A stretch of DNA of 64,000 nt from Candidatus Enterousia sp. (lineage in GTDB: Bacteria > Pseudomonadota > Alphaproteobacteria > Rs-D84), in NCBI GenBank assembly GCA_045651525.1, contig JAZRSO010000032.1:4523-68522 (forward strand). The letters are read 5' to 3'. How positions within the stretch are numbered: the first letter of the stretch is position 1; each line of letters begins with the position of its first letter. Below are positions 1-64,000 of the stretch, piece after piece. Made by a program: the position numbers and the translations under genes. Below the pieces are notes generated by a model, which saw only the letters and a list, made by a program, of their open reading frames with translations, was not told the origin of the DNA and did not search any database.

Positions 1-20
1 TGAAATTTCAAGGTTAAAAT

Positions 21-45
21 AAAACACCCCAAACGGGGTGTTTTT
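21..45. terminator. Rho-independent terminator hairpin, 3' of the 44..463 minus-strand CDS
   Basis: ACACCCC-AAAC-GGGGTGT stem-loop flanked by an A-run and a T-run; overlaps the TAA stop at 44-46. Confidence 0.6.
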
Positions 46-463
46 ACATTTCTTTGGATGTGGTTTGTTTGTGTATAATTTCTTTTTGTTGCTCATAGCG
101 AATAGTAACAGATTCACAAACTTCTTGCATACTGCTGTCTGTAAAAACTATGCTGTCATAAAGTTCACCGCGTATTGGTTCTATGTTGCATCTAGCAATA
201 ATCTTGTCATTTTGTAATAGACGAACAGTATATGGGTTTATTAATACTTCGTATAAAATTTTACCGTTTGCATCAACCAGCTGATAGTGTCCTTCGTCAT
301 TGGTTTCGCTGATTGCATCTATTGCAACTATTTTTACATCTGGACGTCCAAGTGTTTGGTTAAATGCCCTTAATGCTTCGTGGGTTAGTAGTATTGGTTC
401 AAACCCCTTTTTTGTGATTTTATTTTTTGCGTCAATAAGTGATTTTGTTTTGTTATTAGCCAT
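44..463 (-). CDS. Hypothetical protein (139 aa)
   Basis: Intact ORF 11 nt downstream of the lpoA-like gene on the same strand, followed by a terminator. No recognisable motif; does not look like YraN. Confidence 0.5.
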   Translation of the reverse strand: MANNKTKSLIDAKNKITKKGFEPILLTHEALRAFNQTLGRPDVKIVAIDAISETNDEGHYQLVDANGKILYEVLINPYTVRLLQNDKIIARCNIEPIRGELYDSIVFTDSSMQEVCESVTIRYEQQKEIIHKQTTSKEM

Positions 464-474
464 TTTTATTCCTT

Positions 475-2070
475 TTATTCTTCAACAACATATTCGTCAA
501 TATATGTGCGTTTTACTGATTTTTGTTTCGCAGATTCAAATTCTGCTGGCTTTATAACAGTGTTATCAGATTCAACAGTTACAATATTTTCTTGGATTGG
601 TGTTGTTTTTGTTTTGATGTTTGCGCCGATTGTTTTGCTGCGATATTTATCACGAAATCTTTCTGGCAGGCGGATGTAATCATCGGGATCAATGCCAATT
701 GTTTCCAGTTCCATCGCAGATGCAGGTGTTATTTCTGTTGGATCTATGCTGTATATCGGTGTTATAAAATTGGTTTGTGCAGGTCTGATTTCAGATGGTG
801 TGCCGGAACCGTTTAACTGCATAATACGTAATGCGCGTTCGTTGGCGCCGTTTTGTTTAATTCTGAATATGCCGTCTGTGCCGATATAACCACTGGGCGA
901 TAACAAGTATTCTGTATTTGATTTGTTAGAACGTATCATTCCAATTGCAAAATTTGCTGCGTCATATCCAAATCCAGCCAAACGATTTGGCGCAACACCA
1001 TAAACCTGTTCATATGTGGTGGCAAATTCAGTATTTGTTGCAGGTAGTGTCGTGTATTTCGCACCGCTTAGCGTATAATCAGATGCGATATCAGAGCCGT
1101 CCCACATTGTTGTTCCATAAAACGCTGCATCGCGCGCACCAACGTTATAGTAACGCAAGAATGATGCCAATGCCTTGGTGTCATCGCCATTGCCCAGGAA
1201 CAATACACCATCAAACGGTACATTGCCGACTGTTTCTGTTTTTTCCAATTTTTCCAATTGGGTGTTCAGATTTGACTTTTCAATTGGGGATAATGTTTCA
1301 TTGGTCAAGACGTCTGATATAACCTGACGGGCGCGGGTGTGTGCGGCTGTGCGGGTGTTGTACATTGATGCAGACAATGCCGCGTTTTTAATTGAATCAG
1401 AATCTTTTTCGGTATAGTAAAATATTCCGATAAGTGGCATTTCATACGCGTTGGCAGCAATCTTGGCAGTGCCTGCCATCATACGGCCTGAATTTGTATC
1501 AGGTGCAATTATAATGAATCTTTTAATATCATCAGACTTGATTTGTTTAACGATTTCTTCAACCCCATTTGTTGGCATCAGTGCCATAGACATAACGCCA
1601 TCGCCAACTGCGTTTGCGTCAGATGTCAGTGATAAAACAGGTGTTTCAGATAACTTGTTTTTCTTTATAATATGTGCGTTTTGTGCAAACAATGGCCCAA
1701 TGATAATATCTGGATTTGTTGCCAATGCGTTTGTCGCAGCATCGTTCATATTTCCGTATGTGTCATAAAAAGATACAGATATGTCTGGGGTTTTGCGTTC
1801 CAATACCGCCAGTTCAACAGACTGACGTATTGATTTGCCAATCTGGGCGTTGGTACCAGACAGTGGTAACAGCACTGCAATACGATGATTTACATCGTCT
1901 TCGTATGTGCCATATACATTTGATGTTTGTATTTGTTTTAAGTCAGCAGGTGTACCAACAAATGTGTCGTCTGATACAGACCAATCACTGTCGCCAACAT
2001 AATTGCCAACGGTACAACCTGATAAAGCCAAAATAGCCAACAAATATGTAAAAAATTTATTTATATACAT
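475..2070 (-). CDS. lpoA: Penicillin-binding protein activator LpoA-like lipoprotein (periplasmic-binding-protein type I fold)
   Basis: Lipobox LAILALSGC near the N-terminus. Leu/Ile/Val-binding-protein-like body. Divergent from rsmI as in E. coli lpoA/rsmI. Start ambiguous (ATG at 2070, 2082, 2097 or 2124). Confidence 0.55.
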   Translation of the reverse strand: MYINKFFTYLLAILALSGCTVGNYVGDSDWSVSDDTFVGTPADLKQIQTSNVYGTYEDDVNHRIAVLLPLSGTNAQIGKSIRQSVELAVLERKTPDISVSFYDTYGNMNDAATNALATNPDIIIGPLFAQNAHIIKKNKLSETPVLSLTSDANAVGDGVMSMALMPTNGVEEIVKQIKSDDIKRFIIIAPDTNSGRMMAGTAKIAANAYEMPLIGIFYYTEKDSDSIKNAALSASMYNTRTAAHTRARQVISDVLTNETLSPIEKSNLNTQLEKLEKTETVGNVPFDGVLFLGNGDDTKALASFLRYYNVGARDAAFYGTTMWDGSDIASDYTLSGAKYTTLPATNTEFATTYEQVYGVAPNRLAGFGYDAANFAIGMIRSNKSNTEYLLSPSGYIGTDGIFRIKQNGANERALRIMQLNGSGTPSEIRPAQTNFITPIYSIDPTEITPASAMELETIGIDPDDYIRLPERFRDKYRSKTIGANIKTKTTPIQENIVTVESDNTVIKPAEFESAKQKSVKRTYIDEYVVEE

Positions 2071-2118
2071 TGAAAAATCCATTTTATTTTGTATCATTTT
2101 ACTATAAAAGGATTCTAA

Positions 2119-2913
2119 ATGCAATCAGGGCTTTATATTGTTGGTACTCCAATTGGAAATTTGTCTGATATGTCGCCACGCGCGATAGAGATTTTACAAT
2201 CTGTTGATTTAATCGCGGCCGAAGATACACGCGTGTTTGGTAAATTGGCGGCTCATTTTGAAATAAAAACAAAACGTATTTCTTGTCATGAGCATAACGA
2301 GCGTGATGTTGTGCCAGATTTGATTGAAAAAATCCAAAATGGTATGGCAATCGCGGCGGTCAGTGATGCAGGTATGCCGGGCATCAGTGACCCTGGATTC
2401 AGATTGGTGCGTGCTGCACGTGAAGCAGGGGTGCCTGTATTTGTTGTGCCAGGACCTGTGGCGGCAATTTCTGCATTGGTGTTATCTGGATTCCCAACAG
2501 ACAGGTTTACATTCTGTGGGTTCTTTGATGAAAAGAAGCTGCGTGATGATAATAAAATCCCACATACGATAATTTATTACGAAAGTCCAAATCGTGTTAT
2601 GAATACGATTTCGGCCTTGGCGCGTGTTATGCCAGAACGCAAAATTGCAATTGTTCGTGAAATTACAAAAATTCACGAAGAAACAATTATTGGATATCCG
2701 TCTGAATTGATGAACATAACACCGCCTCGTGGGGAAATAGTGATTGTTGTTGGACCGCGTCCTGAACATAAAATGACAGATGCAGAAATCAGCGATATTG
2801 TAAATGATATTGCAGCAACTTCTATGAAAAGTGCGGCGGCTGATTTAGCATTGCGTGCCGGTATCTCAAAAAAAGAAGCGTATAAACGATTGCTAGAAAC
2901 AGGGAATAAATAA
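2119..2913 (+). CDS. rsmI: 16S rRNA (cytidine1402-2'-O)-methyltransferase RsmI
   Basis: N-terminal LYIVGTPIGNLSDMSPRAIEILQSVDLIAAEDTR tetrapyrrole-methylase-type motif; AAGGA SD 5-10 nt upstream. Confidence 0.9.
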   Translation: MQSGLYIVGTPIGNLSDMSPRAIEILQSVDLIAAEDTRVFGKLAAHFEIKTKRISCHEHNERDVVPDLIEKIQNGMAIAAVSDAGMPGISDPGFRLVRAAREAGVPVFVVPGPVAAISALVLSGFPTDRFTFCGFFDEKKLRDDNKIPHTIIYYESPNRVMNTISALARVMPERKIAIVREITKIHEETIIGYPSELMNITPPRGEIVIVVGPRPEHKMTDAEISDIVNDIAATSMKSAAADLALRAGISKKEAYKRLLETGNK

Positions 2914-3467
2914 TGATTAAATTTGTGGGCAGTTTTGAAACTGTGAAATCTTTGCCAAAAACACAATTTGCAGAATATGCGTTTATCGGACGCAGTAATG
3001 TTGGTAAATCTTCATTGATAAATGCAGTTGTGGGAATGCCAATTGCGCGTACTTCTAATACGCCTGGGCGAACACAAAGTTTAAATCTGTTCAATCTGGA
3101 CGACAGGGTTATGATTGTAGATTTGCCGGGTTATGGTTATGCCAAGGTTTCCAAGATGGACGCAATGCGCTGGTTGCAAAGATTAGAAGATTATCTGTTG
3201 AATCGCAGTCAGTTAAAGCGTCTGTTTATTTTGATAGATTCGCGAATTGGGGCGCGTGATTCTGATTTAGATTTGATGGATTTTTGTGACGCAAATGCAA
3301 TTCCATATCAGATTGTTTATACGAAAAAAGACAAAAAAGTTCGTGAACAAAAACAAACTGAAATTGTGCATACTGACCATGGTGCAATGATTCCAGAAAT
3401 ATTATACACATCTGCAGAAAAGAAAACAGGTCTTGATAATATAAAGGCGACACTTGGCATCAAATAA
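2913..3467 (+). CDS. engB: Ribosome-biogenesis GTPase EngB/YihA
   Basis: G1 GRSNVGKSSLINA, G3 DLPGYG, G4 TKKD; start overlaps the rsmI stop (TAATG). Confidence 0.9.
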   Translation: MIKFVGSFETVKSLPKTQFAEYAFIGRSNVGKSSLINAVVGMPIARTSNTPGRTQSLNLFNLDDRVMIVDLPGYGYAKVSKMDAMRWLQRLEDYLLNRSQLKRLFILIDSRIGARDSDLDLMDFCDANAIPYQIVYTKKDKKVREQKQTEIVHTDHGAMIPEILYTSAEKKTGLDNIKATLGIK

Positions 3468-5955
3468 GAATGTTTTTTATGCGACAAATCCAGCGCGTAT
3501 TTCAGATGCGTTGTGGCAGGTTATGTCTGAATCTGGGGTTGATGTTGCCGATATGCTGATATTCTTGCCCAGCCGTCGCGCTGTTCGCAGTGTGGAAAAA
3601 ATGATTGCAGAAAAAAAGGGTGGGGTGGCAATATTGCCAACACTGGTACCGCTTGGTGATGGTGCAGATTTTGATGAATCCGATGATGATGTAACAGGTG
3701 AAATTTCTGATACAGAACGTGTTGTTGTCTTGGCAAAATTATTGGCTGCGGATGCAAGTGTTGGAAATTTATCAACAGGATTATTGTTGGCACATGATTT
3801 GGTGCGTATGCAGGATTATCTGGAAAATGAAGGCGTTGATGCAGCCAGTATTGATTGGGACAGTTTGGTTGATGAAAAATATGCAACACATTTTCAAAAC
3901 AAAGCGCGAATATTAAATATATTGTCTGGGTTTTCAAAATTGTATGCCAATGGTCGTATGACTGGGGTACAGGTCAGAAATCGTGATATTCGTAATTGGG
4001 TAAATCATTTTGATAAATATAAATTAGTTATTGTGTGCGCATCGACCGCCAGTGTGCCGGCGACGGCTGATTTAATGCGGGCGGTATATAATTTGCCACA
4101 TGGACGAATAATTTTGTCTGGTAAAATAGATGGTCGTGTTGCGGACTTTGAATTAGATACAAATCCATATAATTCTGAACATAAGTTTTTAAATAGTGTT
4201 GGTCTGACGCAGGCTGATGTTTTGCCAATTGATGTGGGCGCATCTGCAATTGACTTTATGAATTATGCGTTTGGTAATGATTGTTCTTCTTTAAGCGTTG
4301 ATACAGATTTATCGCATTGCCATCTGGTTGTCGCCCCAACTGAAGCGGTCGAGGCATCAGCCGTCGCGCATATCACAAGGCGCGCGTTGGATGAAAATAA
4401 ATCTGTTTTGATTATTACGCCAGACGCGGCCGGAAATCAACGTATCGCAAATGCGTTTGTGGCACATGGTATTGATGCAGATTTTTCATCTGCCACGTCT
4501 GGCACAATGACAAATACAGGACGCGCATTATTAAATTTGATGGACAGTTGGATTGAATCAGGCAGTGGTGTTTTTGATAAAATATATACTCAATCTGAGT
4601 TTAATTTGTTTGAGACGGTTGCAAAAATTGTTGATGAAAATGTGGCTGATTTTCGTCCTGCATTTATTGCGGATGATGATACAAGTGTGCAGATATGGAC
4701 TGAAATAAAGAAAGTGTCTGATGCGTTGGTTGCGGCTGATATAAAACTGACATTGGCAGATGCACGTGCTTTTATTGCAGATGCGTTATCAAATGTGTCT
4801 GAGCGTGGTGCAATGAAAACAGATGCGCGTGTTGTTGTGTTGGGTACTATTGAATCACGTATGCAGACCGCAGATGTTGTTATCTTAACAGGTTTAAATG
4901 ACGGGATGTTCCCAGCCCAAGGGTATGAAAACGCATGGTTGCCGACGCATGTGGCAAAAGATATTGGATTGCCATCACCAAACAGAAAAGTATCTTTGCA
5001 ATCACTGGACTTTATGAATTTGTCATGTGGTGGTGAAGTATATTGGTTGCGTTCCGCTGTGTCTGGTGGCGTGCAAACCAGTGAATCCAGATTTATATCA
5101 CGCGTAATCGCCAGACGTGCAAATGTTGATATAAAAACAGGTGAAAAAATTATCGCGGATGTTTTGTCCCAAGATGATGTACCGTATCATCCGTTGGATG
5201 AAAGTGTGCCAACACCACCGGCGGATTGGTCTGATGTGTTTGTGACAGAGTTAGAATTATTGATTCACAACCCATATGCTTTTTATGTTCGTCATATTTT
5301 AAAGTTGCGTGTGTTGGATGATTATTGGGTTGTTGCAGATGCGCGTAAGTTTGGCAATCTGGTGCATGGTGTTATTGAAAATGCAACAGATTTGCGACCT
5401 GATGTTTTGGTGGCACAAATGGATGCGGCAGCATTGGAAATTCTGGGACGTGGCAGTATTTTATTCCATTTCTGGCATAAAAGATTTTTGGAAATTGCAC
5501 CTGTGATCGCAAATGAATTGACCAAGATTCAAAATGCAAAATCTGAAATCGAAGGTGGTATAAAAATCGCAGGACGAAATGTTCGCGCCCGTGCAGACTT
5601 GGTTTGGGATGGTGGGGTTATGGATTTCAAGACTGGTGCCGCGCCAAATAAAAAACAATTGCTGGACGGTAATATGCCACAGTTACCATTAGAGGCATTT
5701 ATGTTGCAATCTGGTGGTTTTAAAATTCAAACAAGTCCGCTTTCAAATGCACCAATAATGAAATTTTTACAGTTAAAAAATAATGATGTTCGTGTGATTG
5801 AATATGACGCGACGACAACGCAACAAATGATAAATGCAGCTGTTGCCAAGACCACAGAATTGTTCAATATGTATTCTGCTGGTAATGCAGGTTATGAATA
5901 TCACGAAACAAATGAGGTCAGGTATAAAATTTATGATGATTTAAAACGGGTGTGA
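3454..5955 (+). CDS. addB: Double-strand break repair protein AddB (alphaproteobacterial type, PD-(D/E)XK C-terminal domain)
   Basis: 833-aa ORF. C-terminal GNLVHGVIE ... RADLVWDGGVMDFKTG nuclease-like motifs. TTG start at 3454 is uncertain. Confidence 0.7.
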   Translation: MASNKNVFYATNPARISDALWQVMSESGVDVADMLIFLPSRRAVRSVEKMIAEKKGGVAILPTLVPLGDGADFDESDDDVTGEISDTERVVVLAKLLAADASVGNLSTGLLLAHDLVRMQDYLENEGVDAASIDWDSLVDEKYATHFQNKARILNILSGFSKLYANGRMTGVQVRNRDIRNWVNHFDKYKLVIVCASTASVPATADLMRAVYNLPHGRIILSGKIDGRVADFELDTNPYNSEHKFLNSVGLTQADVLPIDVGASAIDFMNYAFGNDCSSLSVDTDLSHCHLVVAPTEAVEASAVAHITRRALDENKSVLIITPDAAGNQRIANAFVAHGIDADFSSATSGTMTNTGRALLNLMDSWIESGSGVFDKIYTQSEFNLFETVAKIVDENVADFRPAFIADDDTSVQIWTEIKKVSDALVAADIKLTLADARAFIADALSNVSERGAMKTDARVVVLGTIESRMQTADVVILTGLNDGMFPAQGYENAWLPTHVAKDIGLPSPNRKVSLQSLDFMNLSCGGEVYWLRSAVSGGVQTSESRFISRVIARRANVDIKTGEKIIADVLSQDDVPYHPLDESVPTPPADWSDVFVTELELLIHNPYAFYVRHILKLRVLDDYWVVADARKFGNLVHGVIENATDLRPDVLVAQMDAAALEILGRGSILFHFWHKRFLEIAPVIANELTKIQNAKSEIEGGIKIAGRNVRARADLVWDGGVMDFKTGAAPNKKQLLDGNMPQLPLEAFMLQSGGFKIQTSPLSNAPIMKFLQLKNNDVRVIEYDATTTQQMINAAVAKTTELFNMYSAGNAGYEYHETNEVRYKIYDDLKRV

Positions 5956-5956
5956 T

Positions 5957-6727
5957 TTATTTTATTTCAATCATCAGTCCACAATGGTCTGTTGGTTTTT
6001 CAGCCAGTCTTGGTTCAATGTCTATTTCACAATTTTTGACCATCTTTGCGGCCGATTTATTGCACAGAAAATAATCCAGTCGCAGACCTTGTTTATTTCC
6101 AACTGTATCACGGCCACGATAACCATACCATGTATAATCAATTTCGTCTGGGTGCAGGTTGCGCCATGCGTCTGTCCAACCAGAATCCAGCCATTCGTTC
6201 ATAATGGCGCGCGCCTGGGGGGCAGAAATTGCAACACCTTCGTAATTTTTTGGCTTCCATATATCCCTGTCTTCGATTGCGACATTAAAGTCGCCACCAA
6301 TAATAACGGGTTCTTCTGAGTTCAGATATTGTGCGATGTATTGTGTAAATGCACGCATCCATTCCAGTTTATATGGAAACTTTGGTGATGTAACCAAGTC
6401 GCCATTTGGCATATACACATTGATTACACGTACGCGACCATCAATCACGCATTCCAAGAATCGTGCGTTTGTATCTGGGTATGTTGGCATACCCATTGTT
6501 ACATCTTCGATAGAATATTTTGAAAATACAGCAACGCCATTCCATGACTTTTGACCAAAAACCTTTACATTATATCCGTATTCATCAAAGACCATATGTG
6601 GAAAGTTTGCGGTTTCAACCTTTAATTCCTGGACCAAGATTGTGTCGTATTCGCCGGCACGCAGAATGTCAATAAAACTTTCAATATGGGCGCGGATAGA
6701 GTTTATATTTAATGTCAGTATTTTCAT
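5957..6727 (-). CDS. xth: Exodeoxyribonuclease III
   Basis: MKILTLNINSIRA, GDFNVA and DHCGL motifs of the EEP/ExoIII family. Confidence 0.9.
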   Translation of the reverse strand: MKILTLNINSIRAHIESFIDILRAGEYDTILVQELKVETANFPHMVFDEYGYNVKVFGQKSWNGVAVFSKYSIEDVTMGMPTYPDTNARFLECVIDGRVRVINVYMPNGDLVTSPKFPYKLEWMRAFTQYIAQYLNSEEPVIIGGDFNVAIEDRDIWKPKNYEGVAISAPQARAIMNEWLDSGWTDAWRNLHPDEIDYTWYGYRGRDTVGNKQGLRLDYFLCNKSAAKMVKNCEIDIEPRLAEKPTDHCGLMIEIK

Positions 6728-6798
6728 ATTTGCAATCCTGTTTCTTGTTCTGTATAATACCCATTGTCCAATATAAAAACAACAAGGAAATTTTTACT

Positions 6799-8379
6799 AT
6801 GAATATGTATCAGTTACTGGAACGTACCGCACAAACATGGCCTGATAATTTGTATCTGGTCCGCGAAGGCGTTACATACAAAGAATTCATTAACTTGGTC
6901 AAGGCGCGCGCTGCATCGTTGGATGCCGCCGGTGTTAAAAAGGGCGATGTTGTCGGTATTTTGTCGCACAATATCCCAGAATTCCCAATTACTATGTTTG
7001 CAATTTGGTATTTGGGTGGAACTGTATTGTTGCTGGATACAAATCTGACACCATTTGAATATGACAATATGGCATCTATTACAAATTGTCATATGGTATG
7101 CGCTGAAAAGTCTTTTGTTTACAAGACCAGTAAATTTAAATTCTATGACATAACTAAAAAAGATGGCAAGGTAAAACCAGAGTTAAAGCCTGCAAATGTT
7201 GAATCATTGGATATTGCAACAATGTCATTTACATCTGGGTCAACAGGCGTACCAAAGGTTGTACCATTGACGCACTTTAATATTGTTGAGTGCACCAATT
7301 CATTAGAATCAATGGCAGAATGGATTAAACCTGGTGACTATCTGTATGGCTTTTTGCCAATGTATCACGTGTTTGGTTTTGCAGTTGAAGTTTTGGCAAC
7401 ACTGCATTATGGCGCAGGTGTGTTATTGCAGCCAACAATCAATCCAAAAGAAATTATGGCAGATTTCAAGAAATTCCGTCCACAGGTTATCCCAGCTGTG
7501 CCAAGATTATGGGAAGTTTTCCGTAATAAAATCATTGACAATGTCAAGGCACAAAAGAAATGGGGATTGGTATCTTTTGTATTAAAGTACGGTAAAACAT
7601 TGAATAAAATCGGGCTTGGATTCTTGGTACGCAAGGTACAAAAACCAATCTTGGATGTGTTTGGTGGTCGTGCACGCTTGCTGATTGCTGGTGGTGCTGC
7701 CACAAAGCCAGAGGTTGAAACATTCTATGAACGTTTGGGATTGACCTTTATTCAAGGGTATGGACTGACAGAAACTGTTGGGCCAATCTGTATTTCAAAG
7801 CCAACCAAGAAACGTTTCCCATTTGCGTTTGGTGCGCCAACATTGAACAACGAATGTGAAATTCGTGATAAAGACGAAGATGGTGTTGGTGTTCTGTGGT
7901 TGCGTGGTCATCAGGTTTTTGGTGGTTACTTGAATAACGAAGAAGCCAACAAAGAAATCTTTGATGAACGCGGCTTCTTTAATACAGGTGACATGGTTAC
8001 AATGGATAAAAATGGTGAATTGCACTTTGCGGGTCGCAAAAAGCAAGTTATCGTTTTGGACAGTGGTAAAAATGTTTATCCAGATGAGCTGGAAGGTATG
8101 TTTATCACAATCCCAGGTGTAAAAAATGTTGCTGTATTTGAACATGTTGTCAAAGACAAGACTGTTACATATGGTGTATTCAGTGTTGAACCAGATATGA
8201 CAATGGAAAAACTGGGGGCGGCGATTGCGGCGGCAAATAAAAAGGTTGCAAGTTACAAGTGGGTTACACACTATGCGATGACAACCGAAGATTTGCCACT
8301 GACAGGTACGCAAAAGGTTAAACATCATCAAGTTCGCAAGAATTTGATTGATGGGAAATATCCAAACCGCCACGAGTAA
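6799..8379 (+). CDS. AMP-dependent synthetase/ligase (long-chain acyl-CoA synthetase-like)
   Basis: AMP-binding motif SFTSGSTGVPKVV, plus YGLTE and TGD motifs. ATG at 6799 with AAGGAAA SD is preferred over the 6712 ORF start, which overlaps xth. Confidence 0.85.
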   Translation: MNMYQLLERTAQTWPDNLYLVREGVTYKEFINLVKARAASLDAAGVKKGDVVGILSHNIPEFPITMFAIWYLGGTVLLLDTNLTPFEYDNMASITNCHMVCAEKSFVYKTSKFKFYDITKKDGKVKPELKPANVESLDIATMSFTSGSTGVPKVVPLTHFNIVECTNSLESMAEWIKPGDYLYGFLPMYHVFGFAVEVLATLHYGAGVLLQPTINPKEIMADFKKFRPQVIPAVPRLWEVFRNKIIDNVKAQKKWGLVSFVLKYGKTLNKIGLGFLVRKVQKPILDVFGGRARLLIAGGAATKPEVETFYERLGLTFIQGYGLTETVGPICISKPTKKRFPFAFGAPTLNNECEIRDKDEDGVGVLWLRGHQVFGGYLNNEEANKEIFDERGFFNTGDMVTMDKNGELHFAGRKKQVIVLDSGKNVYPDELEGMFITIPGVKNVAVFEHVVKDKTVTYGVFSVEPDMTMEKLGAAIAAANKKVASYKWVTHYAMTTEDLPLTGTQKVKHHQVRKNLIDGKYPNRHE

Positions 8380-8674
8380 AAATTAAATCTAATAGTATAT
8401 CTACGAACAAACCCGAAACCTCATGTAACTTCTGTACACTACGGTTTCGGGTTTGTGCGTATCTACACTATTATCTTTTATTTTTTTACACTAATCACGG
8501 GTGGTTGGGGCAACTCATGTAACGTTATGTACACTACGCCATTGCCAACCCGTTTATCTATACCATTATCTTTAATTTTTTTACACTAATCACGGGTGGT
8601 TGGGGCACCTCATGTAACTTCTGTACACTACGGTTTCGGGTTTGTGCGTATCTACACTATTATCTTTAATTTTA
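8380..8674 (+). repeat. Three tandem ~100-bp palindromic repeat units (family P), starting right after the stop codon
   Basis: Loops TCATGTAACTTCTGTACACTAC at 8421-8442, 8515-8537 (variant) and 8610-8631. Flanking complementary GC-rich stems and AT-rich terminal inverted repeats AAATTAAA..TAAT / ATTATCTTTAATTT. Confidence 0.9.
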
Positions 8675-8706
8675 TAAAAAAATCCCCTATGTTTGGGGAT
8701 TTTTTA
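8675..8706. terminator. Bidirectional rho-independent terminator between the convergent ligase gene and mnmE
   Basis: A-run, ATCCCC-TATGTTT-GGGGAT hairpin, T-run; overlaps the mnmE stop. Confidence 0.7.
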
Positions 8707-10002
8707 TTTTCCTAAACAAAGTTGGCCGAATGTCATGTCCATAACCTCGGACGCGGTGATGGTGCCAAGTATTTTTCCAATGGCGTCTGCGGCGCGACGG
8801 GTGTGTTCTGCGAAAATGTCGTAATTGTCGCCGGCGTCAATCGCGTTTTCCAATTCGATGTATGCAGATTCCAGTAATGACTTTGTACGCGCGTTTACAG
8901 ATACAGTTGATTCTGCGCCGTCAAACATTTTATGAATTTGTTTGCGTAACGTATTCATCAAATCGCCCATCCCGTCGCCTGATTTTGCAGATGTATAAAT
9001 CGCATTTTTACAATCGTGGTTTTTGATTGTATCTGATTTGTTTATAACAACAATTTCGTTGTTGTCTGGATTGTTGCAAGCCACAGAATCTGGCCTATAG
9101 ACGTGAATTACAATATCTGCATTTTCAATTTCAGACATTGTGCGTTCAATGCCAATGTTTTCAATTGTGTCGTCTGTTTCACGAATGCCTGCGGTGTCAG
9201 ATAAATTTACCATAAATCCATCAATATCGATTGTGCTGGACACAACGTCGCGTGTTGTGCCGGCGATATCAGATACGATTGCACGATTTGTGCCAACCAT
9301 ATAATTAAAGATTGATGATTTTCCGACATTTGTTTCGCCGGCCAATACGACATTTATTCCGCCACGAATACTGCGTGCAGTTTTGTATTGTGTCAGTGCA
9401 TTTCCAATTTCGTTATATAATTGTTTTGCGCTGTTTTGGACTGTGTCGCATATGTTTGCAGGCAAATCATCTGGACTGTAATCAAGAATTGCGGCGGCGT
9501 ATGCAGAAACCTCTATCATCTTGTTGCGCCAGTTGTTGTATATTTTGCTGTCAAATCCCATCATTGAACGCAGGGCGTGTTTGCGTTGCATATCTGTCTG
9601 TGCGTCCAATAATGCCGCCAATCCATCAATATCTGCCAAATCCATTTTGTTGTTATAAAATGCACGTCTGGAAAATTCCCCAGGTGTTGCCATGCGCATA
9701 TTTTTTGTTTGTAAAAAATCGAAGACCTTGTTTATAACCGCAGGTGCACCGTGTGTATGCAATTCAATAACGTCTTCGCCTGTAAAAGAATTTGGGGCAG
9801 GGAAGTAAATTGCCAAACACTGGTCAATCAAGTCATTATTTTCATCACGCAGATTTGTAAAATACGCGTGGCGTGGTATTGAATCTGATTTGTTTATAAA
9901 TGTTGCAAATATATCAGATAAGTTTTCGCCAGAAATACGAATGACGGAAACACCAGATTTTCCATGTCCACTTGATAATGCGAAAATTGTGTCATTATTC
10001 AT
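8704..10002 (-). CDS. mnmE: tRNA modification GTPase MnmE (TrmE)
   Basis: G-domain GETNVGKSSIFN, DTAGIR, NKSD; C-terminal CLGK tetrapeptide. Confidence 0.92.
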   Translation of the reverse strand: MNNDTIFALSSGHGKSGVSVIRISGENLSDIFATFINKSDSIPRHAYFTNLRDENNDLIDQCLAIYFPAPNSFTGEDVIELHTHGAPAVINKVFDFLQTKNMRMATPGEFSRRAFYNNKMDLADIDGLAALLDAQTDMQRKHALRSMMGFDSKIYNNWRNKMIEVSAYAAAILDYSPDDLPANICDTVQNSAKQLYNEIGNALTQYKTARSIRGGINVVLAGETNVGKSSIFNYMVGTNRAIVSDIAGTTRDVVSSTIDIDGFMVNLSDTAGIRETDDTIENIGIERTMSEIENADIVIHVYRPDSVACNNPDNNEIVVINKSDTIKNHDCKNAIYTSAKSGDGMGDLMNTLRKQIHKMFDGAESTVSVNARTKSLLESAYIELENAIDAGDNYDIFAEHTRRAADAIGKILGTITASEVMDMTFGQLCLGK

Positions 10003-11107
10003 GTTGTGATGCCTGTTGTTTTAATAAATTTTGTTCCATTGCGCGTGCAATTTCTGATACGCGATTTTCAATGCCTGATGGATTGATGATTTTTCCGCCC
10101 AATGGGTGTTCTGTTGCAGTTTGTTGCATTATTTCAATCAATTCATCTTGCCAGTTTGGGCGTGTAAAGAATATTGTGTTGTCCTGTAATGCGCATGCAA
10201 ATATTCCAGCCAGATATGGATATGTAGAACTGGCACCACCAAGTCTGGTGTAATAATATCCGCCTTCGAAATATGGGGTTGTTTTTCCGTCTGTTGGAAT
10301 GCCGATTCTGTTTTTTAACCATGGGTTGGTTTCGTCAACACCAAAACGTTTGTCATAGCGACAAATTGAATTAAGTGTATGTTTATAAAAACCGCCTAAA
10401 ACCATAATGCCGTTTCTTTCACATTCTGCGAATAATTCATTTGACTCTTCTACAAATAGGTCATTAGAACGTCCCCAACTGCAAGATAAAAATCTGATTT
10501 TTTTATTTTCTGGCAACGTTTTATTTATTTCCAAAATGCGACGAATTGCCATGTTTTGGTATTTTCTGTGATATATTTCTTTTCTTTTTAATATCTCAAT
10601 CGCTTTTAAAAATGGATTTTTTATTACCCAATTGTTTGCAGCAAAATAATATATATCTGCATCTGGTGCGGTGCCTGTTGTTTTTCCGGCCGCACAACCG
10701 ACAACCAAACTGCCATGATAATCTGGGGTTGTTGTGTCGTTTTCTGGCCATGTGCCAACGGCTTCATAGTGTTTTATTCTGTCTGCGTATTCTGGGTGTT
10801 CGCGATACAGTCGTTGGTCAATAATTGCAATGCCAATATTTTTACCTGTTTTTCCAATGCTGTGTACAGATTTCATTTCTGTTGGCTGTTTTGCATTTTC
10901 CAACATTTGCTGTGGGTTTATTTTTTCAATGATATCGGTTGGCCAAATTACATTGTCGGTCCAGCTGACAATAATGCCGGTATCTTCAAAAGAAGTTGGT
11001 CCCGTCATAATTTCTGGTGAAATAGAAATGTCAGATAAATCACAATCGTGTATTTCTTGGAAAGAGGAACGTTTAGTATCAAATTCTTTTTGTGTAATTT
11101 TTTTCAT
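9995..11107 (-). CDS. Subtilase (S8)-like serine peptidase with no signal peptide
   Basis: Candidate triad contexts IAIIDQ (Asp), DYHGSLVVGCAAG (His), GGASSTYPYLAGIFA (Ser). Overlaps the mnmE start by 8 nt and begins 3 nt after ruvA. Confidence 0.5.
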   Translation of the reverse strand: MKKITQKEFDTKRSSFQEIHDCDLSDISISPEIMTGPTSFEDTGIIVSWTDNVIWPTDIIEKINPQQMLENAKQPTEMKSVHSIGKTGKNIGIAIIDQRLYREHPEYADRIKHYEAVGTWPENDTTTPDYHGSLVVGCAAGKTTGTAPDADIYYFAANNWVIKNPFLKAIEILKRKEIYHRKYQNMAIRRILEINKTLPENKKIRFLSCSWGRSNDLFVEESNELFAECERNGIMVLGGFYKHTLNSICRYDKRFGVDETNPWLKNRIGIPTDGKTTPYFEGGYYYTRLGGASSTYPYLAGIFACALQDNTIFFTRPNWQDELIEIMQQTATEHPLGGKIINPSGIENRVSEIARAMEQNLLKQQASQHE

Positions 11108-11110
11108 GTC

Positions 11111-11698
11111 TTATTTTCCCTTGCTGATTTCTTTTAATGCCATTGGGACCAGTTTTGATACGTCAGAATCTGGATTGTCGTTTACCAGTTTTTGTGCCAT
11201 TTCAATAATGTCCAGTCTGCGGTAACCCAATGATTCCAACGCCATCAATAAATCAGGCAGGGCAGAACCCGCCCCACTTGGCGTGGTTGTGGCAAATAAT
11301 GTCGCAGATACGCCGCCAACCTTGCCCTTTAATTCAACGATGATTTTTTCTGCCATCTTTTTGCCGACGCCTGGGGCGGTTGCGATTGTTTTTGCGTCGC
11401 CTGTTGCAATTGCAGATATCAGTGTGTCGGACTTTATCGTGCCCATTATTGCCAATGCAACCTTGGGACCAACGCCAGATACCCCCGTCAGCATATTAAA
11501 TAAATCCTGGGATTGAATGCTGGAAAAACCAAACAGGCGAATTGAATCTTCGCGGACAACTGTTTCAATCCACAGTTCCACAGTTGATTTGTGGGTCAGG
11601 TATTCAGGGGTAAAAACCTTGTATCCGACGCCATGAACCAATAAAATAATAAAACCATCGCCGATATAGTCAACAATGCCTTGCAATTTTCCAATCAT
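11111..11698 (-). CDS. ruvA: Holliday junction DNA helicase subunit RuvA
   Basis: MIGKLQG..GVGYKV OB domain and GVSGVGPKVALAI helix-hairpin-helix motifs. Confidence 0.9.
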   Translation of the reverse strand: MIGKLQGIVDYIGDGFIILLVHGVGYKVFTPEYLTHKSTVELWIETVVREDSIRLFGFSSIQSQDLFNMLTGVSGVGPKVALAIMGTIKSDTLISAIATGDAKTIATAPGVGKKMAEKIIVELKGKVGGVSATLFATTTPSGAGSALPDLLMALESLGYRRLDIIEMAQKLVNDNPDSDVSKLVPMALKEISKGK

Positions 11699-11749
11699 TT
11701 GTTATCCTTTTACAAGTAATTTTAATCTAAATAAATAAAAAGGTCAAAT

Positions 11750-12466
11750 ATGAGTGGACACAGTAAATGGCATAATATTCAACATAAAAAAGGCGCAGCC
11801 GATGCCGCACGCAGTGGTTTGTTTACAAAACTGGCACGTGAAATCACAATGGCTGCGAAATTGGGCGATAAAAACCCAGATAATAACCCAAGATTGCGCT
11901 TGGCAATTTTGACAGCACGCAAAAATTCAATGCCAAACGATAATATTAAACGCGCAATTGACAAGGCGTCAGGTTCAAATACAGAAAATTATGAATCTGT
12001 ACGTTACGAAGGTTATGGCCCAGGTGCTGTGCCTGTTATTGTAGAGGCGTTGACAGACAATCCACGTCGTACAGTGCCAGAAATTCGCAATATCTTTGGT
12101 AAAAATGGCGGTAATATGGGCGAAGAAGGTTCTGTTGTGTTCATGTTCACACGTGCAGGTCAAATTATGTATCCTGCATCAATCGGCAAAACCGAAGATG
12201 AAATGATGGAAATTATTATGGAGGCAAACGCAGACAATCTGGAAGCGTCCGAAGAGGGCTTTATCATCACAACCAAACCAGAAGATTTTGTAACCGCACA
12301 AAAATACCTGGCGGACGTCTTGGGTGAACCAGAACAAGCCGAACTGACCTGGTTGCCAAATATGCCAATGGACTTGGATGACGAAGCATATGCAAAACTG
12401 GAAAAGTTGGTTGATGCATTGGATGCGAACGACGATGTGCAGAAGGTGTTCACAGCCGCCGCCTAG
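11750..12466 (+). CDS. yebC: YebC/PmpR family DNA-binding transcriptional regulator
   Basis: N-terminal MSGHSKWHNIQHKKG signature. Confidence 0.9.
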   Translation: MSGHSKWHNIQHKKGAADAARSGLFTKLAREITMAAKLGDKNPDNNPRLRLAILTARKNSMPNDNIKRAIDKASGSNTENYESVRYEGYGPGAVPVIVEALTDNPRRTVPEIRNIFGKNGGNMGEEGSVVFMFTRAGQIMYPASIGKTEDEMMEIIMEANADNLEASEEGFIITTKPEDFVTAQKYLADVLGEPEQAELTWLPNMPMDLDDEAYAKLEKLVDALDANDDVQKVFTAAA

Positions 12467-12647
12467 TAAAAATAAATTATAATAATTCATCTGTGGGCGG
12501 TCCCGATGGCTCATGTAACTTCTGTACACTACGCCATCTGGACCGTTCCACATTTAAATCATTCTAATTTATTTTTACGCTAGTCACGGTCTATGATAGG
12601 TGCGTATCTAAACCATTATCTTTAATTTCTTCGCTAATTACGTGATG
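12467..12647 (+). repeat. Family P palindromic repeats: one full unit, one loop-less unit and a TCGCTAATTACG tail
   Basis: Loop TCATGTAACTTCTGTACACTAC at 12511-12532 with stems GGCGGTCCCGATGGC / GCCATCTGGACCGTTCC; second unit 12576-12628 lacks the loop. Confidence 0.85.
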
Positions 12648-12657
12648 TGGCATATTT

Positions 12658-13383
12658 GTGGTATTTGTTTTGAGATGGTATTTGGAAGATGTTGAAAGTG
12701 CAATTTGTCGGGCAAAAAAGAAAATTGCCCCTGTGGTTGATGGTGTGGTCAATGATTTAGATTTACCAAAAAATACAGATGTTTTTGCGGTGGGCGGATT
12801 TGTTCGTGATGCTGTTTTATGCGAACTGACAAATACACGCTTTGAACCAAAAGATATTGATTTAATATTATCAAAGAAGCCAGATTTGTCACAAAATCAA
12901 AATATTTTATGGAAACAGGAAAATTCTTTTGGTGGGATAAAGTTGTGGTTGAAAAATTTTCCAGAAGTTGACATTTTTGATAAAGAATTTGATTGGCCCG
13001 ATATAATTGTTGGGCAGTATTTTGATTTTAATGTAAATTCTTTGTTTTACCATAACAGGTCACAGCAAATTTTTGCTGCTGCGCCGTTTTATGCCTTTAC
13101 ATCAAATAAAATAATAGAATTGGAAAATTATCGGACGGCAAATAATAAATTTGAAACTTTGTATAAAGATTCTGCATTGGTTTCGCGTGCGTTAAAATTT
13201 CAAGTTTTGTTTCGTGAAAAATATGGTATAGATGCCAGACTGTCTTGGACAATTTTGCATGTGTTGTATGATATGAATAAACAGACAGAACAAAAAATGT
13301 TTGAATACACACAGCAAAAAGTAAAAGATGAAAATCTTAGAAATAAAATTATAGAAAATTATTATCGTATAAAATCTCACTAG
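12658..13383 (+). CDS. Minimal CCA-adding/poly(A) polymerase-family nucleotidyltransferase head domain (241 aa)
   Basis: VGGFVRDAVL...KDIDLIL (GGxVRD + DxD) and DFNVNSLFY (resembles the RDFTINAL motif). No in-frame ATG near the 5' end; GTG/TTG start inferred. Confidence 0.5.
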   Translation: MVFVLRWYLEDVESAICRAKKKIAPVVDGVVNDLDLPKNTDVFAVGGFVRDAVLCELTNTRFEPKDIDLILSKKPDLSQNQNILWKQENSFGGIKLWLKNFPEVDIFDKEFDWPDIIVGQYFDFNVNSLFYHNRSQQIFAAAPFYAFTSNKIIELENYRTANNKFETLYKDSALVSRALKFQVLFREKYGIDARLSWTILHVLYDMNKQTEQKMFEYTQQKVKDENLRNKIIENYYRIKSH

Positions 13384-13455
13384 AATGCGTGTGTTTTCCT
13401 GTTTGTTTTGATTCCTTTTTGTGATATAATTCAACACAGTTATGTGGAGAGGTTT

Positions 13456-14475
13456 ATGTTAAAGTTTTTATTATCATTTGTTTTTGTGTTTATAGCGATG
13501 AATTCGGTGTCTGCGGATGAAGTTTCTTTTACTGATGCGTTGCGTGCTGTTCGTAGTAATTGTAGTGGAATTTCTGAAAAATTATCAGAAGTAAAAAAAA
13601 TGGCTGGAATAACCACGGCTGTTTCCGCTGTTGGAACTGCTGTGGGGGTTGGTGCTGTTGCAACGGGTGCGACAAAGAGCAGAGTAGATAATGTTTCTGA
13701 TAATTTTGATCAGCAAATTCAGGTTTTGCAAAGGCTGGAATCAAATCCAACATCAGAAGATGTTTTGGAATTGGGAAAATTACAAAATGATCTGGCTGAT
13801 ATAACCCATAATAAAGAGTTAAAAGAAAAAGCGACGAATACTAATTGGGAAGATGTGGCGCCAGAAAAAATGTCTGAATCTGTCAAAAGTAAAGGTTTTA
13901 CTAAATCTGTGCAAGGTTTGAACGAACAAGCAGATGACATGTCTAAAAAAATTGGCGATGCTGAAACAGGGTTGATGGCGGCTGCGACCGCAACAAATAT
14001 CGCTAGTGCTGTTATGTCAGGGGTAAATAAAATAGACGCGGATTTTGCAACGCATATTGGCGCATGTGTTGGATCTGTGCAATTACTGGCTGGATTGAAA
14101 ATTCAGGCAAAAATGGATGGCAGTGTGTCAGATGAAGAAATTGCTGTTGCTGATAAAATTATTAATGCTTGCGATAACTTTAATGTTTCGGATATAGAAA
14201 AAATTAATAGTCGTGCAACTGGTGCGACTGTGGCAAGTTCTGTTGGTGCAACAACTGGATTGGCTGGTGCTATAACAGCTGGGGTTGCAAATTCAGATTC
14301 TGTAAATAATGGCGATACTAAAGACAAAGAAAGAAAATTAAATACAGCGTCTAATGTTTTATCAGGTGTTACAACGGCGGCTTCTTTGACTGCAACAGTA
14401 TTTAACGCAACGCAAATAGCTGCGGCAAAACGTGTTATTGAAACGGCTGAATTGTGCGAAGAATCTATAAAATAA
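13456..14475 (+). CDS. Secreted hypothetical protein with four Gly/Ala/Thr-rich segments
   Basis: Signal peptide MLKFLLSFVFVFIAMNSVSA|DE; GGAGAGG SD before ATG 13456; segments such as TTAVSAVGTAVGVGAVATGATK. Confidence 0.6.
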   Translation: MLKFLLSFVFVFIAMNSVSADEVSFTDALRAVRSNCSGISEKLSEVKKMAGITTAVSAVGTAVGVGAVATGATKSRVDNVSDNFDQQIQVLQRLESNPTSEDVLELGKLQNDLADITHNKELKEKATNTNWEDVAPEKMSESVKSKGFTKSVQGLNEQADDMSKKIGDAETGLMAAATATNIASAVMSGVNKIDADFATHIGACVGSVQLLAGLKIQAKMDGSVSDEEIAVADKIINACDNFNVSDIEKINSRATGATVASSVGATTGLAGAITAGVANSDSVNNGDTKDKERKLNTASNVLSGVTTAASLTATVFNATQIAAAKRVIETAELCEESIK

Positions 14476-14494
14476 TAAAATTTAAAGTTTTTTA

Positions 14495-14974
14495 TTAAAA
14501 CACACGCATCGTATTTGTATGGGACAGGGCGATTGCAATTGCATCTGCTTCGTCGGCTGTTTTTGGATGCGCGGTGGGCAGTAATATTTGCACCATTTTA
14601 TCAACAGCGCTTTTGTCTGCGTGACCTGCACCGGTCAGGGCTTTTTTTATTACATTTGGTTCGTATTCAAATATCGGAATATTTTGGTTTGCAACTGCAA
14701 CAATTGCAGCGGCGCGTGCCTGACCCAGAAGCAAAGTTGTCTTTGGGTTTTTGTTTACAAATATTATTTCAATACTGCATTCGTCGGGCGAAAATGTTTC
14801 ACACAGTTTTGTTACTTCGCGAAAAATTGTGACAAGTCTGTCAGCCATTTCCATCTTTGGATTTGGTAAAATTACACCGCTGGCAATATATTTGCGCGAA
14901 GAACCAGCGGTGTCAATAACCGCCCAACCTGTATGTAATAATCCTGGGTCAATGCCCAATATGCGCTTTGTCAT
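14495..14974 (-). CDS. ruvC: Crossover junction endodeoxyribonuclease RuvC
   Basis: ILGIDPGLLHTGWAVI N-terminal catalytic Asp context; C-terminal DEADAIAIAL. Confidence 0.9.
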   Translation of the reverse strand: MTKRILGIDPGLLHTGWAVIDTAGSSRKYIASGVILPNPKMEMADRLVTIFREVTKLCETFSPDECSIEIIFVNKNPKTTLLLGQARAAAIVAVANQNIPIFEYEPNVIKKALTGAGHADKSAVDKMVQILLPTAHPKTADEADAIAIALSHTNTMRVF

Positions 14975-15384
14975 TTCTTGGTTGCTTTGCGTTTTTGTGT
15001 TTTGATTTCTGTGGCAGATAATATATTGCGGTTGCCAAACAATAAACGATATGTTGTAATTTTGTATTTGTGTCCTGTATGTATTTGTTTATTTAATTTT
15101 TTTGCGTGCCATTGGATAAAAAGGTCGTTGTCGTTTGTAAATGTTTGTTTATTTGTTGTTATTACAATATTGTTTTTTGAATTTTTAAGGGGTGATGTTT
15201 TATGTAAAATTGTCACTATTTCTGTTTTTCTTGTAAATAAAAAATACAAAAAATCCAATGTAAAAAGCGTACCTAAAAAAACGATAGCGTCTAAAAAATT
15301 AGACAGGTGTAAAACGTCCTTTGATATAATAGATGTTGTTATAACTAATGTGGCCAGTAGTAAAAAATCTGTGATTTTTTGCAT
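14971..15384 (-). CDS. Hypothetical membrane protein (137 aa, two N-terminal TM helices)
   Basis: ATGA stop/start overlap with ruvC; hydrophobic segments LLLATLVITTSII and AIVFLGTLFTLDFLYFLF. Confidence 0.5.
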   Translation of the reverse strand: MQKITDFLLLATLVITTSIISKDVLHLSNFLDAIVFLGTLFTLDFLYFLFTRKTEIVTILHKTSPLKNSKNNIVITTNKQTFTNDNDLFIQWHAKKLNKQIHTGHKYKITTYRLLFGNRNILSATEIKTQKRKATKK

Positions 15385-15395
15385 TTTTTTTCTCC

Positions 15396-15725
15396 TTATT
15401 TTCTAAAACTTATTTTTCCAACTGCGTTATAACCAAAGTATTTATTTATGCGTTTTATAATTTCATCTGATTGATATGATAATTGCAGTGTATATGCCGG
15501 ATTTGTTGGACGAATTACAATGTTAAATGTGTTGTCGCGGTTCTTTTTTATTGCGGCAAGTTTTGCAATATTTGCAATATCGTCACCCATTATTTCATTC
15601 CAACGGTTCAGCAAATCAGAATCAGATGCACGAACACCAAAAATTTTTATCAGTCCACCCAACGCACCCGCAATTGTTTGCGGGCGTGCGATACGTGTGT
15701 TTAACTGTTTATCGTGGTTTGACAT
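15396..15725 (-). CDS. DUF721 domain protein (DciA-like)
   Basis: 109 aa. The pattern ..LLNRWNEIMGDDIA......FNIVIRPTNPAYTLQLSYQSDEIIKRIN fits the DUF721 family as I remember it. Confidence 0.6.
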   Translation of the reverse strand: MSNHDKQLNTRIARPQTIAGALGGLIKIFGVRASDSDLLNRWNEIMGDDIANIAKLAAIKKNRDNTFNIVIRPTNPAYTLQLSYQSDEIIKRINKYFGYNAVGKISFRK

Positions 15726-16809
15726 AACTGTATTCTTTTGGCATCAAGATAAACATTTTTCCCTTGGCGTGTTGTCCCTGGGCCAGTTTGTATGCATCGT
15801 CACCCTTGCCAAAGAAGATGTCTGCGCGAATAAATCCGCGGATTGCACTGCCTGTGTCTTGGGCGACCATCAATCGACGAAATGCGCGACCATCAGACAG
15901 GTTTGTACTGATATACACCGGCAACCCCAGTGTGTACAAACTGTCGTCCATGGCAATACTGCGGATTTTAGACAGTGGTGTTCCCAATTTTCCAACAACA
16001 TCTGGTGGGGTTGATTCATAGAAATATACATATCGTGGATTTTTGTAAATTACATCTTTGGCAAGTATCGGGTTCGCCTTCAGGTGTTGCCATACAGCCT
16101 CGGCCGAGAAGCCCCCAGCAGGGCGAATTCCACGATTACGCAGTTCTTCGCCGATTGATTTAAATGGCATATCGTTTACTGCACCGAAGTTTAATTTTAC
16201 ATCTGTGCCGTCCTCTAGTCTTAGATTACCACTGCCTTGGATTTGCAGGTTTTGTACGTCAACAATGTTTGCCCAGTACAATACGCGTCCGATTTTCTTT
16301 TCAACAATATCTTTCTTTGATACGCCCTTGTAGTTGCGGCCGTCATTAGGTACCGCCATTAATGGTTCGTTACATTGTGCGGTCTGTTTGCGACACGCAG
16401 GAATTATTGGGGAATAGTATCCTGTATATGTTCCTGTATCTGTGCCGTTTTCATTGAATATCTGATATGGTTGAAAGTGTGATTCAAACCATGCGCGTAC
16501 AGTTGCAATATCGGCAGATGCACTGGGTAACATGCGGCATTTTTCTGCAAATAATTCGCGGTCTGGGATTACGCGGCCAACAAATTGAATCTTGGCCTTG
16601 CAAGAATTACGGAATGCCTGCAGGGCATATCTGACGTCATCATCGCGCCACCCGGGCAGTTCGCTGTACGATACGCGTTTCAGGTTTGATGGAATTATTG
16701 CATGGTCGCCAGATACAGTTGGTGCAGACAGGTCGCACCCAGCCAAAATTAAACCACAAAAAGCAGCAATTAAACCACGCGTTATAAATGATTTGTTAAA
16801 AAAAGACAT
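15709..16809 (-). CDS. mltA: Membrane-bound lytic murein transglycosylase A (lipoprotein)
   Basis: Lipobox LILAGCD; MltA/3D-domain motif AQDTGSAIRG. ATG 16809 preferred over the 16896 ORF start. Confidence 0.85.
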   Translation of the reverse strand: MSFFNKSFITRGLIAAFCGLILAGCDLSAPTVSGDHAIIPSNLKRVSYSELPGWRDDDVRYALQAFRNSCKAKIQFVGRVIPDRELFAEKCRMLPSASADIATVRAWFESHFQPYQIFNENGTDTGTYTGYYSPIIPACRKQTAQCNEPLMAVPNDGRNYKGVSKKDIVEKKIGRVLYWANIVDVQNLQIQGSGNLRLEDGTDVKLNFGAVNDMPFKSIGEELRNRGIRPAGGFSAEAVWQHLKANPILAKDVIYKNPRYVYFYESTPPDVVGKLGTPLSKIRSIAMDDSLYTLGLPVYISTNLSDGRAFRRLMVAQDTGSAIRGFIRADIFFGKGDDAYKLAQGQHAKGKMFILMPKEYSYVKPR

Positions 16810-16919
16810 TTTTATAATCCCCCCACTTGTAAAATCTTTTAATAATGCTATATTATCATAAAACAGGGACGCAAGTCCAGACATTAAGGTCGCCACAATT
16901 ACACCAAGGAGAAATTATA

Positions 16920-17345
16920 ATGGCAAAATTTAATATTATATCCCAATTCTTGAAAGACATTTCTTTTGAAAGCCCAAATGTTCCAGAATTGTTCTTTAAA
17001 AACGACAACAGTCCTGCAAAGATGGAAATCAATATTGATTTACAGGTCAAGGGTGCAGAAAACAACTTGTTCATGGTTGACTTGATTGTAAAAGCACATT
17101 CAAAATTGGAAAATGGCGACAAAACAATCTTTTTGATTGAATCAACATATTCTGGCCTGGTTCAAATGGAAGAAGAAAAAGACGAAGAAGCAAAAAAACG
17201 TACATTGTTGATTGATGTTCCAACATTGTTATTCCCAGCTGTTCGTGGCTTGATTACACGTTTGACATCAGAATCAGGATTCCCAACATTCGCGATGCAG
17301 CCTGTGGACTTTGCTGCGTTGTATGCCCAAAAACAGGCAAAATAA
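16920..17345 (+). CDS. secB: Protein-export chaperone SecB
   Basis: FNIISQFLKDISFESPN start region typical of SecB; AAGGAGAAA SD before ATG 16920. Confidence 0.85.
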   Translation: MAKFNIISQFLKDISFESPNVPELFFKNDNSPAKMEINIDLQVKGAENNLFMVDLIVKAHSKLENGDKTIFLIESTYSGLVQMEEEKDEEAKKRTLLIDVPTLLFPAVRGLITRLTSESGFPTFAMQPVDFAALYAQKQAK

Positions 17346-17552
17346 ATTATAATAATTCATCTACGAACGAACCCGAAACCTCATGTAGCATCTGTTCACT
17401 ACGGTTTCGGGTTCGTGCGTATCTAAATCATTCTAATTTATTTTATATATTTGCTGATAATAATTCATCTGTGGACGGTCCCGATGGTTCATGTAGCGTC
17501 TGTACACTACACCATCAGGACCGTTTCACATCTAAATCATTCTAATTTATTT
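17343..17552 (+). repeat. Two tandem family P palindromic repeat units beginning at the secB stop codon
   Basis: Loops TCATGTAGCATCTGTTCACTAC (17381-17402) and TCATGTAGCGTCTGTACACTAC (17489-17510), each with its own complementary GC-rich stems. Confidence 0.9.
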
Positions 17553-17557
17553 TTACG

Positions 17558-17589
17558 CTAATCATGAATTTGTGATTAGTGTTTTTTTA
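17558..17589 (+). terminator. Rho-independent terminator built from the TACGCTAATCA repeat tail
   Basis: CTAATCA-TGAATTTG-TGATTAG hairpin followed by TGTTTTTTT. Confidence 0.6.
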
Positions 17590-17607
17590 TGATATAATAT
17601 TCAAACT

Positions 17608-18795
17608 ATGGGAAGAGAGAAATATATTTCAGTTGGAAACAAAGTAAACGGTTTTTCGTTTGCAAATCTGGGGTTGTTTACCGGATTTGCAGATGGTATT
17701 TATAATGCTGTTTATTCGCTGGTGATTCTGGAAATATTTCGCAGCAGCGCAATTGTCGGTGTTTATGTCGCAATTTATTCTGTTTTCTGTTTAATTGTTG
17801 GGCTGTTTGCAAATGAAATATTTCGTGCTTTTTCCAAGGTGCGTGTCTTTTACTTTGCAATGCTTATGGTGGCGATTTGTTATGCGATGATGAGTTTTTC
17901 AATCCTGCCACGGACATTTGTTATTTTGGACTATACCACTGGTTTTGCGACGACATTGATTACTGTATTAATACCATTGTTTATGTCTGACTTTTCCAAG
18001 AATATTGGAATGGCGCGTTTAAATTCACGATATCATTTGTGGTTAAATATCGGTGCGTTGTTTGCACCGTTTGTTGCGGTCGCAATCGCAAATCATTTTG
18101 ATAACAGGGCGGCTTTCTTTGGGTCAGCGGTAATTTATCTGTTGGGTTGGACAATGTTCAAGCTGTTTAAAATTGTTCAAGAAAATAAACAGATTAAACC
18201 CGTCAGCCCGCGCAAGACATATCGTGCGCTGGTCAGAAATGCGGTTGCGTTCTTTAAAATGCCGGGGATGTTACGTGCGTATTTGGTAAACTTTGGGTAC
18301 TATTCTTTGCGTGCGTTGCGTGTTTTGTACGTGCCAATCTTGGTTATTGAAAACGGGTTTACAAAAGATACATTGGCGTGGGTTTTAACATTGGGAATCG
18401 TTCCTTATTTAATTTTAAGCGAAATTATGGGGCGTGCTGTGCGCAGATTTGGTAAAACAATTTGGCTGATGATGGGGTTTGGGTCTTTTGCGGTGTTGTC
18501 GGCAATTGCGGCCTTTGCAACGGGTATGCCGTTGTTGGCGATATTCGTATTGTGGCAGATTTCAGGTGCACTGATGGAGCCTGTACACGATTTGTTATTC
18601 TTTGACGATGTGCCAAAGTCACAGCAATCACGATTCTATGGTGTGTTCAGAACCAGTGCTAATTTGCCCAGTGTTATTATTCCAATGATTGGCGCTGGGG
18701 TGATTGTGTTGTTTGGCGCAACAGCGGCGGTTTGGACTGTTTCTGCGTTTGTTGGCGCTTTTGTTATGTTGATTTTAGTGCCAAATAAAAAATAA
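17608..18795 (+). CDS. MFS transporter
   Basis: 395 aa with about 12 hydrophobic segments in two halves separated by a basic loop. Confidence 0.7.
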   Translation: MGREKYISVGNKVNGFSFANLGLFTGFADGIYNAVYSLVILEIFRSSAIVGVYVAIYSVFCLIVGLFANEIFRAFSKVRVFYFAMLMVAICYAMMSFSILPRTFVILDYTTGFATTLITVLIPLFMSDFSKNIGMARLNSRYHLWLNIGALFAPFVAVAIANHFDNRAAFFGSAVIYLLGWTMFKLFKIVQENKQIKPVSPRKTYRALVRNAVAFFKMPGMLRAYLVNFGYYSLRALRVLYVPILVIENGFTKDTLAWVLTLGIVPYLILSEIMGRAVRRFGKTIWLMMGFGSFAVLSAIAAFATGMPLLAIFVLWQISGALMEPVHDLLFFDDVPKSQQSRFYGVFRTSANLPSVIIPMIGAGVIVLFGATAAVWTVSAFVGAFVMLILVPNKK

Positions 18796-18859
18796 CTATT
18801 TTGATTGCTTTTTGCCAATGTTCCTTGTATGATTTTGTTAAGAAAAAAAGGGGAAAAAT

Positions 18860-19942
18860 ATGGCAAAAAAAGAAGCTAGCAAAGATGTGGCAACGCCTGC
18901 AAAAAATCCGGCGTTGGAATCTGCATTGGCACAAATTCAAAAGCAATTTGGTAAAGAAGCAATTATGAAAATGGGCGATGGTTCCCAACAAAATATAGAG
19001 GCAATATCAAGTGGTTCATTGGGATTAGATATTGCACTTGGGGTTGGTGGATATCCAAAGGGTAGAATTGTTGAAATTTATGGGCCGGAAAGTTCTGGTA
19101 AAACGACATTGGCATTGCATGCGGTTGCAGAATCGCAGAAAAAAGGCGGCACATGTGCATATATTGATGCGGAAAATGCGCTAGATCCAAGTTATGCAAA
19201 AAAATTAGGCGTTGATGTTTCTAATTTAATTATTTCACAACCTGATTCTGGTGAACAGGCGTTGGAAATCGCAGATACTTTGATTAAATCTGGTGCGGTT
19301 GATGTTGTTGTTATTGATTCTGTTGCTGCATTGGTGCCCAAGGCAGAACTGGAAGGTAATATCGGCGATTCATTTGTTGGTACAACAGCGCGCTTGATGT
19401 CACAGTCTTTAAAGAAATTGGCGGGTTCTGTATCACGCAGTAATACATTGCTGATATTTATCAATCAAATTCGTATGAAGATTGGTGTTATGTTTGGAAA
19501 TCCAGAAACAACATCTGGTGGTAATGCGTTAAAGTTCTATGCGTCTGTACGTCTTGATATTCGCCGTACAGGACAAATCAAAGACAAAGAAAATATTGTC
19601 GGTAATGAAACAAGGGTCAAGGTTGTAAAGAATAAAGTTGCGCCACCATTCCGTACTGTTGACTTCAAGATTATGTATGGCGAAGGAATTTCCAGAATCA
19701 GCGAAATCTTGGATATGGGTGTGAAATACGACCTGATTGAAAAGGCTGGTAGCTTCTATTCTTATAACAGCGAACGTATGGGGCAGGGCGAAGCTAATGC
19801 TCGTCAATGGTTAAAAGACCATCCAGATGTTCAAGAGGCGTTGTTGGAAAAAATTATGGCGCGTGCATCTGGTATCGCCGAAGAAATGACAACAGGGCCG
19901 ATTGATGACGATGAAGATACAATCGGATTGTCAGAAGAATAA
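18860..19942 (+). CDS. recA: Recombinase RecA
   Basis: Walker [13 protein letters not shown]; highly conserved RecA sequence throughout. Confidence 0.97.
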
Positions 19943-19949
19943 ATTTGTT

Positions 19950-19980
19950 CCCCAGTCGTCTGGCTGGGGTTGTTTGTTTT
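19950..19980 (+). terminator. recA rho-independent terminator
   Basis: CCCCAG-TCGTCTGG-CTGGGG hairpin followed by TTGTTTGTTTT. Confidence 0.65.
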
Positions 19981-20000
19981 ATAACCAAGGGGGTGTGATT

Positions 20001-20897
20001 ATGAATATAAAACGTATGTGGGCAATGACACAAATTGTTGTGCAAGGGCATATTTTAAACTGGTTTTGGCGACCACGTGTTAAACGCCGCGAAGTTCGCA
20101 GTAATGTTATATCACGCGTGATTCCAAAATATTTTGAACGTTATTTGCCGGCTGCTGCCGCAATCCCAGAACGCAAGGTTGAAAACAACGACAAAAACGA
20201 CAAGATTTTTACATTATGGTTACAGGGCGAAGATAATGCACCACCATTGGTTCAAGCATGTTTTCGCAGTGTCAGAAAACATTGTAAGCAAGAATTGATT
20301 GTCTTGGACGAAAAGACGGTATTTGATTATATTTCTTTGCCGGAAAAAATTATGGAAAAGCGTCGTGCTGGTAAAATCTCGCACGCACATTTTGCTGATA
20401 TTTGTCGTGTTGAATTGTTGTATAACCATGGTGGGTATTGGTTGGATTCAACGGGATTTGTAACATCGCCAATTCCAGATTGGATTGCAGACGAGGACTT
20501 TTTCGTTTATATGGCGGGGCAAACCGTTGGCAGTCCGTATAGCTATATGCAAAATTGCTTTATCCGTTCACGCAAGGGTGCGTACTTGCTGGACGCATGG
20601 CGCGCAATGATGCTGGATTATTGGATGAATGAAAATGGTCCTTTTGACTACTTTATGCATCAGTTGTTATTTAAAACAATGGTACATAATGACCCACGTG
20701 CAATAAAATACTTTGCAAAAATGCCACATGTTGACCAAGATCCAACACACGCATTATGGTGGGATTATCATGATAAACCATTTGATAAAAAGACTTTTGA
20801 TAAGGTTACCAGCGGTTCTTTCTTTCAAAAGACAACATATCGTCAGGCAAAAAATCCAAAACCTGGGTCTGTTGCCGCAGAAATGTTGAAAATGTAA
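20001..20897 (+). CDS. Capsular polysaccharide synthesis protein / DXD-type glycosyltransferase (Caps_synth-like)
   Basis: IFTLWLQGEDNAPPLVQACFRSVRKHC and FADICRVELLYNHGGYWLDS patterns; AAGGGGG SD before ATG 20001. Confidence 0.6.
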   Translation: MNIKRMWAMTQIVVQGHILNWFWRPRVKRREVRSNVISRVIPKYFERYLPAAAAIPERKVENNDKNDKIFTLWLQGEDNAPPLVQACFRSVRKHCKQELIVLDEKTVFDYISLPEKIMEKRRAGKISHAHFADICRVELLYNHGGYWLDSTGFVTSPIPDWIADEDFFVYMAGQTVGSPYSYMQNCFIRSRKGAYLLDAWRAMMLDYWMNENGPFDYFMHQLLFKTMVHNDPRAIKYFAKMPHVDQDPTHALWWDYHDKPFDKKTFDKVTSGSFFQKTTYRQAKNPKPGSVAAEMLKM

Positions 20898-20910
20898 CAA
20901 GGAAATTTAC

Positions 20911-21684
20911 ATGGCGACTGTATCTGTGATTATTCCTGTGTACAAGGGCGAAAAATATCTGAACAGATGTTTGGATTCTTTGTTGGCACAGACATTTGAA
21001 AACTGGAATGCAATCTGCATTGATGACGGCAGTCCTGATAATTCTGGGGCGATTCTTGATTCTTATGCAGACAAAGATGACAGGTTTATTGTCGTGCATA
21101 AAAAAAATGCAGGTGTGTCTGCGGCACGTAATGACGGTATTAAAAAGGCCGATGGGGAATATATTTTCTTTATGGATGCGGATGACTGGATTGATGTTGA
21201 TTACCTGCAACATATGGTCGCCACAGCAGGGGACGCAAATGCGGATATGGTTGTGTCTGGCTTTGTCAGTGACAATAAGTATACCAAGCCAATAAAGTAC
21301 AAAAAAAAACGGGTTTTAAATAGTGTTTCACAAAAAGTTTCAGGTTCTTATGCGTTGACTGATTCTTATGTTTGGCGGTATTTGTTTTCAGTGAAATTTA
21401 TCAAAAAACATAAAATGAAATTTGATACAAAACTGATTGCCCAAGAAGATACAATCTTTGTTTTAAATGCAATTGCGTTGGCAAATAAAATTGTAACTGT
21501 GCCTTATGTTTATTATCACTATATGTTTAATCAAGATTCTGCATTAAATAATCGTGATGCGGCACATCATGCACGGGTAAAACAGCAATATAAAATCGGA
21601 AAACAATATCGTCGTGATTTTGCAAAAAAGCATAAAATTATGCGTTTGTGGAAATTGCGTAAATTGATAAATCTGTTTAGATAA
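20911..21684 (+). CDS. Glycosyltransferase family 2
   Basis: VSVIIPVYKGEKYLNRCLDSLLAQT, DDGSPDNS, FMDADD. Confidence 0.85.
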   Translation: MATVSVIIPVYKGEKYLNRCLDSLLAQTFENWNAICIDDGSPDNSGAILDSYADKDDRFIVVHKKNAGVSAARNDGIKKADGEYIFFMDADDWIDVDYLQHMVATAGDANADMVVSGFVSDNKYTKPIKYKKKRVLNSVSQKVSGSYALTDSYVWRYLFSVKFIKKHKMKFDTKLIAQEDTIFVLNAIALANKIVTVPYVYYHYMFNQDSALNNRDAAHHARVKQQYKIGKQYRRDFAKKHKIMRLWKLRKLINLFR

Positions 21685-21697
21685 TCTGGGGGTAAAT

Positions 21698-22723
21698 ATG
21701 CCAAAAATATCAGTAATTATTCCAATGTATGGGGTTGAAAAATATATACGCAGATGTCTGGACAGTATGTTAAATCAGACTTTTACAGACTGGCAGGCGA
21801 TTTGTGTTGATGATGGCAGTCCTGATAAATCTGGTGACATTGCAGAAGAGTTTGCAAAAAAAGACAAGCGTTTTACGGTTATTCACAAACAAAATGGCGG
21901 GCTGTCAGATGCCAGAAATGCGGGTTTTGAATATGCCAAGGGCGATTATATTCTGTATATAGACAGTGATGATTTTATTCATCCCCAGACATTAGAATTG
22001 GCGTATAATTGTGCTTTGCGTGATGGTTCTGATATTGTGTCTTTTCGGTATGACAGATTTTATCGTCCGCAATTGATGGTGCGTCACAAGTTAGGGCTGG
22101 ATACAGATAATGTTGTGCCGCGCAGTATAACGAAAAAATACAATCTTGAAAAAGTTAAAACGCGTGTAACAGATGATATTTTTGAATACGCCACAGAACG
22201 CACGCATAATAAATTTAATCCAAATCGTCGGTGGTTGATTAAACACTGTCAGGTATGGAAAAATTTATACAAGCGTGATTTGATTGCAGATATTCCATAT
22301 ATCAAAGGAATTATTTTTGAAGATTTCCCGTGGTGGAGCAGGGTTATGCTAAAAAATCCGCGCACGACAATTTTGCCGTTGCCATTGTATTATTATATAC
22401 CAAACTTTGGCGGGATTGTTTTGGCGGCCAAGCAATTGCGTATTATAAAAAGTCTATGTACCGGTATTGCAGATGCTTTTTGTGCGTATAAAGAATCTGG
22501 AACCGAATATCAGATGAAAAAATGGCAAGAAAATTTCTTGTGGTTTTTTGTGGACAAGGCGTTCTATAAAACAAAATATTTGTCTGATAAAAAAGATATT
22601 GATGAGGTAAAAGTGTGTTTTGAAAATCTAAAAAATATCGGCTTGTTTGACTGTTACCCGAATGAGTGGTATGATTTGGTATGTAATATTCAAACATTCT
22701 TGGGCAAAGGTGATGATAAATGA
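21698..22723 (+). CDS. Glycosyltransferase family 2
   Basis: ISVIIPMYGVEKYIRRCLDSMLNQT, DDGSPDKS, YIDSDD. Confidence 0.85.
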   Translation: MPKISVIIPMYGVEKYIRRCLDSMLNQTFTDWQAICVDDGSPDKSGDIAEEFAKKDKRFTVIHKQNGGLSDARNAGFEYAKGDYILYIDSDDFIHPQTLELAYNCALRDGSDIVSFRYDRFYRPQLMVRHKLGLDTDNVVPRSITKKYNLEKVKTRVTDDIFEYATERTHNKFNPNRRWLIKHCQVWKNLYKRDLIADIPYIKGIIFEDFPWWSRVMLKNPRTTILPLPLYYYIPNFGGIVLAAKQLRIIKSLCTGIADAFCAYKESGTEYQMKKWQENFLWFFVDKAFYKTKYLSDKKDIDEVKVCFENLKNIGLFDCYPNEWYDLVCNIQTFLGKGDDK

Positions 22724-23613
22724 AAAAAAGATTATTCTTGTTTGCGGCATATAACAAAGGCGCAGAAATCAGTCAAACACTGATAGATTATTTAAACTTT
22801 TTATCACCATTGGGTGATATTGTTTTGTGCTTTGATTGTGATGTATCAAAATCAGAATTGAAAAAGTTAAATTCAATCAAGAATATTTTACATATTTCAT
22901 CTGTTCGTCATGGCGAATATGACTTTGGTTCTTATAAAAGGGCGTTTTCGTGGGCGCAGAAGAATAAACTGTTGTCAAAATACGATTGGACATATTTGGT
23001 AAATGATTCTGTGTATTGTTTGGCATCGCCAGAATATCTGTTACATGATTTAGAATCAAGAAATGTCGGATTGACAGGAATTGCGTCTTATTCTGATTTT
23101 CAGACACCAGAACACGTTCAATCTTGGTTTGTGGGATTAAGCAAAAAGGTTGTAAACGAAAAATTTATGACCGATTTTATGTCTGGTATAAAAACACAAG
23201 GTTCAAAAAACGATATTTTCTTGAATTACGAAGTGGGGCTTAGCTCTACAATAATAAGACATGGGTTTAAGACGTCTGTTTTTATCGCAGAACCAATGAC
23301 GTCTTGTGTTCAGGTTTATCAAAGACCATTAATAATGTTAAATAAATTTGTTCCTTTTGTAAAAAAGAAAGCAATCGCAAGTTTTGGTAATTTAGATAGG
23401 TTAAATTTATATGCAGATAGTAAAAATATTGTTGAAAATGTAAAATCAGATGTTTTGAAAATGGGTATCACGCCAGTTTCACAAAAGTATATCGTAGAAT
23501 ATAAATTGGCGGTGTTCGGAATTCCTGTGTATAAAAAATTGGCAACACCTGATAACATCTGCCACAAAGGCGTTTTGTTCGGTGTGCCAATTTACAAATC
23601 AATATCAAATTAA
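22720..23613 (+). CDS. Rhamnan-synthesis-F (RgpF)-like polysaccharide biosynthesis protein
   Basis: KRLFLFAAY..., HGEYDFGSYKRAF, YLVNDSVY; paralogue of 25515..26360. Confidence 0.55.
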   Translation: MKKRLFLFAAYNKGAEISQTLIDYLNFLSPLGDIVLCFDCDVSKSELKKLNSIKNILHISSVRHGEYDFGSYKRAFSWAQKNKLLSKYDWTYLVNDSVYCLASPEYLLHDLESRNVGLTGIASYSDFQTPEHVQSWFVGLSKKVVNEKFMTDFMSGIKTQGSKNDIFLNYEVGLSSTIIRHGFKTSVFIAEPMTSCVQVYQRPLIMLNKFVPFVKKKAIASFGNLDRLNLYADSKNIVENVKSDVLKMGITPVSQKYIVEYKLAVFGIPVYKKLATPDNICHKGVLFGVPIYKSISN

Positions 23614-24644
23614 ATATTTAATATTTTAGCCAGGTTTTTCAAAGATTCCGATTTGATTCCTGTGGCTGTCTTTTTCATTTCAAATATATGATTGTCATAA
23701 TCTGAATTTGACATCAATATTGCTTGTTCCATACCGGCGACCAGGTTTTTATATGGTACGGAATTTTTGGTGTCAAAACGATAAAACTTTGCAAATTGTT
23801 TGTGGATAACCGGTATTTTTGTAAATCCATAAATTAATTGCGCAGAACCAGTAACCTGGGTTTTTATGTAACGTTCGTGATCTGGATTGTTTTCGTCCAG
23901 TAATGGTAAAAAGAAGTGTGCGTGTTCAACAGCGTCATACATTTTATCGTAATTCAAATGCCCTAATATTTTTAAATGTTGCTTTATTTTATTGTTCAAG
24001 TTTTTTATAGAACCACTGCCCACAACCAGTATTTGAAAATTGTAATTTTTATCATGTAATTCTTCGATTGCATTTAACAGCATTGTGTGATTTTTTCTGC
24101 GTGGATTTATGCCACCAACAGATACGAATATTGTTGGTTCTGATTTAGATGGAATTGTGTATTCGCCAAATAAATGTGGATTCAGATAAACGGTATCTGG
24201 AAATTGGCCTAACATAATGTTGTGTGATTTATCTGTGTTTTGAAAGTATTTTTCAATATACGCCATGTTATGGTGTACATAAAATACAGATTTATGTTGT
24301 TGTAAATCAGGATACAGTTCTGTTACAGGCTTTTCGCCGAATGTATAGTTTACGGAACTCATAACAAATATATGGTCGTAACGATTCAAGTATTCTGATT
24401 TTAAAATCTTTGCAAAGTTTTTAAATTTGGAATAAAACAGATTTTTTATATTTAATCTGCAAAATGGATTTTCTTTTTTTATAACATTGCTGGCCAGAAC
24501 ATATACATTAAAATTTAATTGTTCAAAGTATTTGATGTATGCAGAAATAACCTCGCCATGGCAACCATTTGTTTCAATTAATAATACATTGTTTTGCGTT
24601 GGAATGTGGTTGGTAAATGTGTTTCTGTTAAAAAATTTAAACAT
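23610..24644 (-). CDS. Putative GT-B-fold glycosyltransferase
   Basis: 344 aa. C-terminal half IFVSVGGINPRRKNHTMLLNAIEEL...QILVVGSGS resembles GT1/GT4 C-domains; weak. Confidence 0.4.
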   Translation of the reverse strand: MFKFFNRNTFTNHIPTQNNVLLIETNGCHGEVISAYIKYFEQLNFNVYVLASNVIKKENPFCRLNIKNLFYSKFKNFAKILKSEYLNRYDHIFVMSSVNYTFGEKPVTELYPDLQQHKSVFYVHHNMAYIEKYFQNTDKSHNIMLGQFPDTVYLNPHLFGEYTIPSKSEPTIFVSVGGINPRRKNHTMLLNAIEELHDKNYNFQILVVGSGSIKNLNNKIKQHLKILGHLNYDKMYDAVEHAHFFLPLLDENNPDHERYIKTQVTGSAQLIYGFTKIPVIHKQFAKFYRFDTKNSVPYKNLVAGMEQAILMSNSDYDNHIFEMKKTATGIKSESLKNLAKILNI

Positions 24645-24666
24645 AATTTGTTCCTTTTTTATATTA

Positions 24667-25518
24667 TCAAACGCCAGATTTTTTAAAGCGTTCTGGAATT
24701 CTTACAACAATTTTTAGCCCCAGCATATTGGGTTTGTTTATCGCGTATGGTGCACGAATATAGGTCTGAATTGCGCGTGCGATTTTTATCCATCTTTCAC
24801 CACGGGCAGGGCGATTTGTTACATTGTTTATTGTGCCGTTGCCACGACGACGTAAATGATTTACCCAGTCTGTGCCACGGGCAGTGGCCTTGGTCACCAG
24901 CATATCCATATCAACTGCACCAAAGTGCAATAAATATAAGTTCTTGTCTATATGGAAGTTGTGATTTTTTATTCTGTGAAAGCCAGAACCCCAACGTACA
25001 GGTTTGTTTATAACAACTGGTTTGGTGTATCGGGTGGATAACAGGGCGTGGTGACGCTGGGATAGAAATGGTTTGGATGTATCAAGTGTTTTTTCGTGTG
25101 TCATATGTTGGCCAACGTCAAGACCCAATCCAGATAGTGTTGTTTTGATTTTTTTTGATGATAAATATTCGTGTAAATTTGTATTTAGTTTTGGGTCGAC
25201 AATTAGAAATTCATCACAATCACAGCCAATTACAATATCGTATTCTTTTAATAGTTTATTTGCCAAGTCTGATATTAAATTGATTCTGTATTTGTCGCCT
25301 GACGAACGTGACATATCTGTATGTGGCAGTTTTGTTATATGTGCATTTTGTGCGTTTTCTGGTATATGTTGGTCTGTGCCGTCCAGATATATATACAGAT
25401 TTTCTGTGCCAAACAGGTCGCCATAATATTTAATCCAGCGTGACAGGAAAAAATCATCATTGCGTGCCATTGTGATAACAGCAATTCGTTTAAGATTTTT
25501 TTTGATGTGTTTTGTCAT
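24667..25518 (-). CDS. Glycosyltransferase (GT2/GT92-like)
   Basis: IAVITMARNDDFFLSRWIKYYGDLFG...LYIYLDGTD and GCDCDEFL (DxD-like). Confidence 0.5.
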   Translation of the reverse strand: MTKHIKKNLKRIAVITMARNDDFFLSRWIKYYGDLFGTENLYIYLDGTDQHIPENAQNAHITKLPHTDMSRSSGDKYRINLISDLANKLLKEYDIVIGCDCDEFLIVDPKLNTNLHEYLSSKKIKTTLSGLGLDVGQHMTHEKTLDTSKPFLSQRHHALLSTRYTKPVVINKPVRWGSGFHRIKNHNFHIDKNLYLLHFGAVDMDMLVTKATARGTDWVNHLRRRGNGTINNVTNRPARGERWIKIARAIQTYIRAPYAINKPNMLGLKIVVRIPERFKKSGV

Positions 25519-26360
25519 ATTCCCTCTATAAACAGTTTATATAACGCGTGTTTTATCTTTCTGTATGTGACAGTAATTGGGTTGCGTGTTAAAAACCAAT
25601 CTATGTGTGTGTCCCCATATTGACATTTTGCAGATGACAGAATTTTTTCTGACAGTGTCGGGTCTGTATGTTTTAATACATATAAAACCTGACGACCCAG
25701 ACCGCCATGATTGCGCGTAAATGCGACTTTCTTCATAAAAGGCATACCGGATTTATATAACTTTTTAATTTTGTTATATACACCGCGATTATGTACAGAA
25801 TACAAACAAGACCATGTGTGTCCGTTATCTGTGACCAATTTGGAAAATCCGTTTTCGTATTTACTGGTTATCTGACCCTTGTCAGGCAGTTTTGTGATTT
25901 GTTTCATAAATTCATCAAACCATACAGATAGAAATATGTTCTTGTTCGTGCCGATAAACCAAGACTGAATATGTGGTTTTATTTTATGTCGCTTTGATAC
26001 AATGCCAAACGCGTCGTGTCCCATATTTTCCATGGCGTTGAAATATTTGGTCATATCATAAAATGGACCATATACAGAATCATTTACCAAATACACAAAG
26101 TCATAATCAGAAATGTTAAGGTTTTCCAATGCCCATAAATATGCGCGCTTGTACGAACCAAAGTCGTATTCGCCATGACGAATAGCCATAGTGTGTTTTG
26201 TAAACTTTTCAATTTTTGATAATTCAGCAGCAGGGCAGTCAGAATCCATACACAATACAACATCACCAAACTTTGAAAGTGATTGTACATAATACACCAA
26301 TGCATCATCAACGATGTTTTTTGGGTGGTAACCTGCAAATAAAAATAGACGCTTTGTCAT
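25515..26360 (-). CDS. Rhamnan-synthesis-F (RgpF)-like polysaccharide biosynthesis protein
   Basis: KRLFLFAGY..., HGEYDFGSYKRAY, YLVNDSVYGP; paralogue of 22720..23613 on the opposite strand. Confidence 0.55.
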   Translation of the reverse strand: MTKRLFLFAGYHPKNIVDDALVYYVQSLSKFGDVVLCMDSDCPAAELSKIEKFTKHTMAIRHGEYDFGSYKRAYLWALENLNISDYDFVYLVNDSVYGPFYDMTKYFNAMENMGHDAFGIVSKRHKIKPHIQSWFIGTNKNIFLSVWFDEFMKQITKLPDKGQITSKYENGFSKLVTDNGHTWSCLYSVHNRGVYNKIKKLYKSGMPFMKKVAFTRNHGGLGRQVLYVLKHTDPTLSEKILSSAKCQYGDTHIDWFLTRNPITVTYRKIKHALYKLFIEGI

Positions 26361-26383
26361 GCAGGTATTGTTGCATATTTAAA

Positions 26384-26428
26384 TAAAAAAAGCCATGTTT
26401 TTTTATGTTCATGGCTTTTTTGTTTTTT
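26384..26428 (-). terminator. typA rho-independent terminator
   Basis: AGCCATG ... CATGGCT hairpin flanked by A-run and T-run immediately 3' of the typA stop. Confidence 0.7.
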
Positions 26429-28259
26429 ATTCTTCGGTATGCTTTTTTAGTTTTTTACGCGTATTGCTGTCCAGTTCTTTCTTGCGCAGGCGAATTGTGT
26501 CCGGGGTAATTTCAACCAATTCGTCGTCCAAGATATATGACAGGGCTTCTTCCAAAGATATACGGCGTGGTGGTGCCAAGAACAATTTTTCGTCTGCTGT
26601 AACAGAACGCATATTGGTCAGTTCTTTACCCTTGATTGGGTTGACTTCTAAATCGTTTTCTTTGCTGTGTTCGCCGATAATCATACCTGAATATACTTCG
26701 GTTTGTGGGTCTATAAACAATGTGCCACGTGGTTGCAGGTTAAACAGGGCGTATGTTGCCGCGCTGCCTTTTTCCATAGAAACCAGTACACCTGGGCGAT
26801 ATTGTTGAATTGCACCACGATATGTATCGTACTTATCAAATACACGGTTCATAATACCAGTGCCACGTGTGTCTGTGCGGAATTCTGATAAATAACCAAT
26901 CAAACCGCGTGATGGTGCAGAAAATACAATACGTGTTTTGCCGCCACCAGATGCTTTCATTTCTGTAATTGTTGCCTTGCGTTTTGTCATTTTTTCAATA
27001 ACAACACCGCTGAATTCGTCGTCAACGTCAATTACAACATCTTCGATTGGTTCCAGTTTTTCGCCATTTTCATTTTCAATCATAACAACACGTGGACGTG
27101 ATACAGACAGTTCAAAACCTTCGCGACGCATTGTTTCAATCAAAATTCCCAGTTGTAATTCGCCACGGCCAGAAACCTCAAACGCTTCGTTGTTTTCGCT
27201 TTGTTCAACTTTTAATGCGATGTTTGTTTCTGCTTCTTTGAACAGTCTTTCACCAATCATACGTGATGTCAGTTTTTTACCAGACTTACCCGCCAATGGT
27301 GATGTGTTTACAAAGAATGTCATCGTCAATGTTGGTGGATCAATTGGCATCGCAGGAATTGGTTCGTTGACACTTGGGTCACATAATGTGTCTGCCACAG
27401 TTGCCTTGGAAAAACCAGCCACAACAACAATGTCGCCAGCAGATGCTGTGTCACGAGAAATCTTTTCAACACCACGATGTTCAATGATTTTTGTGATTTT
27501 TGCGTTTTCAATAAATTCGCCATTGCGGTTGATTGCCTTGACAGATTGACCAACACGAACAGTGCCTGATTCAATTTTGCCGGTCAGTATTCGTCCGACG
27601 TATGGGTCTGCTTCCAATGTTGTGGCCAGCATTGTAAATGGTGCGTCCAGTTGGCAACGTTCGCCATTACAATCTGGGGCAGGTACATGGTCAACAATCA
27701 ATTGGAACAGGGGGGTTAAATCTTTTCTTTCGTCGTTCAAATCGCGTACAGCCCAACCATCACGGCCAACAGAATATAAATATGGGAAATCAAGTTGTGA
27801 ATCTGTTGCGCCCAGTTTATCAAACAGGTCAAATGTTTCTGATAAAACTTCGTCTGGTCGTGCGTCAGAACGGTCAACTTTGTTGATGCATACAATTGGA
27901 CGCAGCCCCAGTTTTAATGCCTTGGATAATACGAATTTCGTTTGGGGCAGGGGACCTTCGGCACTGTCAACCAACAATACCACGCCATCAACCATTGACA
28001 GAATACGTTCAACTTCGCCGCCAAAGTCTGCGTGCCCAGGTGTGTCAACGATATTGATTTTGTATTCGCCCCACTGAATTGATGTAGGTTTTGCAGAAAT
28101 TGTAATTCCGCGTTCGCGTTCAATGTCGCCACTGTCCATAACGCGGTCTTCGACCTTTTCGTTGGCACGGAATGTTCCGGCTTGCTTTAACATATTGTCA
28201 ACCAGTGTAGTCTTGCCATGGTCAACGTGTGCAATAATTGCAATATTGCGTATTTTCAT
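26427..28259 (-). CDS. typA: Translational GTPase TypA/BipA
   Basis: IRNIAIIAHVDHGKTTLVD, DTPGHADFGGEV, NKVD. ATG 28259 preferred over the 28304 ORF start. Confidence 0.93.
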   Translation of the reverse strand: MKIRNIAIIAHVDHGKTTLVDNMLKQAGTFRANEKVEDRVMDSGDIERERGITISAKPTSIQWGEYKINIVDTPGHADFGGEVERILSMVDGVVLLVDSAEGPLPQTKFVLSKALKLGLRPIVCINKVDRSDARPDEVLSETFDLFDKLGATDSQLDFPYLYSVGRDGWAVRDLNDERKDLTPLFQLIVDHVPAPDCNGERCQLDAPFTMLATTLEADPYVGRILTGKIESGTVRVGQSVKAINRNGEFIENAKITKIIEHRGVEKISRDTASAGDIVVVAGFSKATVADTLCDPSVNEPIPAMPIDPPTLTMTFFVNTSPLAGKSGKKLTSRMIGERLFKEAETNIALKVEQSENNEAFEVSGRGELQLGILIETMRREGFELSVSRPRVVMIENENGEKLEPIEDVVIDVDDEFSGVVIEKMTKRKATITEMKASGGGKTRIVFSAPSRGLIGYLSEFRTDTRGTGIMNRVFDKYDTYRGAIQQYRPGVLVSMEKGSAATYALFNLQPRGTLFIDPQTEVYSGMIIGEHSKENDLEVNPIKGKELTNMRSVTADEKLFLAPPRRISLEEALSYILDDELVEITPDTIRLRKKELDSNTRKKLKKHTEE

Positions 28260-28397
28260 AAGATTACCCCATATTTTTGTTTTGCCAGTACAGGGTATAC
28301 CCATTTTTTATAGATTTCAAGAAATATTAGATATGTGTTGACATTTTGTGTTTTAGGTCTATTATTTTTGTGTGAAATAATTAAAGGGTATTGATTT

Positions 28398-28916
28398 ATG
28401 TCTAAAAAATATAAAGAAGCAGATGTCCGCAATGCGATTAAACAGGGATTAAAAAACTATGCTGGGTTGGCGCGTGTTCGTATGAAACGTTGTTGGAAAA
28501 ATATGAATTTACAGCAGCGTTGTAATGCAGCTCGCAGCCTGGTATTTATGGAAAATGTTGCAAAAAATCCTGATGCTTATTTTTCACGTGAAACAACGGA
28601 AAAATCGTGGCATGAACGTGCAGAAGAATATGGACGTAAAAATCGTATGGCAGATTTTAGCGAGGGTTATGAAAGGGTTGAAAATCCAACACAGATTGTT
28701 ATGAAACGTGCAAATGCAGCACTTGTGGCAGGAAGCGGTAAAGAATATGAACGTTTTTGTATGGCTGTACAATGTTGGATGTATGATGGTCACAGTGATA
28801 CTTTTTCAAAAATTATTCTTGATGCTACCAAAAATTTGGAAGAGGATTTAGAATATGAATCTGCGAAATGTTTAATACGTCCGTTTATAGGCTTTACGCA
28901 ATCTTTTTGTAGATAA
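28398..28916 (+). CDS. Hypothetical protein (172 aa)
   Basis: Intact ORF followed by a strong terminator; no recognisable motif. Confidence 0.5.
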   Translation: MSKKYKEADVRNAIKQGLKNYAGLARVRMKRCWKNMNLQQRCNAARSLVFMENVAKNPDAYFSRETTEKSWHERAEEYGRKNRMADFSEGYERVENPTQIVMKRANAALVAGSGKEYERFCMAVQCWMYDGHSDTFSKIILDATKNLEEDLEYESAKCLIRPFIGFTQSFCR

Positions 28917-28943
28917 AAAAAACGCCCAAACGGGCGTTTTTTA
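28915..28943. terminator. Bidirectional terminator between 28398..28916 and serS
   Basis: A-run, ACGCCC-AAAC-GGGCGT hairpin, T-run. Confidence 0.75.
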
Positions 28944-30221
28944 TTAGTGTTTTCCACCGATTTTTGTGCGTCCACCCATCAGGGGTTGTAATGCCCGTGG
29001 AATATTTACAGAACCGTCTGGGTTTTGGTGGTTTTCAATAACTGGTACAATTGCGCGTGGCAGGGCAATGCCAGTGTTATTCAATGTTGCACAGAATTGC
29101 ATGCTGCCGTCTGTTGCACGATATCTGGTATTTGTTCTACGGGCTTGGAATTGACCAATTGACGAACATGAACCCAATTCACGATATGTGTTTTCGCTGG
29201 GGAACCAGGCTTCAACATCATGCATTTTAACTTTGTTAAATCCCATGTCGCCTGTGCATGCCATAATAACGCGGTATGGTAATTCCAAATCTTCCATAAT
29301 TTCACACAGGTTGTTTAACAAATGTTCGTGCATTTCATCGGATTGTTCAGGTGTGCAGTATATATATTGTTCAACCTTGTTAAATTGATGTATGCGAACA
29401 ATTCCGCGGGTGTCACGACCGGCGGCACCTGCTTCTTTGCGGAAACATGGTGAAAAACCAGCATATTTAATTGGCAGGTCTTTTTCATTTAACACTTCGT
29501 CACTGTGCAGTGAATTCAAGATAATTTCTGCTGTTCCTGCCAAACATCTGTCTGTGTCTGTCAGCATAAATACATCGTTCGCCATAACAGATGTGTCTGT
29601 TCCCTTGAAGTGGCCCGCGTTAAATATTGTTTGTGGTTTTGTTATCGCAGGACAGTTCACAAATGTAAAGCCCTTGGCAATCAGTTTTTGAATTACATAT
29701 GTTTGAATTGCCAGTTCCAGTTCTGCGGCTTCACCAAACAGGGCGTATGTGCGTGTGCCACAAACAGATGCGATTTTTTCTGGCCTGTACCAATCGTTCA
29801 TTTCCAGCAATTCCCATTGTGGACGTGGTGTAAAGTCAAATTCACGTGGTGTGCCGACACGACGAACTTCGACATTTTCAGAATCGTCGCGACCAAATGG
29901 TGTGTCTGCGCTGGGGATTTGTGGAACACAATGCAGTAATTCATCCAGTTGTTTTTCACGCTCTGCCAGTTCTGCCATATCATTTGCAATTTCCATATTT
30001 ATTTCTTTGGATTTTGCAATCAAAGACGCCTTGTCTGTGGCGGTTGGAATTTCACGTGTGATTTTATTTTTTTCTGCTGTCTTGCTTTGAGTAATAGTTT
30101 TCAATTCGCGAACGCGTGCGTCCAGTTTTATTATTTCATCTGTGTAATCTGTCATGCCTCTTAGTTCGAATGCTTTTTTAACCACGTCTGGGTTTTCGCG
30201 AATAAATTTCATATCCAACAT
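28944..30221 (-). CDS. serS: Serine--tRNA ligase
   Basis: N-terminal coiled-coil arm; class II motif 2 FRKEAGAAGRDTRGIVRIHQFNKVE. Confidence 0.95.
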   Translation of the reverse strand: MLDMKFIRENPDVVKKAFELRGMTDYTDEIIKLDARVRELKTITQSKTAEKNKITREIPTATDKASLIAKSKEINMEIANDMAELAEREKQLDELLHCVPQIPSADTPFGRDDSENVEVRRVGTPREFDFTPRPQWELLEMNDWYRPEKIASVCGTRTYALFGEAAELELAIQTYVIQKLIAKGFTFVNCPAITKPQTIFNAGHFKGTDTSVMANDVFMLTDTDRCLAGTAEIILNSLHSDEVLNEKDLPIKYAGFSPCFRKEAGAAGRDTRGIVRIHQFNKVEQYIYCTPEQSDEMHEHLLNNLCEIMEDLELPYRVIMACTGDMGFNKVKMHDVEAWFPSENTYRELGSCSSIGQFQARRTNTRYRATDGSMQFCATLNNTGIALPRAIVPVIENHQNPDGSVNIPRALQPLMGGRTKIGGKH

Positions 30222-30465
30222 TTTTTATTATCCTTTGTTCATAAATTTGGATTCTATTCTATAACGGTTTATAATATTTGTAAAGAAAATGCGTGATAAA
30301 TTATTCCCCCAACGGGGATGAGATAGAACTAAAAAATACAAAATTCAATGTCATATCACGATAAATTATAGAATAAATTTAACTGTTGTTCAACAGAATT
30401 ATTTTGGTTGTATGAAATACTTTATTTTGTTATATTTAGCGCAGTAAAAAAAGGAAGAAAAGCAA

Positions 30466-31362
30466 ATGTATGATGTAATTATCTTGGGTTCTGGGCCTGC
30501 GGGTTTGACGGCAGCATTATATGCAGCCCGCGCAAATAAAAAAACAATCGTGTTGGGTGGTGACAGACTGGGTGGTCAAATGGCAGGAATCGCCACATTG
30601 GAAAATTATCCTGGATGGGAAGGCAGTGGTATTGCGCTGGCTGAATTTATGAAAAATCAGGCGGAAACATTTGGTGCGTCTGTTGAATTTGTAAGCGCTA
30701 CAAATGTTTCAAAGAACGCAGATAATGATTTTGTTGTATTGGCTGGCGACAAAGAATATATTGGCAAAACAGTTATCGTTGCCACAGGTGCCAGCCCACG
30801 AAAACTTGAAATTGCCGGCGCGCGTGAATTGATGGGGCGGGGCGTTTCGTACTGTGCGACATGTGATGGATTCTTTTATAGTGGTAAAACAGTTATTGTT
30901 ATGGGGGGCGGAAACAGTGCGTTAAACGATGCTTTGTATCTGGCTGATTTGGCAAAAGAAGTCAAAATCGTGTACCGCAAATCTGAATTCTTTCGTGCCG
31001 AAGCGGTCTTGCGTGAACGTGTGGCAGGGCGTGAAAATATCGAATGCTTGTTTAATACAGACCTGGCAAAAATCGAAGAAAAACCAGATTCCACAGATGG
31101 CGAACTGATTGTTACAACAACATCTGGCGAACAGTTGGTTGTTGATGGTGTGTTCGTTGCAATCGGACACGAAGCCAATACAGACTATCTGTCCGAAGAT
31201 ATTAAACGCGATGCGCTGGGGCGTCTTGCGCCATCTGCATTACCCGCAGGTATGTTTGTTGCCGGTGATGTTCATTCTGATTTGAAAATGCAAATTGCAA
31301 CTGCGGTTGGAACTGGATGTACGGCAGGGATGGATGCAATCGCCTATCTAAATAAATTATAA
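30466..31362 (+). CDS. trxB: Thioredoxin-disulfide reductase
   Basis: GSGPAG FAD motif, redox-active CATCDG, GGGNSA NADPH motif. Confidence 0.93.
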   Translation: MYDVIILGSGPAGLTAALYAARANKKTIVLGGDRLGGQMAGIATLENYPGWEGSGIALAEFMKNQAETFGASVEFVSATNVSKNADNDFVVLAGDKEYIGKTVIVATGASPRKLEIAGARELMGRGVSYCATCDGFFYSGKTVIVMGGGNSALNDALYLADLAKEVKIVYRKSEFFRAEAVLRERVAGRENIECLFNTDLAKIEEKPDSTDGELIVTTTSGEQLVVDGVFVAIGHEANTDYLSEDIKRDALGRLAPSALPAGMFVAGDVHSDLKMQIATAVGTGCTAGMDAIAYLNKL

Positions 31363-31470
31363 ATTAAATCTAATGGTATATCTGCAAGCGGTGCCGGCAA
31401 TTCATGTAGCGTTTGTACACTACATTGCCGGCACTACTTGCATCTAAACCATTATCTTTAATTTCTGCGC
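31360..31470 (+). repeat. Single family P palindromic repeat unit beginning at the trxB stop codon
   Basis: Loop TCATGTAGCGTTTGTACACTAC (31402-31423) with stems GCGGTGCCGGCAAT / ATTGCCGGCACTAC. Confidence 0.9.
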
Positions 31471-31476
31471 TTCCCA

Positions 31477-32214
31477 CTAGAACACAATATTTACTTTGCC
31501 GCCGAATTGTATTTCATCGCTTTCAAATTCATAGTCAATATGACCAATGTATTGTGTGCGACCATATTGGCGTATCATTTTTGTGTGTAACCATTCTTGG
31601 TCATAATCGTCGCCCGTTGCTTGGTCTTTGTTTGTTGCTTTGCGGATTGTAAAGCCTCCACCAACGCGCCATTCAGGGGCAATTCTAAAATATGCTTCGG
31701 GCATAAAGTCAATAAATGACATGCCACGTTCATCATCAAATACCCAACTGGATTTGATTGTTGCAGCCAATGTCATGCCTGCCCATTGGCGACCAAAACG
31801 AATTCCTGCATAATATGTTGAATCTGCATAATATGGTGTGCGGGCATGTGAACTGCCACCAAATTTGAATCCGAACAACAGGTCAGATATAACATGTGAT
31901 TCTGTGTCACTGGCGCGCGTCATACGATAAACCGCGCCCAAGTCAATTGCAGAAAATCCGTCCAGTTCACCGTTAAAGTGGTGTTGATAATGTACATTTG
32001 CGCCCAGTGCCAGACGTGGATTCATACCGTATGAAAAACCCTGACCGATACGTAACATATGATTCCAGTATGAAATGTAAGTCTGACTAAGCAGTTCTTC
32101 GGCGTTTTGTAAATATAATGGGTCAGATGAATCGTGTTCCAGTACATTTGCATGTGATGAAACGGGCAGGGCAAAAAAAGCGCAAGCCAAGATAGTAGAT
32201 AAAATTTTACGCAT
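31477..32214 (-). CDS. Outer-membrane beta-barrel protein (245 aa)
   Basis: Signal peptide MRKILSTILACAFFALPVSSHA; alternating-hydrophobic strands; C-terminal ...GKVNIVF. Confidence 0.6.
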   Translation of the reverse strand: MRKILSTILACAFFALPVSSHANVLEHDSSDPLYLQNAEELLSQTYISYWNHMLRIGQGFSYGMNPRLALGANVHYQHHFNGELDGFSAIDLGAVYRMTRASDTESHVISDLLFGFKFGGSSHARTPYYADSTYYAGIRFGRQWAGMTLAATIKSSWVFDDERGMSFIDFMPEAYFRIAPEWRVGGGFTIRKATNKDQATGDDYDQEWLHTKMIRQYGRTQYIGHIDYEFESDEIQFGGKVNIVF

Positions 32215-32235
32215 GATGATTTTCTCTCTCCTGTG

Positions 32236-32263
32236 ATATTCCTGTGAAAAAACACAGGAATAT
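32236..32263 (-). other. Perfect 11-bp stem hairpin between the two OMP genes
   Basis: ATATTCCTGTG-AAAAAA-CACAGGAATAT. No U-run after it on the minus strand, so possibly an mRNA processing/stability element rather than a terminator. Confidence 0.4.
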
Positions 32264-32275
32264 CGGTTTGTTTAT

Positions 32276-33562
32276 TTAGAATTGGAATATTGCTTGCAGA
32301 CCGATTGTCATTTCAGAATATTTATCCAAGTCTGCTGTTCCAATTGGGTACAAGGCGTCAATTGGTGTTGCGCCACCCATACCGTTGCCAATATAAGCGG
32401 TTGAATCTTGGTAATATAAATCTAATGTTTTATCGTCTGCATTGTCAAAGATGGATGTTTTTGCGTATAAGTTCAATGCCATCCAATCATTTGGTTGCCA
32501 CCCAATAGCAGCGCGTACAGATGCCTGATTATGCCAATCATAGTTGCCAAATGTTGCTTCGACATTCAGTGTCCAGTCTTGGTTTAAAACACTAAATACG
32601 CCAAGTCCACCTTCGATATATGTGGCGCTGCTGTCGCCCAGTTGGTATGGCAAATAGAACATTGTCGTATCGCCGTTGGCATTTTTGCCGACAATCGCGT
32701 TGCCGTATGTGTTGCCATCTAAATCAATATACCATGCGCGTGCCAAGCCATAGATTGTTGATTTTTGTATTTTGTAGCCGGCTTTGGCCTCTAATAAGAA
32801 ATTATTAGAAATATCTTTTTGATGTTGGAAATATGCAGATGCCATTGCAATCCATTGGTCGTTGTCAACAAAACGCCATTGCAGGCCCAATCCATACATA
32901 TTCAGACCGCTGTCATCCATTTTATCTGTTGGTGAACCGTCAGAATATTTTATTTCGTAATCAGAAGAATCATATTGCAACATTCCCAAGATTGCAACAC
33001 GGTCAGATATACCGTAACTAAAATCTTCTTTGATTGCGAACATATCTGTTTCCCATGTGCCAACAATTCCTGTAAATGAATTAGACAATGGTGTGCCAGT
33101 CGAATCAACAAAAGGTACTGTTTGATTTATCGTAAAATCATAAGAACTGTTTGTGAAAGACACGTCTGTTATAGAACCAAATTTCCCGCCCAACGGTTGA
33201 AAGAACGGATGCGCCAAGAAATATTTACGTTTGGCGGTTGTGCGTGCTGTTTCAGAACGTGTTCTGTGAACAGTGGTTTTTGTTTCTGTTGCAGATGCAG
33301 ACCTGGTGCCACTGTATTGTTTGTACAGCGCACTGCGGTTTGTTGGTTGTGTGTAATATAAATCACCTGAATTGGATGATTTGTATGTGCTGGTGTTTGT
33401 TTTATATTTTTTGTAATTTATGCTTTCACGTGTTCGTGTTGATGGTGTGCCACTAAGATTTGCACTGGAACCAGCGCGTGTTCCCCAATTGGTTGCAGCA
33501 GGTGCGTCATTTGCAGATAAAATTGCCAATGCACCAATGATAACAGACAATTGCTTTTTCAT
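32276..33562 (-). CDS. Outer-membrane beta-barrel protein with a basic Ser/Thr-rich N-terminal extension (428 aa)
   Basis: Signal peptide MKKQLSVIIGALAILSANDAPA; about 100-aa S/T/R/K/Y-rich region; C-terminal ...GLQAIFQF. Confidence 0.6.
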   Translation of the reverse strand: MKKQLSVIIGALAILSANDAPAATNWGTRAGSSANLSGTPSTRTRESINYKKYKTNTSTYKSSNSGDLYYTQPTNRSALYKQYSGTRSASATETKTTVHRTRSETARTTAKRKYFLAHPFFQPLGGKFGSITDVSFTNSSYDFTINQTVPFVDSTGTPLSNSFTGIVGTWETDMFAIKEDFSYGISDRVAILGMLQYDSSDYEIKYSDGSPTDKMDDSGLNMYGLGLQWRFVDNDQWIAMASAYFQHQKDISNNFLLEAKAGYKIQKSTIYGLARAWYIDLDGNTYGNAIVGKNANGDTTMFYLPYQLGDSSATYIEGGLGVFSVLNQDWTLNVEATFGNYDWHNQASVRAAIGWQPNDWMALNLYAKTSIFDNADDKTLDLYYQDSTAYIGNGMGGATPIDALYPIGTADLDKYSEMTIGLQAIFQF

Positions 33563-33607
33563 AAATAATCTCCTTTTGGATAAAATTATATCATAAAAAG
33601 ATCTTTT

Positions 33608-33640
33608 AAAAAAGAATAAAAAACCGCAATTGCGGTTTAT
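33608..33640 (-). terminator. Terminator of the Stealth-family gene
   Basis: AAACCGCAATTGCGGTTT palindrome overlapping the stop, followed on the minus strand by a T-run. Confidence 0.65.
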
Positions 33641-34629
33641 TTTTCAAATTCTGATTTATTTGGAAAACGTGTTTCTAGATAGTTTATATTGGCGCGCAAC
33701 ATTTCAGGTGTATTTTCATCGGAATCGTTGATGCAGAATATAGCGCATTTTTTTAATGATTTTTCATGTCCCAATACACATGGGCACACATACGATGATT
33801 TGCCAGTTTTATACCAATGTAGGGTATTGTAAATAAAATCTAGGATTTTATGGCGACTGCTTTTGTGCGGGCGTGAACGATATAGTTTACCACGTTTATT
33901 TACCGCGGCGTACAATGTAAATAACCAACGTTGTAATTCTGTGCTGCTTCTGAATTTATTATGAATGTTTTTATCAATATATTTTTTTATCAATGGATGA
34001 TTGCGACATTCAATCCATGATGATTTTATATATGGATCGATACCATGTGACGGCGAATATTTATACATTTTTTTCCCATAAATATCATCAATCAGTTTTG
34101 CACTGCGAATAATTGTTGATGTATAGTTGTCGCTGCTTTCTAGCCATTTATCAATGTTTTTTTGTGGATGTTTGCTGCAAAACATTGTGCGTGTACGTCC
34201 GCGTTTATCAAAAAAGAACCGTGGTGATAACGGACGATTACAAAACATATCATCGTTGATTAATAAAAAACGTTCTGATAAATTTGGAATATTGTGCAGA
34301 CACATTTCAATAGTGTTTGAATTAAATGTTGGGCGGATTTTAGCTGGCATTATGTCGCTGTGTTGAATAATTGTAATTTTTTTATTTTTTGTATTCAGCC
34401 ATTTCGGTACTTGATTAAAATCTGTGATTATATAAATATGATTTACCCATGGAATGTATTTTTCAATGCTGCGCAGGGAATATTTCAATTCACCATTGTC
34501 GCGATATCGTTCTGCATCAGTGTTTGTGTTTGTTATGTTAAATAATTTTTTCAACCACTTATTTTTTTCTGCCAGCCATTTTTTGTCAGAACCATCAACC
34601 CATAAATAAACGATATCAATTTTCTGCAT
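33637..34629 (-). CDS. Stealth-family capsular polysaccharide (hexose-1-phosphate) phosphotransferase
   Basis: CR1 IDIVYLWVDGSD, CR2 RYRDNGELKYSLRSIEKY, LINDDMF. Confidence 0.75.
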   Translation of the reverse strand: MQKIDIVYLWVDGSDKKWLAEKNKWLKKLFNITNTNTDAERYRDNGELKYSLRSIEKYIPWVNHIYIITDFNQVPKWLNTKNKKITIIQHSDIMPAKIRPTFNSNTIEMCLHNIPNLSERFLLINDDMFCNRPLSPRFFFDKRGRTRTMFCSKHPQKNIDKWLESSDNYTSTIIRSAKLIDDIYGKKMYKYSPSHGIDPYIKSSWIECRNHPLIKKYIDKNIHNKFRSSTELQRWLFTLYAAVNKRGKLYRSRPHKSSRHKILDFIYNTLHWYKTGKSSYVCPCVLGHEKSLKKCAIFCINDSDENTPEMLRANINYLETRFPNKSEFEK

Positions 34630-34650
34630 ATGTAGTTCCTTTTTTATTAA

Positions 34651-35154
34651 TTATTTTTTACCAAAGTGTTTTTTTAATATGTCGTATGCGGCAGAAATAC
34701 GTGCAAATTCTGTGGCGGCATTTTTCTTGTCTGATGCAGTGTCTGGGTGGTATTTTTTTGCCAGTGCGCGGTATTTTGCACCAACTTCACGCCATGTGGC
34801 AGAAATACCCAAATCAAAAACTTTTAATGCAGAAACAACATTTGTTGGCAGTTTGCTTTTTACGGGCATACGGTCAAATTTACTACGACCTGTGATAAAG
34901 TCATTTATAAAATTTGCGTAATCAGACGCGTCTTGATTGGCGTCCTTGGCGTCTTTTAATGGCGCGCCAAATGTTTGGCGTTCCCAATCGTCTTCGATTT
35001 CTTCGGGGGTCATATCGGCGTAAAAATTCCAATTTTTATTATATTCTGCGGCGTGTTCACGGCAGAAAAACCAGTACTCTTTTAAATCACGTGTTTTTGG
35101 TGCGCGGCATGTGCCGGCCTTGGTGCAACCCTTGTAATCACATTTTTTTATCAT
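34651..35154 (-). CDS. J-domain protein with an N-terminal Cys-rich segment
   Basis: C-terminal J domain with HPD (AKKYHPDTASD); N-terminal CDYKGCTKAGTCRAP...FCREH. Confidence 0.75.
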   Translation of the reverse strand: MIKKCDYKGCTKAGTCRAPKTRDLKEYWFFCREHAAEYNKNWNFYADMTPEEIEDDWERQTFGAPLKDAKDANQDASDYANFINDFITGRSKFDRMPVKSKLPTNVVSALKVFDLGISATWREVGAKYRALAKKYHPDTASDKKNAATEFARISAAYDILKKHFGKK

Positions 35155-35159
35155 TTTTT

Positions 35160-36020
35160 TTACTTACCTTTCTTGTTCGCCAATGGATGATGATTCGATA
35201 TTGTTTCCTTTAATTTTTCAGGCATTACATGTGTATAAATTTGCGTTGTAGAAATGTCTTCGTGCCCCAGCATGGTTTGTATCGCGCGCAGGTTTGCGCC
35301 ACCCGCCAACAGGTGTGACGCAAAAGAATGGCGCAGTACGTGCGGACTGACACGGTTTTGTTCAATGCCCGATAACATTGCGCATCTTTTTAATATTTTG
35401 AAAAAACCGTCGCGTGTTATGTGGCCTGTTTTTCCGTTTGATGGAAATACATATTTGGAATTTATGTCACCACGTGCATCCAGCCATTTATTTAGTGCGT
35501 GTATGGCAGCATCATGCATTGGTACCAGTCTTTCCTTGGCACCTTTGCCATGAATCAGCAGTTTGTTACCCAAAATGCCAGACATTGGTAATTCGCATAA
35601 TTCAGATACACGTAAACCAGACGCATATAATAATTCAATCATTGCGCGCAGACGAAGTGAATTGCGTACATCGCCCGCAGATGATATTAATAATTCTATT
35701 TCTTCGACAGTTAGAAATTTTGGCAGCGCGCGATTTCTTTTTGGTAATTCAAGATTTGCAGTTGGATTTACCGTGATGATTTTTTCCAGCATTAAAAATT
35801 TATAAAAACCACGCAGGGCAGATGCCTTGCGTGCAACCGATGATGGCTTGTCCGGCAGTGATGATAAATATTGCTGTACGGCAGATTCTGTGGCGTTCAT
35901 CAATCCGCCATCAATTGCGGCGTTTGCCAGATTTAAATCAGATGCATACGATGTCAGTGTTTTTTCACTGCGTCCTTTTTCCGCGGATAATGCTTCTAAA
36001 AAAATATCTATGTAATTCAT
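35160..36020 (-). CDS. xerD: Site-specific tyrosine recombinase XerD
   Basis: ARGD..., HVLRHSFASHLL, LGHEDISTTQIYTHV catalytic-Tyr box. ATG 36020 (MNYIDIFLEAL...) preferred over the 36104 ORF start. Confidence 0.85.
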   Translation of the reverse strand: MNYIDIFLEALSAEKGRSEKTLTSYASDLNLANAAIDGGLMNATESAVQQYLSSLPDKPSSVARKASALRGFYKFLMLEKIITVNPTANLELPKRNRALPKFLTVEEIELLISSAGDVRNSLRLRAMIELLYASGLRVSELCELPMSGILGNKLLIHGKGAKERLVPMHDAAIHALNKWLDARGDINSKYVFPSNGKTGHITRDGFFKILKRCAMLSGIEQNRVSPHVLRHSFASHLLAGGANLRAIQTMLGHEDISTTQIYTHVMPEKLKETISNHHPLANKKGK

Positions 36021-36151
36021 GGGTATACCACAATTTCTGTCATGTGTTGTGTTGCAGGGAATGATATAATCATCAGTGTTACAAGTGTAATAATCAGCGC
36101 CCATATTATAATTGTGTTAATTTTTGTTTTCTTTTTGCGTTTAAGTGGCAT
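36017..36151 (-). CDS. Small membrane protein (44 aa), not in the supplied ORF track
   Basis: My translation is MPLKRKKKTKINTIIIWALIITLVTLMIISFPATQHMTEIVVYP. Basic N-terminus plus one TM helix; GGGGGA SD 10 nt upstream; ATGA overlap with the xerD start. Confidence 0.35.
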   Translation of the reverse strand: MPLKRKKKTKINTIIIWALIITLVTLMIISFPATQHMTEIVVYP

Positions 36152-36168
36152 ATCTTTATAATCCCCCG

Positions 36169-37245
36169 TTAAATATTATCAAATGTATTTATAAATATTC
36201 CTGCACCTGCGATGATTATCAGTGGTGGGGCAATAATGGATAATATTGGTGGCAACGTACCTGTGGAACCCAGTGCATTAAACAGGTTTATCAAAAAGTA
36301 TAACGCAAAGCATGCAATTATTCCCATACTAAATTTTATACCAAAACTGTAATTTCTGCGTTGCTTTGTTTGTGAAAACGCAACCCCCAGTGTTGCCATT
36401 GCAATCATGGTAAGTGGTAAAAATATCAATGTCCATAATTGTACCAAGTGTGGACGTACAGGTACGCCAATACTTTGCATCTTTTTTATGAACGCAGGTA
36501 ATTGCCAAAATGAAATTTGATCTGGTTGCAGATATCTGTCCAGTACTGTTTGTGGTGTCAGTAATGTATGCGTTTCCCAATTTGATGTTTTTGTTGTGCC
36601 GTCCGCATACCAGATGGTTGCATCTTGTGCAGATATATTATTATCAGACAGTTTTACGTTGTCTGCATCAATGCGCATTTTTAGTTTGAAATTTGCACCT
36701 TGGACATAAATAGTAGAATCTTTGAATATCAATGCGTTATCTTGTTTTTCAATGTCTTGGGCGCGCATAGTTATAAACTGATTGTCTGTATTTTCGCGCA
36801 ACCAAATTTTATTGTCAACCAATTGCAATTTATCAGATGATATGTTTTTTGTGCTAAGACTGACAGAATAAGGATTTACAACAGTTGTAGCAAGCAGCCC
36901 AATAAAAAAAGCACCAATAAAAAACGGCTTGGTTGATTGAAACGGTGACATCCCCGCGCCAGATATAATAATACCTTCGCTGGATTTGGTAAGTTTATAT
37001 GATGTTAGCAATGTTCCCATAAATACAGACATTGGTAAAAACATTGGCATATATTCCAACAGTCGTATCCATGAATCAAACAATGCACCCATTGCAGTTG
37101 CGTTTGATGGCAGGCGTTCTACAAATGTCACAGCCAATATAATTCCACACACAACCAATAATACCAAACCAACGCCGGAAAAAAATCGGCGTAATAAAAA
37201 TCGATTTAAGATACTTGGTCTAAACATATCTATGAAATTATACAT
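36169..37245 (-). CDS. lptG: LPS export ABC transporter permease LptG (YjgP/YjgQ family)
   Basis: 358 aa. Three N-terminal TM helices, a periplasmic beta-jellyroll-sized loop, then three C-terminal TM helices. Confidence 0.75.
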   Translation of the reverse strand: MYNFIDMFRPSILNRFLLRRFFSGVGLVLLVVCGIILAVTFVERLPSNATAMGALFDSWIRLLEYMPMFLPMSVFMGTLLTSYKLTKSSEGIIISGAGMSPFQSTKPFFIGAFFIGLLATTVVNPYSVSLSTKNISSDKLQLVDNKIWLRENTDNQFITMRAQDIEKQDNALIFKDSTIYVQGANFKLKMRIDADNVKLSDNNISAQDATIWYADGTTKTSNWETHTLLTPQTVLDRYLQPDQISFWQLPAFIKKMQSIGVPVRPHLVQLWTLIFLPLTMIAMATLGVAFSQTKQRRNYSFGIKFSMGIIACFALYFLINLFNALGSTGTLPPILSIIAPPLIIIAGAGIFINTFDNI

Positions 37246-37320
37246 TTTTCATTTGATAATTGCAAAATTAAAATGATTGCGTATAATTCTCAGAATAAAA
37301 TGTAATTATAAGGTAGAAAA

Positions 37321-37791
37321 ATGGAAAAAAGACCAATTTCACGCGCAGGTTTTGATAACTTGTTGAAAGAACTGAAAGATTTAAAGGAAAATCAAAGACC
37401 TGAAATTCTGGAAACTGTACAATGGGCACGTTCTTTGGGTGATTTATCTGAAAACGCAGATTACAGCGCGGCCAAGGAAAAACAGCGTCAAATTGACAGT
37501 CGTATCAGATTCTTAGAAGATTTAATTCAAAATGCTGCGGTAATTGATATTGATTCGTTAAGTGGTAATCGTGTTGTCTTTGGTGCGCGTGTTGTCGCCG
37601 AAGATGAAGATGGTAACAAAATGCAATGCAGAATATTATCTGATATTGAATCAGATGGTCGTACTGTTATTTCATGTACGTCGCCTGTGGGGCGTGCAAT
37701 GATTGGACGATGCGTGGGTGATACATGTATTGTAAAATTGCCAAGTGGTGAAAAAGAATATGAAATCTTGGAAGTAACGTTTAAAGAGTAA
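37321..37791 (+). CDS. greA: Transcription elongation factor GreA
   Basis: GDLSENADYSAAKEKQ coiled-coil tip motif; 156 aa. Confidence 0.93.
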   Translation: MEKRPISRAGFDNLLKELKDLKENQRPEILETVQWARSLGDLSENADYSAAKEKQRQIDSRIRFLEDLIQNAAVIDIDSLSGNRVVFGARVVAEDEDGNKMQCRILSDIESDGRTVISCTSPVGRAMIGRCVGDTCIVKLPSGEKEYEILEVTFKE

Positions 37792-37798
37792 GTTTGTT

Positions 37799-39535
37799 AT
37801 GTCGGTTCGTGTTCTGCCTGATTATCTGATAAATCAAATCGCCGCAGGCGAGGTGGTAGAACGTCCAGCCAGTGTTGTCAAAGAATTGGTTGAAAATGCG
37901 CTGGATGCGGGTGCAGACCAGATTGTTATTGATGTAACTGACGGTGGCCGCACAATGATAAGTGTCATAGATAACGGTGGGGGTATGTCGCGTGAAGATT
38001 TGGCAAAATCAATAACACGGCACGCAACATCAAAATTGCCTGATGATGATTTGTTAAATATCAATTTTATGGGATTTCGTGGTGAAGCGTTACCGTCAAT
38101 CGCATCTGTATCTGATATGACAATTGATACACATAAAATGTCTGATGAAAATGGATGGCAGATTGATTGTAATACAGGCGCAGTGCGCCCATCGGATTGG
38201 GAAAACGGTACACGAATTCGTGTTAAAAATCTATTTGCAAAAACGCCTGCGCGTCTTAAATTCTTGCGCGGGGACAAGGCAGAATTGATGTCTGTGTTGG
38301 AAGTAGTCAAAAGACTTGCAATGGCACGGACAGATGTTGGTTTTGTGTTGAACGATAAATGGATTTATCCAAAAAATCAGGATTTGTTATCGCGTATTTC
38401 TGATGTTATGGGCGAAGATGTTGTTGGTCGTATGTTACAGGTTGATGCAGAATCTGGGTCAACTGTTGGTATGAAATTAACAGGATATATTTCAGAGCCA
38501 ACATTGCGACGCGCGTCATCTGTTGACCAATTCCTGTATGTAAATGGGCGGCCAGTAAAAGACAAAATATTGGTTGGTGCGTTGCGCGCGGCATATATGG
38601 ATGTTATGCATGCGCGTGAATTCCCGTTGTGTGCATTGTATTTGACATTGCCAACAAATGCAGTTGATGTAAATGTGTCGCCTGCCAAGACAGAGGTGCA
38701 TTTCTTGGAACCGACACATGTGCGTTCTTTTATAATAAAAACTTTGCGAGATAGATTGTCGCAAACAATGACGCAAACTGTTCCTGAAAAGACATTAAAT
38801 TTTGTGTCAAGCGTATCGCCAACTGTTGCGGCGCCACGATTTGATTTTGGTATCAGAAAAGAATCTTTTCAGGTGCGTGATGATATTCGTCCTGTTGTGC
38901 AAAATCCATTTGCGTCGCCTGTATCTGTGCCACAGCACAGTGAAGAAAAAATAGAAACTATTTTTGTTGATTTGCCATTGGGGCGTGTTGTGGGGCAGGT
39001 GGCAAATAAATATATAATCGCACAAAAAGATGACAATATGGTTGTTGTTGATCAGCATGCTGCACATGAACGTATTACATATGAAAAATTGCGTCAGTAT
39101 AAAATTAAATCACAACCGTTATTGACACCAATCGTTGTAAATCTGCGTGATGAAGATGTTGTGGCTGTTATGATGGTGGCAGATGAATTAAAACGTTCTG
39201 GATTGCATATCGATACATTTGGTGATGCGTCAATTGCGATATTTGAAAAGCCAGCCGACTGGGATTTGAACTGGGGTGATGTTTTACATAATATCGCGGA
39301 CGAGGTTCGTGAACACGGACATTCGTCGCAATTAAATGAACGTTTGCATTTAAAATTGGCAAACTATGCGTGTCATCATTCTGTGCGGGCAGGGCAAAAA
39401 CTGGACTTGATTCAGATGGATACTTTGTTGCGTGATATTGAAAAGACCGAACGTGCAGGGCAATGTAACCACGGGCGACCTGTATATAAAATCATTCCAA
39501 TTGCGGAAATTGATACTTGGTTTGAAAGATTGTAA
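37799..39535 (+). CDS. mutL: DNA mismatch repair endonuclease MutL
   Basis: GHKL ATPase motifs GEVVERPASVVKELVENALDAG and DNGGGM; C-terminal endonuclease motif DQHAAHERITYE. Confidence 0.93.
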   Translation: MSVRVLPDYLINQIAAGEVVERPASVVKELVENALDAGADQIVIDVTDGGRTMISVIDNGGGMSREDLAKSITRHATSKLPDDDLLNINFMGFRGEALPSIASVSDMTIDTHKMSDENGWQIDCNTGAVRPSDWENGTRIRVKNLFAKTPARLKFLRGDKAELMSVLEVVKRLAMARTDVGFVLNDKWIYPKNQDLLSRISDVMGEDVVGRMLQVDAESGSTVGMKLTGYISEPTLRRASSVDQFLYVNGRPVKDKILVGALRAAYMDVMHAREFPLCALYLTLPTNAVDVNVSPAKTEVHFLEPTHVRSFIIKTLRDRLSQTMTQTVPEKTLNFVSSVSPTVAAPRFDFGIRKESFQVRDDIRPVVQNPFASPVSVPQHSEEKIETIFVDLPLGRVVGQVANKYIIAQKDDNMVVVDQHAAHERITYEKLRQYKIKSQPLLTPIVVNLRDEDVVAVMMVADELKRSGLHIDTFGDASIAIFEKPADWDLNWGDVLHNIADEVREHGHSSQLNERLHLKLANYACHHSVRAGQKLDLIQMDTLLRDIEKTERAGQCNHGRPVYKIIPIAEIDTWFERL

Positions 39536-39607
39536 TTTTTCTTATTTTTACTTTACAAATCGGGCTTTTTTTACTAATGTGCCTGTATTAAATCAAGGAG
39601 AAAATAT

Positions 39608-39919
39608 ATGGAACAAGCAGAACAAGTTGTTGATACGGTTGTGCAAACAACTGCGGCCACACCACAAAATAGTTTTTGGGGGATGGTTTTGTATTGCGTT
39701 GTGGTGTTTGGAATTATCTATTTGTTAATGATACGTCCAAATAAAAAACGTATGGCAGAATACCAAAAAATGCTGGATTCTTTGCAGGTTGGTAATCGTG
39801 TAATGGCGGCTGGCATTTATGGAACAATTAAAAAAATCAATGAAAAAACAATAGAAGTAGAAGTTGCCAAGGGCGTTGTTATCGAAGTGGTAAAAAACGC
39901 TGTGGCAAGTGTTGAATAA
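39608..39919 (+). CDS. yajC: Preprotein translocase subunit YajC
   Basis: One TM helix followed by LQVGNRVMAAGIYGTIKKI. Confidence 0.85.
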   Translation: MEQAEQVVDTVVQTTAATPQNSFWGMVLYCVVVFGIIYLLMIRPNKKRMAEYQKMLDSLQVGNRVMAAGIYGTIKKINEKTIEVEVAKGVVIEVVKNAVASVE

Positions 39920-39938
39920 AAGGTAAAAGGGTAAAGAT

Positions 39939-41492
39939 ATGTTTAAAAAATTGGCGATAATTTTTGTTGCGGTATTTTGTGTATTGCTGGCTGTGCCAAC
40001 AATGTCGCCAAAACTGGCGCCGTATTTTCCATCTTGGATTGGGCCAGTGCCGCTGGGGTTGGATTTAAAAGGTGGTGCGCAATTACTGTTAGAGGTTGAC
40101 ACCAACACAATGTTCACAGAAAAAACACAGCAGCTGTACGAAGAAACACGCAGTACGCTGATTGACAGAAACAAGGGTGTTATTCGTTTTTCTAATTTGC
40201 GTAATCATGATGGCGTTGTGTCATTGGTTGTTCGTGATGAAAAACAGGTTTCTGATGCCAAAGGACGCTTGAAGGCTGCGTTTGGTAATACTGTGGATAT
40301 TGAATCTGATGATAAGACAATAACTTTGTCTTATTCTGATGTGCAAAAACAAGAAATGATCAAAGATGCATTGGCACGCAGTATTGAAATTGTTCGTCGT
40401 CGTATTGATGCGCTGGGTACCAAGGAGCCATCAATTCAAAGTCAGGGTGGTAAATATATCTTGGTTCAATTGCCTGGTGTTGATAATCCAGAACATATTA
40501 AAAACTTGATTGGTCAGACTGCAAAAATGACTTTCCATTTGGTAAATGAAAACGTTACAAATGAACAGATGGCGTCTGGTCGTGCGCCAAATGGTACAGA
40601 ATTTTTGCCTTATATGGATATGGGTGGGTTGCCAATCGCTGTGTATTCCAGGGTAGAGGTTTCAGGCGAATCGTTAAAAGATTCACAGGCGGAATTTGAT
40701 CAGAATAATATGCCTGTTGTTTCAACTGTGTTTGATGCGTCTGGTGCGCGCAGATTTGCAAAACTGACAACAGAACATGTAAATGAACGTTTTGCAATCG
40801 TTTTGGACGGCAAGGTATTGTCTGCACCTGTTATTCGTGAACCAATTCCTGGTGGTCGCGGTCAGATTTCTGGTGGCTTTACATTACAAGGTGCCAAAGA
40901 TTTAGCTGTGCTGTTGCGTTCTGGTGCGTTGCCTGCGCCATTGCAAGTAATCGAAGAACGTGTTGTTGGTGCAGGGCTTGGGGCTGATACGATTGAGGCT
41001 GGTAAAATCGGTGCAATCGCAGGTGTATTGTTTATCTTTATATTCTTGTTCTATGTTTATCGTGCGTTCGGTGTTATTGCGGGTATCGCATTGATGGTAA
41101 ATTTGGGAATGATTGTTGGCTTGACTGCATTGTTTGGTGCAACGCTGACATTGCCGGGTATCGCAGGTATCGTACTGACATTAGGTATGGCGGTTGACGC
41201 AAACGTATTGCCGTTTGAACGCATTAGGGATGAAGTAAAATCTGGTACACCAAGCCTGCGCGCGGTAAATATGGGATTTGATCGTTCTATGAAGACTGTT
41301 TTGGACGGAAACTTGACCACATTGATTTGTGCGTTGGTGTTGTTCCAATTCGGTGCTGGTCCAATTCGTGGATTTGCAGTTACGTTATCAATCGGTATTC
41401 TGACAACACTGTTTACATGTGTCTGGTTGTCCAAGGTTATGATAGACTGGTACATGAACGGTAAAAATAAAAAAATTGGTTATGCAAAATAA
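39939..41492 (+). CDS. secD: Protein translocase subunit SecD
   Basis: LGLDLKGGAQLLLEVD and the C-terminal six-TM SecD/F domain. Confidence 0.92.
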   Translation: MFKKLAIIFVAVFCVLLAVPTMSPKLAPYFPSWIGPVPLGLDLKGGAQLLLEVDTNTMFTEKTQQLYEETRSTLIDRNKGVIRFSNLRNHDGVVSLVVRDEKQVSDAKGRLKAAFGNTVDIESDDKTITLSYSDVQKQEMIKDALARSIEIVRRRIDALGTKEPSIQSQGGKYILVQLPGVDNPEHIKNLIGQTAKMTFHLVNENVTNEQMASGRAPNGTEFLPYMDMGGLPIAVYSRVEVSGESLKDSQAEFDQNNMPVVSTVFDASGARRFAKLTTEHVNERFAIVLDGKVLSAPVIREPIPGGRGQISGGFTLQGAKDLAVLLRSGALPAPLQVIEERVVGAGLGADTIEAGKIGAIAGVLFIFIFLFYVYRAFGVIAGIALMVNLGMIVGLTALFGATLTLPGIAGIVLTLGMAVDANVLPFERIRDEVKSGTPSLRAVNMGFDRSMKTVLDGNLTTLICALVLFQFGAGPIRGFAVTLSIGILTTLFTCVWLSKVMIDWYMNGKNKKIGYAK

Positions 41493-41510
41493 AGTTTGGG
41501 GGTAATAGAT

Positions 41511-42374
41511 ATGACTTTACATATTATGAAATATCGCAAAATCGCATACATCATTTCTGGTGCTTTGGTTTTGTTATCTGTGTTATCACTGTTATTTCGT
41601 GGGTTGAATTATGGTATTGACTTTTCTGGTGGTATTTCGATGGAGGTAACGCCAGTCGAAGAATCATACACCATTGATAAAATGCGCGCAGATTTGGAAG
41701 CTTTTAAACCAGAATTGCAACAGGTTGATGGCAAGGCTATCTTAATCCGTCTGGGACTGCCAAAGGGCGCAACAGATGCACAACAAAACGAACGTGTGTC
41801 TGAAATCAAAGAAATCTTGGGTAACAAGGTAGAATATGCACAGGTTCAAATCGTTGGTCCAAAAATTGGTGGCGAATTGATTCGTGGCGGTATCTTGGCG
41901 ATATTGTTTGCCTTTATCATGATGGCTGTTTATGTTTGGATTCGATACAAAGGTGGTTATGCGATTGGTGCATTTTGCTCGCTATTCTTGGACTTTGTGT
42001 TGATGTTTGGGTTCTTTTCAATTACTGGTTTGGAATTCAATCAGACTGCAATTGCAATTATTTTGACAGGTATTGGTTATTCAATCAATGATAAGGTTGT
42101 AAACTATGACCGAATTGATGAAAATGTTAAAAAATACCACAAAATGCCAATGGGTGATTTGATTGATTTGTCGGTCAGTGAGATGTTCAGACGTACAATG
42201 TTGACCAGTGTTTCAACACTGTTGGCAATGATAGGTTTGTATCTGTTCGGCGGCCAGATGCTGCGTGAATTTGCGATTGCAATGGGATTTTCGGTCGTGA
42301 TGGGAACATTTACAAGTATCTTTATTTCAAATATGATTCTGTATAACTTTAATTTGCGTGATACAGATAAATAA
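41511..42374 (+). CDS. secF: Protein translocase subunit SecF
   Basis: GIDFSGGISMEV and a six-TM domain. ATG 41511 preferred over TTG 41496. Confidence 0.9.
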   Translation: MTLHIMKYRKIAYIISGALVLLSVLSLLFRGLNYGIDFSGGISMEVTPVEESYTIDKMRADLEAFKPELQQVDGKAILIRLGLPKGATDAQQNERVSEIKEILGNKVEYAQVQIVGPKIGGELIRGGILAILFAFIMMAVYVWIRYKGGYAIGAFCSLFLDFVLMFGFFSITGLEFNQTAIAIILTGIGYSINDKVVNYDRIDENVKKYHKMPMGDLIDLSVSEMFRRTMLTSVSTLLAMIGLYLFGGQMLREFAIAMGFSVVMGTFTSIFISNMILYNFNLRDTDK

Positions 42375-42404
42375 AGTATATGTCATACCAATGGGGGGTG
42401 TAAT

Positions 42405-43910
42405 ATGAGAATTGTAAAAATATTTTTTATGTTGGCGTTTTTCATTGGTATGACACCGTGTCTTGCGGATGGTTTGTTTTTTGAAGACGAACCAATCCAA
42501 GATGGTTTGCCTGTAATTGAAATGTCACAAAACTTTGCAGATGTTTATGAAAAATTAAATGGTGTAAAGTGGGGCGGAAAGAATTTAAATCTGGCAATTG
42601 AAAGTCTGGAAAATTTAAATAAATCTGCACATATTGCGGCCACTGATGAACGTGTTGTTTTGGTTTGGAATGATGCAATTATTGGAAATTATCCGCGTCC
42701 ATCTGCAAATGATTGGAATGCATTTGGTGAAATTACAACTGCGCTTGTTTTAAAAATGCGTGCAAATGACGCGTATATGAAGTCGTTATCTGAAAATGAA
42801 ATATATCAATATGTTGTTGATGCGATTATTCGTGGATTGGATGAAAATGGTAGATATGTTTTTTCCAAGACTGCGCAAATTACCGAAGACGGCAGATTGC
42901 TGACCAGTGTTGGTATGGAAGGTGTGCGTGACGAACGTGGAAACTTTCGTGTTGATGGGGTGTTTAAGGGCGCGCCTGCGGATACAGCGGGGATAAGTTC
43001 TGGTGATTTAATTGTTCAGATAAATGGAAAATTGGTGCGCAATATGTCTGATGCAGAACTGGCATCTGTTATCAGTGGTTTTAATTCCGGTACGGCAAAG
43101 ATAAAAATATTATCCCCACGTGGCAGTAAAGATGTTGTTTTGCGTCGTGCGACTGTGGTTGTGGCAGATGCAGATGTGGTTCATCGTTCAAATCCTGATA
43201 ATGGCGGATTGCTTGAAATTGTTGTGCATCAGGTTTCTGATGGCGCAGTTGATATTATTAAAAACGCATTAAATAAATACTCTGGTGTTGATGGTGTTAT
43301 TCTTGATTTGCGTGCGTCCAGTGGTGATGATGAACGCGCGGCTGCAAAGCTGGCAGGGTTGTTTATTGGTGCAAAACCTGTAATGCGTATTATTGAAACT
43401 TCTTTTGATGAGGTAGAGGTTTTGCCAAATGCAGATGCAATTACAGATGTGCCTGTGGTTGTGTTGATGTCTGATCAAACACGTGGCACAGCCGAGGCGA
43501 TAGCCGCCGCGTTCTATGAAAACAATCGTGGCGTTTTGGTTGGAACACCTACTGCGGGCAATGCCAGAATTGCAACTGAAATTGATTTGGATAATGGCGG
43601 TATGTTGGAACTGCTGAATAAATCTATCAAGACAGGGCAGGGAAATATTATTGATGGTCGTGGCGTTTTCCCAATTGTATGTCTGTCTAATATTCGTTCA
43701 AGTCAGCAACAAAATGCGTTCTTTTTAAATGTTATAAATGGTGACTTTAATGCGCGTGATTTTAACAAAGAACCAGATACAGATGTCAATGCAATTCGTC
43801 GTGGTTGCCCAACAATCGCCAGTGGTGCCGATGAAGACGCGTTGTCAATGGCTGTATCTGTTCAGATTTTAACAGATAAAAAAATCTATAATCGTTTAAT
43901 GGATTTATAA
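42405..43910 (+). CDS. S41 (C-terminal processing peptidase)-like protein with PDZ domain; catalytic dyad apparently substituted
   Basis: Signal peptide; PDZ GVFKGAPADTAGISSGDLIVQING; S41 core VVVLMSDQTRGTAEAIAAAF...VGTPTAGNA. Confidence 0.65.
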   Translation: MRIVKIFFMLAFFIGMTPCLADGLFFEDEPIQDGLPVIEMSQNFADVYEKLNGVKWGGKNLNLAIESLENLNKSAHIAATDERVVLVWNDAIIGNYPRPSANDWNAFGEITTALVLKMRANDAYMKSLSENEIYQYVVDAIIRGLDENGRYVFSKTAQITEDGRLLTSVGMEGVRDERGNFRVDGVFKGAPADTAGISSGDLIVQINGKLVRNMSDAELASVISGFNSGTAKIKILSPRGSKDVVLRRATVVVADADVVHRSNPDNGGLLEIVVHQVSDGAVDIIKNALNKYSGVDGVILDLRASSGDDERAAAKLAGLFIGAKPVMRIIETSFDEVEVLPNADAITDVPVVVLMSDQTRGTAEAIAAAFYENNRGVLVGTPTAGNARIATEIDLDNGGMLELLNKSIKTGQGNIIDGRGVFPIVCLSNIRSSQQQNAFFLNVINGDFNARDFNKEPDTDVNAIRRGCPTIASGADEDALSMAVSVQILTDKKIYNRLMDL

Positions 43911-43931
43911 TTCTTATATAAGGGATGTGAA

Positions 43932-44588
43932 ATGTTTTTAACCAAAGATAATCAAATCAAATGGAAGAAAATGGGTGTGGCAGCAGCCATAACGCTTGTG
44001 TTAGTGTTGCTGGGGATTTTCTGGTTTGATAAGCCATTGTTTACATTTATTCGTGAATTTGATTGTGGATTATGGCGTCTGTTTGATGTGTTCTTTTCTG
44101 CCAAGATGTGGTTTATCGTATCTTTTGTTGCGGCCGCGTTATTGTGCGTAAAGAAATATTTAAAATCAGAAATATCTGGTATTCGTGATTTATTTGTAAA
44201 AACAAAGAGTAGTCATGCGTTTTTGATATTTTACAGCATTTTGTCAGCAGGTGTTGTTGTTAAAGTTTTAAAGACGATTATCGGGCGTGCTAGACCTATA
44301 TTTTTTGAAGCTCTTGATATGACAGGATTTTTCCCGCCATCATTTGATTGGGCGTTTAATTCAATGCCATCTGGTCATACTATAATCAGTTTTGCAGGTT
44401 TGGTTATGATTGGTATGTTGGCGCCAAAGTATAAATGGTTTACATGGACATTGGCGATTTTGGTTGGTTTTTCGCGTATTGCATTTGGTGCGCATTGGCC
44501 ATCAGATGTAATTTTGGGCGCGTTCTTGGGTATGGCGATTGCAGATATTATTAAATGGTATATGTTAAAAAAGTCAGAACAAAAATAA
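43932..44588 (+). CDS. PAP2-family lipid phosphatase
   Basis: KTIIGRARP, PSGHT, SRIAFGAHWPSDV acid-phosphatase motifs; multiple TM helices. Confidence 0.85.
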   Translation: MFLTKDNQIKWKKMGVAAAITLVLVLLGIFWFDKPLFTFIREFDCGLWRLFDVFFSAKMWFIVSFVAAALLCVKKYLKSEISGIRDLFVKTKSSHAFLIFYSILSAGVVVKVLKTIIGRARPIFFEALDMTGFFPPSFDWAFNSMPSGHTIISFAGLVMIGMLAPKYKWFTWTLAILVGFSRIAFGAHWPSDVILGAFLGMAIADIIKWYMLKKSEQK

Positions 44589-44595
44589 AAAAAGG

Positions 44596-44624
44596 CAGGC
44601 GATAAAAAATCGTCTGTTTTTTTT
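44596..44624 (+). terminator. Rho-independent terminator after the PAP2 gene
   Basis: CAGGCGAT-AAAAA-ATCGTCTG hairpin (one G-U pair) followed by T8. Confidence 0.65.
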
Positions 44625-44652
44625 GTCTTTTTTATGATAAAATATTTGCGTT

Positions 44653-46893
44653 ATGGCAGGGAATAGAAAGTCTAATTTTTTACCAGAACGCATGTCTGGC
44701 GCATTAAAAAGTTTGGCACAGCGCATAATTGGTGCGGGTATTTTTTGTGTCTGTATTTGGGCTGTGATTGCGATGTTGTTTTATAATCCATATCTAGATG
44801 GTGTGGCTGTATCCAGTGGTTTTGGCGGTCAGTCTGTCATGGGATACATTGTTGGTTCTGTGCGTTATGTGGTTGGTGTCATACCTGGATTGTTTTTATT
44901 TTTATCGTTGGCGCGTTGGGGTGCTGCCAAGATGTTTGGTTTTGAATATGAACATTTGCCGGAATATAATTTCTTGCGTGGGTTTATTGCGCTGTGTTTG
45001 GGGGCGGTTGGTTTTGGTTTGATTGCGCCCAGCGCGACATATGGGGGATTGTTTGGTGCGATTGCTGCGACTGATTTGACTTATTTATTGGGTGGCGTGT
45101 CTGTAATTGTTGGTATTTTGTGTATGGTTGGTTTCTTTATTATGGCGGCGATGCTATTGCATGTAAGAATTCAGCATTTACGCTGGGTATATCGTGTTCT
45201 TGTTCGTTGGGTTCGTTGGTTGGCATCTGCGTTTGGTCTGACAAAATACGTTCCACAGCCCGATGAAGAAGAGATAGAAGAAGCCGAAGAAGCAGAAGAA
45301 ACAGAAGAAGAAACAGACGCAGAAGAGGAAAAACCAAAACGTAAACGCAGTTCAAAAAAGGCGGTCACCGCTGTTGCAGTCGCAAAGCCACGCAAACAGG
45401 CGGCGGCATATGAATTGCCAGATACCAGATTCTTGGAACGTTCTAATTTTAGTAAATATTCTGTGACGCCTGAATTAAAGCAAAACGCTCGCAGTATGGA
45501 GGTTAAGTTCTCGCAATACGGTGTTCATGGCAAGGTTGTTGGAATTAAGCCGGGTCCCATTGTTACATTATATGAATTTATGCCAGACGAAGGTACGCGT
45601 ATGGCAGATGTCAATAAAACTGTTACCGATATGACACGTGCGATGGCAACAGAAAGTATTCGTATTGCACATATCCCAAAGACCCAGTTGATTGGTGTTG
45701 AAATGGTAAATCTGAAACGTCAGACTGTGCGCTATCGTGGTCTGATGGAAGACGAAACATTTGTTGAATCAAAATACAAGATTCCATTGGCACTGGGTGT
45801 TGATATTGGCGGAAATCCGATGTATTTTGACTTGGCCAAAATGCCACATATGTTGGTTGCAGGGCGTACTGGGTCTGGTAAGTCTGTATTTGTTCAATCA
45901 ATTATTACATCAATTGTTTATCACTTTACGCCTGATAAATGTAAACTGATAATCATTGACCCAAAGGGTGTTGATTTTGGTTTCTGGGATGATATTCCAC
46001 ATCTTATCACGCCAATTGTAAAACTGGAACCAGAACCGGCGGTAAATGCGCTGAAATGGGCGGTGCGCGAAATGGAAGAAAGATATAAACAGTTACAGGT
46101 ATTAAACGCGCGCAATATTGAAAGTTATAATGAAATTGCGGCACAGAAACGCGAAAGTGGCGAAAAAATTACAAAGCAAGTTGCTGTTGGTACGGACGAG
46201 GAAACAGGCGAACTGCTGTTTGAAACCCAAGAAGTCGATTTGTCTGATATGCCATATATGGTAATCATTATTGACGAGGTGGCCGACCTGATGAGTCTTG
46301 CCCGCAAAGATGTTGAGGCATGTGTTCAACGTATCGCACAAAAGGCACGTGCCGCCGGTATTCACCTGGTTATGGCGACCCAGCGTCCAGATGCAACAAC
46401 CATTACAGGTGTTATCAAGGCGAATTTCCCAACACGTATTTCATTCCAGGCGCGCAGCCGTATCGACAGTGTAACATGCCTGGGCGAAGGCGGGGCAGAA
46501 CAGTTGTTGGCTATGGGCGACATGCTGTTTAGCGAGGCAGGTCGTGTCCCTGTCCGTATCCACGGTGCCTTTATCGACGATAAAGAATTAAAACGCATTG
46601 GGGATTTCTTGCGTTCCCAGGGCGAACCAGAATATGCCGATGGCGTAACAGATTCTGCGGACGCATCTGGTGGTGATGCGATGGGCGGATTTGGTGGTGG
46701 CGGTGGCGACAAAGATGGCGACCTGTACGCACGCGCCAAAGAATGTGTAATTCGTGATAAAAAACCAACAATTTCATACATTCAACGTCGCCTGCAAATT
46801 GGATATAACAAGGCTGCGGGCTTTATGGAACGTATGGAGGCAGATGGTATTGTGTCTGCGCCGGACGCCAACAACAAACGCCACATCCTATAA
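44653..46893 (+). CDS. ftsK: DNA translocase FtsK
   Basis: N-terminal TM helices, acidic linker, Walker A VAGRTGSGKSV, IIDEVADL, gamma domain YIQRRLQIGYNKAAGFMERME. Confidence 0.95.
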   Translation: MAGNRKSNFLPERMSGALKSLAQRIIGAGIFCVCIWAVIAMLFYNPYLDGVAVSSGFGGQSVMGYIVGSVRYVVGVIPGLFLFLSLARWGAAKMFGFEYEHLPEYNFLRGFIALCLGAVGFGLIAPSATYGGLFGAIAATDLTYLLGGVSVIVGILCMVGFFIMAAMLLHVRIQHLRWVYRVLVRWVRWLASAFGLTKYVPQPDEEEIEEAEEAEETEEETDAEEEKPKRKRSSKKAVTAVAVAKPRKQAAAYELPDTRFLERSNFSKYSVTPELKQNARSMEVKFSQYGVHGKVVGIKPGPIVTLYEFMPDEGTRMADVNKTVTDMTRAMATESIRIAHIPKTQLIGVEMVNLKRQTVRYRGLMEDETFVESKYKIPLALGVDIGGNPMYFDLAKMPHMLVAGRTGSGKSVFVQSIITSIVYHFTPDKCKLIIIDPKGVDFGFWDDIPHLITPIVKLEPEPAVNALKWAVREMEERYKQLQVLNARNIESYNEIAAQKRESGEKITKQVAVGTDEETGELLFETQEVDLSDMPYMVIIIDEVADLMSLARKDVEACVQRIAQKARAAGIHLVMATQRPDATTITGVIKANFPTRISFQARSRIDSVTCLGEGGAEQLLAMGDMLFSEAGRVPVRIHGAFIDDKELKRIGDFLRSQGEPEYADGVTDSADASGGDAMGGFGGGGGDKDGDLYARAKECVIRDKKPTISYIQRRLQIGYNKAAGFMERMEADGIVSAPDANNKRHIL

Positions 46894-47108
46894 ATTAAAT
46901 CTAATAATTCATCTACCCGCGGTGCCGGCAATTCATGTAGCGTCTGTACACTACATTGCCGGCACTACATGTATCTAAATTATTATCTTTAATTTCTACG
47001 CTAATCACGGGCAGGGGTGTGAAACCTCATGTAACTTCTGTACACTACGGTTTCGGGTTTGTGCGTATCTACACTATTATCTTTAATTTCTACGCTAATC
47101 ACGGGTGG
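46891..47108 (+). repeat. Two tandem family P palindromic repeat units plus tail, beginning at the ftsK stop codon
   Basis: Loops TCATGTAGCGTCTGTACACTAC (46933-46954) and TCATGTAACTTCTGTACACTAC (47027-47048); tail TACGCTAATCACGGGTGG. Confidence 0.9.
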
Positions 47109-47179
47109 TAATAAAAGTTTTTCATTTTTCACTTTTATATTATTTCAAAATATGATAAAATTTTATTTATAGAGAGAAT

Positions 47180-49150
47180 ATGAAACACTTTAAGCGCTTT
47201 TTTATATTGGTTTTGTGCGTCCTGCCATGGGTTGCGGGGGCGAATGTTGCGACCACCGCGGGCAGTAATTTAACCGCATGGAACAGTAATGGTGGTTCGG
47301 CCAATAACAATAATTGGAATACCATGATGAACAGCCGTTCACAAACAGGCAGCAAGGCCAAGGCTGATTTTGGTAATTGTAATTCACTGATACTGCGTTG
47401 TGCGCAACCAAAGTGTGCGGCATGTACCACAATGGAATTGGCCAAGCCTGTGGTTTCTGGTTGTGTAAATTCCAGCAAGGATTGTAAAAAACACGGTGAT
47501 GATTTAGTTGAATTTATTGCTGCCCAGATTGTGGCCAGTGCTGCTGAAAAGGTTCAGGCGCAACAGTTGGCACAACAACAGGCTGCGGCGCAGGCTGCCG
47601 CTGCACAAAGCAGTCAGCAAATGGCCCAAATGCAACAGCAAATGGCCCAGATGCAGCAACAAATGCAACAACAAAATGCCCAACAAATGGCACAAATGCA
47701 GGCGGCACTGGATGAACAAAAGGCGTTGGCTGCCCAGGCACAGGCCCAGGCCGTCGCCGCACAACAGGCCAAGGCAGAGGCGGCCGCACAAACGGCATCT
47801 GGAATTACTGTTGCACAACAGGCGGCAGCCCAGGCTGGAATAAACCCAGATCTGTTGGTTCGTGAACAGGCGGGTGGTGAAATATTGTCTGCGTTGGAAG
47901 ATGCCGAACAGAATCTGAAAAATCTGAAAAACACGATGAAAGATGTGTTTGATTATGCCGGGTGTGATGCGCGTGGTAATAATTGTTCGGGGCCAAAACG
48001 CGTAAAAATATTCAAGGACAAGGCCAGAAGTTTTTTTGAACCATATGATGAAATTGCAGACGAATTATATACAGCATTGGATACCGCACTGTTGTTGGGT
48101 GTTGATGTAAATGATATTTTGATGATGTTAAACGGTTCGTGTAATCGTTGGGGACGATACATGTGTCATTCAAATGGAACGGATGGCAATGATAATCCAA
48201 TTCATAAAGTTGCAAGATATGGTGATTCAAACTCAGAGTGCAAAAATGGTGTGGTAAAGGACAGTTGTATAAACGGCAAATCGCAAAATATATCATGCAC
48301 AGATAACGGTGTAACGTACAGTGTCAAAGGTGGTTTTGATTGTACGGTTGGCATGGTTGTTCCACCCCAGGACGATGCGTTATGTACCCTGATTGGATAC
48401 CTGTCGGATGAAGAAAAAGACGGCGTGTATCGTGAATGGGTTGATGAAAATTATGACGGCGATCGCATGGTACGTTTGGGATGCGTATCATCTGTTTTGG
48501 ATTCTGTAAAAACGTTCAGTCGTCGTTCCAATAAAAAGGCCAGCACATTGGATATTGATACACTGGAACGTATTTTGGAACAAGATTCATCTGATATGGC
48601 GGGCAGTCGATATGATGCCAAAGTACGCGATATGGAACGTTTGCAGTATTGTGGTTTGACGGTTGACGGATATCGCAAATTGAACAAGGCGGTCAGCACA
48701 CAAAAATTTAGCCAAAACGACGTTTGTATCGATTCCGCAAAATTGCGCAAGGACGCAATTAATGCAGACTGGGTTCGTTCTGTAAAGGGCAACAGCGCCA
48801 GTTTCTTGGATCATATACCAGAGGCATATGATCAGACATCTTGCACAGATTTGGGGGCCGGCAATGCATGTTGGTATGACAGTGATAAAAAATGTTATGT
48901 GCGTGGTAAAAAACACACAGATGGTGTATGTATAGATAATGGTGGTACTGTTCTTGGTGAATTTAAATACTGGAATGGGGCGTCGGTGACAGAGGCTACA
49001 TCAGGCGAAGACAAATGTCGACTTCGTGGTGGCAGTTGGGTGACCAAGGATGATGCGTCCCAGAAGAAGTACACGTTTGAAGCAAATGACACCGGTTGTT
49101 GTGATTCAGACGACAGTAAAGTGAACGACTTAAAGTGTAAAAAAAAGTGA
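47180..49150 (+). CDS. Secreted Cys-rich protein with a Gln/Ala/Met-rich repeat region (656 aa)
   Basis: Signal peptide MKHFKRFFILVLCVLPWVAGA; QQMAQMQQQMAQMQQQMQQQNAQQMAQMQ tract; many Cys residues. Confidence 0.65.
   Translation: MKHFKRFFILVLCVLPWVAGANVATTAGSNLTAWNSNGGSANNNNWNTMMNSRSQTGSKAKADFGNCNSLILRCAQPKCAACTTMELAKPVVSGCVNSSKDCKKHGDDLVEFIAAQIVASAAEKVQAQQLAQQQAAAQAAAAQSSQQMAQMQQQMAQMQQQMQQQNAQQMAQMQAALDEQKALAAQAQAQAVAAQQAKAEAAAQTASGITVAQQAAAQAGINPDLLVREQAGGEILSALEDAEQNLKNLKNTMKDVFDYAGCDARGNNCSGPKRVKIFKDKARSFFEPYDEIADELYTALDTALLLGVDVNDILMMLNGSCNRWGRYMCHSNGTDGNDNPIHKVARYGDSNSECKNGVVKDSCINGKSQNISCTDNGVTYSVKGGFDCTVGMVVPPQDDALCTLIGYLSDEEKDGVYREWVDENYDGDRMVRLGCVSSVLDSVKTFSRRSNKKASTLDIDTLERILEQDSSDMAGSRYDAKVRDMERLQYCGLTVDGYRKLNKAVSTQKFSQNDVCIDSAKLRKDAINADWVRSVKGNSASFLDHIPEAYDQTSCTDLGAGNACWYDSDKKCYVRGKKHTDGVCIDNGGTVLGEFKYWNGASVTEATSGEDKCRLRGGSWVTKDDASQKKYTFEANDTGCCDSDDSKVNDLKCKKK
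47540..47830 (+). repeat. Low-complexity CAR/GCN/ATG coding repeat (imperfect ~21-bp periodicity)
   Basis: CAGCAAATGGCCCAAATGCAA / CAGCAAATGGCCCAGATGCAG tandem units at about 47614-47655; generates spurious mirror ORFs on both strands. Confidence 0.7.
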
Positions 49151-49159
49151 CGACCAACA

Positions 49160-49933
49160 GTGAGGGATAAGTTGAAACAGGTAATTAAAAGATTTTTGGT
49201 TTGTATGTGTGCGTTGTTCCTGACGTGCGTTGGTGTTGTGCCATCGTGGGGGGCAGATGATGCATGTATGTCCGAAGATAATGATATGATTGGCGCGCCA
49301 TTTGTTTTGTGTTCAACGCATGCGTATAATATCGGTATGACAGAAAACCCAAATGCATCAGATCGTGAACTGATGCGGGAAGTTGTGGGGTTGAAAACAA
49401 CATTCTTTACACAACAAATGTATAAACAATACGAACAGATGGAATTGATGGTGCGACGCTTGAAAACACAGCTGCAAAAGGCGGTGTTGCATGATAAATT
49501 ACAGGTCGCCAGTGGTGCCACAGGTAACAGTGATGATGATAATGACGATTCTGCGCCAAGTAACAGATATATTAAATTGTCTGGTGCCCAGGATTGTACA
49601 GATTTCTGGTCCAAGGCGGATAAGTTTAAATGCCTTAGTGAAAATTATAATCTGGTAAAAAATCAGGTCAGAACAGGAAATCCGTCGGCTGATCACAGAA
49701 AACAAGTGGCAAATGATTACGGAATTGCATGTGGTGGTGTAAAAGAGTGTTCAAAGATCGAAAAATGTACAAAAACAACCAAAAATAAAAAAGATTTTGA
49801 TGAATGTTTCCAAGCGTTACAAACGCTGATAAGTACAGGTATGTCAGAGGCACAACAAGATGCCGCCAGACTTAATAATCCATTTGCAGGATGGGGCCCA
49901 CAAACACAGAAAGAATCACAAACACAGAAATAA
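49160..49933 (+). CDS. Secreted Cys-containing hypothetical protein (257 aa)
   Basis: Hydrophobic N-terminus FLVCMCALFLTCVGVVPSWGA|DD. GTG start 9 nt after the preceding stop; start uncertain. Confidence 0.55.
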   Translation: MRDKLKQVIKRFLVCMCALFLTCVGVVPSWGADDACMSEDNDMIGAPFVLCSTHAYNIGMTENPNASDRELMREVVGLKTTFFTQQMYKQYEQMELMVRRLKTQLQKAVLHDKLQVASGATGNSDDDNDDSAPSNRYIKLSGAQDCTDFWSKADKFKCLSENYNLVKNQVRTGNPSADHRKQVANDYGIACGGVKECSKIEKCTKTTKNKKDFDECFQALQTLISTGMSEAQQDAARLNNPFAGWGPQTQKESQTQK

Positions 49934-49935
49934 TA

Positions 49936-49960
49936 ATCCCGCCCCGCGGGATTTTTTTTT
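49936..49960 (+). terminator. Rho-independent terminator
   Basis: ATCCCGC-CCC-GCGGGAT hairpin followed by T9. Confidence 0.75.
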
Positions 49961-49975
49961 ATGTTTTTTGTCATT

Positions 49976-50143
49976 GTGTTGTTTCCCCGCCCCCATTGTG
50001 GGGCGGGTCGGAATCGCCGACAATTTATTGTCGCTGTGATTCCGGGGTGGGGGCGAGTGTTCAAGAATAAAATCCCCCCACCCAAGTTTCCGTAATTGCA
50101 TACGCAATAACGTTCACTATCCCGCCCCACACGGGGGCAGGTG
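49976..50143 (+). repeat. GC-rich structured direct repeat, copy 1 (family G)
   Basis: Differs from 50584..50749 by one substitution and one C-run indel by eye. Contains hairpins CCCGCCCC/GGGGCGGG, GGAATC..CGACAAT/ATTGTCG..GATTCC and GGGTGGGGG/CCCCCACCC. Confidence 0.9.
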
Positions 50144-50202
50144 GTAAATGTGCTTGATTTATATTTTTCTTGTTTCATACTTAGCAAAAAGGGTTTCTTG
50201 TA

Positions 50203-50580
50203 ATGAATAATCCAAAAACATTGCGTGCCAGAAATTTGCGACAAAATATGTCTGAGATGGAAAAAAGATTTTGGTATCGGATAAACCGAAATCAGATTGG
50301 GGTAAAGTTTCGCAGGCAACAACCAATTGGACCCTATTTTGTAGATTTTATTTGTTTCCCATTAAAATTGGTGATTGAACTCGATGGAGAACAACATGCG
50401 AAAAATATAGAATACGATAATCGCCGAACTACATATATAGAATCACAAGGATTTAAATTGATACGTATACCGAATTCATGGCTGATTGGAAACGGTATTG
50501 ATGACGTTGTGTTTTCATTACAACGTTGCATAAATGAAGATATTGATATTCATGAATATTTTATGTCCAAGTATCAGTAA
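50203..50580 (+). CDS. DUF559 (Vsr-like endonuclease fold) domain protein
   Basis: ARNLRQNMSEMEKRFWYRI...GVKFRRQQPIGPYFVDFICFPLKLVIELDGEQH...GFKLIRIPN matches the DUF559 pattern. Confidence 0.8.
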   Translation: MNNPKTLRARNLRQNMSEMEKRFWYRINRNQIGVKFRRQQPIGPYFVDFICFPLKLVIELDGEQHAKNIEYDNRRTTYIESQGFKLIRIPNSWLIGNGIDDVVFSLQRCINEDIDIHEYFMSKYQ

Positions 50581-50583
50581 ATA

Positions 50584-50749
50584 GTGTTTTCCCCGCCCAC
50601 ATTGTGGGGCGGGTCGGAATCGCCGACAATTTATTGTCGCTGTGATTCCGGGGTGGGGGCGAGTGTTCAAGAATAAAATCCCCCCCACCCAAGTTTCCGT
50701 AATTGCATACGCAATAACGTTCACTATCCCGCCCCACACGGGGGCAGGG
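50584..50749 (+). repeat. GC-rich structured direct repeat, copy 2 (family G)
   Basis: Same orientation as, and near-identical to, 49976..50143. Confidence 0.9.
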
Positions 50750-50779
50750 GGGCTTCGCAAAATGGGAACGTGGGAATTT

Positions 50780-52048
50780 TTATTCTTTCTTTAATTGTTC
50801 GCGCAGTTTGTCCCAATATTCAAGGCGCTTTTTAATTTCGCGTTCAAACCCGCGTTCAACGGGAAAATAATATTTCTGGCGACCCATGGATTCGGGAAAA
50901 CAATTCTGGCCGGAAAATCCGTTTGCTGTATCGGGGTCGTAAATGTATCCGTCGTTATAGCCCAAATCTTTCATCATTTTTGTTGGTGCGTTCAAAATGT
51001 TTTTTGGTGGCATCAGTGAACCGGTGGCGCGCGCCGCGGCGTATGCCGCCTTTTGTGCCTTGTAATTGCCAATGCTTTTTGGCGCGGTGCCCAAATATAT
51101 CACCAGTTGTGTCAGGGCCAAGTCCCCCTCTGGACTGCCCAGGCGTTCGTACGCGTTCCATGCTGCAATCGCAACCTGTAATGCGTTCGGGTCGGCCAGA
51201 CCAACATCTTCGACCGCAAAGCGGGTCAATCTGCGAAACAGGTACATTGGATCCTGGCCAGATGTCATCATGCGCGCCGCCCAATACAGTGCCGCATCTG
51301 TGTCACTGGCACGCAGGGATTTATGCACCGCAGATATTAAATTATAATGTTCGTCGCCATGTTTGTCTGATAATGGTGCACGTTTCTGTACGGCGGAATC
51401 CAAGGTGTCTGGCGTTAAAGGTTCTTTGAATTTTGCGTTTGATAAATATTCAACAGTGTTTAATAAAAAGCGTGCGTCGCCATCTGCCATCTGTGCCAGA
51501 TGGGTGCGGGCATCGTCTGTCAGTGGTAATTTTATACCCAAGAATTTTTCCGCGCGTCCTATCAATTCCATTAAATCTTCGGTGGAAAGTCCCGACAGTA
51601 CACCAACGTGGCAACGTGACAGCAATGCGTTGTTCAAATTAAAACTGGGGTTTTCTGTTGTTGCGCCCATAAATACAACGGTGCCATCTTCTAAATATGG
51701 TAATAGTGTATCCTGTTGGGTTTTATTAAATCGATGAATTTCATCAATAAACAGTAATGTGTTGCGGCCAATGTCGCAATTCATACGCGCGGCATCCATC
51801 GCCTTTTTTATATCTGCTGTGCCAGAAAACACCGCAGACATTGGAACAAAATCCATATCAACAGAATTTGCCAATGCACGCGCAATCGTTGTCTTGCCAC
51901 ATCCGGGCGGGCCCCATAAAATCAAATTTGATAATTTCTGACCGTCAACCATACGACGAACCAGACCGTTTTCACCCAATAATGTCTTTTGACCCACAAT
52001 GTCATCTATTGTGTTCGGACGCATTAAATCTGCAAGCGGTCGTGTCAT
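50780..52048 (-). CDS. rarA: Replication-associated recombination protein A (RarA/MgsA AAA+ ATPase)
   Basis: Walker A LILWGPPGCGKTT, Walker B LFIDEIHRF, C-terminal MgsA domain. Confidence 0.92.
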   Translation of the reverse strand: MTRPLADLMRPNTIDDIVGQKTLLGENGLVRRMVDGQKLSNLILWGPPGCGKTTIARALANSVDMDFVPMSAVFSGTADIKKAMDAARMNCDIGRNTLLFIDEIHRFNKTQQDTLLPYLEDGTVVFMGATTENPSFNLNNALLSRCHVGVLSGLSTEDLMELIGRAEKFLGIKLPLTDDARTHLAQMADGDARFLLNTVEYLSNAKFKEPLTPDTLDSAVQKRAPLSDKHGDEHYNLISAVHKSLRASDTDAALYWAARMMTSGQDPMYLFRRLTRFAVEDVGLADPNALQVAIAAWNAYERLGSPEGDLALTQLVIYLGTAPKSIGNYKAQKAAYAAARATGSLMPPKNILNAPTKMMKDLGYNDGYIYDPDTANGFSGQNCFPESMGRQKYYFPVERGFEREIKKRLEYWDKLREQLKKE

Positions 52049-52118
52049 TTTACTTGGCTTTTATTTAGGGTTTATTTGTGATATAATAATTGTATTAAAA
52101 TATAAGGGAAATGGCAAG

Positions 52119-52475
52119 TTGGTAAATAAAAATTCTGATTTTACTTTGGCTGTGGCAAATCTGGCGGCGGCGGCAATCGCTGCGAATCCAAAACTGACAA
52201 TGGAAGAGGCCGTAAAAAACGCACGAAAAATTCTGCGTGGAACGTCTGTTACAGACGAACAAATTCAAGATTCTGTGCATCCTGATAAAATCCAATGTTT
52301 GGAAGATGGTACCTGGCACATTATGCTGCGACGCTATTTAAAACGAAAATTTGATTTAACCCCACAAGAATATCGGGAAAAATGGGGGTTGCCAAATGAC
52401 TATCCGTTTGTGGCACCGGCATATTCGCGCAAGCGTTCTAAAATCGCCAAGAAAACAGGGTTGGGGAGGAAATAA
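52119..52475 (+). CDS. Ros/MucR-family transcriptional regulator (zinc ligands apparently not conserved)
   Basis: C-terminal LTPQEYREKWGLPNDYPFVAPAYSRKRSKIAKKTGLG. TTG 52119 with AAGGGAA SD is proposed because the 51999 ORF start overlaps rarA; start uncertain. Confidence 0.7.
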   Translation: MVNKNSDFTLAVANLAAAAIAANPKLTMEEAVKNARKILRGTSVTDEQIQDSVHPDKIQCLEDGTWHIMLRRYLKRKFDLTPQEYREKWGLPNDYPFVAPAYSRKRSKIAKKTGLGRK

Positions 52476-52477
52476 AC

Positions 52478-54424
52478 ATGCCTGATAAAACTGTTGCACA
52501 AAAACGTGGTGATGATGTGCGGGCTGCCGTAGATAAACTGAAAAAAGTACGTTTGAATTTACAAAATAAACAAATACCAGATACTGTGCATTTGCCGGAT
52601 GTTTTTACGCGCGTCAAAAATAAAAATGGTGAATCTGTGCTGCAAGTCAATCAATCTAAATTAAAAGTTTGGGCAGAAGAGGTCTTGAAACAAACAGGTA
52701 AACTATCTGGTGTGTCTGCGTTGTGGCTGGCAGAATATATTGTGCGTGGATTAAATGCACTGTTTGTTGATAATGCGTTAATCAGAAATATGGAAAGTGC
52801 ATCAAAAAACAGCGCGTTTACTAAGATTGGTGCAAAATATCCATGGTTAAAAAACTATGTGTTGTATTATATGATGGTTGGAACAATGGCTGTTTCTGGT
52901 GGGCAATTAGCCGCAAATGGATTTAGTAAAGACAATGATAACGATGATAAAAAAGAAAATATTTATAACCCACAAGATAATCAAAAAAAATTTGAAGACT
53001 TTGTTTTAAATCCAAATGCGAATGATGCAGAATGGAAAAAGCAAATAGATGCAATTCAGCCTTATGTTGTTGCACATATCTTTTCAACCGAAGGTTTTAT
53101 AGAAGCTGCGTATTATGATAATGGCAGTAATAGGGGAACCTTGACCATCGGTGCTGGATTTACAATCAAAGATGAATTGCATCGTAATTTTGCTGCGAAA
53201 ATACTGGGGCGCAAAGTTGGAAATATGGCGCGCATTACAAAAACAGAAGCGAGAATTCTGGGCGACGCATGGTTAAGAGAAATGATATATCCCAAGATGC
53301 GCCAAGAATTTAAGAAACCAATGTCTGCGCGCATTTTTGTAAGTCTTGCTGTTGCTGCGTATAATGCCGGAGAAAATGTTTACATGAATGGTAATTCTGG
53401 GCGACCTGTGGTTGATGCTGTGAATGCTGGAAAAAGTGTTGAAAAAATCGCAGATGCCTATGTTCGTGCGTTTGGTAAAATTCGTGGTACGGGGTGGGGT
53501 GGTATGCCAAATAAATATGGTGTGTGTGCGTTGTATATGCAGGGAAAGCTTTCAGATAATGCAATATTGAATTCAATTTGCGAAGCGCCATATGGTATCG
53601 AAGATTTTGTACGTGCAGCACAAAAAGAAGATAAAAAATTTGACCCTGAAAAAATGGTGTTGGGGCGCTTGCTGATATATGATGGTAATAATCATAGCGC
53701 TAAACCAAATGATGTCTTGGAATACGATGTTGATAATATGTTATTAAGTGTGAAAAATAGAACTACAAAAGGTACAAAACAAGTGCCTGTGCGTGATTTT
53801 TTTAGTAACACAGAAATAGAAACAATGAAACAAGGATTATTGTTCCAAACGCCTGTTGCAGACTTTATGCAAGAATATGAACAGCAGGTTATTGCACAAC
53901 AATCAGAGTCTGAAAAATTAAATGAAGAAGGCGAGTTGTTGTTCTTTGCAAATAAACATGATCAGGCAGAAAAAAAGTTTATGCAAGCGTTGGAAAAAGA
54001 TGACAGGAATTATATCGTATATAGTAATCTGTCAATCTTGTATTACCATAAGGGCGAATATCAGAAAGGTTTGGAAGTTGTACAGAAACTGATAAGTTCA
54101 GAAAAAATAAAATCTATGCCAAAAGAGATGAGGTCTTATGCGTATTATAATGCTGCCCTGTGTCGCGAAGGGTTGGGTAATAACGCCAAGACAAATAAAG
54201 AAAAACTGGAACATTATAATGCTGCAAAAGAAAATTTGAAACTGTCAGAACGATTCGGTGATGATACACATGGACAATTAAGAAGTAGGCTTGATGAAAA
54301 AATAAAAAATCTGTCTGTTCGACAGGTAACTGCATTCCATAATAGTATCAAGCAAATAAGACAAAAAAATGCCAAGCATGATTTGTTGCTGTACGGAACA
54401 GAACGTAAAGTTGATTTAACTTAA
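52478..54424 (+). CDS. Membrane-anchored GH24 (phage-type) lysozyme-like domain protein with C-terminal TPR repeats (648 aa)
   Basis: STEGFIEAAYYDNGSNRGTLTIGAGF ... ITKTEA ... FVSLAVAAYNAG resembles EGxxxxaYxDxxGxxTIGyG ... fNxG of GH24. One TM helix YVLYYMMVGTMAVSGG. TPR-like C-terminus. Confidence 0.55.
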   Translation: MPDKTVAQKRGDDVRAAVDKLKKVRLNLQNKQIPDTVHLPDVFTRVKNKNGESVLQVNQSKLKVWAEEVLKQTGKLSGVSALWLAEYIVRGLNALFVDNALIRNMESASKNSAFTKIGAKYPWLKNYVLYYMMVGTMAVSGGQLAANGFSKDNDNDDKKENIYNPQDNQKKFEDFVLNPNANDAEWKKQIDAIQPYVVAHIFSTEGFIEAAYYDNGSNRGTLTIGAGFTIKDELHRNFAAKILGRKVGNMARITKTEARILGDAWLREMIYPKMRQEFKKPMSARIFVSLAVAAYNAGENVYMNGNSGRPVVDAVNAGKSVEKIADAYVRAFGKIRGTGWGGMPNKYGVCALYMQGKLSDNAILNSICEAPYGIEDFVRAAQKEDKKFDPEKMVLGRLLIYDGNNHSAKPNDVLEYDVDNMLLSVKNRTTKGTKQVPVRDFFSNTEIETMKQGLLFQTPVADFMQEYEQQVIAQQSESEKLNEEGELLFFANKHDQAEKKFMQALEKDDRNYIVYSNLSILYYHKGEYQKGLEVVQKLISSEKIKSMPKEMRSYAYYNAALCREGLGNNAKTNKEKLEHYNAAKENLKLSERFGDDTHGQLRSRLDEKIKNLSVRQVTAFHNSIKQIRQKNAKHDLLLYGTERKVDLT

Positions 54425-54436
54425 AGGAATATATTT

Positions 54437-56437
54437 ATGAAAGTTTATGTTGATATACATGATAATCGCTGGAAAAAATATAAAATCGATTTTGCAAAAA
54501 TCGCAAATGCGGTCGTTGGAAAAAAATATAAAAATTCCGAAGTGTCAATCGTATTGGTCGATGATAAAGAGATAAAAAAAATCAATCGTGAATATCGTAA
54601 TATCAATAAACCTACAAATGTTTTGTCTTTTGAATTGGGTGACGATGAATTGCTGGGCGATATTTATATATCGCTGGATACAGTTATAAAAGAAGCAGAA
54701 CAAGAAAATATCTCTGTTGAACATCATACGGCACATATGGTTGTACATGGTGTTTTACATCTGTTAGGGTATGACCATATCAATGATAATGACGCAGTTG
54801 TTATGGAAAACAAAGAAACAAAAATACTGGAAAAAATGGGAATAAAAAATCCTTATGCAAGCACTTGTGAAATATCTTGTGTGGATGGTTCTTGTTGCCC
54901 AGGTGCAAAAACAATTGCGTTTTTAAAAAGACTAAAAGTTACAGATAATAGTTTTGTTCAATATCTTCTATACGGCGTGTTTGGTGCGTTTGCAGCGTTT
55001 GGGTTTGCACCATTCTATCAATGGTGGTTGACTGTCTTGGGTGTCGGTGGCGCGTATTGGTTGACTGTAAGTAATAAAAATATTGGTGGTTTTTGGCGTT
55101 CGTTTGTTCGTGTTGCACCATTCGGTGCAATGTATGGTTTGTTTATGTTTTGGTGGGTCTTACATTCTATATATGTTGTGCCAGAAATCGCAGATGTTTA
55201 TGCAATATGGACAATACCAGGTGCGATTGGATTGATGTTGGCGGGATGGTTGATTTTTTCATGGCCATTTGTTGCTGTGGCGAACAAGAAAACGTCTGCG
55301 GCATCCAGAATATTTTTATTCGCGGGTGTTTGGGTATGCGTTTTATGGGCGCGTGAATGGATGTTTACCGGATTCCCATGGAACCCAATTGCAAATATAA
55401 CAATGCCGTATCCTGTGTTGGCAAATTCTATGTCGCTGTGGGGTGCGTTGGGTTTAAGTTTTATAATTGTTGGGCTAATCGCAGGTTTGGTTGAATTATT
55501 CAGGAATTATAAAAATATATGTGTTTGGATTGTAAATATTGTGTTTGTTGGAATCGCTGTATACGGCGGATTTTATGGTGTGCATAATATTGAGTTGTCT
55601 GATGTTGGAGCAGATTCAACGGCGGTTATGCTGCGAATTGTTCAGCCTGCGTCATCGCAAATGCAAAAGGCAACTCATAACAGGGTAGCGGCAATGCAAT
55701 ATGCAGAATATAATGTACGTAATTTAATAAATATGGCATCTGCCGAGGGAATTTTTGACATTATAATTATGCCAGAAACATCGTATCCATTTGTTGTTCT
55801 GAATACTGATACTGTTGATATGGCATCTTATTTGCAAAAGCCACTTGTTTTTGGTGCGAATACGTTTGATGCGGGTGGTGTTTTTAATTCAATGGTTGTA
55901 TCCCAAGAAAACGGCCGTATAGAACGTATTTATAGTAAATCTCATTTGGTGCCTTTTGGCGAATATTCGCCACTGGGTATTTTGCCGTCACCTGCAAATT
56001 TAACTGCGGGTAATGGCCCAGAAGTCATAGATTTAAATGGTTTTAAATTTGTGCCGGCAGTATGCTATGAAATTATTTTTTCTGATTCTTTGGTGCCAGA
56101 CGGGGCAGGTGACATAAATGCAATTATAAATATTACAAATGATAACTGGTTTGGCAAAACCCCAGGTATTTATCAACATCTTGATATGGTGCGCAGATAT
56201 GCGATTGAATCAGGATTGCCAGTTGTGCGTGCAAATTATTCTGGGATAAGCGCGTTTGTTGCGTCTGATGGTGAAATTATTTCATCGTTGCCGGTCGGTA
56301 TGTCGGGTGTCTTGGACGGTTTTGTTTGGGGGGCGCATAATACGCCATATCGTGAAATAGGCTTGAATTATTGGATGATTATAGTGTTGATTGTGTCGAT
56401 ATTTGGATCGGCTGTATTTTCAAAAACACGCGAATAA
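54437..56437 (+). CDS. lnt: Fusion protein: rRNA maturation RNase YbeY (N-terminal ~150 aa) + apolipoprotein N-acyltransferase Lnt
   Basis: YbeY H-box HMVVHGVLHLLGYDH. Lnt motifs IIIMPETSYPF, YSKSHLVPFGEY, VCYEIIF. One uninterrupted 666-codon frame. Confidence 0.85.
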   Translation: MKVYVDIHDNRWKKYKIDFAKIANAVVGKKYKNSEVSIVLVDDKEIKKINREYRNINKPTNVLSFELGDDELLGDIYISLDTVIKEAEQENISVEHHTAHMVVHGVLHLLGYDHINDNDAVVMENKETKILEKMGIKNPYASTCEISCVDGSCCPGAKTIAFLKRLKVTDNSFVQYLLYGVFGAFAAFGFAPFYQWWLTVLGVGGAYWLTVSNKNIGGFWRSFVRVAPFGAMYGLFMFWWVLHSIYVVPEIADVYAIWTIPGAIGLMLAGWLIFSWPFVAVANKKTSAASRIFLFAGVWVCVLWAREWMFTGFPWNPIANITMPYPVLANSMSLWGALGLSFIIVGLIAGLVELFRNYKNICVWIVNIVFVGIAVYGGFYGVHNIELSDVGADSTAVMLRIVQPASSQMQKATHNRVAAMQYAEYNVRNLINMASAEGIFDIIIMPETSYPFVVLNTDTVDMASYLQKPLVFGANTFDAGGVFNSMVVSQENGRIERIYSKSHLVPFGEYSPLGILPSPANLTAGNGPEVIDLNGFKFVPAVCYEIIFSDSLVPDGAGDINAIINITNDNWFGKTPGIYQHLDMVRRYAIESGLPVVRANYSGISAFVASDGEIISSLPVGMSGVLDGFVWGAHNTPYREIGLNYWMIIVLIVSIFGSAVFSKTRE

Positions 56438-56439
56438 AT

Positions 56440-56658
56440 CTAGTTTTTATAAGTCTGTAAAATTGCTTGTTGTAAAATCCAAACACGTACTGCAGATGAT
56501 AAATTTCTGTCGCGTGGACGTGTAGAATCTATGTCATTTATAATTGCTGCGATTGAACGATTCTGCCGTATAGCAAGTTTTTGTAATGCGTCAATAAACT
56601 CTGATTCCAGTGTAATACTTGTTTGGTGTCCAGATAAAGAAACGGATATTTTTTTCAT
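56440..56658 (-). CDS. Ribbon-helix-helix (RHH_4-like) DNA-binding protein
   Basis: KKISVSLSGHQTSITLESEFIDALQKLAIRQNRSIAAIINDID...RNLSSAVRVWIL fits the RHH_4 pattern. Confidence 0.65.
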   Translation of the reverse strand: MKKISVSLSGHQTSITLESEFIDALQKLAIRQNRSIAAIINDIDSTRPRDRNLSSAVRVWILQQAILQTYKN

Positions 56659-56659
56659 G

Positions 56660-57094
56660 TTAAATTTTCCCTGATATTAAACAGTCTGTCATCGCACGGT
56701 ATGGGTCATCATAACGACGCAATGGTGTTAAATTCAAGTTGTCTAGCATATAGAATGTTCCAAACGCATCAAATGCAAACCAAAATAAATCATTGCGACC
56801 AAATATGGTTTTGCCGACTGTCTTGCCCAGAACAGATATATCATCATTTATTTTTAATATACTGGGTATCGGGTAATTTTTCTCACGTGCTATTTCATTA
56901 GGGCCAAATATGTAACCAGTATCCATACAAATTGCGCCGGTGTTTTCATATAATTCACGAAGTGCATTTGGTAACATGGCGTATCTGCGTTGCTGTAATG
57001 CACCATTTAATAATTGTATTTGATATTGTCCGGTTGGGGAAAATATGACGGCACCACGTGATTTAATTGTTTCTATGAATTCAGCAGTATTCAT
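56660..57094 (-). CDS. SUKH (SMI1/KNR4)-like putative immunity protein
   Basis: LPNALRELYENTG ... IFGRNDLFWFAFDAFGTFYMLD ... pattern. ATG 57094 with AAGGAA SD; 1-nt gap to the RHH gene. Confidence 0.45.
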   Translation of the reverse strand: MNTAEFIETIKSRGAVIFSPTGQYQIQLLNGALQQRRYAMLPNALRELYENTGAICMDTGYIFGPNEIAREKNYPIPSILKINDDISVLGKTVGKTIFGRNDLFWFAFDAFGTFYMLDNLNLTPLRRYDDPYRAMTDCLISGKI

Positions 57095-57110
57095 ATTCGT
57101 TCCTTTGTGT

Positions 57111-57617
57111 TTACATATCTCTATCAGCTGCAATTTGTGATGCGATTGTTTCTGTCAATCTGTCTTCGGTGCCATTCCCACCATCGCCACCGCTGATGTT
57201 GCCAATTGGTAAATAGATTTTTTTCGCTGGATTTGGCAACCATATTAAATCATTTCCAGATTGTGATATTATAAATCTGTCCATGTTATAAGAATGTGGA
57301 AATGTTTTACATAAAAACATATTTTCAATGCTTAGCTCGCCACCCCATACCAATGGTATTCTAAAACGTATTGATAAATTTTCTGCGATTTTTTTCCCGG
57401 TAATTAAATCAATAAATTCTTCTTGGGAAAGGTTTATCAATGCAATTTCTTCGATACAATCAGACAGCGTTGTCATAAATTCATGGCACAGTTTTTTATA
57501 TCTGGCAAACCAGTCGTTTGGAATATTTGCACGTATTGGTTTGATTTCCATAATTGGTAAATCTTTGAGTCCAAGTTCGGCGATTTTCTTTTCAGCAAGA
57601 CTGGCGTTTAAATACAT
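57111..57617 (-). CDS. Hypothetical protein (168 aa) with a degenerate HNH/colicin-DNase-like motif
   Basis: RFRIPLVWGGELSIENMFLCKTFPH has the P-x3-GG-x5-N-x8-H spacing of beta-beta-alpha-Me nucleases, but RF replaces the HH dyad. TAATG overlap with the upstream gene. Confidence 0.4.
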   Translation of the reverse strand: MYLNASLAEKKIAELGLKDLPIMEIKPIRANIPNDWFARYKKLCHEFMTTLSDCIEEIALINLSQEEFIDLITGKKIAENLSIRFRIPLVWGGELSIENMFLCKTFPHSYNMDRFIISQSGNDLIWLPNPAKKIYLPIGNISGGDGGNGTEDRLTETIASQIAADRDM

Positions 57618-58507
57618 TACAAGTGTCCTATGTAATCAATTACTGTTGATATATAGCCAGAAAAGGCATCAAAATTTTCAGCCATGTCTGGATCTGTTGG
57701 TGGATTTGGGTTTTGTGATATATATGCACGTAATTCGTCTGTGTCTTTGAAATTAAGTATTTCTGGGGCAGGTGGGTTTGTTACGTCATTGGCTGCTATT
57801 ACAAATCCGGTTATTTTAATTTCTACGTCTTCTAATGTGTCAGAAAATACTTGCTGAAATGCGTCAATAATGCTTTGCATCGTAGATGTTTCAATGTTTC
57901 GTCCGCCAATCCATACGGTTTCATTACTGCCAATTGCAAATAAAGGAATCCTGTACCCATGTACACGTGGTGACTTTTTTATAACGTATCCGGCAGATGA
58001 GAATATTTCTTGCAGTTCTGTGTCTTCTTGTTCTGGTGTTGCAGAACTGGTTGGTGTTGGTGGCGATAAAACAGGTGCGGTTGAAGGGGCGCCTGCAACA
58101 GGGGCGGTCATTATTTCTATGTGTGTTGTTGGTGTGTTGGTATGCATGCCGTTTAGTCTTTTTGGACGCGCCAGTGCAAATACATCGGGGTCGTTTGTAT
58201 TGCTGTTGTGTGTTACGGGTTGTGTTTGTTCGTTTGTTTTTTTAGATTGTGGTAACTTTATTTTTCTAAAACGTGGGCGAATTAATAAATACAGACCAAA
58301 CACAATACAAAATACAGCAATAATCATAGAGATATAAAACAATGGTTTTATCTGTGTCTGGGTGACCTGCATATATGCAAGGTGGCGCCAATGTGTGCCT
58401 GATAATATATTAAATCCGAATTGAGTGTTAAACCAAAAACATGCACCCAGGGTTGATAACAGCAACCACAATGTTCCCAGTAAAATATTATCAAATTTAT
58501 TTCTCAT
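57617..58507 (-). CDS. Membrane protein: two TM helices, Pro/Thr-rich linker, uncharacterised C-terminal domain (296 aa)
   Basis: TM helices ILLGTLWLLLSTLGACFWF and LFYISMIIAVFCIVFGLYLLI; linker APVAGAPSTAPVLSPPTPTSSATP. Confidence 0.55.
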   Translation of the reverse strand: MRNKFDNILLGTLWLLLSTLGACFWFNTQFGFNILSGTHWRHLAYMQVTQTQIKPLFYISMIIAVFCIVFGLYLLIRPRFRKIKLPQSKKTNEQTQPVTHNSNTNDPDVFALARPKRLNGMHTNTPTTHIEIMTAPVAGAPSTAPVLSPPTPTSSATPEQEDTELQEIFSSAGYVIKKSPRVHGYRIPLFAIGSNETVWIGGRNIETSTMQSIIDAFQQVFSDTLEDVEIKITGFVIAANDVTNPPAPEILNFKDTDELRAYISQNPNPPTDPDMAENFDAFSGYISTVIDYIGHL

Positions 58508-58521
58508 TACGGTTTTTATTG

Positions 58522-58537
58522 TATCATATTTATGATA
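58522..58537. promoter_or_regulatory. Perfect 7-2-7 palindrome TATCATA-TT-TATGATA in a 44-bp divergent intergenic region (candidate operator)
   Basis: Centred between the starts at 58507 (-) and 58552 (+). A third TATGATA half-site overlaps ATG 58552. Confidence 0.35.
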
Positions 58538-58551
58538 AAGTAGGAAGAGTT

Positions 58552-59226
58552 ATGATAGAAAAAAATATTATTTTTGATGATTTATCAGATGTTGCGGCTG
58601 TTTGGTGTGATGCGGCAATTGATTCTGGCGAATTGGCACGTGTAGCTGGCGTTATTATGGACAGAAATATATCTTTTGTTTCTGTTGTGCCAGAATGTGT
58701 GCCTGTTATTTGGCCGTGGCTGGAAAACAAGGGTGTTAAAATATTGTCGCGTTTCGTTCTGCCAGATAAAAAGGTTACAGAACAGCAGATTTCTGATGTG
58801 ACAATGGCGATAAATACTGCGTTCAAGCATGGTGCACATGGCGCACAGATTTTCCTGCCGTATGGTGCGCTGGGCGAATTGGTTGAACAAACGCACGTTA
58901 TCAGGGATGATTTGTTCTTTAACAAGGATTTATCAATCGCAATTGATATAAATCAAATCGATTCGTCTGATTGGGAAAATTTGTTTGAAAATTTACGCAA
59001 GATAAATGCAACGTCTTTGCTGGTAACATTGTCAAAAGATACAGGGGACAAATCTGATTTTGTTGGGCGTTTATATGGAATGCTGGATGTGTGGGAAAAT
59101 GAAAATAATTTTGACGTTCATTTTGCGTTTGGCCAGAATTTCCAACGTATAGAGCAGGCATTGCGTCTGATAAAAAGTGTACGTCCAGAACTGATTAAAA
59201 CAACCAAGGTATTTATAAATTATTAG
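58552..59226 (+). CDS. Hypothetical protein (224 aa); weak DeoC-like aldolase/TIM-barrel resemblance
   Basis: AGGAAGAG SD before ATG 58552. ISFVSVVPECVPVIWPWLENKGVKILSRFVLP loosely resembles the DeoC N-terminal strands; low confidence. Confidence 0.3.
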   Translation: MIEKNIIFDDLSDVAAVWCDAAIDSGELARVAGVIMDRNISFVSVVPECVPVIWPWLENKGVKILSRFVLPDKKVTEQQISDVTMAINTAFKHGAHGAQIFLPYGALGELVEQTHVIRDDLFFNKDLSIAIDINQIDSSDWENLFENLRKINATSLLVTLSKDTGDKSDFVGRLYGMLDVWENENNFDVHFAFGQNFQRIEQALRLIKSVRPELIKTTKVFINY

Positions 59227-59843
59227 TTGTGTAATACCAAATATTTTGGTGCGGCGGTTCCTGCCTTGTTTTTATGCTGATAACGTGTTTGAACAATTTC
59301 CATATCTGGAACTGTTGCAGATAAATTTGTCTTTTTGATTTGTTCCAGTATCCAATCGAAATATTCCCAGTGGTCTGTACCAATAATAATTTCGCCATTT
59401 TTAGACAAGTATTTGGATAACATATTCAAGAATTCAGCAGACAACAGGCGGCGTTTTTCGTGTCTTGCCTTGGGCCATGGGTCGGGATGCAATACCCAAA
59501 TTTGCGAAAATTTTGATTCGGTTTTACGCAAGAAATCACGAACGTCATCTGCCCAGATGCGAATGTTTTTGTATTCATCCAGTACCCGATTCGATTTTTC
59601 GTCGGTAATTGCAGACAGCAAACTGGCCACGCCGTTCATAAATGGTTCGGCACCAATGATGATTTTGTCTGGATTATTGTGTGCCAAATCGCCTACGTGT
59701 TCGCCCGCACCAAATCCAATTTCCAATATATCGCCCATTTCTGGGGCAAGGGTGGGTAACAATTCGTCAATCAGTGTTTGTTGACGGGTGGATAATTTTT
59801 TGCCGTGACGACGGCCAAATGTTCTTATTTCTTGTTTTTCCAT
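59223..59843 (-). CDS. trmB: tRNA (guanine46-N7)-methyltransferase TrmB
   Basis: SAM motif LEIGFGAGEH and HPDPWPKARHEKRRL. ATG 59843 preferred over 59876. Confidence 0.88.
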   Translation of the reverse strand: MEKQEIRTFGRRHGKKLSTRQQTLIDELLPTLAPEMGDILEIGFGAGEHVGDLAHNNPDKIIIGAEPFMNGVASLLSAITDEKSNRVLDEYKNIRIWADDVRDFLRKTESKFSQIWVLHPDPWPKARHEKRRLLSAEFLNMLSKYLSKNGEIIIGTDHWEYFDWILEQIKKTNLSATVPDMEIVQTRYQHKNKAGTAAPKYLVLHN

Positions 59844-59889
59844 ATATTTAGTATAGAATTGAGTTTTATAAAACACAAGGAATATATAG

Positions 59890-61464
59890 ATGAGAAATGG
59901 TTTGTCAAAAGATTTAATCGCACGCGTTTTGGGCGCGGCACCAAAATATACATTGGATGAATTAGAAGCAAAATTCCCAGTACGTAATCTGGGCGAAGGG
60001 GTTAAAGTGACACGATTCGCCCCCAGTCCAACAGGCTATATGCATTTGGGTAATTTGTATAGCGCACTGATTAGTTATAAGTTGGCACAACAGTCAGGTG
60101 GTGTGTTCTTGTTACGTATTGAAAATACAGATACAAAGCGTGAAAATAAAGATGCAGTTGATATTATCATAAATTCGTTGGCTGAATTTGGAATTACGTA
60201 TGAAAACGATCCGGTGTATGGACCATATTATCAATCAGAACGTAAAGATATTTATCATTCTGTGGCGGCAGATTTATTGGCACGTGGGTTGGCATATCCG
60301 TGCTTTTTAACCCAGGAAGAAATGGACGAAATTCGTGAAAATCAAAAAGCGGCAGGTTTTGCAACGGGGATTTATGGTGAATGGGCACGTGATCGTGATT
60401 TAACCGAAGAAGAAATTATTGCATATCTGGATAAGGGGTTGGTGCCGTCAATTCGTTTGTATTCAATGGGTAATCCAGAACAGCGTATTTTCTGCAAAGA
60501 TGCGGTGCGTGGGTCGCTGTCTGTGCCAGAACATAATGAAGATACTGTTTTAATTAAATCTACGGATGGGTTGCCAACGTATCATTTTGCACACTTGTGT
60601 GATGATCACTTTATGCACACAACACATGTTGTTCGTGATGAGTCTTATTTTGGAACGTTTGCAATGCATGTTCAGATGTTTCGTATGATGGGCTGGGAAT
60701 TGCCTGCATATGTTCATATTGCGACATTGGATAAGATTGATGAAGAAACAGGCAAGCAAAGAAAATTGTCAAAGCGTAAAGATCCAGAGGCAAATGTTGC
60801 ATTTTTCTTGGAAGCGGGTTGGCCAGTTGAATCTGTGATTGAATATCTGGGAAATATTTTGGCGCCGGGATATGAAGAAGCAAAAGTAAAGGGCCAGGTT
60901 AAATCGTTCTGGGATTACGAAATGCGTCCAAAGAAAATGCCGGTATCTGGGTCGTTGTTTGATATGAAAAAACTGGAATGGTGGGCCAAAGAATTTATTG
61001 GTTCGTTGCCTGTGCCAGAATTGGTTAGTCGTGTCGTTACATGGGCAAATGAATATGGAACAGATGTTAACAAAATGCAGGTTGCAGATGTTCAATATCT
61101 GACAGGTGTCTTGGGTATTGAACGCGATAATCCAAAGCGTGTACGCAAAGACTTTATCACTTGGTCACAGACGTTGGAAAATGTTGCGTTTTTCTGGGAT
61201 GAGTTATTTGTCCCAAATACAGAATATGAATTTAACAAGGACGCGTTGCGCGCGTTTTTGGAAACATACGATGCCGCAGATGATAAAGATACTTGGTGGG
61301 CAAAAATTGTCGCGGTCGCCGAAAAATGTGGTATTAAAAATGGCGATGTTGCAATGAATCTGCGTGTGGCGTTATCGGGCCGTACAAACACCCCAGACCT
61401 GTATTCAATAATGACAGTTATGGGTGGCGAACGTGTTAAACAAAGGGTGCAAAATGCAATTTAA
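59890..61464 (+). CDS. gltX: Glutamate--tRNA ligase
   Basis: HIGH-type PSPTGYMHLGN and KMSKS-type KLSKRK. Confidence 0.9.
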   Translation: MRNGLSKDLIARVLGAAPKYTLDELEAKFPVRNLGEGVKVTRFAPSPTGYMHLGNLYSALISYKLAQQSGGVFLLRIENTDTKRENKDAVDIIINSLAEFGITYENDPVYGPYYQSERKDIYHSVAADLLARGLAYPCFLTQEEMDEIRENQKAAGFATGIYGEWARDRDLTEEEIIAYLDKGLVPSIRLYSMGNPEQRIFCKDAVRGSLSVPEHNEDTVLIKSTDGLPTYHFAHLCDDHFMHTTHVVRDESYFGTFAMHVQMFRMMGWELPAYVHIATLDKIDEETGKQRKLSKRKDPEANVAFFLEAGWPVESVIEYLGNILAPGYEEAKVKGQVKSFWDYEMRPKKMPVSGSLFDMKKLEWWAKEFIGSLPVPELVSRVVTWANEYGTDVNKMQVADVQYLTGVLGIERDNPKRVRKDFITWSQTLENVAFFWDELFVPNTEYEFNKDALRAFLETYDAADDKDTWWAKIVAVAEKCGIKNGDVAMNLRVALSGRTNTPDLYSIMTVMGGERVKQRVQNAI

Positions 61465-62131
61465 GCCAAATTTTGATTTGTTAGAAGCCTGGGAAGACGC
61501 ACAACGTATGTATCCTGGTGCGTATGTCGCATTGTTTGAAAAAAATGATAAAACACTGGTGTATATGTGTGATATACATGGCGAAAACGAATCGTTTGAT
61601 ATGGTGGATTTTTGCTTTAAATCTGGAAAATTTAAGCAGCCCGATATCTTGATTACGGAATTTGAAAATGCAGGTCGTGAAATCGGTAAGCATGCGTCAC
61701 AAACAAATACGTTGATTTATGCGGCGGCTGTGGCAACAAAACAAAATATACCGGTTGTGTTTGCTGATTTGTCGCATAAAGAAAAACAGGATGTGTTGCA
61801 AGCGCATTATCCAAATTATGTTTTTGATGAAAATGTTGTACGTAAAATTTTAGGAACAGAACCTATGCGTTCAGCAGGTGTATTGGGCGAAATGGGTGGT
61901 ACATTAAATAAGTTTGGCCGTGATAAATTTATGCTAGAAAATATTGCAACAGCATTAAATAAGTATGATACCGTATTCGCAATTTTTGGTTCTGGACACT
62001 ATGAATCGCAACGTTTGGCGTTGGTTGATATGTTGGGCGAACCAAAATATATCGGAAAGATACCGAATGTTCGTGGTGAATTTGATGAAAAAGATATAAA
62101 ACCGATAAAATTGGTTGATTTTAGAATATAA
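61454..62131 (+). CDS. Hypothetical protein, possibly TraB/GumN/Tiki-superfamily
   Basis: DIHGENES, ITEFE, RDKFMLENI and FAIFGSGHYES loosely match the GxxH/E/RDxxM/GxGH pattern. Overlaps the gltX end by 11 nt. Confidence 0.35.
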   Translation: MQFKPNFDLLEAWEDAQRMYPGAYVALFEKNDKTLVYMCDIHGENESFDMVDFCFKSGKFKQPDILITEFENAGREIGKHASQTNTLIYAAAVATKQNIPVVFADLSHKEKQDVLQAHYPNYVFDENVVRKILGTEPMRSAGVLGEMGGTLNKFGRDKFMLENIATALNKYDTVFAIFGSGHYESQRLALVDMLGEPKYIGKIPNVRGEFDEKDIKPIKLVDFRI

Positions 62132-62144
62132 AGGGGGCAATAAA

Positions 62145-62882
62145 ATGACCAAGGAAAAACGTGCCAGAATTCGGGCGGTTAAAAAAGATTCGCATGGGTC
62201 ACAATTATTAAAGGTTCTGCGGGCAACTGGGTTGTTCCGTTGGGAAAAACCGTCAACACATGGCGAAGAAGTTGTAAATATTTTAACGCATGGTATTGGA
62301 ATTGGGTTGGCGATTGCTGCATTGACATTGTTGGTTGTGTTCGCAGGACTAAAAGGCGACCCGTGGGCGATTGTGTCTTGTGCAATCTTTGGCGTGACAA
62401 TGATTACCCTGTATTTTGGTTCAACAATGTGTCATGCGACAATTGGTAAAAAGCACGAATGTTTCTTTGAAGTTTGGGACAGTGTTGCAATTTATGCGTT
62501 GATTGCAGGGACTTATACACCATTTTTATTGGTAAATTTGCGCGGGCTGGTCGGGTGGATTGTGTTCGCGATTTTATGGGGAATTGTTTTGTTCGGTTCG
62601 TATATGAAAATTCGTAATCCAAAACAACAACCACGTTGGATGGTTGCGTTATATGTTGCGATGGGATGGACATTGTTATTTATATTGCCGGCAATGATTC
62701 GTAATATCCCAGTACGCGGTCTGTGGTTTATATTGGCGGGCGGATTGTCTTATACGATTGGAGTGATATTCTATTTGTGGCGTCGTATGAAGTTTTCGCA
62801 CGCAGTATGGCACCTGTTTGTAATCGGCGGCAGCGTGTGTTTCTTTTTTGCTGTTCTGTTCGGTTGTATTTTGGATAAATAA
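62145..62882 (+). CDS. Hemolysin III / PAQR family membrane protein
   Basis: Seven TM helices; conserved His positions (NILTHGIG, STMCHAT, FSHAVWHLFV); AAGGGGG SD before ATG 62145. Confidence 0.85.
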   Translation: MTKEKRARIRAVKKDSHGSQLLKVLRATGLFRWEKPSTHGEEVVNILTHGIGIGLAIAALTLLVVFAGLKGDPWAIVSCAIFGVTMITLYFGSTMCHATIGKKHECFFEVWDSVAIYALIAGTYTPFLLVNLRGLVGWIVFAILWGIVLFGSYMKIRNPKQQPRWMVALYVAMGWTLLFILPAMIRNIPVRGLWFILAGGLSYTIGVIFYLWRRMKFSHAVWHLFVIGGSVCFFFAVLFGCILDK

Positions 62883-62884
62883 AA

Positions 62885-62919
62885 TCCCCCTTGTGGAATG
62901 GGGGAATTTGTTGGTTTTA
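62885..62919. terminator. Terminator between convergent genes
   Basis: TCCCCC-TTGTGGAAT-GGGGGA hairpin followed by a T-rich tract. Confidence 0.5.
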
Positions 62920-62934
62920 TGATAGCGTCAATAT

Positions 62935-63450
62935 TTATTTAGATTTCTGTATAGGGTATTGAATAGTTGAATTATTTTTTTGTTGTTCTTGTTTAAACTG
63001 TTTCAGTGCTTCGTTTATAATTTCTTGCTTAAATTGTTCCTTGCTGCGTTTGGAATAATCGCTTGTTTTTTTTGCACCTACGAAAATACCAGCCATAGCA
63101 CATGTCAACAATGTCACAATCAATACTTTATCATAATAATTTTCCCACCATTCTTTTGCTTTGGTTTTAAATGGCAGCAACTTATGTTGCATTTTGTAAT
63201 ATAAATCATATGCTTCATCAAACGGACATATATAAGAAACTTCTGCAAAGAAATGTTTATTATTTATTTCTACTGCAGAACATTTCATTGTTTTGTTATG
63301 TGTATACGCAATGTTGGCGACATTGCCAATGTGTATAACCTTGTTTTCGTCCATAGTTATTTTGTATTTATAGCTGTGTTTATCTAAGTAAGCGATATAT
63401 TTTAATGCTTCTTCATCTGATATCTTAGACCAATCTGTTGGTATATTCAT
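62935..63450 (-). CDS. Hypothetical protein with one TM helix (171 aa)
   Basis: TM helix VLIVTLLTCAMAGIFVGA followed by a Lys/Gln/Glu-rich tail. Confidence 0.5.
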   Translation of the reverse strand: MNIPTDWSKISDEEALKYIAYLDKHSYKYKITMDENKVIHIGNVANIAYTHNKTMKCSAVEINNKHFFAEVSYICPFDEAYDLYYKMQHKLLPFKTKAKEWWENYYDKVLIVTLLTCAMAGIFVGAKKTSDYSKRSKEQFKQEIINEALKQFKQEQQKNNSTIQYPIQKSK

Positions 63451-63596
63451 TCTGGAACCTTTTTTATTTAGTTTTTGTGTTTACATTATAAGACGATATT
63501 TGTGTTTGTCAAGATTTTGTTCAAAAAACGGCTAAATATAGAAAAGTCTAAAATTGATTGGTTTAAAATCTGTATAAATTAGATAAATAACAGTAA

Positions 63597-63619
63597 ATCC
63601 GCCGTATGGCGGGTTTTTT
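63597..63619 (+). terminator. Orphan plus-strand rho-independent terminator
   Basis: ATCCGCC-GTAT-GGCGGGT hairpin followed by T6; no annotated plus-strand gene ends here. Confidence 0.55.
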
Positions 63620-63620
63620 A

Positions 63621-63649
63621 TTGACTTTTATTATATATAAGAATAGAAT
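63621..63649 (+). promoter_or_regulatory. Candidate sigma70-type promoter for the thrS leader
   Basis: TTGACT (63621-63626), 17-nt spacer, TAGAAT (63644-63649). Confidence 0.4.
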
Positions 63650-63656
63650 AAGAGGC

Positions 63657-63713
63657 ATGAAATTATTTAATTTGTTCTTTACTACAACAACTACAACCCC
63701 TTTGGGGGTGTAA
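63657..63713 (+). promoter_or_regulatory. Thr-rich leader peptide ORF (MKLFNLFFTTTTTTPLGV) upstream of thrS
   Basis: Six consecutive Thr codons ACT ACA ACA ACT ACA ACC at 63681-63698. Hairpin ACAACCCC-TTT-GGGGGTGT overlaps the ORF end. Confidence 0.5.
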
Positions 63714-63791
63714 TTTCTATTGCGATAAATCGCACAAGTTTCTATAATTAATCTGTTTGAAAAAATAAATAAAAAGTAAAGGTATTTTATT

Positions 63792-64000
63792 ATGTCTTAT
63801 GATATTGAAATAATTCGTCATTCGTTGGCACACGTAATGGCGGCGGCAGTTAAAAAATTGCACCCTGATGTTAAATTCGCAGGGGGACCAGCAATTGAAA
63901 ACGGATTCTATTATGACTTTGATACAGAATATCGCTTTTCCGAAGATGATTTTGCAAAAATTGAAAAGGAAATGCGCGATTTAATCAAGTCTAATGGTCG
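63792..64000 (+). CDS. thrS: Threonine--tRNA ligase, 5' partial (runs off the window)
   Basis: [23 protein letters not shown]...[13 protein letters not shown] matches the ThrS second-additional-domain HxxxH region; AAAGG SD 9 nt upstream. Confidence 0.8.

Follow-up and report, generated by a model that had tools for sequence, protein, structure and literature searches.

The window analysed here, a stretch of 64,000 nucleotides, comes from a Candidatus Enterousia species (Alphaproteobacteria, order Rs-D84), gut bacteria with genomes of less than 1 Mb. It contains nine loop-bearing units of a palindromic repeat, family P, plus one loop-less remnant, at five loci (8380, 12467, 17343, 31360 and 46891), which are the only family P loci in the window and all lie on the + strand. 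A sequence-only reading of this DNA had counted about ten units at these five loci, and the count holds: the loop TCATGTAACTTCTGTACACTAC, with at most three mismatches, has eight matches in the window (8/8 on the + strand), 100 shuffles gave none, and the ninth copy has a 23-nt loop (8515-8537). An unfiltered covariance model finds full units at 8376-8487, 12466-12578, 17336-17447, 17448-17552, 31357-31468 and 46888-46999, and partial units at 8565-8676 and 47021-47054. Each of the five loci begins at the stop codon of a + strand gene or overlaps it, and these upstream genes (encoding an acyl-CoA ligase, YebC, SecB, a TrxB-like protein and FtsK) lie in conserved synteny. ARAGORN found no tRNA or tmRNA.

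The five arrays of the window

Array 1 follows the gene of an AMP-binding acyl-CoA ligase (6712..8379, + strand, from the ORF list; Pfam AMP-binding, E = 1e-64), for which an exact-protein look-up returned no record and whose TAA stop (8377-8379) abuts the array without a gap. As the sequence-only reading had described, three tandem units occupy 8380-8674, at a spacing of 95 and 94 nt, all on the + strand. Unit 1 (8380..8486) is a complete hairpin, recognised as an inverted repeat and scoring 111.7 bits with the covariance model; it consists of a left arm (8380-8404, ATCT boxes at 8387-8390 and 8399-8402), stem, loop and stem (8405-8420, 8421-8442 and 8443-8458) and a right arm (8459-8486, ATCT boxes at 8461-8464 and 8473-8476). 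Unit 2 (8487..8580) is secondary: the linker TTACACTAATCACGGG and a degenerate left stem, with no left outer arm, precede the loop (8515-8537, 23 nt), stem (8538-8555) and right arm (8556-8580). In a relative of about 91% identity (L045), an intact first unit with this stem type sits at the stop codon. Unit 3 (8581..8674, 29.3 bits) is a chimeric secondary unit, in which the linker, a left stem of unit-2 type and the loop (8610-8631) are joined to a right side of unit-1 type (stem 8632-8647, right arm 8650-8673), and this right stem and arm pair with the left side of unit 1 (8379-8420 with 8632-8673, 86%). The four-part unit proposed earlier (outer arm, inner stem, loop, complementary stem and arm) describes the first unit of an array but not units 2 and 3 (8487-8674), which lack a left outer arm and have degenerate or chimeric left stems. 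Similarly, TACRCTAATCACGGG, which had been taken for an alternative outer arm, is instead a 3' extension or linker, present after the last unit of arrays too. A canonical bidirectional intrinsic terminator, AAAAAAATCCCC-TATGTTT-GGGGATTTTTT (8680..8712), stands between array 1 and the convergent mnmE gene (8704-10002, - strand).

Array 2 follows a gene of the yebC/TACO1 family (11750..12466, + strand; TAG stop, then TAA). Its complete unit (12467..12578, + strand; loop 12511-12532; 102.9 bits) is followed at 12579..12643 by a 3' extension, ACGCTAGTCACGG, and the loop-less remnant of an older unit. As read from an alignment of the window with L043, L071 and L086, the remnant (about 12600-12643) comprises a right-stem end, right arm and extension, and the whole unit is intact in the relative L043. 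In array 3 the TAA stop (17343-17345) of secB (16845..17345, + strand) sits within the left arm (AAAA-TAA-ATTATAATAATTC). This array has two + strand units, at 17336-17447 (loop 17381-17402; 115.1 bits) and 17448-17552 (loop 17489-17510; 71.4 bits), the second with a shortened left arm, and its 3' extension (17553..17590) is a canonical terminator hairpin, GCTAATCA-TGAATTTG-TGATTAGT, followed by T7.

Array 4 is a single complete unit (31357..31468, + strand; loop 31402-31423; 113.5 bits) behind the gene of a thioredoxin-reductase-like (trxB-like) flavoprotein (30466..31362, + strand), whose final codons (LNKL) and stop are made of the left-arm sequence AAATAAATTATAA. The unit takes up the entire 114-nt gap before the convergent gene at 31477-32214 (- strand) and is the only hairpin between the two. 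Array 5 (46888..47110, + strand; 105.4 and 30.8 bits) begins within ftsK (44653..46893, + strand), the TAA stop of which (46891-46893) overlaps the first part of the left arm. Behind the complete unit (46888-46999, loop 46933-46954) come a secondary unit, the left stem of which is not complementary (loop 47027-47048; the right arm ends at about 47092), and the 3' extension CTACGCTAATCACGGGTGG, which runs up to 47110.

Unit anatomy, placement and replication strand

A family P unit is about 108 nt long, and within an array the full palindrome is confined to the first unit. Read 5' to 3' on the sense strand of the gene, a complete unit is made of a left arm, ATCT box, stem, loop, stem, ATCT box and right arm, often followed by a small, lineage-specific 3' hairpin. 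The left arm is A-rich, begins at the stop codon or overlaps it, and has TAA triplets in two reading frames, while the right arm is T-rich and ends in a T run (arm consensus AAAAT(A/T)AA...(T/A)ATTTT). The inner stem (16-19 bp, GC-rich) is free in sequence with its pairing kept, and the apical loop has 22 nt, TCATGTARCNTYTGTACACTAC. Its commonest variant, TCATGTAGCGTTTGTACACTAC (59 copies), contains TAGCGT, and the second commonest has TAACTT at this place. On the sense strand the loop ends in CTAC (GTAG at the loop start on the other strand), which lies inside the hairpin and not at its foot. The 3' modules frequently contain a GCAA-type loop and the motif GCAAGGGG.

This anatomy and the constraint on pairing are evident in a gapless alignment of 46 units, in which 89.3% of cells are paired and both sides have changed in 31 of 40 pairs; the covariation score is 0.486, as compared to 0.163 in shuffles (0/500 reached 0.486) and 0.06-0.11 in slid controls. 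Stem position 2 is Watson-Crick in 124/124 units and uses all four bases. In the same alignment the centre of the unit is more conserved than the termini, and the 2x2 mismatch between arms and stem, an ATCT box on each arm, is invariant (46/46 units). The mismatch seen in several copies by the sequence-only reading is thus real, and the conserved loop with complementary stems that it described is found among copies from related genomes as well.

Two further readings of the loop were tried and dropped. In the case of a start-stop mini-ORF (ATG-TAA or ATG-TAG in the loop, with an AAGGGG or AAGGAG ribosome-binding site in the 3' module), the spacing amounts to 11-17 nt, and other lineages have lost the ATG-stop. 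As for a dif/XerD arm (TTATGTAA), the likeness covers a single half-site, and the loop has 22 nt, not 28.

Family P sits at stop codons and is co-oriented with the gene: for 109 of 121 arrays, the stop codon of an ORF in the same orientation (80 codons or more) is found 29-65 nt 5' of the loop, and it is TAA in 104 of the 109. The array starts no more than 12 nt from the stop in 85/109, as compared to 25.9 +/- 3.1 expected under uniform placement and random orientation, and placement within intergenic gaps is far from uniform. The stop of the upstream gene is often furnished by the left arm itself, the contribution of family P to the upstream ORF being the last few codons at most. A few open frames run through units and look like chance extensions, and no convincing in-frame insertion inside genes was seen. 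The flanks of the units show no target-site duplication, and no 4-5 nt target is conserved at the left end, where only an A/T at position -2 stands out.

The family is also restricted to one replication strand. With the direction of replication inferred from GC skew in 8-kb pieces together with simple ORF calls, raw skew gives 85/86 on one replication strand, and the window copies are 9/9 on the G-rich strand. When replication skew was separated from coding skew (67 loci), family P was found at 57 of 216 terminal gene ends on the leading strand vs 1 of 169 on the lagging strand (p = 4e-15). A KOPS or Chi-like polar motif was also considered for the loop; such motifs are G-rich 8-mers that require no hairpin.

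Turnover, terminators and spread of the family

Family P turns over between species. Whether an orthologous gene end is occupied or empty depends on the species, and occupied ones also differ in stem type or arm variant, at slightly shifted offsets. Compared to a relative of about 91% nucleotide identity, the window has gained a unit at the yebC stop, and the relative's intact unit is the remnant here. A good inner stem is found in 114/127 first units vs 19/55 later units, and complementary outer arms are kept in 2/55 later units. Arrays are all head-to-tail; the only opposite-strand neighbours are two loops flipped inside otherwise normal arms. We considered, and did not adopt, the idea that ATCT is a 4-bp target duplication made by an inner element on entering an outer palindrome. 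Outer arms joined by a single ATCT were found in 0 of the first 118 loci, and the one such join in the metagenome set (L128) could as easily be a deletion between CATCTGC repeats. Copying of the stems from the flank at insertion, suggested by L083 vs L056, was rejected too, since L126-L130 show the same arms as a subfamily, and L056 is a truncated remnant.

Presence of family P and of canonical terminators is inversely related. In ortholog groups of mixed occupancy, a canonical terminator lies within 70 nt in 19/42 empty sites vs 8/65 sites after arrays (p = 2e-4), and at the empty orthologous sites of array 1, the TAA is directly followed by a terminator like that at 8680-8712. Terminator frequency at element-free gene ends does not differ between the strands (leading 64/155, lagging 49/137). 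Within the unit, the AT-rich arm stands between the GC-rich inner stem and the T run, and the right arm holds no textbook U tract beside the GC stem; the terminator role is a predicted one, and this point tells against the explanation favoured below. The same is true of folding, in which the antisense strand is more stable than the sense strand (RNA, -48.1 vs -38.1 kcal/mol; DNA, -26.8 vs -22.7 kcal/mol; more stable in 32 of 39 cluster representatives), as would not be expected of a function of the sense strand. The wobble bias of the inner stem is opposite (sense strand G.T 155 vs A.C 83).

All genome stretches returned by a loop scan, more than 118 and without exception from the Rs-D84 clade, contain the same loop; the first locus set was picked by exact loop match, so that loop invariance within it is partly circular, and in the protein-ascertained locus set the loop drifts in more distant lineages. 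Family P is confirmed as a real, dense and modular palindromic repeat family. It is apparently undescribed, with RPE, ERIC and Correia compared by their descriptions, in line with the earlier failure to recognise any named family: Rfam at gathering thresholds gave no match in the whole window, and at E-value thresholds (8330-8730) only miRNA-precursor-like hairpin noise and terminator-like matches at 8680-8712; blastn against plasmids and phages gave no match; the loop pattern was absent from the viral contigs scanned; and we found no paper describing the family. A transposase that could mobilise the units, which the sequence-only reading suggested looking for, did not turn up: none was found in the 64-kb window with Pfam and NCBIfam, and no Y1 transposase (HUH and tyrosine motifs, crude regex) in about 1.1 Mb of related loci, which also counts against the favoured explanation. 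The sole tyrosine recombinase in the window scores as XerD/XerC, and no full-length parent element between solitary arms was seen.

Origin and role of family P

Several known systems resemble family P in part. REP/BIME elements, which go with RAYT (TnpA-REP) Y1 transposases, are high-copy intergenic hairpins at gene 3' ends as well, frequently in clusters, with a presumed processing as single-stranded DNA and a secondary use in mRNA stability or termination. REP has a conserved GTAG/GTGG tetranucleotide at the 5' foot of its hairpin, and GTAG is the reverse complement of the CTAC at the loop end. However, family P units measure about 108 nt as compared to 20-40 nt, start strictly at stop codons and keep to a single replication strand; REP conserves the stem, whereas here the loop is invariant and stem columns use all four bases; BIME arrays alternate; and REP flanks a RAYT gene, of which none was found in the 64-kb window or, by crude regex, in about 1.1 Mb of family P loci. 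With arrays head-to-tail and conservation in the loop instead of the stem or termini, the REP comparison made by the sequence-only reading is not supported in the form given. Bidirectional intrinsic terminators share the order of A tract, GC-rich stem-loop and T tract right after the stop codon, and in other species they stand at sites occupied here by family P, which differs by an AT-rich arm of about 24 bp between the tracts and the GC stem, the conserved 22-nt loop, the mismatch boxes, discrete subfamilies and mobility. By description, compact genomes also harbour other small repeats of palindromic or modular build (RPE, ERIC/IRU, Correia, BOX and MIRU): RPEs belong to reduced genomes of Alphaproteobacteria, BOX is modular, and MIRUs overlap neighbouring stop codons. 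Compared by description again, RPEs insert in frame within genes whereas family P follows ORFs, and Correia and ERIC have TA duplications and both orientations, unlike family P. To our knowledge, none of these families unites loop conservation and freely varying stems with confinement to a single replication strand.

The lack of target duplication, head-to-tail arrays, conserved loop and fixed orientation together suggest a strand-specific route (e.g. through single-stranded DNA) and a role at the 3' ends of genes. We tentatively favour, at a little short of even confidence, the explanation that family P units are strand-specific mobile hairpin elements at the 3' ends of leading-strand genes, copied through single-stranded DNA and serving as terminator or 3' hairpin. 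Copies would be made or inserted via a single-stranded intermediate at the replication fork, the sense strand of the element always being the lagging-strand template, and recognition of the loop and mismatch boxes in the folded strand would fall to a putative trans-acting enzyme. New copies would arrive at the stop-codon side of the gene end, and resident copies, shoved downstream, would lose their left half and decay, giving rise to arrays. The resident hairpin and its T run would be transcribed as the mRNA end; as a predicted terminator or 3'-end protector, it could replace a canonical terminator. The closest likeness for such a route is with IS200/IS605 elements and their miniature derivatives (PATEs), which passages of two papers (PMC5027513, PMC6006769) describe as hairpin-based, moving through single-stranded intermediates with the active strand on the lagging-strand template that they target, and leaving no target duplication. 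By this likeness, family P probably uses a single-stranded route too. IS200/IS605 needs a fixed tetra- or pentanucleotide at the left end and has separate subterminal end hairpins and TnpA, whereas family P has no left-end target, one long hairpin instead of two and no TnpA found, which again speaks against the favoured explanation.

Family P could instead be a host-selected 3'-UTR RNA module with a loop that is the binding site of a host protein (acting in mRNA stability, termination or ribosome release at the neighbouring stop codon) and which spreads by duplication and gene conversion alone; this is possible, though unlikely. It would agree with starts within a few nucleotides of the stop codon with no conserved DNA target, with a conserved loop on covarying stems, with the preference of inner stems for G.U on the sense strand, with 3' modules that often have the GCAA-type loop and GCAAGGGG, and with the replacement of canonical terminators. 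Strand restriction would then come from selection, e.g. for keeping the stronger-folding strand off the lagging-strand template, where the weaker-folding one does lie, as in attC of sedentary integrons (PMC5371416). Such a restriction (57:1 for the leading strand) is hard to obtain from RNA function alone, however, and the sense strand folds worse overall than the antisense strand. The same gene end also has unrelated subfamilies (arms and stems) in close relatives, the decaying older units within arrays indicate turnover and not a conserved resident, and the arms are too short and too different for conversion to swap whole elements. A non-autonomous MITE of the classical DDE type (Correia, ERIC or RUP-like), moved by way of its terminal inverted repeats and best tolerated directly behind stop codons, is most improbable. 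In its favour are the arms of about 24 nt, which form imperfect inverted termini (the sequence-only reading had likened the outer arms to terminal inverted repeats), the small size, the large number of copies and the intergenic position, but there is no target-site duplication or flanking target, orientation is not random and is fixed relative to gene and replication, placement in intergenic gaps is non-uniform, the centre is more conserved than the termini, and solitary arms enclose no full-length parent.

We consider it very unlikely that the units are structured single-stranded DNA sites for a recombinase (attC-like, tyrosine recombinase) or for the replication machinery (single-strand origin or priming). 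Like attC, they are imperfect palindromes directly 3' of ORF stops, in which unpaired positions are conserved and which would be recognised by structure rather than sequence; their bottom strand has more purines, is stabler and lies on the leading-strand template, as in sedentary-integron attC (PMC5371416), the loop variant TCATGTAGCGTTTGTACACTAC holds TAGCGT, the CS-6 hexamer of ssoA-type origins (PMC4598088), and orientation is strictly linked to replication. But attC has R''/R' core sites and a variable terminal loop, whereas the arms here contain no RYYYAAC or GTTRRRY and the loop is conserved; attC goes with intI and cassette arrays, and here there is neither integron integrase nor cassette array, the upstream genes being syntenic housekeeping genes and the one tyrosine recombinase of the window XerD/XerC-like. 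TAGCGT falls within the loop's variable part and is missing from the second commonest variant (TAACTT). We also know of no dispersed chromosomal priming hairpins, which counts against this explanation. Its far-reaching form, quite unlikely in our view, has folded single-stranded sites at leading-strand gene ends across the chromosome, with loop and ATCT boxes read by a dedicated enzyme, as a new recombination, gene-end replacement or lagging-strand priming system (attC- or sso-like); the stop codon and terminator of a gene would then come from a replaceable module, in a genome of less than 1 Mb.

If family P is a mobile hairpin copied through single-stranded DNA, as we favour, bacteria stripped of most of their genome and mobile DNA would keep on the order of a hundred copies of it (a figure extrapolated from the 5 loci and 9-10 units of the 64-kb window). 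Stop placement at the level of the nucleotide together with a single replication strand is an unusual combination, and the family would offer a natural system for how single-stranded DNA processes at the fork pick their targets. The invariant loop on a free stem may serve as bait for the putative binding protein, and the covariance model can be used for gene-end annotation in Rs-D84 metagenome assemblies. In these genomes, family P would furnish the stop codons, and probably the terminators, at about a quarter of leading-strand transcription-unit ends.

Units of family P and their pairing

At 8380-8674, three units of family P are arranged head-to-tail with spacings of 95 and 94 nt, as the sequence-only reading had described. 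With at most 3 mismatches allowed, the 22-nt loop motif TCATGTAACTTCTGTACACTAC has 8 matches in the window, 8/8 on the + strand, and 0 matches in 100 dinucleotide-preserving shuffles of it; a ninth unit has a 23-nt loop (8515-8537). A covariance model made from related copies and run unfiltered over the entire window found the same five loci and no others, with full units at 8376-8487, 12466-12578, 17336-17447, 17448-17552, 31357-31468 and 46888-46999 and partial units at 8565-8676 and 47021-47054. Together with a loop-less right-arm remnant at ~12600-12643, the nine loop-bearing units agree with the earlier estimate of about ten units at five loci. In each window array, the first unit alone is a full palindrome: units 2 and 3 at 8380-8674 lack the left outer arm, and their left stem is degenerate or of another stem type, so the four-part palindrome ascribed to each unit holds for first units only. 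TACRCTAATCACGGG, previously taken for the outer arm of downstream units, has to be reassigned as a linker or 3' extension, since it is found after the last units of arrays, too.

An exact scan with the loop pattern, using one genome per species, gave more than 118 stretches among the matches listed, and all of the latter are from metagenome-assembled genomes of animal guts, labelled Candidatus Enterousia, uncultured Alphaproteobacteria or Rickettsiales. Enterousia is a member of the order Rs-D84, with genomes mostly <1 Mb and a coding density of ~90% (PMC12306168); one metagenome-assembled Enterousia contig (JBKSMR010000039.1) shares ~91% nucleotide identity with the window. The window and 118 listed genome loci (numbered with L below) contain 179 loop matches in 136 arrays, including 104 single, 24 double and 6 triple arrays, with a maximum of five units.

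We aligned 46 well-paired units (mutually different at >8 of 112 positions) with zero gaps. The stems are variable, and the invariant columns are most of the loop and the ATCT box of each arm; the 2x2 mismatch noticed earlier is indeed kept, as ATCT opposite ATCT (positions 20-21), and one arm variant has a second box of this type. When the obvious hairpin was scored on this alignment against shuffled and slid-partner controls, 89.3% of the cells were paired (71.3% shuffled, 36-42% slid), a percentage inflated by the pre-selection of units for pairing. Double changes are not inflated in this way: 31/40 pairs (24.4 shuffled, 14-18 slid) and 339 cells (112.6 shuffled, 48-82 slid) were changed on both sides, and the covariation score was 0.486, as compared to 0.163 for shuffles (0/500 reached the observed value) and 0.06-0.11 for slid partners. 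The eleven loop-proximal pairs, in ungapped register, are nearly always Watson-Crick with all four bases in use, and stem position 2 is paired in 124/124 units.

Loop invariance among loci found via an exact loop match is partly circular. In a protein-retrieved set of loci, which is free of this bias, close relatives keep the loop on completely different stems, and the loop drifts in more distant human-gut and rumen lineages (TCATGTACGTCTTGTACACTAC, TCATGTATTACATATACACTAC, TTTATGTAGGTTTACTACACCGC). Among the copies found by loop match, the loop has ATG directly followed by TAA or TAG (the A/G variation preserves a stop) and includes the palindromes CATG and TGTACA; TAGCGT, known as the CS-6 hexamer in single-strand origins of the ssoA type (PMC4598088), is part of the commonest variant.

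The antisense strand is predicted to fold more stably than the sense strand (the strand of the upstream gene), both as RNA (means of -48.1 and -38.1 kcal/mol, respectively; antisense more stable in 116/124 units) and as DNA (-26.8 and -22.7 kcal/mol; 118/124). For cluster representatives >20% different, the RNA means are -43.3 and -34.9 kcal/mol (32/39). Three features account for this: the ATCT boxes, whose tandem mismatches are T.C/C.T in the sense and G.A/A.G in the antisense strand; the outer arms, with A.C 203 vs G.T 43 on the sense strand; and the mini-helix of the loop itself, which is more stable as antisense. In the inner stem the bias is opposite (sense strand G.T 155 vs A.C 83).

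Position relative to genes and to replication

All five window loci start at or overlap the stop codon of a + strand ORF. Among the listed loci, 109/121 arrays are preceded by a co-oriented ORF (80 codons or longer) that ends 29-65 nt 5' of the loop, i.e. with its stop in or at the left arm; of the other 12, most are secondary units in arrays with a degenerate first loop. TAA makes up 104 of these 109 stops, at several offsets (31, 38, 42-45), and therefore the element supplies the stop and the last codons in many genes (e.g. secB, ending in ...AAA-TAA, and the trxB-like gene, ending in ...LNKL-stop). The gene context is tandem for 52 arrays and convergent for 44, and only 7 have the upstream gene on the opposite strand. 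Within 12 nt of a co-oriented stop we found 85/109 arrays, where 20,000 simulations with uniform placement within the intergenic gap and random orientation gave 25.9 +/- 3.1 (maximum 39). No conserved target was found upstream of the element beyond A/T at position -2, and no flanking duplication was found, so the placement rule is positional (gene end) rather than a sequence motif. At L074 (~1934) and L004 (~6525) an ORF spans the entire element and stays open for 85 codons or more on either side; probably the downstream ORF is extended 5' by chance, and an in-frame read-through is less likely.

GC skew is positive throughout the window, and every copy is on that G-rich strand. By 2-kb bins the skew is positive in almost all, and the cumulative skew rises near-steadily with small dips at ~10-12 kb and ~26-28 kb; the whole window therefore appears to be on one replichore. 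We separated the replication and coding components of skew in 67 loci whose genes lie on both strands, and their mean absolute values were 0.149 and 0.074, respectively; a replication component of ~0.15 is strong for so small a genome. With replication direction taken from the GC-skew proxy and simple ORF calls on these loci, 57/216 terminal gene ends of transcription units are occupied on the leading strand vs 1/169 on the lagging strand (Fisher p = 4e-15), and the raw-skew version of this count is 85/86. Arrays in one locus share the same strand, save two flipped loops. By this proxy, the sense strand of the element is always the lagging-strand template. The strand that folds less stably and has the pyrimidine mismatches is thus both the mRNA strand and the lagging-strand template, and the more stable one is the leading-strand template.

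Turnover and terminators at orthologous gene ends

Across ortholog groups (clusters of ORF C-termini), the occupancy of many gene ends varies from species to species (e.g. occupied in 8/11, 9/10, 7/10, 5/9 and 2/9). The same gene end has differing stem types, arm variants and slightly shifted offsets in different species (yebC junctions include TAG|TAAAAATAAATT..., TAG|GCAAAAATAAAATC... and TAA|ATTAAATC...), and a limited set of stem types recurs across species and at unrelated loci. First units are intact, with good inner stems in 114/127; later units retain the left arm in 2/55 and have often lost part of the left stem or loop. The ~91%-identical relative has a single intact unit at the yebC stop. 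In the window, a different unit occupies this stop, and all that is left of the relative's unit behind it is a right-arm remnant. The intact first unit that the relative has at the ligase gene corresponds to unit 2 of the window, which is displaced and left-degenerate. In a human-gut lineage (L130 vs L131, L127 vs L125), the resident has lost its left half and loop to a new element that brings a small terminator hairpin of its own, and the two meet at the 3' end of the old loop. Recombination involves the 22-nt loops and inverted stems as well, as shown by chimeric units with their joint at the loop and by two loops that are flipped against their arms. Loops inverted within otherwise normal arms (L011 ~5150-5261, L093 ~2179 onward, L086 ~5193) look like small inversions between the stem arms. 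Right after the ligase stop, L128 (contig OIXQ01000001.1) has only the outer arms, ATTAAATATAACGGCGC-ATCT-GCGCCGTTTTCTTTAATTT, with a single ATCT joint and a terminator next; this form either predates an insertion or arose by deletion between direct repeats.

Empty orthologous sites typically have TAA and, at once, a canonical bidirectional terminator, e.g. TAAAAATCCCGCC-ATTT-GGCGGGATTTTT. Using a simple detector on ortholog groups of mixed occupancy, we found a terminator within 70 nt in 19/42 empty sites vs 8/65 occupied sites (after the array; odds ratio 5.9, p = 2e-4). Two of the window arrays are followed by a canonical terminator (8680-8712, 17553-17590), and the other three are not. The former, the bidirectional intrinsic terminator AAAAAAATCCCC-TATGTTT-GGGGATTTTTT, is between the array and the mnmE stop, and species without the ligase array have the same kind of terminator directly after the ligase stop codon. 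Between two convergent genes 114 nt apart, the element at 31357-31468 is the sole hairpin. Where terminal gene ends lack an element, terminators are about as frequent on the leading strand (64/155) as on the lagging strand (49/137).

Other small modules are found near the elements. T(n)ACRCTAATCAC(GGG) follows many right arms (8488-8502, 8582-8596, 12577-12589, 17556-17590, 46996-47010 and 47093-47108; also in L016, L045 and L094), and its copy at 17556-17590 forms a proper terminator hairpin. Heptamer runs TTAGTGR/CACTAAY in related loci (e.g. TTAGTGGTTAGTGATTAGTG) may be a second small repeat family. The 3' module of other species is a CCCC-(T)GCAA-GGGG mini-hairpin, found in linkers between units (L006, L037, L055, L061, L068, L080, L100, L102), with a conserved GCAAGGGG(T) or GCAAGGAG motif that resembles a ribosome-binding site; the G/T-rich left stem after this module pairs with the next right stem largely by G.T wobbles. 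L123 (human-gut contig ORMR01000001.1) has about seven tandem heptamers AGAGAAC/AGAGTAC directly after the ligase terminator.

Gene content of the window and nature of the family

The window contains ordinary chromosomal genes, including acyl-CoA ligase, mnmE, ruvABC, yebC, secB, recA, a polysaccharide gene cluster, typA and serS, and a trxB-like gene, a XerD/XerC-like recombinase, mutL, secDF, ftsK, mucR and gltX. The lowest GC (0.34-0.35 at 22-26 kb) is in the glycosyltransferase and capsule or rhamnan-synthesis cluster (19902-26360), and a Stealth-family gene is at 33637-34629. One 666-aa ORF (54437-56437) encodes both a YbeY endoribonuclease domain (residues 14-134) and the LNT_N and CN_hydrolase domains of apolipoprotein N-acyltransferase, either as a gene fusion or as two genes merged through a missed stop or frameshift. 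ORFs of 656, 648, 241 and 355 aa and four in a row on the minus strand have no Pfam match (47180-49150, 52478-54424, 12658-14475, 56660-58925), and the four largest (47180-49150, 52478-54424, 12658-13383, 13408-14475) have no NCBIfam match either. A search for a transposase that could mobilise the units had been proposed as a check; in the 64-kb window, none of the genes encodes a transposase, an HUH protein, an integron integrase or a reverse transcriptase.

Taken together, the element is mobile and structure-constrained and obeys two independent orientation rules, relative to the gene and to replication. The replication-strand rule is the hallmark of elements that move via single-stranded DNA at the fork, e.g. 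IS200/IS605 (PMC5027513, PMC6006769), and the missing target duplication fits the same single-stranded route. The placement at gene ends and the scarcity of terminators at occupied sites suggest that genes tolerate the element, or benefit from it, as their 3' hairpin. We tentatively favour, at slightly less than even confidence, a strand-specific mobile hairpin that would double as a terminator or 3'-end module; for this hairpin we infer an enzyme, an insertion chemistry and a terminator activity. A purely host-selected RNA module is unlikely. Sedentary-integron attC sites have been described with the same strand geometry (PMC5371416), and an attC-like or sso-like single-stranded DNA site is rather improbable; a classical MITE is more improbable still.

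Rfam, plasmid and phage blastn and viral contigs gave no match to family P, and literature searches gave no description of it, in line with the earlier failure to recognise a named family. Family P belongs to a known general kind, the intergenic hairpin repeats. So far as is known, no named family shares its combination of four properties: the loop is conserved while the stems are free, units start at the stop codon, the genes concerned are those of the leading strand, and terminators are substituted.

Follow-up and report, generated by a model that had tools for sequence, protein, structure and literature searches.

What is inherited in the repeats that stand behind secB in this genome, a sequence or a fold? 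The window, by which we mean the whole 64,000-nucleotide (64-kb) stretch of Candidatus Enterousia DNA that was analysed, holds several copies of an imperfect palindrome, family P, and two of them follow secB one after the other. An initial annotation observed that these two differ from copies elsewhere in the window by two double substitutions, each of which changes both partners of a stem pair and leaves the pair intact, and claimed that pairing rather than sequence is preserved in the inner stems, through selection or a copying mechanism that acts on folded RNA or ssDNA. The features needed to follow the comparison are these.

16845..17345, + strand: secB (Pfam SecB, E 2e-33; ORF list), whose TAA stop codon at 17343-17345 lies within the 5' outer arm of unit 1.
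17340..17358, + strand: head of unit 1 (AAATAAATTATAATAATTC, AT-rich), which forms the outer helix on its 5' side and pairs with 17425-17444 in the folds.
17359..17362, + strand: left ATCT box of unit 1, forming an internal loop with the right box.
17363..17380, + strand: left arm of the 18-bp inner helix of unit 1, holding G17369.
17381..17402, + strand: apical module of unit 1 (T followed by CATGTAGCATCTGTTCACTAC), placed by the loop pattern and the alignment.
17403..17420, + strand: right arm of the inner helix of unit 1, holding C17414.
17421..17444, + strand: right ATCT box of unit 1 (17421-17424) and tail, the latter being the 3' arm of the outer helix (AAATCATTCTAATTTATTTT), placed by the alignment and the folds.
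17456..17554, + strand: unit 2, covariance-model match C32:21965-22079 at 92.9 bits.
Unit 2, left parts, + strand: short head 17456-17466, ATCT box 17467-17470, left arm 17471-17488 (holding T17488).
Unit 2, right parts, + strand: apical module 17489-17510, right arm 17511-17529 (holding A17511, with one bulge), ATCT box 17530-17533, tail 17534-17554.
17555..17589, + strand: terminator-like hairpin, in which linker module ACGCTAATCA pairs with its inverted copy TGATTAGTGT, followed by T7.
8380..8674, + strand: comparison locus for the first double change, a complete unit (arms 8403-8420 and 8443-8460) and then two linker-type units with degenerate left arms.
12467..12582, + strand: comparison locus for the second double change, a complete unit behind yebC whose left arm ends at 12510 and whose right arm begins at 12533.
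31358..31471, + strand: complete unit behind a thioredoxin-reductase-like gene, retained at the orthologous site in a species of about 78% DNA identity.
46889..47103, + strand: array behind ftsK, one complete unit and one linker-type unit.

The first double change replaces A8409/T8454 with G17369/C17414, which occupy facing positions in the hairpin (the arms of the copy at 8.4 kb follow the register i + j = 16863). The second replaces C12510/G12533, the pair that closes the loop, with T17488/A17511. All four stretches quoted for these changes match the window letter for letter at the coordinates given for them. The same copies also carry uncompensated changes, such as C.T at 12504/12539 and C.A at 17482/17517. 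Across genomes the first pair is A-T in three units and G-C in three, with no intermediate in the sample; the second is C-G in three units, C.A in four and T-A in three. Both double changes are subfamily polymorphisms common to other species and not fresh events in this genome.

The comparison extends well beyond the window, for 196 distinct units were collected from the same genome (1.05 Mb, 39 contigs) and from 118 loop-bearing loci of other genomes, all of the latter belonging to Candidatus Enterousia or to gut Alphaproteobacteria MAGs. A family P unit is a rod-shaped foldback repeat of about 110 nt. A complete one consists, in order, of an AT-rich head of about 22 nt, ATCT, a first 18-mer, T, CATGTARCNTYTGTACACTAC, a second 18-mer, ATCT and a tail that is again AT-rich and about 22 nt long, and the consensus ends are TAAAAATAAATT ... 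AATTTATTTTTA. Head and tail form the outer helix, which is AT-rich and about 20 bp long, and the 18-mers form a GC-rich inner helix; 69 of 111 units have arms of 18(+T)/18, and 40 others contain one bulged base. The ATCT boxes, invariant in 56/56 aligned units, are direct copies rather than complements of each other and therefore meet as an internal loop, in which the facing bases are A-U, U.C, C.U and U-A on the + strand and A-U, G.A, A.G and U-A on the − strand. Arrays follow a simple grammar: a complete unit comes first, followed by more complete units or by linker-type units, in which the head and most of the left arm give way to a linker, of CGCTAATCA type or GCAAGGGG type, and to a stretch rich in G. 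Linker-type units are common (51/196). The 21-nt loop pattern finds eight matches in the 64-kb window, all on the + strand, where shuffled sequence predicts none.

Compensation in the inner helix is pervasive. A MAFFT alignment of 56 diverse units shows both-side changes at all 18 inner-helix pairs, and as many as four Watson-Crick pair types occur at one position; 93.5% of the cells are paired, a share that falls to 35-46% if the partners are slid by 1-3 columns. Sliding also lowers the covariation score, from 0.499 to 0.08-0.11; none of 500 shuffles reaches any of the four measures used, and RNAalifold recovers the inner helix independently. In the outer helix, both-side changes occur at 15 of 20 pairs. 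When events are counted on the edges of a minimum spanning tree over units rather than per sequence, the inner helix of the 69 fixed-register units has 110 compensated double changes where slid pairing gives 2-4, and the close edges (at most 12 differences) yield 34 against 0-1. The 109 complete units, joined by 108 edges, yield 163 double changes from one Watson-Crick pair to another. Covariation over many copies, on which the claim of preserved pairing depends, is thus far above chance, and the claim holds across the genus. The alignments show inner-helix pairing maintained by compensatory change, with a free sequence and a fixed length.

Comparison between species leads to the same picture. 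A syntenic species of about 78% DNA identity has units at three of the window's loci: two carry different stem classes and head types, and the third keeps the same core with a compensated stem foot. The loop and the boxes are identical at all three; the stems differ or are compensated, as where GCAAG/CTTGC has become AAAAG/CTTTT. The orthologous sites show fixed motifs staying identical between species whose neutral sites are saturated.

Paired change could also arise by copying without selection, if fold-back or template switching, of the kind known from quasipalindrome correction, periodically rebuilt one arm on the template of the other. Such a process would agree with the strand-neutral mismatch spectrum of the inner helix (given below), with the active DNA-level turnover seen in arrays, duplications and chimeras, and with the first double change, both of whose paired states occur with no intermediate in the sample. 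It agrees poorly with the second, whose C.A intermediate is found in four units from several genomes, and with a G.T and C.A doublet that the ATTGCCGGCAC class has retained across many species. Units with unpaired arms have been left uncorrected, and the ATCT/ATCT boxes and the asymmetric flanks of the apex are non-complementary in every copy, which counts against copying because a blind process would erase them. We consider copying without selection highly improbable. Selection fits the alignments better than automatic copying, given that mismatched intermediates have survived in several species and that some units have arms that do not pair.

The loop is the part of the hairpin that was described at the outset as nearly invariant, and this description needs to be divided. 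Inside the "loop" is an apical helix of 4-7 bp, flanked by fixed bases, that covaries in diverged members. These members were reached with a covariance model built from the unit alignment and searched in the same genome and its relatives. The model finds 18 complete units in the genome, one on contig C20 with a different apex, and it also matches genomes that lack the exact loop, in other Enterousia species and in sister genera of the same family, with 25 matches in one genome. In these members the apex has changed in a compensated way: CATGTA...TACACT is replaced by CGTGTA...TACACG or by CGCGTA...TACGCG, and a C-G, G-C or U-A pair stands in place of the topmost G.G. The closing pairs of the internal loop beside the inner helix covary in places, but on the + strand this loop keeps its 2x2 pyrimidine-pyrimidine form. 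Unit 1 behind secB has itself lost one apical-helix pair, since TGTTCAC replaces TGTACAC in its loop (17382-17402).

The placement of the units is strict. Among 101 units that come first in their array, 99 have a head that contains the stop codon of an ORF of 80 codons or more. The stop codon is TAA in 96 of these 99; it precedes the ATCT box by 8-30 nt and occurs in all three frames. The upstream genes in the window are housekeeping genes: an acyl-CoA-synthetase-like gene, yebC, secB, a thioredoxin-reductase-like gene and ftsK. All 25 loop-bearing units of the genome (25/25) lie on the + strand of five contigs whose GC skew is +0.09 to +0.18 and which hold 191 plus-strand and 99 minus-strand genes; the C20 unit, on the minus strand, adjoins a stretch of negative skew. 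In other genomes the element strand is G-rich at 96 of 98 loci, with a mean skew of +0.17, and copies within one contig all point the same way on contigs of 150-240 kb, a uniformity seen up to 243 kb. Gene ends and skew together show units docking on the stop codon of a co-oriented gene, almost only on what the skew marks as the leading-strand side. With downstream gene orientation taken from greedy gene calls, no enrichment of units was found at convergent gene junctions (3/12 versus 57/231), and the idea of a terminator against convergent read-through was rejected.

The two strands of a unit do not fold equally well. The antisense strand is the more stable in 108 of 109 complete units, with mean folds of −52.0 versus −40.7 kcal/mol under RNA parameters and −29.3 versus −24.8 kcal/mol under DNA parameters, and the advantage extends to 23 of 25 diverged units. 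Its source is a set of fixed A.C and C.A mismatches on the sense strand, which are G.U on the other; the ATCT/ATCT boxes likewise become AGAU/AGAU on the antisense strand and can form A-U, G.A, A.G and U-A. The alignment contains 138 wobble cells on the antisense strand and 46 on the sense strand. Most of the antisense advantage comes from a few conserved positions, namely 1, 3 and 5 of the outer helix, the two ATCT boxes and a single apical C.A. Since this asymmetry sits in the slow-changing outer and apical parts, it represents few independent events. Single-side events in the inner helix are strand-neutral (33 G.T and 40 A.C on the sense strand, p = 0.48), whereas those in the outer helix are not (33 G.T versus 96 A.C, p = 3e-8).

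A control from the same genome gives these counts their meaning. A sense-strand excess of G.U is the expected signature of RNA terminators, and hairpins that follow stop codons within 70 nt in this genome, collected by a rule that treats both transition mismatches alike, have it: 100 G.T against 41 A.C on the sense strand (p = 7e-7). Family P differs from these ordinary terminators with Fisher p values of 0.005 to 5e-14 (0.0003 beside the inner and 5e-14 beside the outer counts). Its stems are, by this measure of the alignments, under structural selection, but of a kind unlike that of this genome's mRNA hairpins. Mutation bias behind the sense-strand A.C excess of the outer helix was rejected by reasoning from established strand asymmetry: the leading strand is enriched in G and T, and a G/T-rich strand predicts the opposite, G.T on the sense strand.

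These results bear directly on the most familiar reading of such a hairpin, that of a sense-RNA element in the 3' UTR, acting as an intrinsic terminator or as a barrier to 3' exonucleases and keeping its pairing through selection on the mRNA fold. Each unit is certainly transcribed within the upstream mRNA, for the rod begins on the stop codon and is hence always co-transcribed. Although less stable than the antisense fold in 108 of 109 units, the sense fold remains strong, at −31 to −45 kcal/mol with z −4 to −10, and the flanks of a unit are A-rich on the 5' side and T-rich on the 3' side. In the latter, however, the T-run is separated from the GC-rich inner helix by ATCT and about 20 AT-rich outer-helix bases, a gap of about 24 nt. 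The rule for intrinsic terminators, a GC-rich stem with a U-run directly after it, describes only the hairpin at 17555-17589, which lies behind the two units. This hairpin had been proposed as a canonical terminator built from the TACGCTAATCA tail module, and terminator scan and folding in silico agree, predicting a stem of 11-12 bp (ACGCTAATCAT / GTGATTAGTGT) with a dG of −12.3 kcal/mol and T7 after it. It is also present in the nearest relative, L121, and it is overlapped by a promoter-like site of the next gene (17570-17598).

Occupied and unoccupied sites divide on the same reading. Five of 30 genomes carry the element behind secB, and those without it have an ordinary terminator directly after the same ...GCAAAATAA end, which favours the sense-RNA reading; several arrays, too, run straight into the promoter of the next gene with no other terminator. 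All four informative element-bearing secB loci (4/4) nonetheless retain a separate canonical terminator behind the element, as do units in the window (8677-8705 and 17555-17582). The sense-RNA reading also leaves the absence of units behind lagging-strand genes unexplained, and the G.U excess of the genome's own terminators is missing from family P. It is an unlikely account of the family.

The better fold of the opposite strand allows the rod to be placed in antisense RNA instead, where it would fold in opposite-strand transcripts and halt polymerases that enter leading-strand genes head-on to replication. The leading-strand restriction would follow, as antisense transcription is head-on only there. 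The G.U wobbles, the AGAU/AGAU box with its possible tandem G.A and the U-run that follows the rod on the antisense strand as well are all in keeping with such a role, but the inner helix has no antisense wobble bias (33 versus 40), units are not enriched at convergent junctions, and inspection of the linker, by eye only, found no convincing conserved antisense promoter. The common linker-type units, with most of their left-arm pairing gone, would be useless in this role. An antisense-RNA element is accordingly rated as very unlikely, and handling at the level of DNA, with the bottom strand folding best, appears somewhat more likely than a role in sense mRNA because of the replication polarity, the missing sense wobble signature and the shuffling of modules.

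This shuffling is visible wherever related loci can be compared. The nearest relative (96% SecB identity) has two units behind secB in a different order, and its second unit is a chimera with the left arm of one class and the right arm of another. The arms are unpaired in 7 of 122 two-box units, and some such arms recur in paired units elsewhere. Chimeras with recurring arms locate the crossovers in the conserved apex and linkers, and the sequences show arms, heads and tails that have been reshuffled between units by crossovers in conserved segments. Of 108 species sampled in the genus, 54 carry the exact loop, in 1-27 copies; it is absent from 43 genomes of 21 other genera of the order Rs-D84, some of which the covariance model reaches. 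With half of the species and 25 of 30 secB loci lacking it, the element is dispensable and patchy.

The best overall explanation, to which we give slightly better than even chances, is that the two double changes are samples of pervasive compensatory evolution in a lineage-specific rod repeat of Enterousia and its sister genera (Rs-D84). On our reading, family P would be a repeat that recombines and is selected for its structure, with a putative factor reading it in the form of DNA or, possibly, of antisense RNA. This trans-acting factor would read the fold by measuring the spacing between the fixed motifs, and the free 18-bp helix would serve as a spacer of fixed length between them; such a requirement would impose selection for pairing. 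The folded molecule is more probably DNA, as a hairpin or cruciform in which the antisense or bottom strand folds best, than sense mRNA. The one-way orientation would reflect which strand replication exposes, and the family may persist as a semi-selfish recombining repeat.

Covariation alone does not equal a functional RNA. Within one genome, terminators carry the sense wobble signature and the equally covarying family P does not, and this contrast gives a practical way, using sequence only, to separate structural selection on RNA from structural selection on DNA. It matters for annotation, since pipelines would otherwise label the units terminators or small RNAs. The overlap with the stop codon, the single replication orientation, the free 18-bp spacer and the lack of a transposase together suggest a new mechanism of copying or reading hairpins in very small genomes, those of the tiny gut bacteria Candidatus Enterousia.

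Comparison with known systems begins with machinery. A RAYT/Y1 HUH transposase (Pfam PF01797) is absent from the genome (0 hits; 96% complete; control genomes positive) and present in 1 of 111 genomes of the genus, which rules out membership in a REP-RAYT system. The integron integrase (TIGR02249 / NF011946) is likewise absent from the genome, where TIGR02249 scores 117 bits at best (cut-off 265) and the tyrosine recombinases are XerC-like, XerD-like and two of phage type; membership among attC sites was accordingly rejected, and the alignment consensus contains no RYYYAAC / GTTRRRY core sites. The 64-kb window has no Rfam match at the gathering threshold. The best sub-threshold matches are lactis-plasmid (RF01742), at 33.3 bits against 70 and dismissed as generic hairpin similarity, and generic miRNA-precursor hairpins. 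A phage origin was rejected on the absence of the loop pattern from 2.9 million viral contigs. As for an autonomous parent, the genome holds no larger element bracketed by head and tail motifs, and the unit junctions, where a target-site duplication would lie, are A/T runs. No published description of family P was found, and the Enterousia genome description (PMC12306168) does not mention repeats, palindromes or hairpins.

Family P resembles REP, BIME and REPIN sequences in consisting of dispersed and tandem extragenic palindromes, in forming mosaic arrays of a few modules whose hairpin fold matters, in carrying a GTAG...CTAC motif and in having copies between a stop codon and a terminator. 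The differences are substantial. The stems of family P are variable and its apex conserved, the reverse of REPs, and its GTAG lies in the apical module and not at the 5' foot. Units of about 110 nt in about 18-25 copies compare with 20-40 nt and hundreds, and their placement is strict, with stop-codon docking and replication polarity. Families of the ERIC/IRU and SPRITE type are closer in size (imperfect palindromes of about 100-130 bp), share the rod-like foldback and the position in 3' untranslated parts of operons, have no known transposase of their own and differ in copy number among relatives. They are defined, however, by conserved stem sequence, which sets family P apart by description, and we know of no report in these families of free fixed-length stems combined with stop-codon overlap and one-way replication polarity. 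The SPRITE-type comparison includes terminator-like repeats of pneumococcus (PMC3049150). Rickettsia palindromic elements (RPE) insert in frame inside ORFs, whereas the ORFs that meet family P end within the first 30 nt of the unit.

Other systems share the strandedness of family P. Palindrome-associated elements derived from IS200/IS605 have strand-specific hairpins and a replication orientation bias; family P has neither a Y1 transposase nor a subterminal hairpin pair. The active strand of IS608 folds on the lagging-strand template, and the better-folding strand of family P is on the leading-strand template. The ssoA single-strand origins of rolling-circle plasmids are long imperfect palindromes that, like family P, work in one strand only, and their CS-6 sequence, TAGCGT, lies in the terminal loop (PMC4598088). 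About half of the family P units also have TAGCGT in their apical loop, on the strand that is the lagging-strand template; the other half have TAACTT. Family P has no RSB-like box, is chromosomal and sits at stop codons, and its TAGCGT strand is the worse-folding one; the match of six bases may be due to chance.

Integron attC sites offer the nearest mechanistic parallel. In both, structure is kept and sequence is free, the element lies behind an ORF in the orientation of that ORF, the bottom strand folds better, in family P through few independent positions, and unpaired bases occur at fixed places. In chromosomal integrons the attC bottom strand is on the leading-strand template. Unlike attC sites, family P has no cassette array or attI, and its upstream genes are housekeeping genes in conserved synteny. 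The parallel raises the idea, which we regard as doubtful, that family P is one instance of a wider class of strand-specific hairpins that dock on leading-strand stop codons and are handled as ssDNA by a candidate enzyme or a housekeeping one (for example a Xer-type recombinase). This would amount to attC-like recombination outside integrons, with the bottom-strand rod, its tandem G.A box and its fixed apex as the substrate. Each family tested fails a defining feature; the closest kinds are the REP/BIME/REPIN and ERIC-type repeats, and the mechanistically closest is the integron attC site.

Repeats of family P, foldback rods of about 110 nt, occur in tandem behind secB in the nearest relative as well as in the window. 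This relative (locus L121, G175:C34) carries the same two-unit locus downstream of secB with its units in altered order, and one of the two is chimeric, joining a left arm of the ATTGCCGGCAC class to a right arm of the GGTTTCGGG class. In the element-free genomes among the secB orthologues L122-L149, the terminator A-run begins at the stop codon itself (TAAAAAAACCGCC...), a context that the first bases of the element (TAAAAATAAATT) mimic. Because A/T runs lie on both sides, insertion junctions at the secB loci are unreadable. Among 111 genomes of the genus, a single Y1 (IS200/RAYT-type) transposase was found (G166:C6:33971-34330, E 6e-35), and the genome that encodes it has no unit behind secB (locus L123).

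The apical module lies between the arms of the inner helix. At window positions 17382-17402, in the first unit behind secB, it reads CATGTAGCATCTGTTCACTAC. Its TGTTCAC places a T where an A pairs within the apical helix, a variant found in this copy alone (1 of 196 units from the window's genome and other genomes). With this pairing base lost, the unit may be decaying. The same genome holds a diverged unit elsewhere:

C20:2176-2289, minus strand, flanked by rpsR-like and rplI-like genes

Its apex is CATGTATGCTTAATACACTAC, and the uppermost position of the apical helix is U-A instead of G.G.

The distribution of units within the window's genome was set against contig skew for contigs C1, C2, C7, C19, C29, C33, C37, and C39. 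GC skew, as deposited, is positive in 5/5 element-bearing contigs, and no unit lies on either strand of the ~240 kb of negative-skew contigs. This restriction could be an accident of how the contigs happen to be oriented (1 in 16); alternatively, the family may occupy a limited part of the chromosome. The window also holds two near-identical GC-rich direct repeats amid AT-rich surroundings (families D7 and D8, 49982-50751; 99% identical over 98 nt and 96% identical over 76 nt), spaced 606-607 nt apart.

On the minus strand, 17322-17446 aligns full-length with the Rfam family lactis-plasmid (RF01742) at a sub-threshold 33.3 bits, the gathering score being 70. The alignment places the GAAa/GaAa internal loops of that family on the AGAU boxes; this is probably generic hairpin similarity. 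Roughly half of the units contain TAGCGT in their apical loop (for example 17494-17499, 31407-31412, and 46938-46943), the remaining half having TAACTT, and the strand bearing TAGCGT is the lagging-strand template. TAGCGT is, possibly by coincidence, identical to the CS-6 consensus that rolling-circle plasmids carry in their ssoA single-strand origins (PMC4598088).

Follow-up and report, generated by a model that had tools for sequence, protein, structure and literature searches.

A DUF559 nuclease gene between GC-rich composite palindromes, a probable mobile cassette in tiny-genome gut Alphaproteobacteria

Introduction

Why does a small nuclease gene lie between two near-identical, GC-rich direct repeats in a genome of about 1.05 Mb? 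The question is raised by a locus in the window, i.e., the whole 64,000-nt stretch analyzed here, from an assembly of Candidatus Enterousia sp. (G000) that is 96% complete in 39 contigs. An original prediction, made from the nucleotide sequence, described such repeats around a DUF559 open reading frame and proposed either a small mobile or homing cassette or a pair formed by a non-coding RNA and a protein. To our knowledge, DUF559 is a very large bacterial family whose function is not established. Similarly, we know of no published protein partner for BoxC repeats and, over 30 years, of no enzyme for BoxC/triplex-type and many other GC-rich palindromic repeats. Full-text literature searches returned no paper linking DUF559 with repeats or mobility. 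A Caulobacter DUF559 protein was proposed as a Vsr-type repair enzyme (PMC12907096), and predicted inversion targets show a 14-fold enrichment in DUF559 genes (PMC9881135), which fits the inverted flanks described below. Here, we establish the anatomy and the copy history of the locus, the co-occurrence of its gene and repeats, the polymorphism of the site, the selection acting on the protein and the conservation of the hairpins.

Results

Layout of the locus

On the forward strand, the cassette consists of R1 (49985-50141, according to the limits of its box structure), the DUF559 gene (50203-50580) and R2 (50591-50748), which is the same unit in the same orientation as R1 and begins 10 nt past the stop codon. 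The repeats were found where they had been predicted, with 98% identity. Between the limits of the unit, a single base is substituted (C/A at 49993/50599) and a C-run counts 6 versus 7 C, i.e., the one substitution and the one C-run indel previously counted by eye. Their homology begins about 3 nt before the box-defined starts, at 49982 and 50588, and the two copies part 1 nt beyond the unit (GGCAGGtgg versus GGCAGGggg). The GC content of R is 57%, against 33% for the DUF559 gene and 39.8% for the genome, so that the repeats are indeed richer in GC than the gene and its surroundings. R1 and the gene are separated by an AT-rich spacer of 61 nt (50142..50202, forward strand, 26% GC), which carries TTGATT at 50154-50159 and a Shine-Dalgarno-like AAGGG. 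This spacer is presumed to be the promoter region of the nuclease gene; a scan of it for the sigma-70 consensus gave no match. The same type of spacer is found in the second cassette of this genome, on contig C20, and a similar one in G159.

Upstream, an intrinsic terminator made of a stem-loop and a T-run (49935..49953, forward strand) ends a gene for a 257-aa Cys-rich protein. It lies outside the cassette, in the left host flank, and is seen in all three alleles of the site. At the left junction, the forward-strand segment ttgtcattgtgt (49968..49979) matches the beginning of a terminal inverted repeat from a different repeat family (TTGTCATTGCGAGG...), which brackets a GIY-YIG gene at the same site in conspecific contigs. 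Direct comparison of the window with L140, L145, and L142 identifies ttgtcattgtgt as a remnant of that family. The right host flank is rarA/mgsA (50780..52048, reverse strand), which served as anchor for the comparison of alleles between strains and species.

The DUF559 gene

The intact 125-aa ORF (50203..50580, forward strand) matched the Pfam family DUF559 (PF04480) with an E-value of 2.8e-32 and 111.3 bits, for a cut-off of 20.6, and its nearest solved structure is a DUF559 protein of Neisseria (PDB 3HRL, E=8.6e-21). According to these matches, it would be the gene of a Vsr-fold PD-(D/E)XK nuclease. The catalytic-type residues D48, E59, D61, Q64, and H65 (D ... E-x-D-G-x-Q-H) are conserved across the clade: in an alignment of 22 members, D48, D61, G62, and Q64 are invariant, and at least 90% have E59 and H65. 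Between the window gene and its C20 paralogue, dS is 0.66 and dN 0.07. The resulting dN/dS of 0.11 indicates that the DUF559 protein is under purifying selection. The nuclease is the sole ORF of the cassette, which encodes no transposase of a known class (DDE, HUH, serine, or tyrosine).

R is a pair of inverted modules

R is assembled as a mosaic from three conserved GC boxes with interchangeable hairpins, a point absent from the original prediction. The boxes are A (GGGGGCAGG; complement a, CCTGCCCCC), B (GGGGCGGG; complement b, CCCGCCCC) and C (GGGTGGGGG; complement c, CCCCCACCC). In the window, they follow the order b-B-hp2-C-loop-c-hp4-b-A, the hairpins between them being richer in AT. On the forward strand, R1 thus runs from a box b (49985-49994) through a loop to box B (GGGGCGGG, 50000-50007), hairpin hp2 (50010-50043) and box C (GGGGTGGGGG, 50044-50053). 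After a loop of 20 nt come box c (CCCCCCACCC, 50074-50083), hairpin hp4 (50084-50120), a second box b (CCCGCCCC, 50121-50128), the loop ACAC and box A (GGGGGCAGG, 50133-50141). In other words, R is a head-to-head pair of inverted modules, one per strand. Each module is composed of a C-rich box, a short loop, the G-rich box B GGGGCGGG, a variable hairpin of 35-45 nt and a mirrored G-rich box, GGGTGGGGG; read 3' to 5', box C mirrors box B with a T opposite a C. The corresponding pattern, CC(T/C)GCCCC - loop - GGGGCGGG - hairpin - GGGTGGGG, has seven matches in G000, all of them in the four R units of this genome.

Folding of R as single-stranded DNA gave -52.4 kcal/mol for the forward strand and -51.4 kcal/mol for the reverse strand (z of -7.7 and -7.8), and none of 200 shuffled sequences folded as well. 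All five hairpins of the original prediction exist in R. Besides, the two terminal GC boxes pair with each other in the minimum-energy fold, which makes the whole unit one branched palindrome. On the basis of this folding, R could be extruded into a branched cruciform or, in single-stranded DNA, fold. Across 98 modules from eight genomes and six genera, the spacer between boxes B and C is a hairpin in 62 of the 63 distinct sequences (median z of -5.7), with stems that are wholly different in sequence. Hence, the fold of these hairpins is conserved while their sequence is free to change. A search of Rfam over positions 49000-52000 at E<=1 gave no match, nor did a distant blastn of the cassette against plasmids and phages; a known RNA or the end of an insertion sequence (IS), either of which would have spoken against the original prediction, was therefore not found in these searches.

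Two cassettes in one genome

Further copies, which the original prediction had proposed to look for, were found in G000 as well as in relatives. Exactly four full R copies are present in G000 and all four flank DUF559 genes, which excludes chance. The second cassette, at an unrelated locus on contig C20, is 86% identical to that of the window, and the outer R ends are the exact limits of the homology between the two. When the four R copies were aligned, 21 variable sites sorted them by cassette and none by position. Within each cassette, the R copies thus share an ancestor younger than the split between the cassettes; being mutually closest, R1 and R2 either undergo ongoing conversion or arise from a duplication of R at each insertion. 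G000 contains no solo R, only these two cassettes, both of them old (dS 0.66). A simple segmental duplication is ruled out by the family-wide distribution reported below. A candidate duplication of 18 nt that surrounds the C20 cassette (gaaaaaaactttgtcat / gaaaaacaactctttgtcac) was rejected as it is imperfect and better explained by a neighboring TTTGTCA repeat family.

Alleles at the same site

The exact RarA of the window is not on record, and alleles were therefore collected through the near-identical RarA of L090. Contigs whose RarA proteins are identical residue for residue carry three alleles: R-DUF559-R (L141, on the same contig as L090), a single R (L142), and a GIY-YIG gene between direct copies of the TTGTCATTGCGAGG...-type element (L140, L143, and L144). 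The same GIY-YIG cassette was found in L145 and L146 through the neighboring Cys-rich protein. Between the same two genes, the sister species G234 has an empty intergenic region of about 30 nt, G216 retains only the decayed 3' end of R, and G231 has a GIY-YIG gene with other repeats. Solo and empty alleles, which the original prediction had also proposed to look for, thus exist in L142 and G234, respectively. Hybrid cassettes that join a C20-type left part to a window-type gene and R2 are present at both loci in two independent assemblies, namely L098 at the C20 locus and L097 at the window locus; like the solo-R allele, they come from short-read metagenome assemblies, in which a repeat of 160 bp is open to mis-joins. 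In L097, another DUF559 gene lies directly upstream, resulting in a tandem gene-R-gene-R arrangement. Scans of JGI metagenomes returned no solo-R junction; the junction between R2 and the right flank, used as positive control, was likewise absent, so that the species is not in that collection.

Distribution of gene and repeat among relatives

The family was sampled through 201 genomes. Thirteen genomes belonging to seven genera have close homologues of this DUF559 clade (at least 44% identity). The repeat signature CCCGCCCC-N3-9-GGGGCAGG is present in 25 of the 201 genomes, against one hit in total for a reversed control pattern. It is found in all 13 genomes with the gene clade versus 12 of the 188 without it, bearing in mind that the pattern was built from gene-bearing genomes and that related genomes are non-independent samples. 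Several of these 12 are incomplete metagenome-assembled genomes (MAGs), and some may be true orphans. Signature counts reach 96 in G013, 40 in G004, 36 in G018 and 29 in G065, and the R family is spread over at least 10 genera. Both the gene and the signature are absent from the five species that rank closest to G000 by rarA identity.

In relatives from at least six genera, a unit a-B-C...c-b-A is found either solo (157-200 bp) or with a DUF559 gene at its center. The canonical solo element is a-B-C-(~20 nt)-c-b-A, and the gene replaces the central loop in the canonical gene-bearing element (G018, G104, G002, G041, G019, G067, and G123), with box C 4-15 nt ahead of the ATG and box c 2-8 nt past the stop codon. 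Hence, two types can be distinguished, type I with the gene central in one unit (a-B-C-gene-c-b-A) and type II with the gene between whole units, as in the window. Most relatives are of the former type, the gene being inside one unit rather than between two, which the original prediction had missed. In G000 and G159, the gene lies between whole units and is preceded by an AT-rich spacer of a common type; in G065, it lies between units with a degenerate left end ahead. Both orientations of R are seen, and the units lie on either side of the gene, in tandem arrays and also far away from DUF559 genes. Solo and gene-bearing units have the a-B-C / c-b-A ends in common, in G018 together with shared outer inverted repeats.

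G067 contains about five full copies, 94-98% alike, to which AT-rich inverted ends of 57 nt have been added. At least three more copies, at different loci, have one common internal deletion (codons ~5-52) with both ends intact, and a fourth deleted copy has a related, further deletion. The 57-nt inverted repeats are common to full and internally deleted copies; the latter are non-autonomous derivatives that multiplied. Gain, loss and inter-locus copying of units are thus observed across alleles and relatives, as is the production of non-autonomous derivatives, among which the gene-less solo units and the internally deleted copies can probably be counted. No target-site duplication was visible at the flanks examined, most insertions being without a sufficiently close filled/empty pair.

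Other DUF559 clades

In other clades (37-45% identity), the small stand-alone DUF559 genes also have GC-rich box-hairpin-box modules of their own as flanks. A flank match of at least 16 nt, inverted or direct, was found at 19 of 23 small stand-alone DUF559 loci and at none of seven DUF559 domains located within long ORFs. In G000, the background for such a match was 10 of 234 small ORFs and two of 288 random segments. The enzyme clade and the box sequence change together. Separately, flank repeats were noted in G000 around other small ORFs (C4:81204, C19:10036, C32:140075, and C31:6543), which by eye are not nuclease-like.

Discussion

A probable mobile cassette and its mechanism

Taken together, the region is probably one copy of a selfish, recombinationally mobile cassette that combines a Vsr-fold DUF559 gene with its cognate GC-rich composite palindromes, and it seems to belong to an undescribed "nuclease plus palindrome" family, selfish in nature, in gut bacteria with tiny genomes. 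The small mobile or homing cassette of the original prediction is thereby supported by a second cassette, by the empty site of G234, by solo-R and alternative alleles, and by the multiplied and deleted copies of relatives. We infer both that R is the substrate of the DUF559 enzyme and by which route the DNA moves. The nuclease would recognize and nick its own modules, and repair from another copy, through gene conversion or homing-like copying, would spread and homogenize both gene and repeats. Such a model would explain the near-identity of R1 and R2, the inter-locus hybrids, the coexistence of filled, solo and empty alleles, and the expansion of copies in some genomes. As Vsr nicks T:G mismatches, the conserved T·G wobble in the a:B stem (CCTGCCCC/GGGGCGGG) may, speculatively, be a candidate cut site. 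Repair after cutting would copy the gene and/or duplicate the whole palindrome. Under a more far-reaching proposal, to which we give only tentative credit, DUF559 would be the missing protein partner of BoxC/TMECO-like repeats and the cassette a new class of mobile element, with a Vsr-fold nuclease that cuts the extruded palindrome as its sole protein. This cut-and-duplicate reading would explain the R-gene-R arrangement with near-identical R, the solo units and the concerted evolution.

Comparison with known systems

By analogy, the best reading is that the cassette behaves like REPIN/RAYT or miniature inverted-repeat (MITE) systems, with a different enzyme. REP, REPIN, and BIME repeats with their REP-associated tyrosine transposase RAYT (PMC3333891) are also GC-rich extragenic palindromes, often in inverted doublets and mosaic arrays; they likewise flank the gene of their cognate enzyme, co-occur with it across genomes and are specific in sequence to the enzyme clade. 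However, RAYT is a HUH Y1 transposase whereas the enzyme here is a PD-(D/E)XK DUF559 protein of the Vsr fold, and a RAYT search (PF01797) of G000 gave no match while control genomes were detected. The present system also differs from REP/RAYT in that its gene can be multicopy and yields internally deleted derivatives, and in that its units are about 160 bp long with three box types. IS and MITE elements share with it the inverted ends, the short gene-less derivatives and internally deleted copies such as those multiplied in G067, but no known transposase class is encoded here and no target-site duplication was found at the flanks examined.

The modules also recall the BoxC / PIT / TM(ECO) intrastrand-triplex repeats of E. 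coli and other bacteria (Holder et al., 2015; PMC4666352). Both are intergenic and tied to locus variability, and both have three consecutive blocks, i.e., a pyrimidine block, a short loop, a purine block and then a mirrored purine block. Nevertheless, the boxes are CCTGCCCCC/GGGGCGGG/GGGTGGGGG here versus CCCTCNCCC/GGGNGAGGG/GGGNGAGGG in TMECO, and a hairpin of 35-45 nt replaces the second loop of 3 nt, so that the three-block design is present in modified form only. The TMECO consensus CCCTCNCCC-N3-6-GGGNGAGGG-N3-GGGNGAGGG (PMC4666352) had no match in G000, while the same regular expression finds a copy beside ycjD of E. coli. In the K-12 strain, this DUF559 gene is followed 168 nt downstream by a strict TMECO copy, and its stop codon lies within a degenerate one.

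A Vsr-type PD-(D/E)XK catalytic fold is also found in I-Bth0305I (EDxHD family), a homing endonuclease encoded by a group I intron in a phage gene (PMC3239194), which is a selfish gene with filled and empty alleles at one site as well. In that case, however, the target is a unique coding sequence, unlike the free-standing, intergenic gene studied here, which lies within dispersed palindromic repeats that also exist without it. As for homing endonuclease genes, R-gene-R (L141/L090) and solo R (L142) alternate next to identical RarA, the contigs being metagenome assemblies. Finally, integron cassettes resemble the locus by a structured, imperfect palindrome beside a small gene, and by gain, loss and tandem arrays; they differ from it since here no IntI is nearby, the R ends have no attC cores, the gene of the cassette is itself a nuclease and the inverted-end layout is common.

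Alternative explanations

As the main rival explanation, the nuclease would be a passenger. Palindromic units would then spread otherwise, through host recombination or replication or an unidentified factor acting in trans, and pile up in permissive intergenic hotspots where DUF559 would be a Vsr-like repair or defense gene. This would account for the 12 genomes that have the repeat signature without the gene clade, for the use of the site by a GIY-YIG cassette with other repeats in conspecific contigs and in G231, and for target-site duplications not being seen at the flanks examined; the repair role proposed for the Caulobacter protein also points in this direction. Moreover, part of the signal could reflect a general hotspot for junk DNA, since an unrelated cassette uses the same intergenic site. 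Yet the repeat accompanies the gene in 13 of 13 gene-clade genomes and the gene is alone in none, its placement inside the unit is exact to the base across genera, and the cognate boxes differ between DUF559 clades. In addition, the deleted copies of G067 kept both ends and multiplied as a unit, and DUF559 domains fused into long proteins are without such flanks. On balance, a passenger nuclease is an unlikely explanation of the locus.

The non-coding RNA-protein pair envisaged by the original prediction is not supported, as R exists in both orientations, on both sides of the gene or without it, and is quasi-palindromic at the DNA level. More generally, R could be a structured RNA (regulatory leader, terminator, mRNA stabilizer, or small RNA) acting together with the DUF559 gene or controlling it. 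Its strong folding and the hairpins kept despite changed sequence would be expected of such an RNA, and REP-type elements act as mRNA stabilizers or terminators. This is nevertheless most improbable, considering that Rfam gave no match at E<=1, that the units are found in both orientations relative to the gene and its neighbors, on both sides, in arrays and far from DUF559, that the fold is equally strong on both strands and that no T-run follows the terminal hairpins. An equally improbable alternative is an integron-like cassette, with R as an attC-type folded site and a tyrosine recombinase that moves a circle of the gene and one R. Direct, structured and imperfectly palindromic sites around the gene, the solo-R allele, the tandem gene-R-gene-R of L097 and four tyrosine recombinase genes in the genome would be in line with it. 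Against this, no recombinase is adjacent, the nearest being about 15 kb away and, as its size of 318 aa suggests, of the Xer type; attC cores (RYYYAAC...GTTRRRY) are absent from R, and the inverted ends that enclose the gene within one unit in most relatives are never seen in integron cassettes.

Significance

A reproducible pairing of nuclease and palindrome would give both DUF559 and GC-rich palindromic repeats a testable function. If the selfish-cassette reading is true, a nuclease-only element would be added to the known kinds of mobile DNA. In gut Alphaproteobacteria with genomes of roughly 1 Mb, this cassette family would then be one of the main origins of turnover between genes and of breaks in assemblies.

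Arrangement of DUF559 elements and their repeats

Contig L097 (region 1-300), which carries a near-identical rarA and probably belongs to the same species as the window, has a second, 68% identical DUF559 gene. This gene is followed directly by a half unit of the GC-rich palindromic repeat R (c-hp4-b-A), then by a spacer and by the window-type gene, so that the arrangement is gene-R-gene-R in tandem. In the related genome G067, DUF559 elements with an internal deletion were found at several loci (L068, L069, L070 and L071), sharing a common breakpoint with the microhomology AAAACAT. The right flank starts with GCRGTAA... in every one of them, which suggests that such elements favour a particular target or are part of a composite repeat of larger size.

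In G000, the genome holding the window, an inverted-repeat element of the TTGTCA family (TTTGTCAC...GTGACAAAG; L005:1266-1445, on contig C20) immediately follows the second R-DUF559-R cassette, and “ctttgtcat” is also found ahead of this cassette. Therefore, the R-type and TTGTCA-family repeats seem to insert into or beside each other. Two further a:B hairpins (CCTGCCCCC..GGGGCGGG), at C15:25144-25164 (L135) and C36:72934-72955 (L136), have no DUF559 gene nearby and stand at the end of another GC-rich repeat that they share (...ctcctccctgggaggag...gggaggtgggttgccc...), which may represent a third mosaic repeat family having one box in common. Three other small ORFs of this genome are flanked by repeats of 77-94 nt (C4:81204-81630, C19:10036-10462 and C32:140075-140396, the last lying beyond the end of the window at C32:68522), and by eye their products do not resemble nucleases.

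At the ycjD locus of E. coli K-12 (L147, NC_000913.3, 1351206-1351760), the 3' end of this DUF559 gene falls within CCCTCTCCC-TGAAAGA-GCGAGGGGG. Downstream, ahead of fabI, are found both a degenerate duplicate of this 3' end and a strict copy of the TMECO/BoxC triplex-motif repeat.

A GIY-YIG cassette at the same intergenic site

Between the Cys-rich gene and rarA, where the window has its DUF559 cassette, conspecific contigs (L140:3770-4484; L145:2820-3534) and species G231 (L079, 2240-2860) hold a different mini-cassette, whose gene encodes a GIY-YIG nuclease of 60-102 aa. This gene is bracketed by copies of a ~120-bp element of the TTGTCA family with the ends TTGTCATTGCGAGG.../...CCCTCGCGATGACAAAG. 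The two copies have the same orientation in the conspecific contigs but opposite orientations in G231, and of this element only the first 12 nt remain in the window (49968-49979). The GIY-YIG mini-cassette is a second family of the type “small nuclease plus own palindrome”, in the same lineage as the DUF559 one.

Follow-up and report, generated by a model that had tools for sequence, protein, structure and literature searches.

Four short genes, here termed G1 to G4, lie packed on the minus strand of the 64-kb stretch of DNA that we analysed (the window), and they raise the question of whether they form a conflict module or serve the cell in another way. A previous reading of the sequence on its own (the sequence-only reading) had opted for the former, proposing a hitherto undescribed module for conflict, toxin-antitoxin (TA) action or defence, in which G2 is toxic. 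We addressed this question by looking at the packing of the genes, the ancestry of the proteins, and the distribution and control of the operon.

Layout of the operon and its membrane protein

Direct reading of the sequence bore out the almost gapless packing that had been described for the four ORFs. G1 and G2 have one base in common, within the TAATG at 57615-57619, G2 and G3 are separated by a spacer with a Shine-Dalgarno sequence, and G4 begins one base past the stop codon of G3, in TAACATG (Table 1). The start of G3 was set at the ATG at 57094 and not at the upstream TTG chosen by the ORF finder, because almost all of 120 homologues are 144 aa long. In loci L001-L006 the three junctions recur as a 1-nt overlap, a gap of 4-14 nt and a gap of 1-4 nt, and the operon thus displays the conserved overlaps and very short gaps among relatives by which translational coupling is recognised. 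Since gene order and junction types repeat in all 80 species-level genomes inspected, this packing is not a matter of chance.

Table 1. Positions of the operon genes, their control region and flanking genes in the window
Feature	Position	Strand	Description and basis
ybeY-lnt fusion	54437-56437	+	Flank on the G4 side
G4	56440..56658	-	72 aa; RHH_4 (PF13467) ribbon-helix-helix DNA-binding protein; Pfam
G3	56660..57094	-	144 aa; predicted SUKH (SMI1/KNR4) fold; AF2 and Foldseek
G2-G3 spacer	57095..57110	-	16 nt, reads ACACAAAGGAACGAAT; AAGGAA Shine-Dalgarno inside; direct sequence read
G2	57111..57617	-	168 aa; cytoplasmic, HNH-derived core; ORF, 312 homologues, AF2
G1	57617..58507	-	296 aa; 2-TM inner-membrane protein; ORF, sequence, hydropathy
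Divergent control region G1/U224	58508..58551	.	44 bp; putative promoter and operator
U224	58552..59226	+	224 aa; divergent from G1; without known family; alignment A6
trmB	59223-59876	-	Other flank, beyond U224

The flanks were also as reported, with lnt (as part of a ybeY-lnt fusion) on one side and, past the divergent gene U224, trmB on the other. In the Enterousia lineage U224 always adjoins the operon, and in the divergent L009 lineage the two are no more than 4 kb apart; U224 is possibly co-regulated with the operon. Sequence and profile searches of Pfam and the PDB gave no match for U224, and a vague likeness to DeoC noticed by eye was backed by no search. G3 is single, with no paralogues in the window, and an Rfam search for structured RNAs in the operon region returned no match.

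G1 was correctly described as a 2-TM protein with a Pro/Thr-rich linker. Hydropathy analysis placed two hydrophobic segments at residues ~8-26 and ~51-80, followed by the linker. The external loop between the TM helices (~28 aa) is conserved, reading FWFN..FGFN..S..HW..LAYMQ, while the linker is variable, cytoplasmic and bears a conserved RPxRLN motif. The C-terminus consists of a conserved domain of ~130 aa on the cytoplasmic side. The G1 family (189 homologues; alignment A3) had no match in Pfam, NCBIfam, PADLOC, PHROGs or the PDB. The positional equivalent of G1 in L009 has the 2-TM region in common with it (hhalign E=8e-6). The equivalent in L096 showed a sub-threshold match to NERD (E=0.007), and its comparison with A3 gave an hhalign E-value of 0.0034 at a probability of 9.6%. 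None of 25 G1 family members matched NERD, and the family was not assigned to NERD / PD-(D/E)xK; this single match in a distant positional equivalent is a lead only. The idea that G1 might be a decayed VirD4 was likewise dropped, as hhalign of A3 against two VirD4-type coupling proteins (T4CPs) detected nothing.

Nuclease ancestry of G2 and its SUKH partner

The earlier assignment of G3 to the SUKH family, in which LPNALRELYENTG and FGRNDLFWFAFDAFGTFYMLD stand out, was confirmed at the level of predicted structure. The AF2 model of G3 (pLDDT 91.7) was submitted to Foldseek, and the top four PDB matches, 2prv (YobK), 2icg, 3d5p and 2pag, were all SUKH/SMI1-KNR4 proteins (probability 1.00, TM 0.59-0.70). 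G3 is therefore predicted to adopt a SUKH fold. At the sequence level, Pfam SMI1_KNR4 remained sub-threshold on G3 (E=0.006, 17.6 bits versus a cut-off of 25.4) and matched 7 of 30 family members, with a best E-value of 3e-4. The NCBIfam YrhA family was also below its cut-off (E=0.0096, 15.8 bits versus 55), and sequence and profile searches of the PDB with G3 found nothing significant. In every context examined, G3 is located directly downstream of the HNH-derived G2, making it the constant partner of G2-like genes.

G2 is composed of an N-terminal helical region, the core, a conserved GGDGGN.TEDR motif that is predicted to be disordered, and a C-terminal helix; among the 120 homologues listed, nearly all have a length of 166-170 aa. 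Searches with G2 in Pfam (HNH included), NCBIfam, PADLOC and PHROGs gave no match, and searches of the PDB by sequence and profile nothing significant. In the AF2 model (pLDDT 80.5), strands at 81-85 and 100-104 are followed by a helix at 105-117, which gives a beta-beta-alpha topology. Foldseek with this model against the PDB and BFVD returned best E-values of 0.55-0.66, which are not significant, and HNH domains dominated the top of both lists. A connection to nucleases was obtained through an intermediate group. The G2 profile (A1) recovered P0400-type proteins with E=6.5e-8 among 1.8e9 sequences, and the C-terminal domain of P0400 in turn matched 'HNH endonuclease' genes on 458 plasmids (E=4e-12), each of which is followed by a gene for a 'YrhA family protein', that is, a SUKH protein. 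The HNH protein of a Kosakonia plasmid carries VHHKIPLDDGGTNALDNLVLIQNSPYH and scores 23.6 bits with Pfam HNH, against a gathering score of 21.4. Direct hhalign comparison of A1 with this protein gave E=0.012, weak when taken alone, with 122 colinear columns in which the HH dyad falls on R84 and F85. By sequence, G2 is thus transitively homologous to bona fide HNH proteins, a link that rests on the intermediate group.

The sequence-only reading had called G2 a degenerate HNH protein, and this description holds for its ancestry and for the replacement of the HH dyad by R84-F85 in residues 84-108 (RFRIPLVWGGELSIENMFLCKTFPH). It does not hold for the canonical terminal His, which aligns with S109 (alignment A7) and not with H108; the latter is not conserved, and 7 of 31 close homologues have Y, N or Q at this position. 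Accordingly, the HH...N...H set of catalytic residues of HNH / His-Me finger nucleases is not present in G2. Across the G2 superfamily the HH positions vary (RF, KF, YM, IL, MM, HL, HI), and the general-base His is absent from every relative recovered by profile search. The invariant columns are structural (N80, P88, G93, N99, Q119, G146, G147), and the charged residues R84, R86, D113, D152 and R153 are invariant in G2. Since G2 lacks the general-base, metal-binding and terminal His, it is almost certainly no nuclease. It may have a non-canonical activity via R84, R86, D113 or D152/R153.

Pairs of HNH toxins and SUKH immunity proteins are known from polymorphic toxin systems (Zhang, Iyer and Aravind 2011, PMC3113570), in a study that makes no mention of inactive HNH partners. 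The plasmid HNH and YrhA pairs, exemplified by Kosakonia cowanii NZ_CP107078.1 and IncHI2 plasmids, resemble G2-G3 in that an HNH-type gene is followed a few bases downstream by a gene for a SUKH-fold protein. Furthermore, the plasmid HNH proteins are homologous to G2 across the whole domain of ~140 residues, beyond the motif, with N-terminal helices, P-x3-GG-x5-N and a W/F-x-P-x-P-x2-K-x-Y segment in common. In contrast to them, G2 has RF for HH, Ser for the terminal His and an extra C-terminal GGDGGN.TEDR tail, and at its N-terminus the trafficking or extension domain of the HNH toxins compared is missing. The genomic setting is different as well: G2-G3 have a 2-TM protein and an RHH_4 regulator as operon partners, and they are chromosomal, single-copy, syntenic and strongly conserved, whereas the HNH-SUKH pairs are plasmid-borne or polymorphic. 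A direct search for G2 itself on plasmids gave no match. It is well supported that G2 descends from a toxin of the HNH-nuclease type and G3 from the SUKH protein that conferred immunity to it.

Distribution, selection and competing explanations

Relatives of G2 occur in at least 163 species-level genomes of Candidatus Enterousia and its allies in the order Rs-D84. These are uncultured gut Alphaproteobacteria with reduced genomes, put at under 1 Mb for the order and at 0.67-1.6 Mb for the hosts (PMC12306168). In 80 of the 80 species-level genomes inspected, the block and U224 occupied one site (ybeY-lnt / trmB-gltX), with constant order and flanks; a single-copy block at a fixed chromosomal site is thus present in at least 80 species and probably in 163. 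The sequence-only reading would have been overturned had the four genes not been neighbours in other genomes, yet they plainly are. That they are conserved neighbours everywhere argues for a core function rather than for conflict. The dN/dS values were 0.045-0.135 for G2, 0.07-0.13 for G3 and 0.06-0.15 for G4, compared with 0.12-0.18 for lnt and 0.08-0.11 for trmB. This showed that the block is under purifying selection as strong as that on its housekeeping neighbours. Vertical inheritance of the operon across the Candidatus Enterousia lineage is well supported. A phage origin was rejected, as no relatives were found among 2.9 million viral contigs.

With the catalytic residues of the G2 nuclease gone, the pair was probably put to use in a cellular role. 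We favour, with evenly divided confidence, an exapted toxin-immunity pair in a vertically inherited operon that is autoregulated by its RHH protein. The steps of this model are all taken from homology and gene context. G2 and G3 would still associate as a tight heterodimer, as toxin-immunity pairs typically do, and their complex would act by binding protein or DNA and not as an enzyme. Its place of action would be the inner membrane, together with G1, of which the linker and the C-terminal domain would face the cytoplasm. Against this model counts that a fixed addiction module could likewise persist under purifying selection. If true, the operon would clearly illustrate the domestication of a toxin-immunity pair, turned into conserved machinery of the cell and kept in genomes of only ~800-900 genes from which almost everything dispensable was lost. 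It adds at least three protein families without a Pfam model (G1, G2 and U224), and cautions that in automated mining for defence systems and toxins the order toxin-like, immunity-like and RHH gene is insufficient to call a conflict system.

Related gene sets were also detected in other genomic settings. The combination of a 2-TM protein, G2, G3 and RHH_4 recurs in L009-L011 and L096-L098; in total, the G2-G3 pair was found in at least five different settings and the G2-G3-RHH_4 triad, preceded by a 2-TM protein, in three. In L007, L092, L105 and L106, all uncultured, a dead-HNH/SUKH pair lies directly downstream of a VirD4-type T4CP gene, and in L106 the dead-HNH and SUKH-like genes overlap by 1 nt. 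Like G2 and G3, to which they are homologous, the two genes of these loci show translational coupling to a gene for a 2-TM membrane protein upstream. Unlike in the operon, the upstream gene encodes an ATPase coupling protein instead of G1, and no RHH_4 gene was seen. Many of the G2-like proteins carry MWDWS at the N-terminus and a long linker rich in Pro and Gln, unlike G2, and they retain the first and last His without the general-base His, whereas G2 lacks all of these. Because the VirD4 T4CP upstream of these distant pairs consists of two TM segments and a cytoplasmic domain, the pair probably has a membrane-anchored partner on which it docks or by which it is handled. Conceivably, though we would put this at somewhat less than an even chance, dead HNH/SUKH pairs are an unrecognised, widespread two-gene cassette, exapted from interbacterial toxin-immunity into a non-enzymatic module with 2-TM partners (VirD4 in some lineages, G1 and RHH_4 in others). 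In Rs-D84 this cassette would have entered the core genome, where it might serve in membrane-linked signalling or in the handling of secreted or transferred macromolecules. The link to VirD4 would provide a handle on the regulation or loading of some T4CPs.

The same loci are compatible with a secretion-linked cargo/chaperone pair, in which G2 would be a non-enzymatic substrate or regulatory subunit of a coupling factor (VirD4 in the distant relatives, G1 here) and G3 a chaperone or adaptor, with a role in cell-to-cell interaction. We regard this as unlikely. The four T4CP contexts speak for it if independent, but the T4CPs are 57-73% identical and the group may be a single clade. Supporting this idea, active HNH relatives are located within or beside the transfer region of IncHI2 plasmids, the C-terminal tails of the G2 superfamily (GGN.T.DR plus helix; group B ends in ..GR) are conserved and absent from active HNH proteins, and a dependence of Rs-D84 bacteria on other cells has been proposed (PMC12306168). 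However, tblastn with VirB2-B11 and VirD4 found T4CP and VirB genes neither in the window nor in any of the Enterousia loci, G1 is without detectable T4CP similarity, and neither the RHH_4 gene nor the core-like synteny suggests a dedicated effector.

An active three-component TA or abortive-infection module, fixed by addiction, would have G2 as a non-canonical toxin, G3 as antitoxin, G4 as repressor and G1 as membrane sensor or effector. Tripartite TA systems such as omega-epsilon-zeta and paaR-paaA-parE consist of small co-transcribed genes for a toxin, a neutraliser and a ribbon-helix-helix repressor. The operon resembles them in its three small, tightly coupled genes of toxin-like, neutraliser-like and RHH type, and both the origin of the pair and the invariant charged residues of G2 fit a toxin. 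Yet its regulator gene comes last instead of first, its toxin-like gene is catalytically dead, with the catalytic His positions variable across the superfamily, and it includes an additional membrane protein. Moreover, tripartite TA systems are patchy or mobile, while the operon is core-like, occupying its one site throughout these reduced genomes. The dN/dS of G2, at or below that of the housekeeping neighbours, gives no hint of diversifying selection. There are no flanking mobile elements and no tandem immunity arrays or variable toxin/immunity cassettes, the block has no match in PADLOC, and an active toxin domain is not apparent from the sequence. Together these findings make an active TA module less probable still than the secretion-linked pair, and the proposal of a conflict module with a toxic G2 was not supported. 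Finally, that four functionally unrelated genes are merely packed together, as the coding density of ~90% (PMC12306168) and the abutting or overlapping of other neighbouring genes might suggest, is very improbable and largely refuted by the conserved stop/start overlaps and by the co-occurrence of the genes across unrelated flanks.

The RHH_4 regulator and its candidate operator

The identification of G4 as an RHH_4 protein proved sound, with a strong Pfam match (E=9e-20, 70.9 bits versus a cut-off of 25) that covers model positions 2-66 of 67, and G4 is presumed to be the repressor of the operon. A search of the literature on RHH_4/PF13467 and on YhhZ/YrhA yielded nothing usable. The control region between G1 and U224 contains the inverted repeat ATCATA-TT-TATGAT at 58523-58536, with extended arms at 58520-58539. 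A TGnTACAAT extended -10-like element, located 10 nt before the start codon (ATG) of G1, overlaps with this repeat. Across 73 loci, core columns of the control region show an identity of at least 90%, while the proteins of these loci reach only 40-60%. There is one repeat per locus; it is unique within the window, where no convincing further operator copies were found. This conservation is consistent with binding of G4 to the repeat as its operator. In the exapted-pair model, G4 would bind the palindrome, which overlaps the putative promoter elements, and would thereby repress the operon and probably also the divergent U224. The repeat would then be a candidate operator for the widespread, little-studied RHH_4 family.

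G4 is 45% identical to an RHH_4 protein of Sinorhizobium meliloti, whose gene belongs to a pan-alphaproteobacterial locus with the order sspB, DUF4169, RHH_4 and, on the opposite strand, AsmA. The genes upstream of RHH_4 are thus sspB and DUF4169 in S. meliloti and G1-G2-G3 in the operon. The S. meliloti locus and the operon of the divergent L009 lineage agree in that AsmA comes after RHH_4, on the opposite strand.

Composition of the G1-G4 operon

A sequence-only reading had described four minus-strand genes at this locus, here designated G1 to G4, and these were present in the window exactly as it had placed them, junctions included. G1 and G2 have one base in common within a TAATG, the 16-nt spacer between G2 and G3, ACACAAAGGAACGAAT, includes an AAGGAA, and a single base separates the G3 stop from the G4 start (TAACATG). 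A 157-aa G3 initiated at a TTG, as called by the ORF finder, was rejected since 115 of the 120 listed homologues are exactly 144 aa long. The block is flanked on one side by a ybeY-lnt fusion gene and on the other by a divergent gene, U224, followed by trmB and gltX.

Features of the locus, with positions counted along the window
Feature	Position	Strand	Size or remark
TPR protein gene	52478-54424	+	648 aa
ybeY-lnt fusion gene	54437-56437	+	666-670 aa
G4 (RHH_4)	56440-56658	-	72 aa
G3 (SUKH fold)	56660-57094	-	144 aa, ATG start at 57094
G2 (HNH-derived)	57111-57617	-	168 aa
G1 (2-TM protein)	57617-58507	-	296 aa
Control region, G1 ATG to U224 ATG	58508-58551		44 bp
Inverted repeat ATCATA-TT-TATGAT	58523-58536		arms extend to 9 nt with one mismatch
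U224	58552-59226	+	224 aa
gltX	59890-61464		

Two hydrophobic segments were detected in G1 (residues ~8-26 and 51-80) and none in G2, G3 or G4. From the distribution of charges in its sequence, with MRNKFDN ahead of TM1 and RPRFRKIK behind TM2, the linker and C-terminal domain of G1 are predicted to be cytoplasmic. The architecture was identical in 189 homologues, which share a strongly conserved 2-TM module with the external loop FWFN..FGFN..S..HW..LAYMQ, a Pro/Thr-rich linker that varies apart from an invariant RP.RL motif, and a conserved C-terminal domain of ~130 residues. G1 had no match in Pfam, NCBIfam, PADLOC or the PDB. U224 likewise represents a conserved family for which Pfam and PDB searches returned no match; as L009, a locus of a 30%-GC lineage, carries a copy of 21% identity ~4 kb away from the operon, U224 may functionally be part of the module. 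Pfam assigns G4 unambiguously to RHH_4 (E=9e-20). An RHH_4 protein of Sinorhizobium meliloti is 45% identical to it and is encoded in sspB-DUF4169-RHH_4, adjoining an opposite-strand asmA (L099, CP090106.1), and an opposite-strand asmA also lies beside the RHH_4 gene of the L009-L011 four-gene operon. In view of this shared adjacency, G4 and a pan-alphaproteobacterial RHH_4 regulator may be orthologues. Although labelled pSymB, the S. meliloti record measures 3.7 Mb.

Ancestry of the G2-G3 pair

By sequence, the resemblance of G3 to SMI1_KNR4 remained below threshold (E=0.006 for the window protein), with matches in 7 of 30 family members and a best value of 3e-4. An AlphaFold model built from 30 homologues was confident (pLDDT 91.7), and its four best PDB matches, namely YobK (2prv), 2icg, BF1740 (3d5p) and PSPTO_5518 (2pag), all belong to the SUKH superfamily (TM 0.59-0.70, probability 1.00). 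G3 has a SUKH fold.

G2 had no match in any family library (Pfam, NCBIfam, PADLOC, PHROGs). Its AlphaFold model (pLDDT 80.5) displays RFRIP...GG...N...FLC...TFPH over a strand (81-85), a loop, a second strand (100-104) and a helix (105-117), which is a beta-beta-alpha arrangement. Foldseek searches with this model gave nothing significant, and HNH domains predominated at the top of the PDB and BFVD lists (Cas8-HNH, ZRANB3 HNH, Gme HNH and many phage HNH proteins). When 1.84 billion representatives were searched with a profile of 31 G2 homologues, 71 proteins were recovered, including a group of 190-420 aa with a C-terminal G2-like domain. The domain of one such intermediate, P0400 (E=6.5e-8), matched 'HNH endonuclease' genes of 458 enterobacterial plasmids (E=4e-12, ~31% identity), each followed by a gene for a 'YrhA family protein', the NCBIfam family that G3 weakly matches. 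The Kosakonia plasmid copy (L101; WQVHHKIPLDDGGTNALDNLVLIQNSPYHS) exceeds the Pfam HNH gathering score, and hhalign aligned the G2 profile with it colinearly over 122 columns (E=0.012). In the joint alignment, R84-F85 of G2 stands opposite the HH dyad and S109 opposite the terminal His. The previously proposed HNH-like reading with RF in place of HH was borne out. H108, taken before for the terminal His, falls one position ahead of that column, and several close homologues have Y, N or Q there instead. Across the profile-recovered superfamily the HH positions read RF, KF, YM, IL, MM, MF, ML, HL or HI, and the invariant columns (N80, P88, G93, N99, Q119, G146, G147) are structural. The transitive homology is the decisive evidence: with the alignment of the HH and terminal-His positions, it shows G2 to be an HNH-derived protein whose canonical catalytic apparatus has been lost. 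The superfamily has gained a conserved GG.GGN.T.DR motif, predicted to be disordered, and a terminal helix, both of which the active plasmid HNH proteins lack. The domain guesses of the sequence-only reading were therefore accurate, G4 being identified by Pfam, G3 by fold and G2 by transitive homology.

On IncHI2 plasmids, such as NZ_CP067381.1 of Klebsiella grimontii (L102), the HNH gene ahead of yrhA is annotated with just 191 aa, immediately behind an ISEc27 transposase gene; the Kosakonia copy has 345 aa. The IncHI2 toxin gene may have been 5′-truncated by the IS, leaving the immunity gene intact.

Conservation of the locus and its control region

Every close homologue traces to an animal or human gut MAG labelled 'Alphaproteobacteria bacterium' or Candidatus Enterousia. 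Enterousia is a member of the uncultured order Rs-D84, with genomes of 0.67-1.6 Mb, mostly <1 Mb, that lack respiration and most biosynthesis, and dependence on other cells is supposed (PMC12306168). With each GTDB species represented by one genome, a scan revealed 163 genomes encoding a G2 relative. In 80 of 80 retrieved loci, G1-G2-G3-G4 were colinear with U224 beside G1, and trmB/gltX and ybeY-lnt bordered the block wherever the contig extended that far. Amino acid identity to the window drops to 53-60% for G2, 47-60% for G3 and 55-70% for G4, a range matching that of the neighbours lnt (49-60%) and trmB (57-70%). When the window was compared with five closer species, dN/dS indicated purifying selection on G2 (0.045-0.135), G3 (0.07-0.13) and G4 (0.06-0.15), as on lnt (0.12-0.18), trmB (0.08-0.11) and gltX (0.06-0.135); G1 evolves quicker (0.15-0.29) because of its linker. 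Paralogues were absent from the window, as were relatives from 2.9 million viral contigs; plasmids gave no direct match for G2, and PADLOC gave no match. Together with the synteny and the neighbour-like identity and dN/dS, this pattern is characteristic of genes that a whole lineage shares by vertical inheritance, not of a mobile or arms-race locus, and the earlier label of an undescribed conflict module is unsupported.

Across 73 loci, nearly all core columns of the control region show at least 90% identity, the flanking coding columns being just 40-70% identical. Its inverted repeat occurs once per locus at a constant position, with no convincing second copy in the window. The repeat overlaps TGATACAAT (operon direction), an extended -10-like element ending 10 nt before the G1 ATG. 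As no Shine-Dalgarno sequence lies between this element and the ATG, it is plausible that the G1 mRNA is leaderless or nearly so.

Several neighbouring features were recorded alongside. YbeY endoribonuclease and apolipoprotein N-acyltransferase (Lnt) form a single fused protein (Pfam YbeY, LNT_N and CN_hydrolase), and the fusion is kept throughout the lineage (L001-L006 and most of L012-L091); elsewhere among the Alphaproteobacteria, the two are encoded separately within one operon. The protein with C-terminal TPR repeats evolves far quicker than its neighbours (dN/dS 0.20-0.52), being undetectable or just 21-35% identical in many species. The gltX product of the window is 93-99% identical to those of L012, L013, L015, L016, L045 and L049, with a dS of only 0.15-0.17, whereas neighbouring genes of the same six species are 60-90% identical with a dS of 0.4-1.5. 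Enterousia species may thus have recombined or transferred gltX among themselves in recent times. Lastly, OZ246409.1 (L089), an 'uncultured Muribaculaceae bacterium', is a complete 716-kb chromosome with full Rs-D84-type synteny (lnt, G4-G1, U224, trmB, gltX), and its taxonomic label is probably wrong.

Recurrence of the pair and its possible role

The pair and the triad recur elsewhere. L009-L011 hold the identical four-gene arrangement in another genomic setting, between accDA and the opposite-strand asmA: a 442-aa 2-TM protein whose TM module is homologous to that of G1 (hhalign E=8e-6), homologues of G2 (40% identity) and G3 (32%), and RHH_4. In another lineage (L096-L098), genes for a 389-aa 2-TM protein and for G2-like, SUKH-like and RHH_4 proteins were found, and L093 carries the G2-like/SUKH-like pair only. 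Furthermore, a gene for a VirD4-type type IV secretion coupling protein (Pfam T4SS-DNA_transf 1e-41) directly precedes the dead-HNH gene in four contexts (L007/8, L092, L105, L106/7), with a 1-nt overlap in L106, and in all four the next gene after the dead-HNH one is SUKH-like, of 143-144 aa. Around the L106 trio lie housekeeping genes (aspS, mscS), and no VirB genes could be recognised in its vicinity. A membrane protein with two TM segments and a cytoplasmic domain is recurrently encoded immediately upstream of the pair, be it G1 or, in relatives, VirD4. This suggests that the pair is docked to, or handled by, a partner of this type, and it possibly links the locus to T4SS coupling proteins.

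We regard the locus as a putatively domesticated dead-HNH/SUKH pair, housed in a conserved operon that is presumably under RHH control and belongs to a little-known order of symbionts; three of its protein families have had no earlier characterisation. As to its role, we give about even chances to reuse of a dead pair derived from a toxin and its immunity protein. G2 and G3 would then bind each other like their ancestors, and the complex would work non-enzymatically at the membrane with G1, while G4 would bind the control-region palindrome and repress its own operon and, probably, U224 as well. A secretion-linked variant, with the pair as cargo and chaperone, would fit beside the coupling-protein contexts and is rather unlikely in our estimate; an active tripartite toxin-antitoxin system fixed by addiction, to be set against the loss of the catalytic residues, is a shade less probable again. 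Mere chance adjacency of the four genes, colinear at every retrieved locus, can hardly be credited. The dead-HNH proteins linked to coupling proteins (L007, L008, L092, L105, L106, L107; uncultured lineage) often carry MWDWS at the N-terminus and contain a lengthy linker rich in Pro and Gln.
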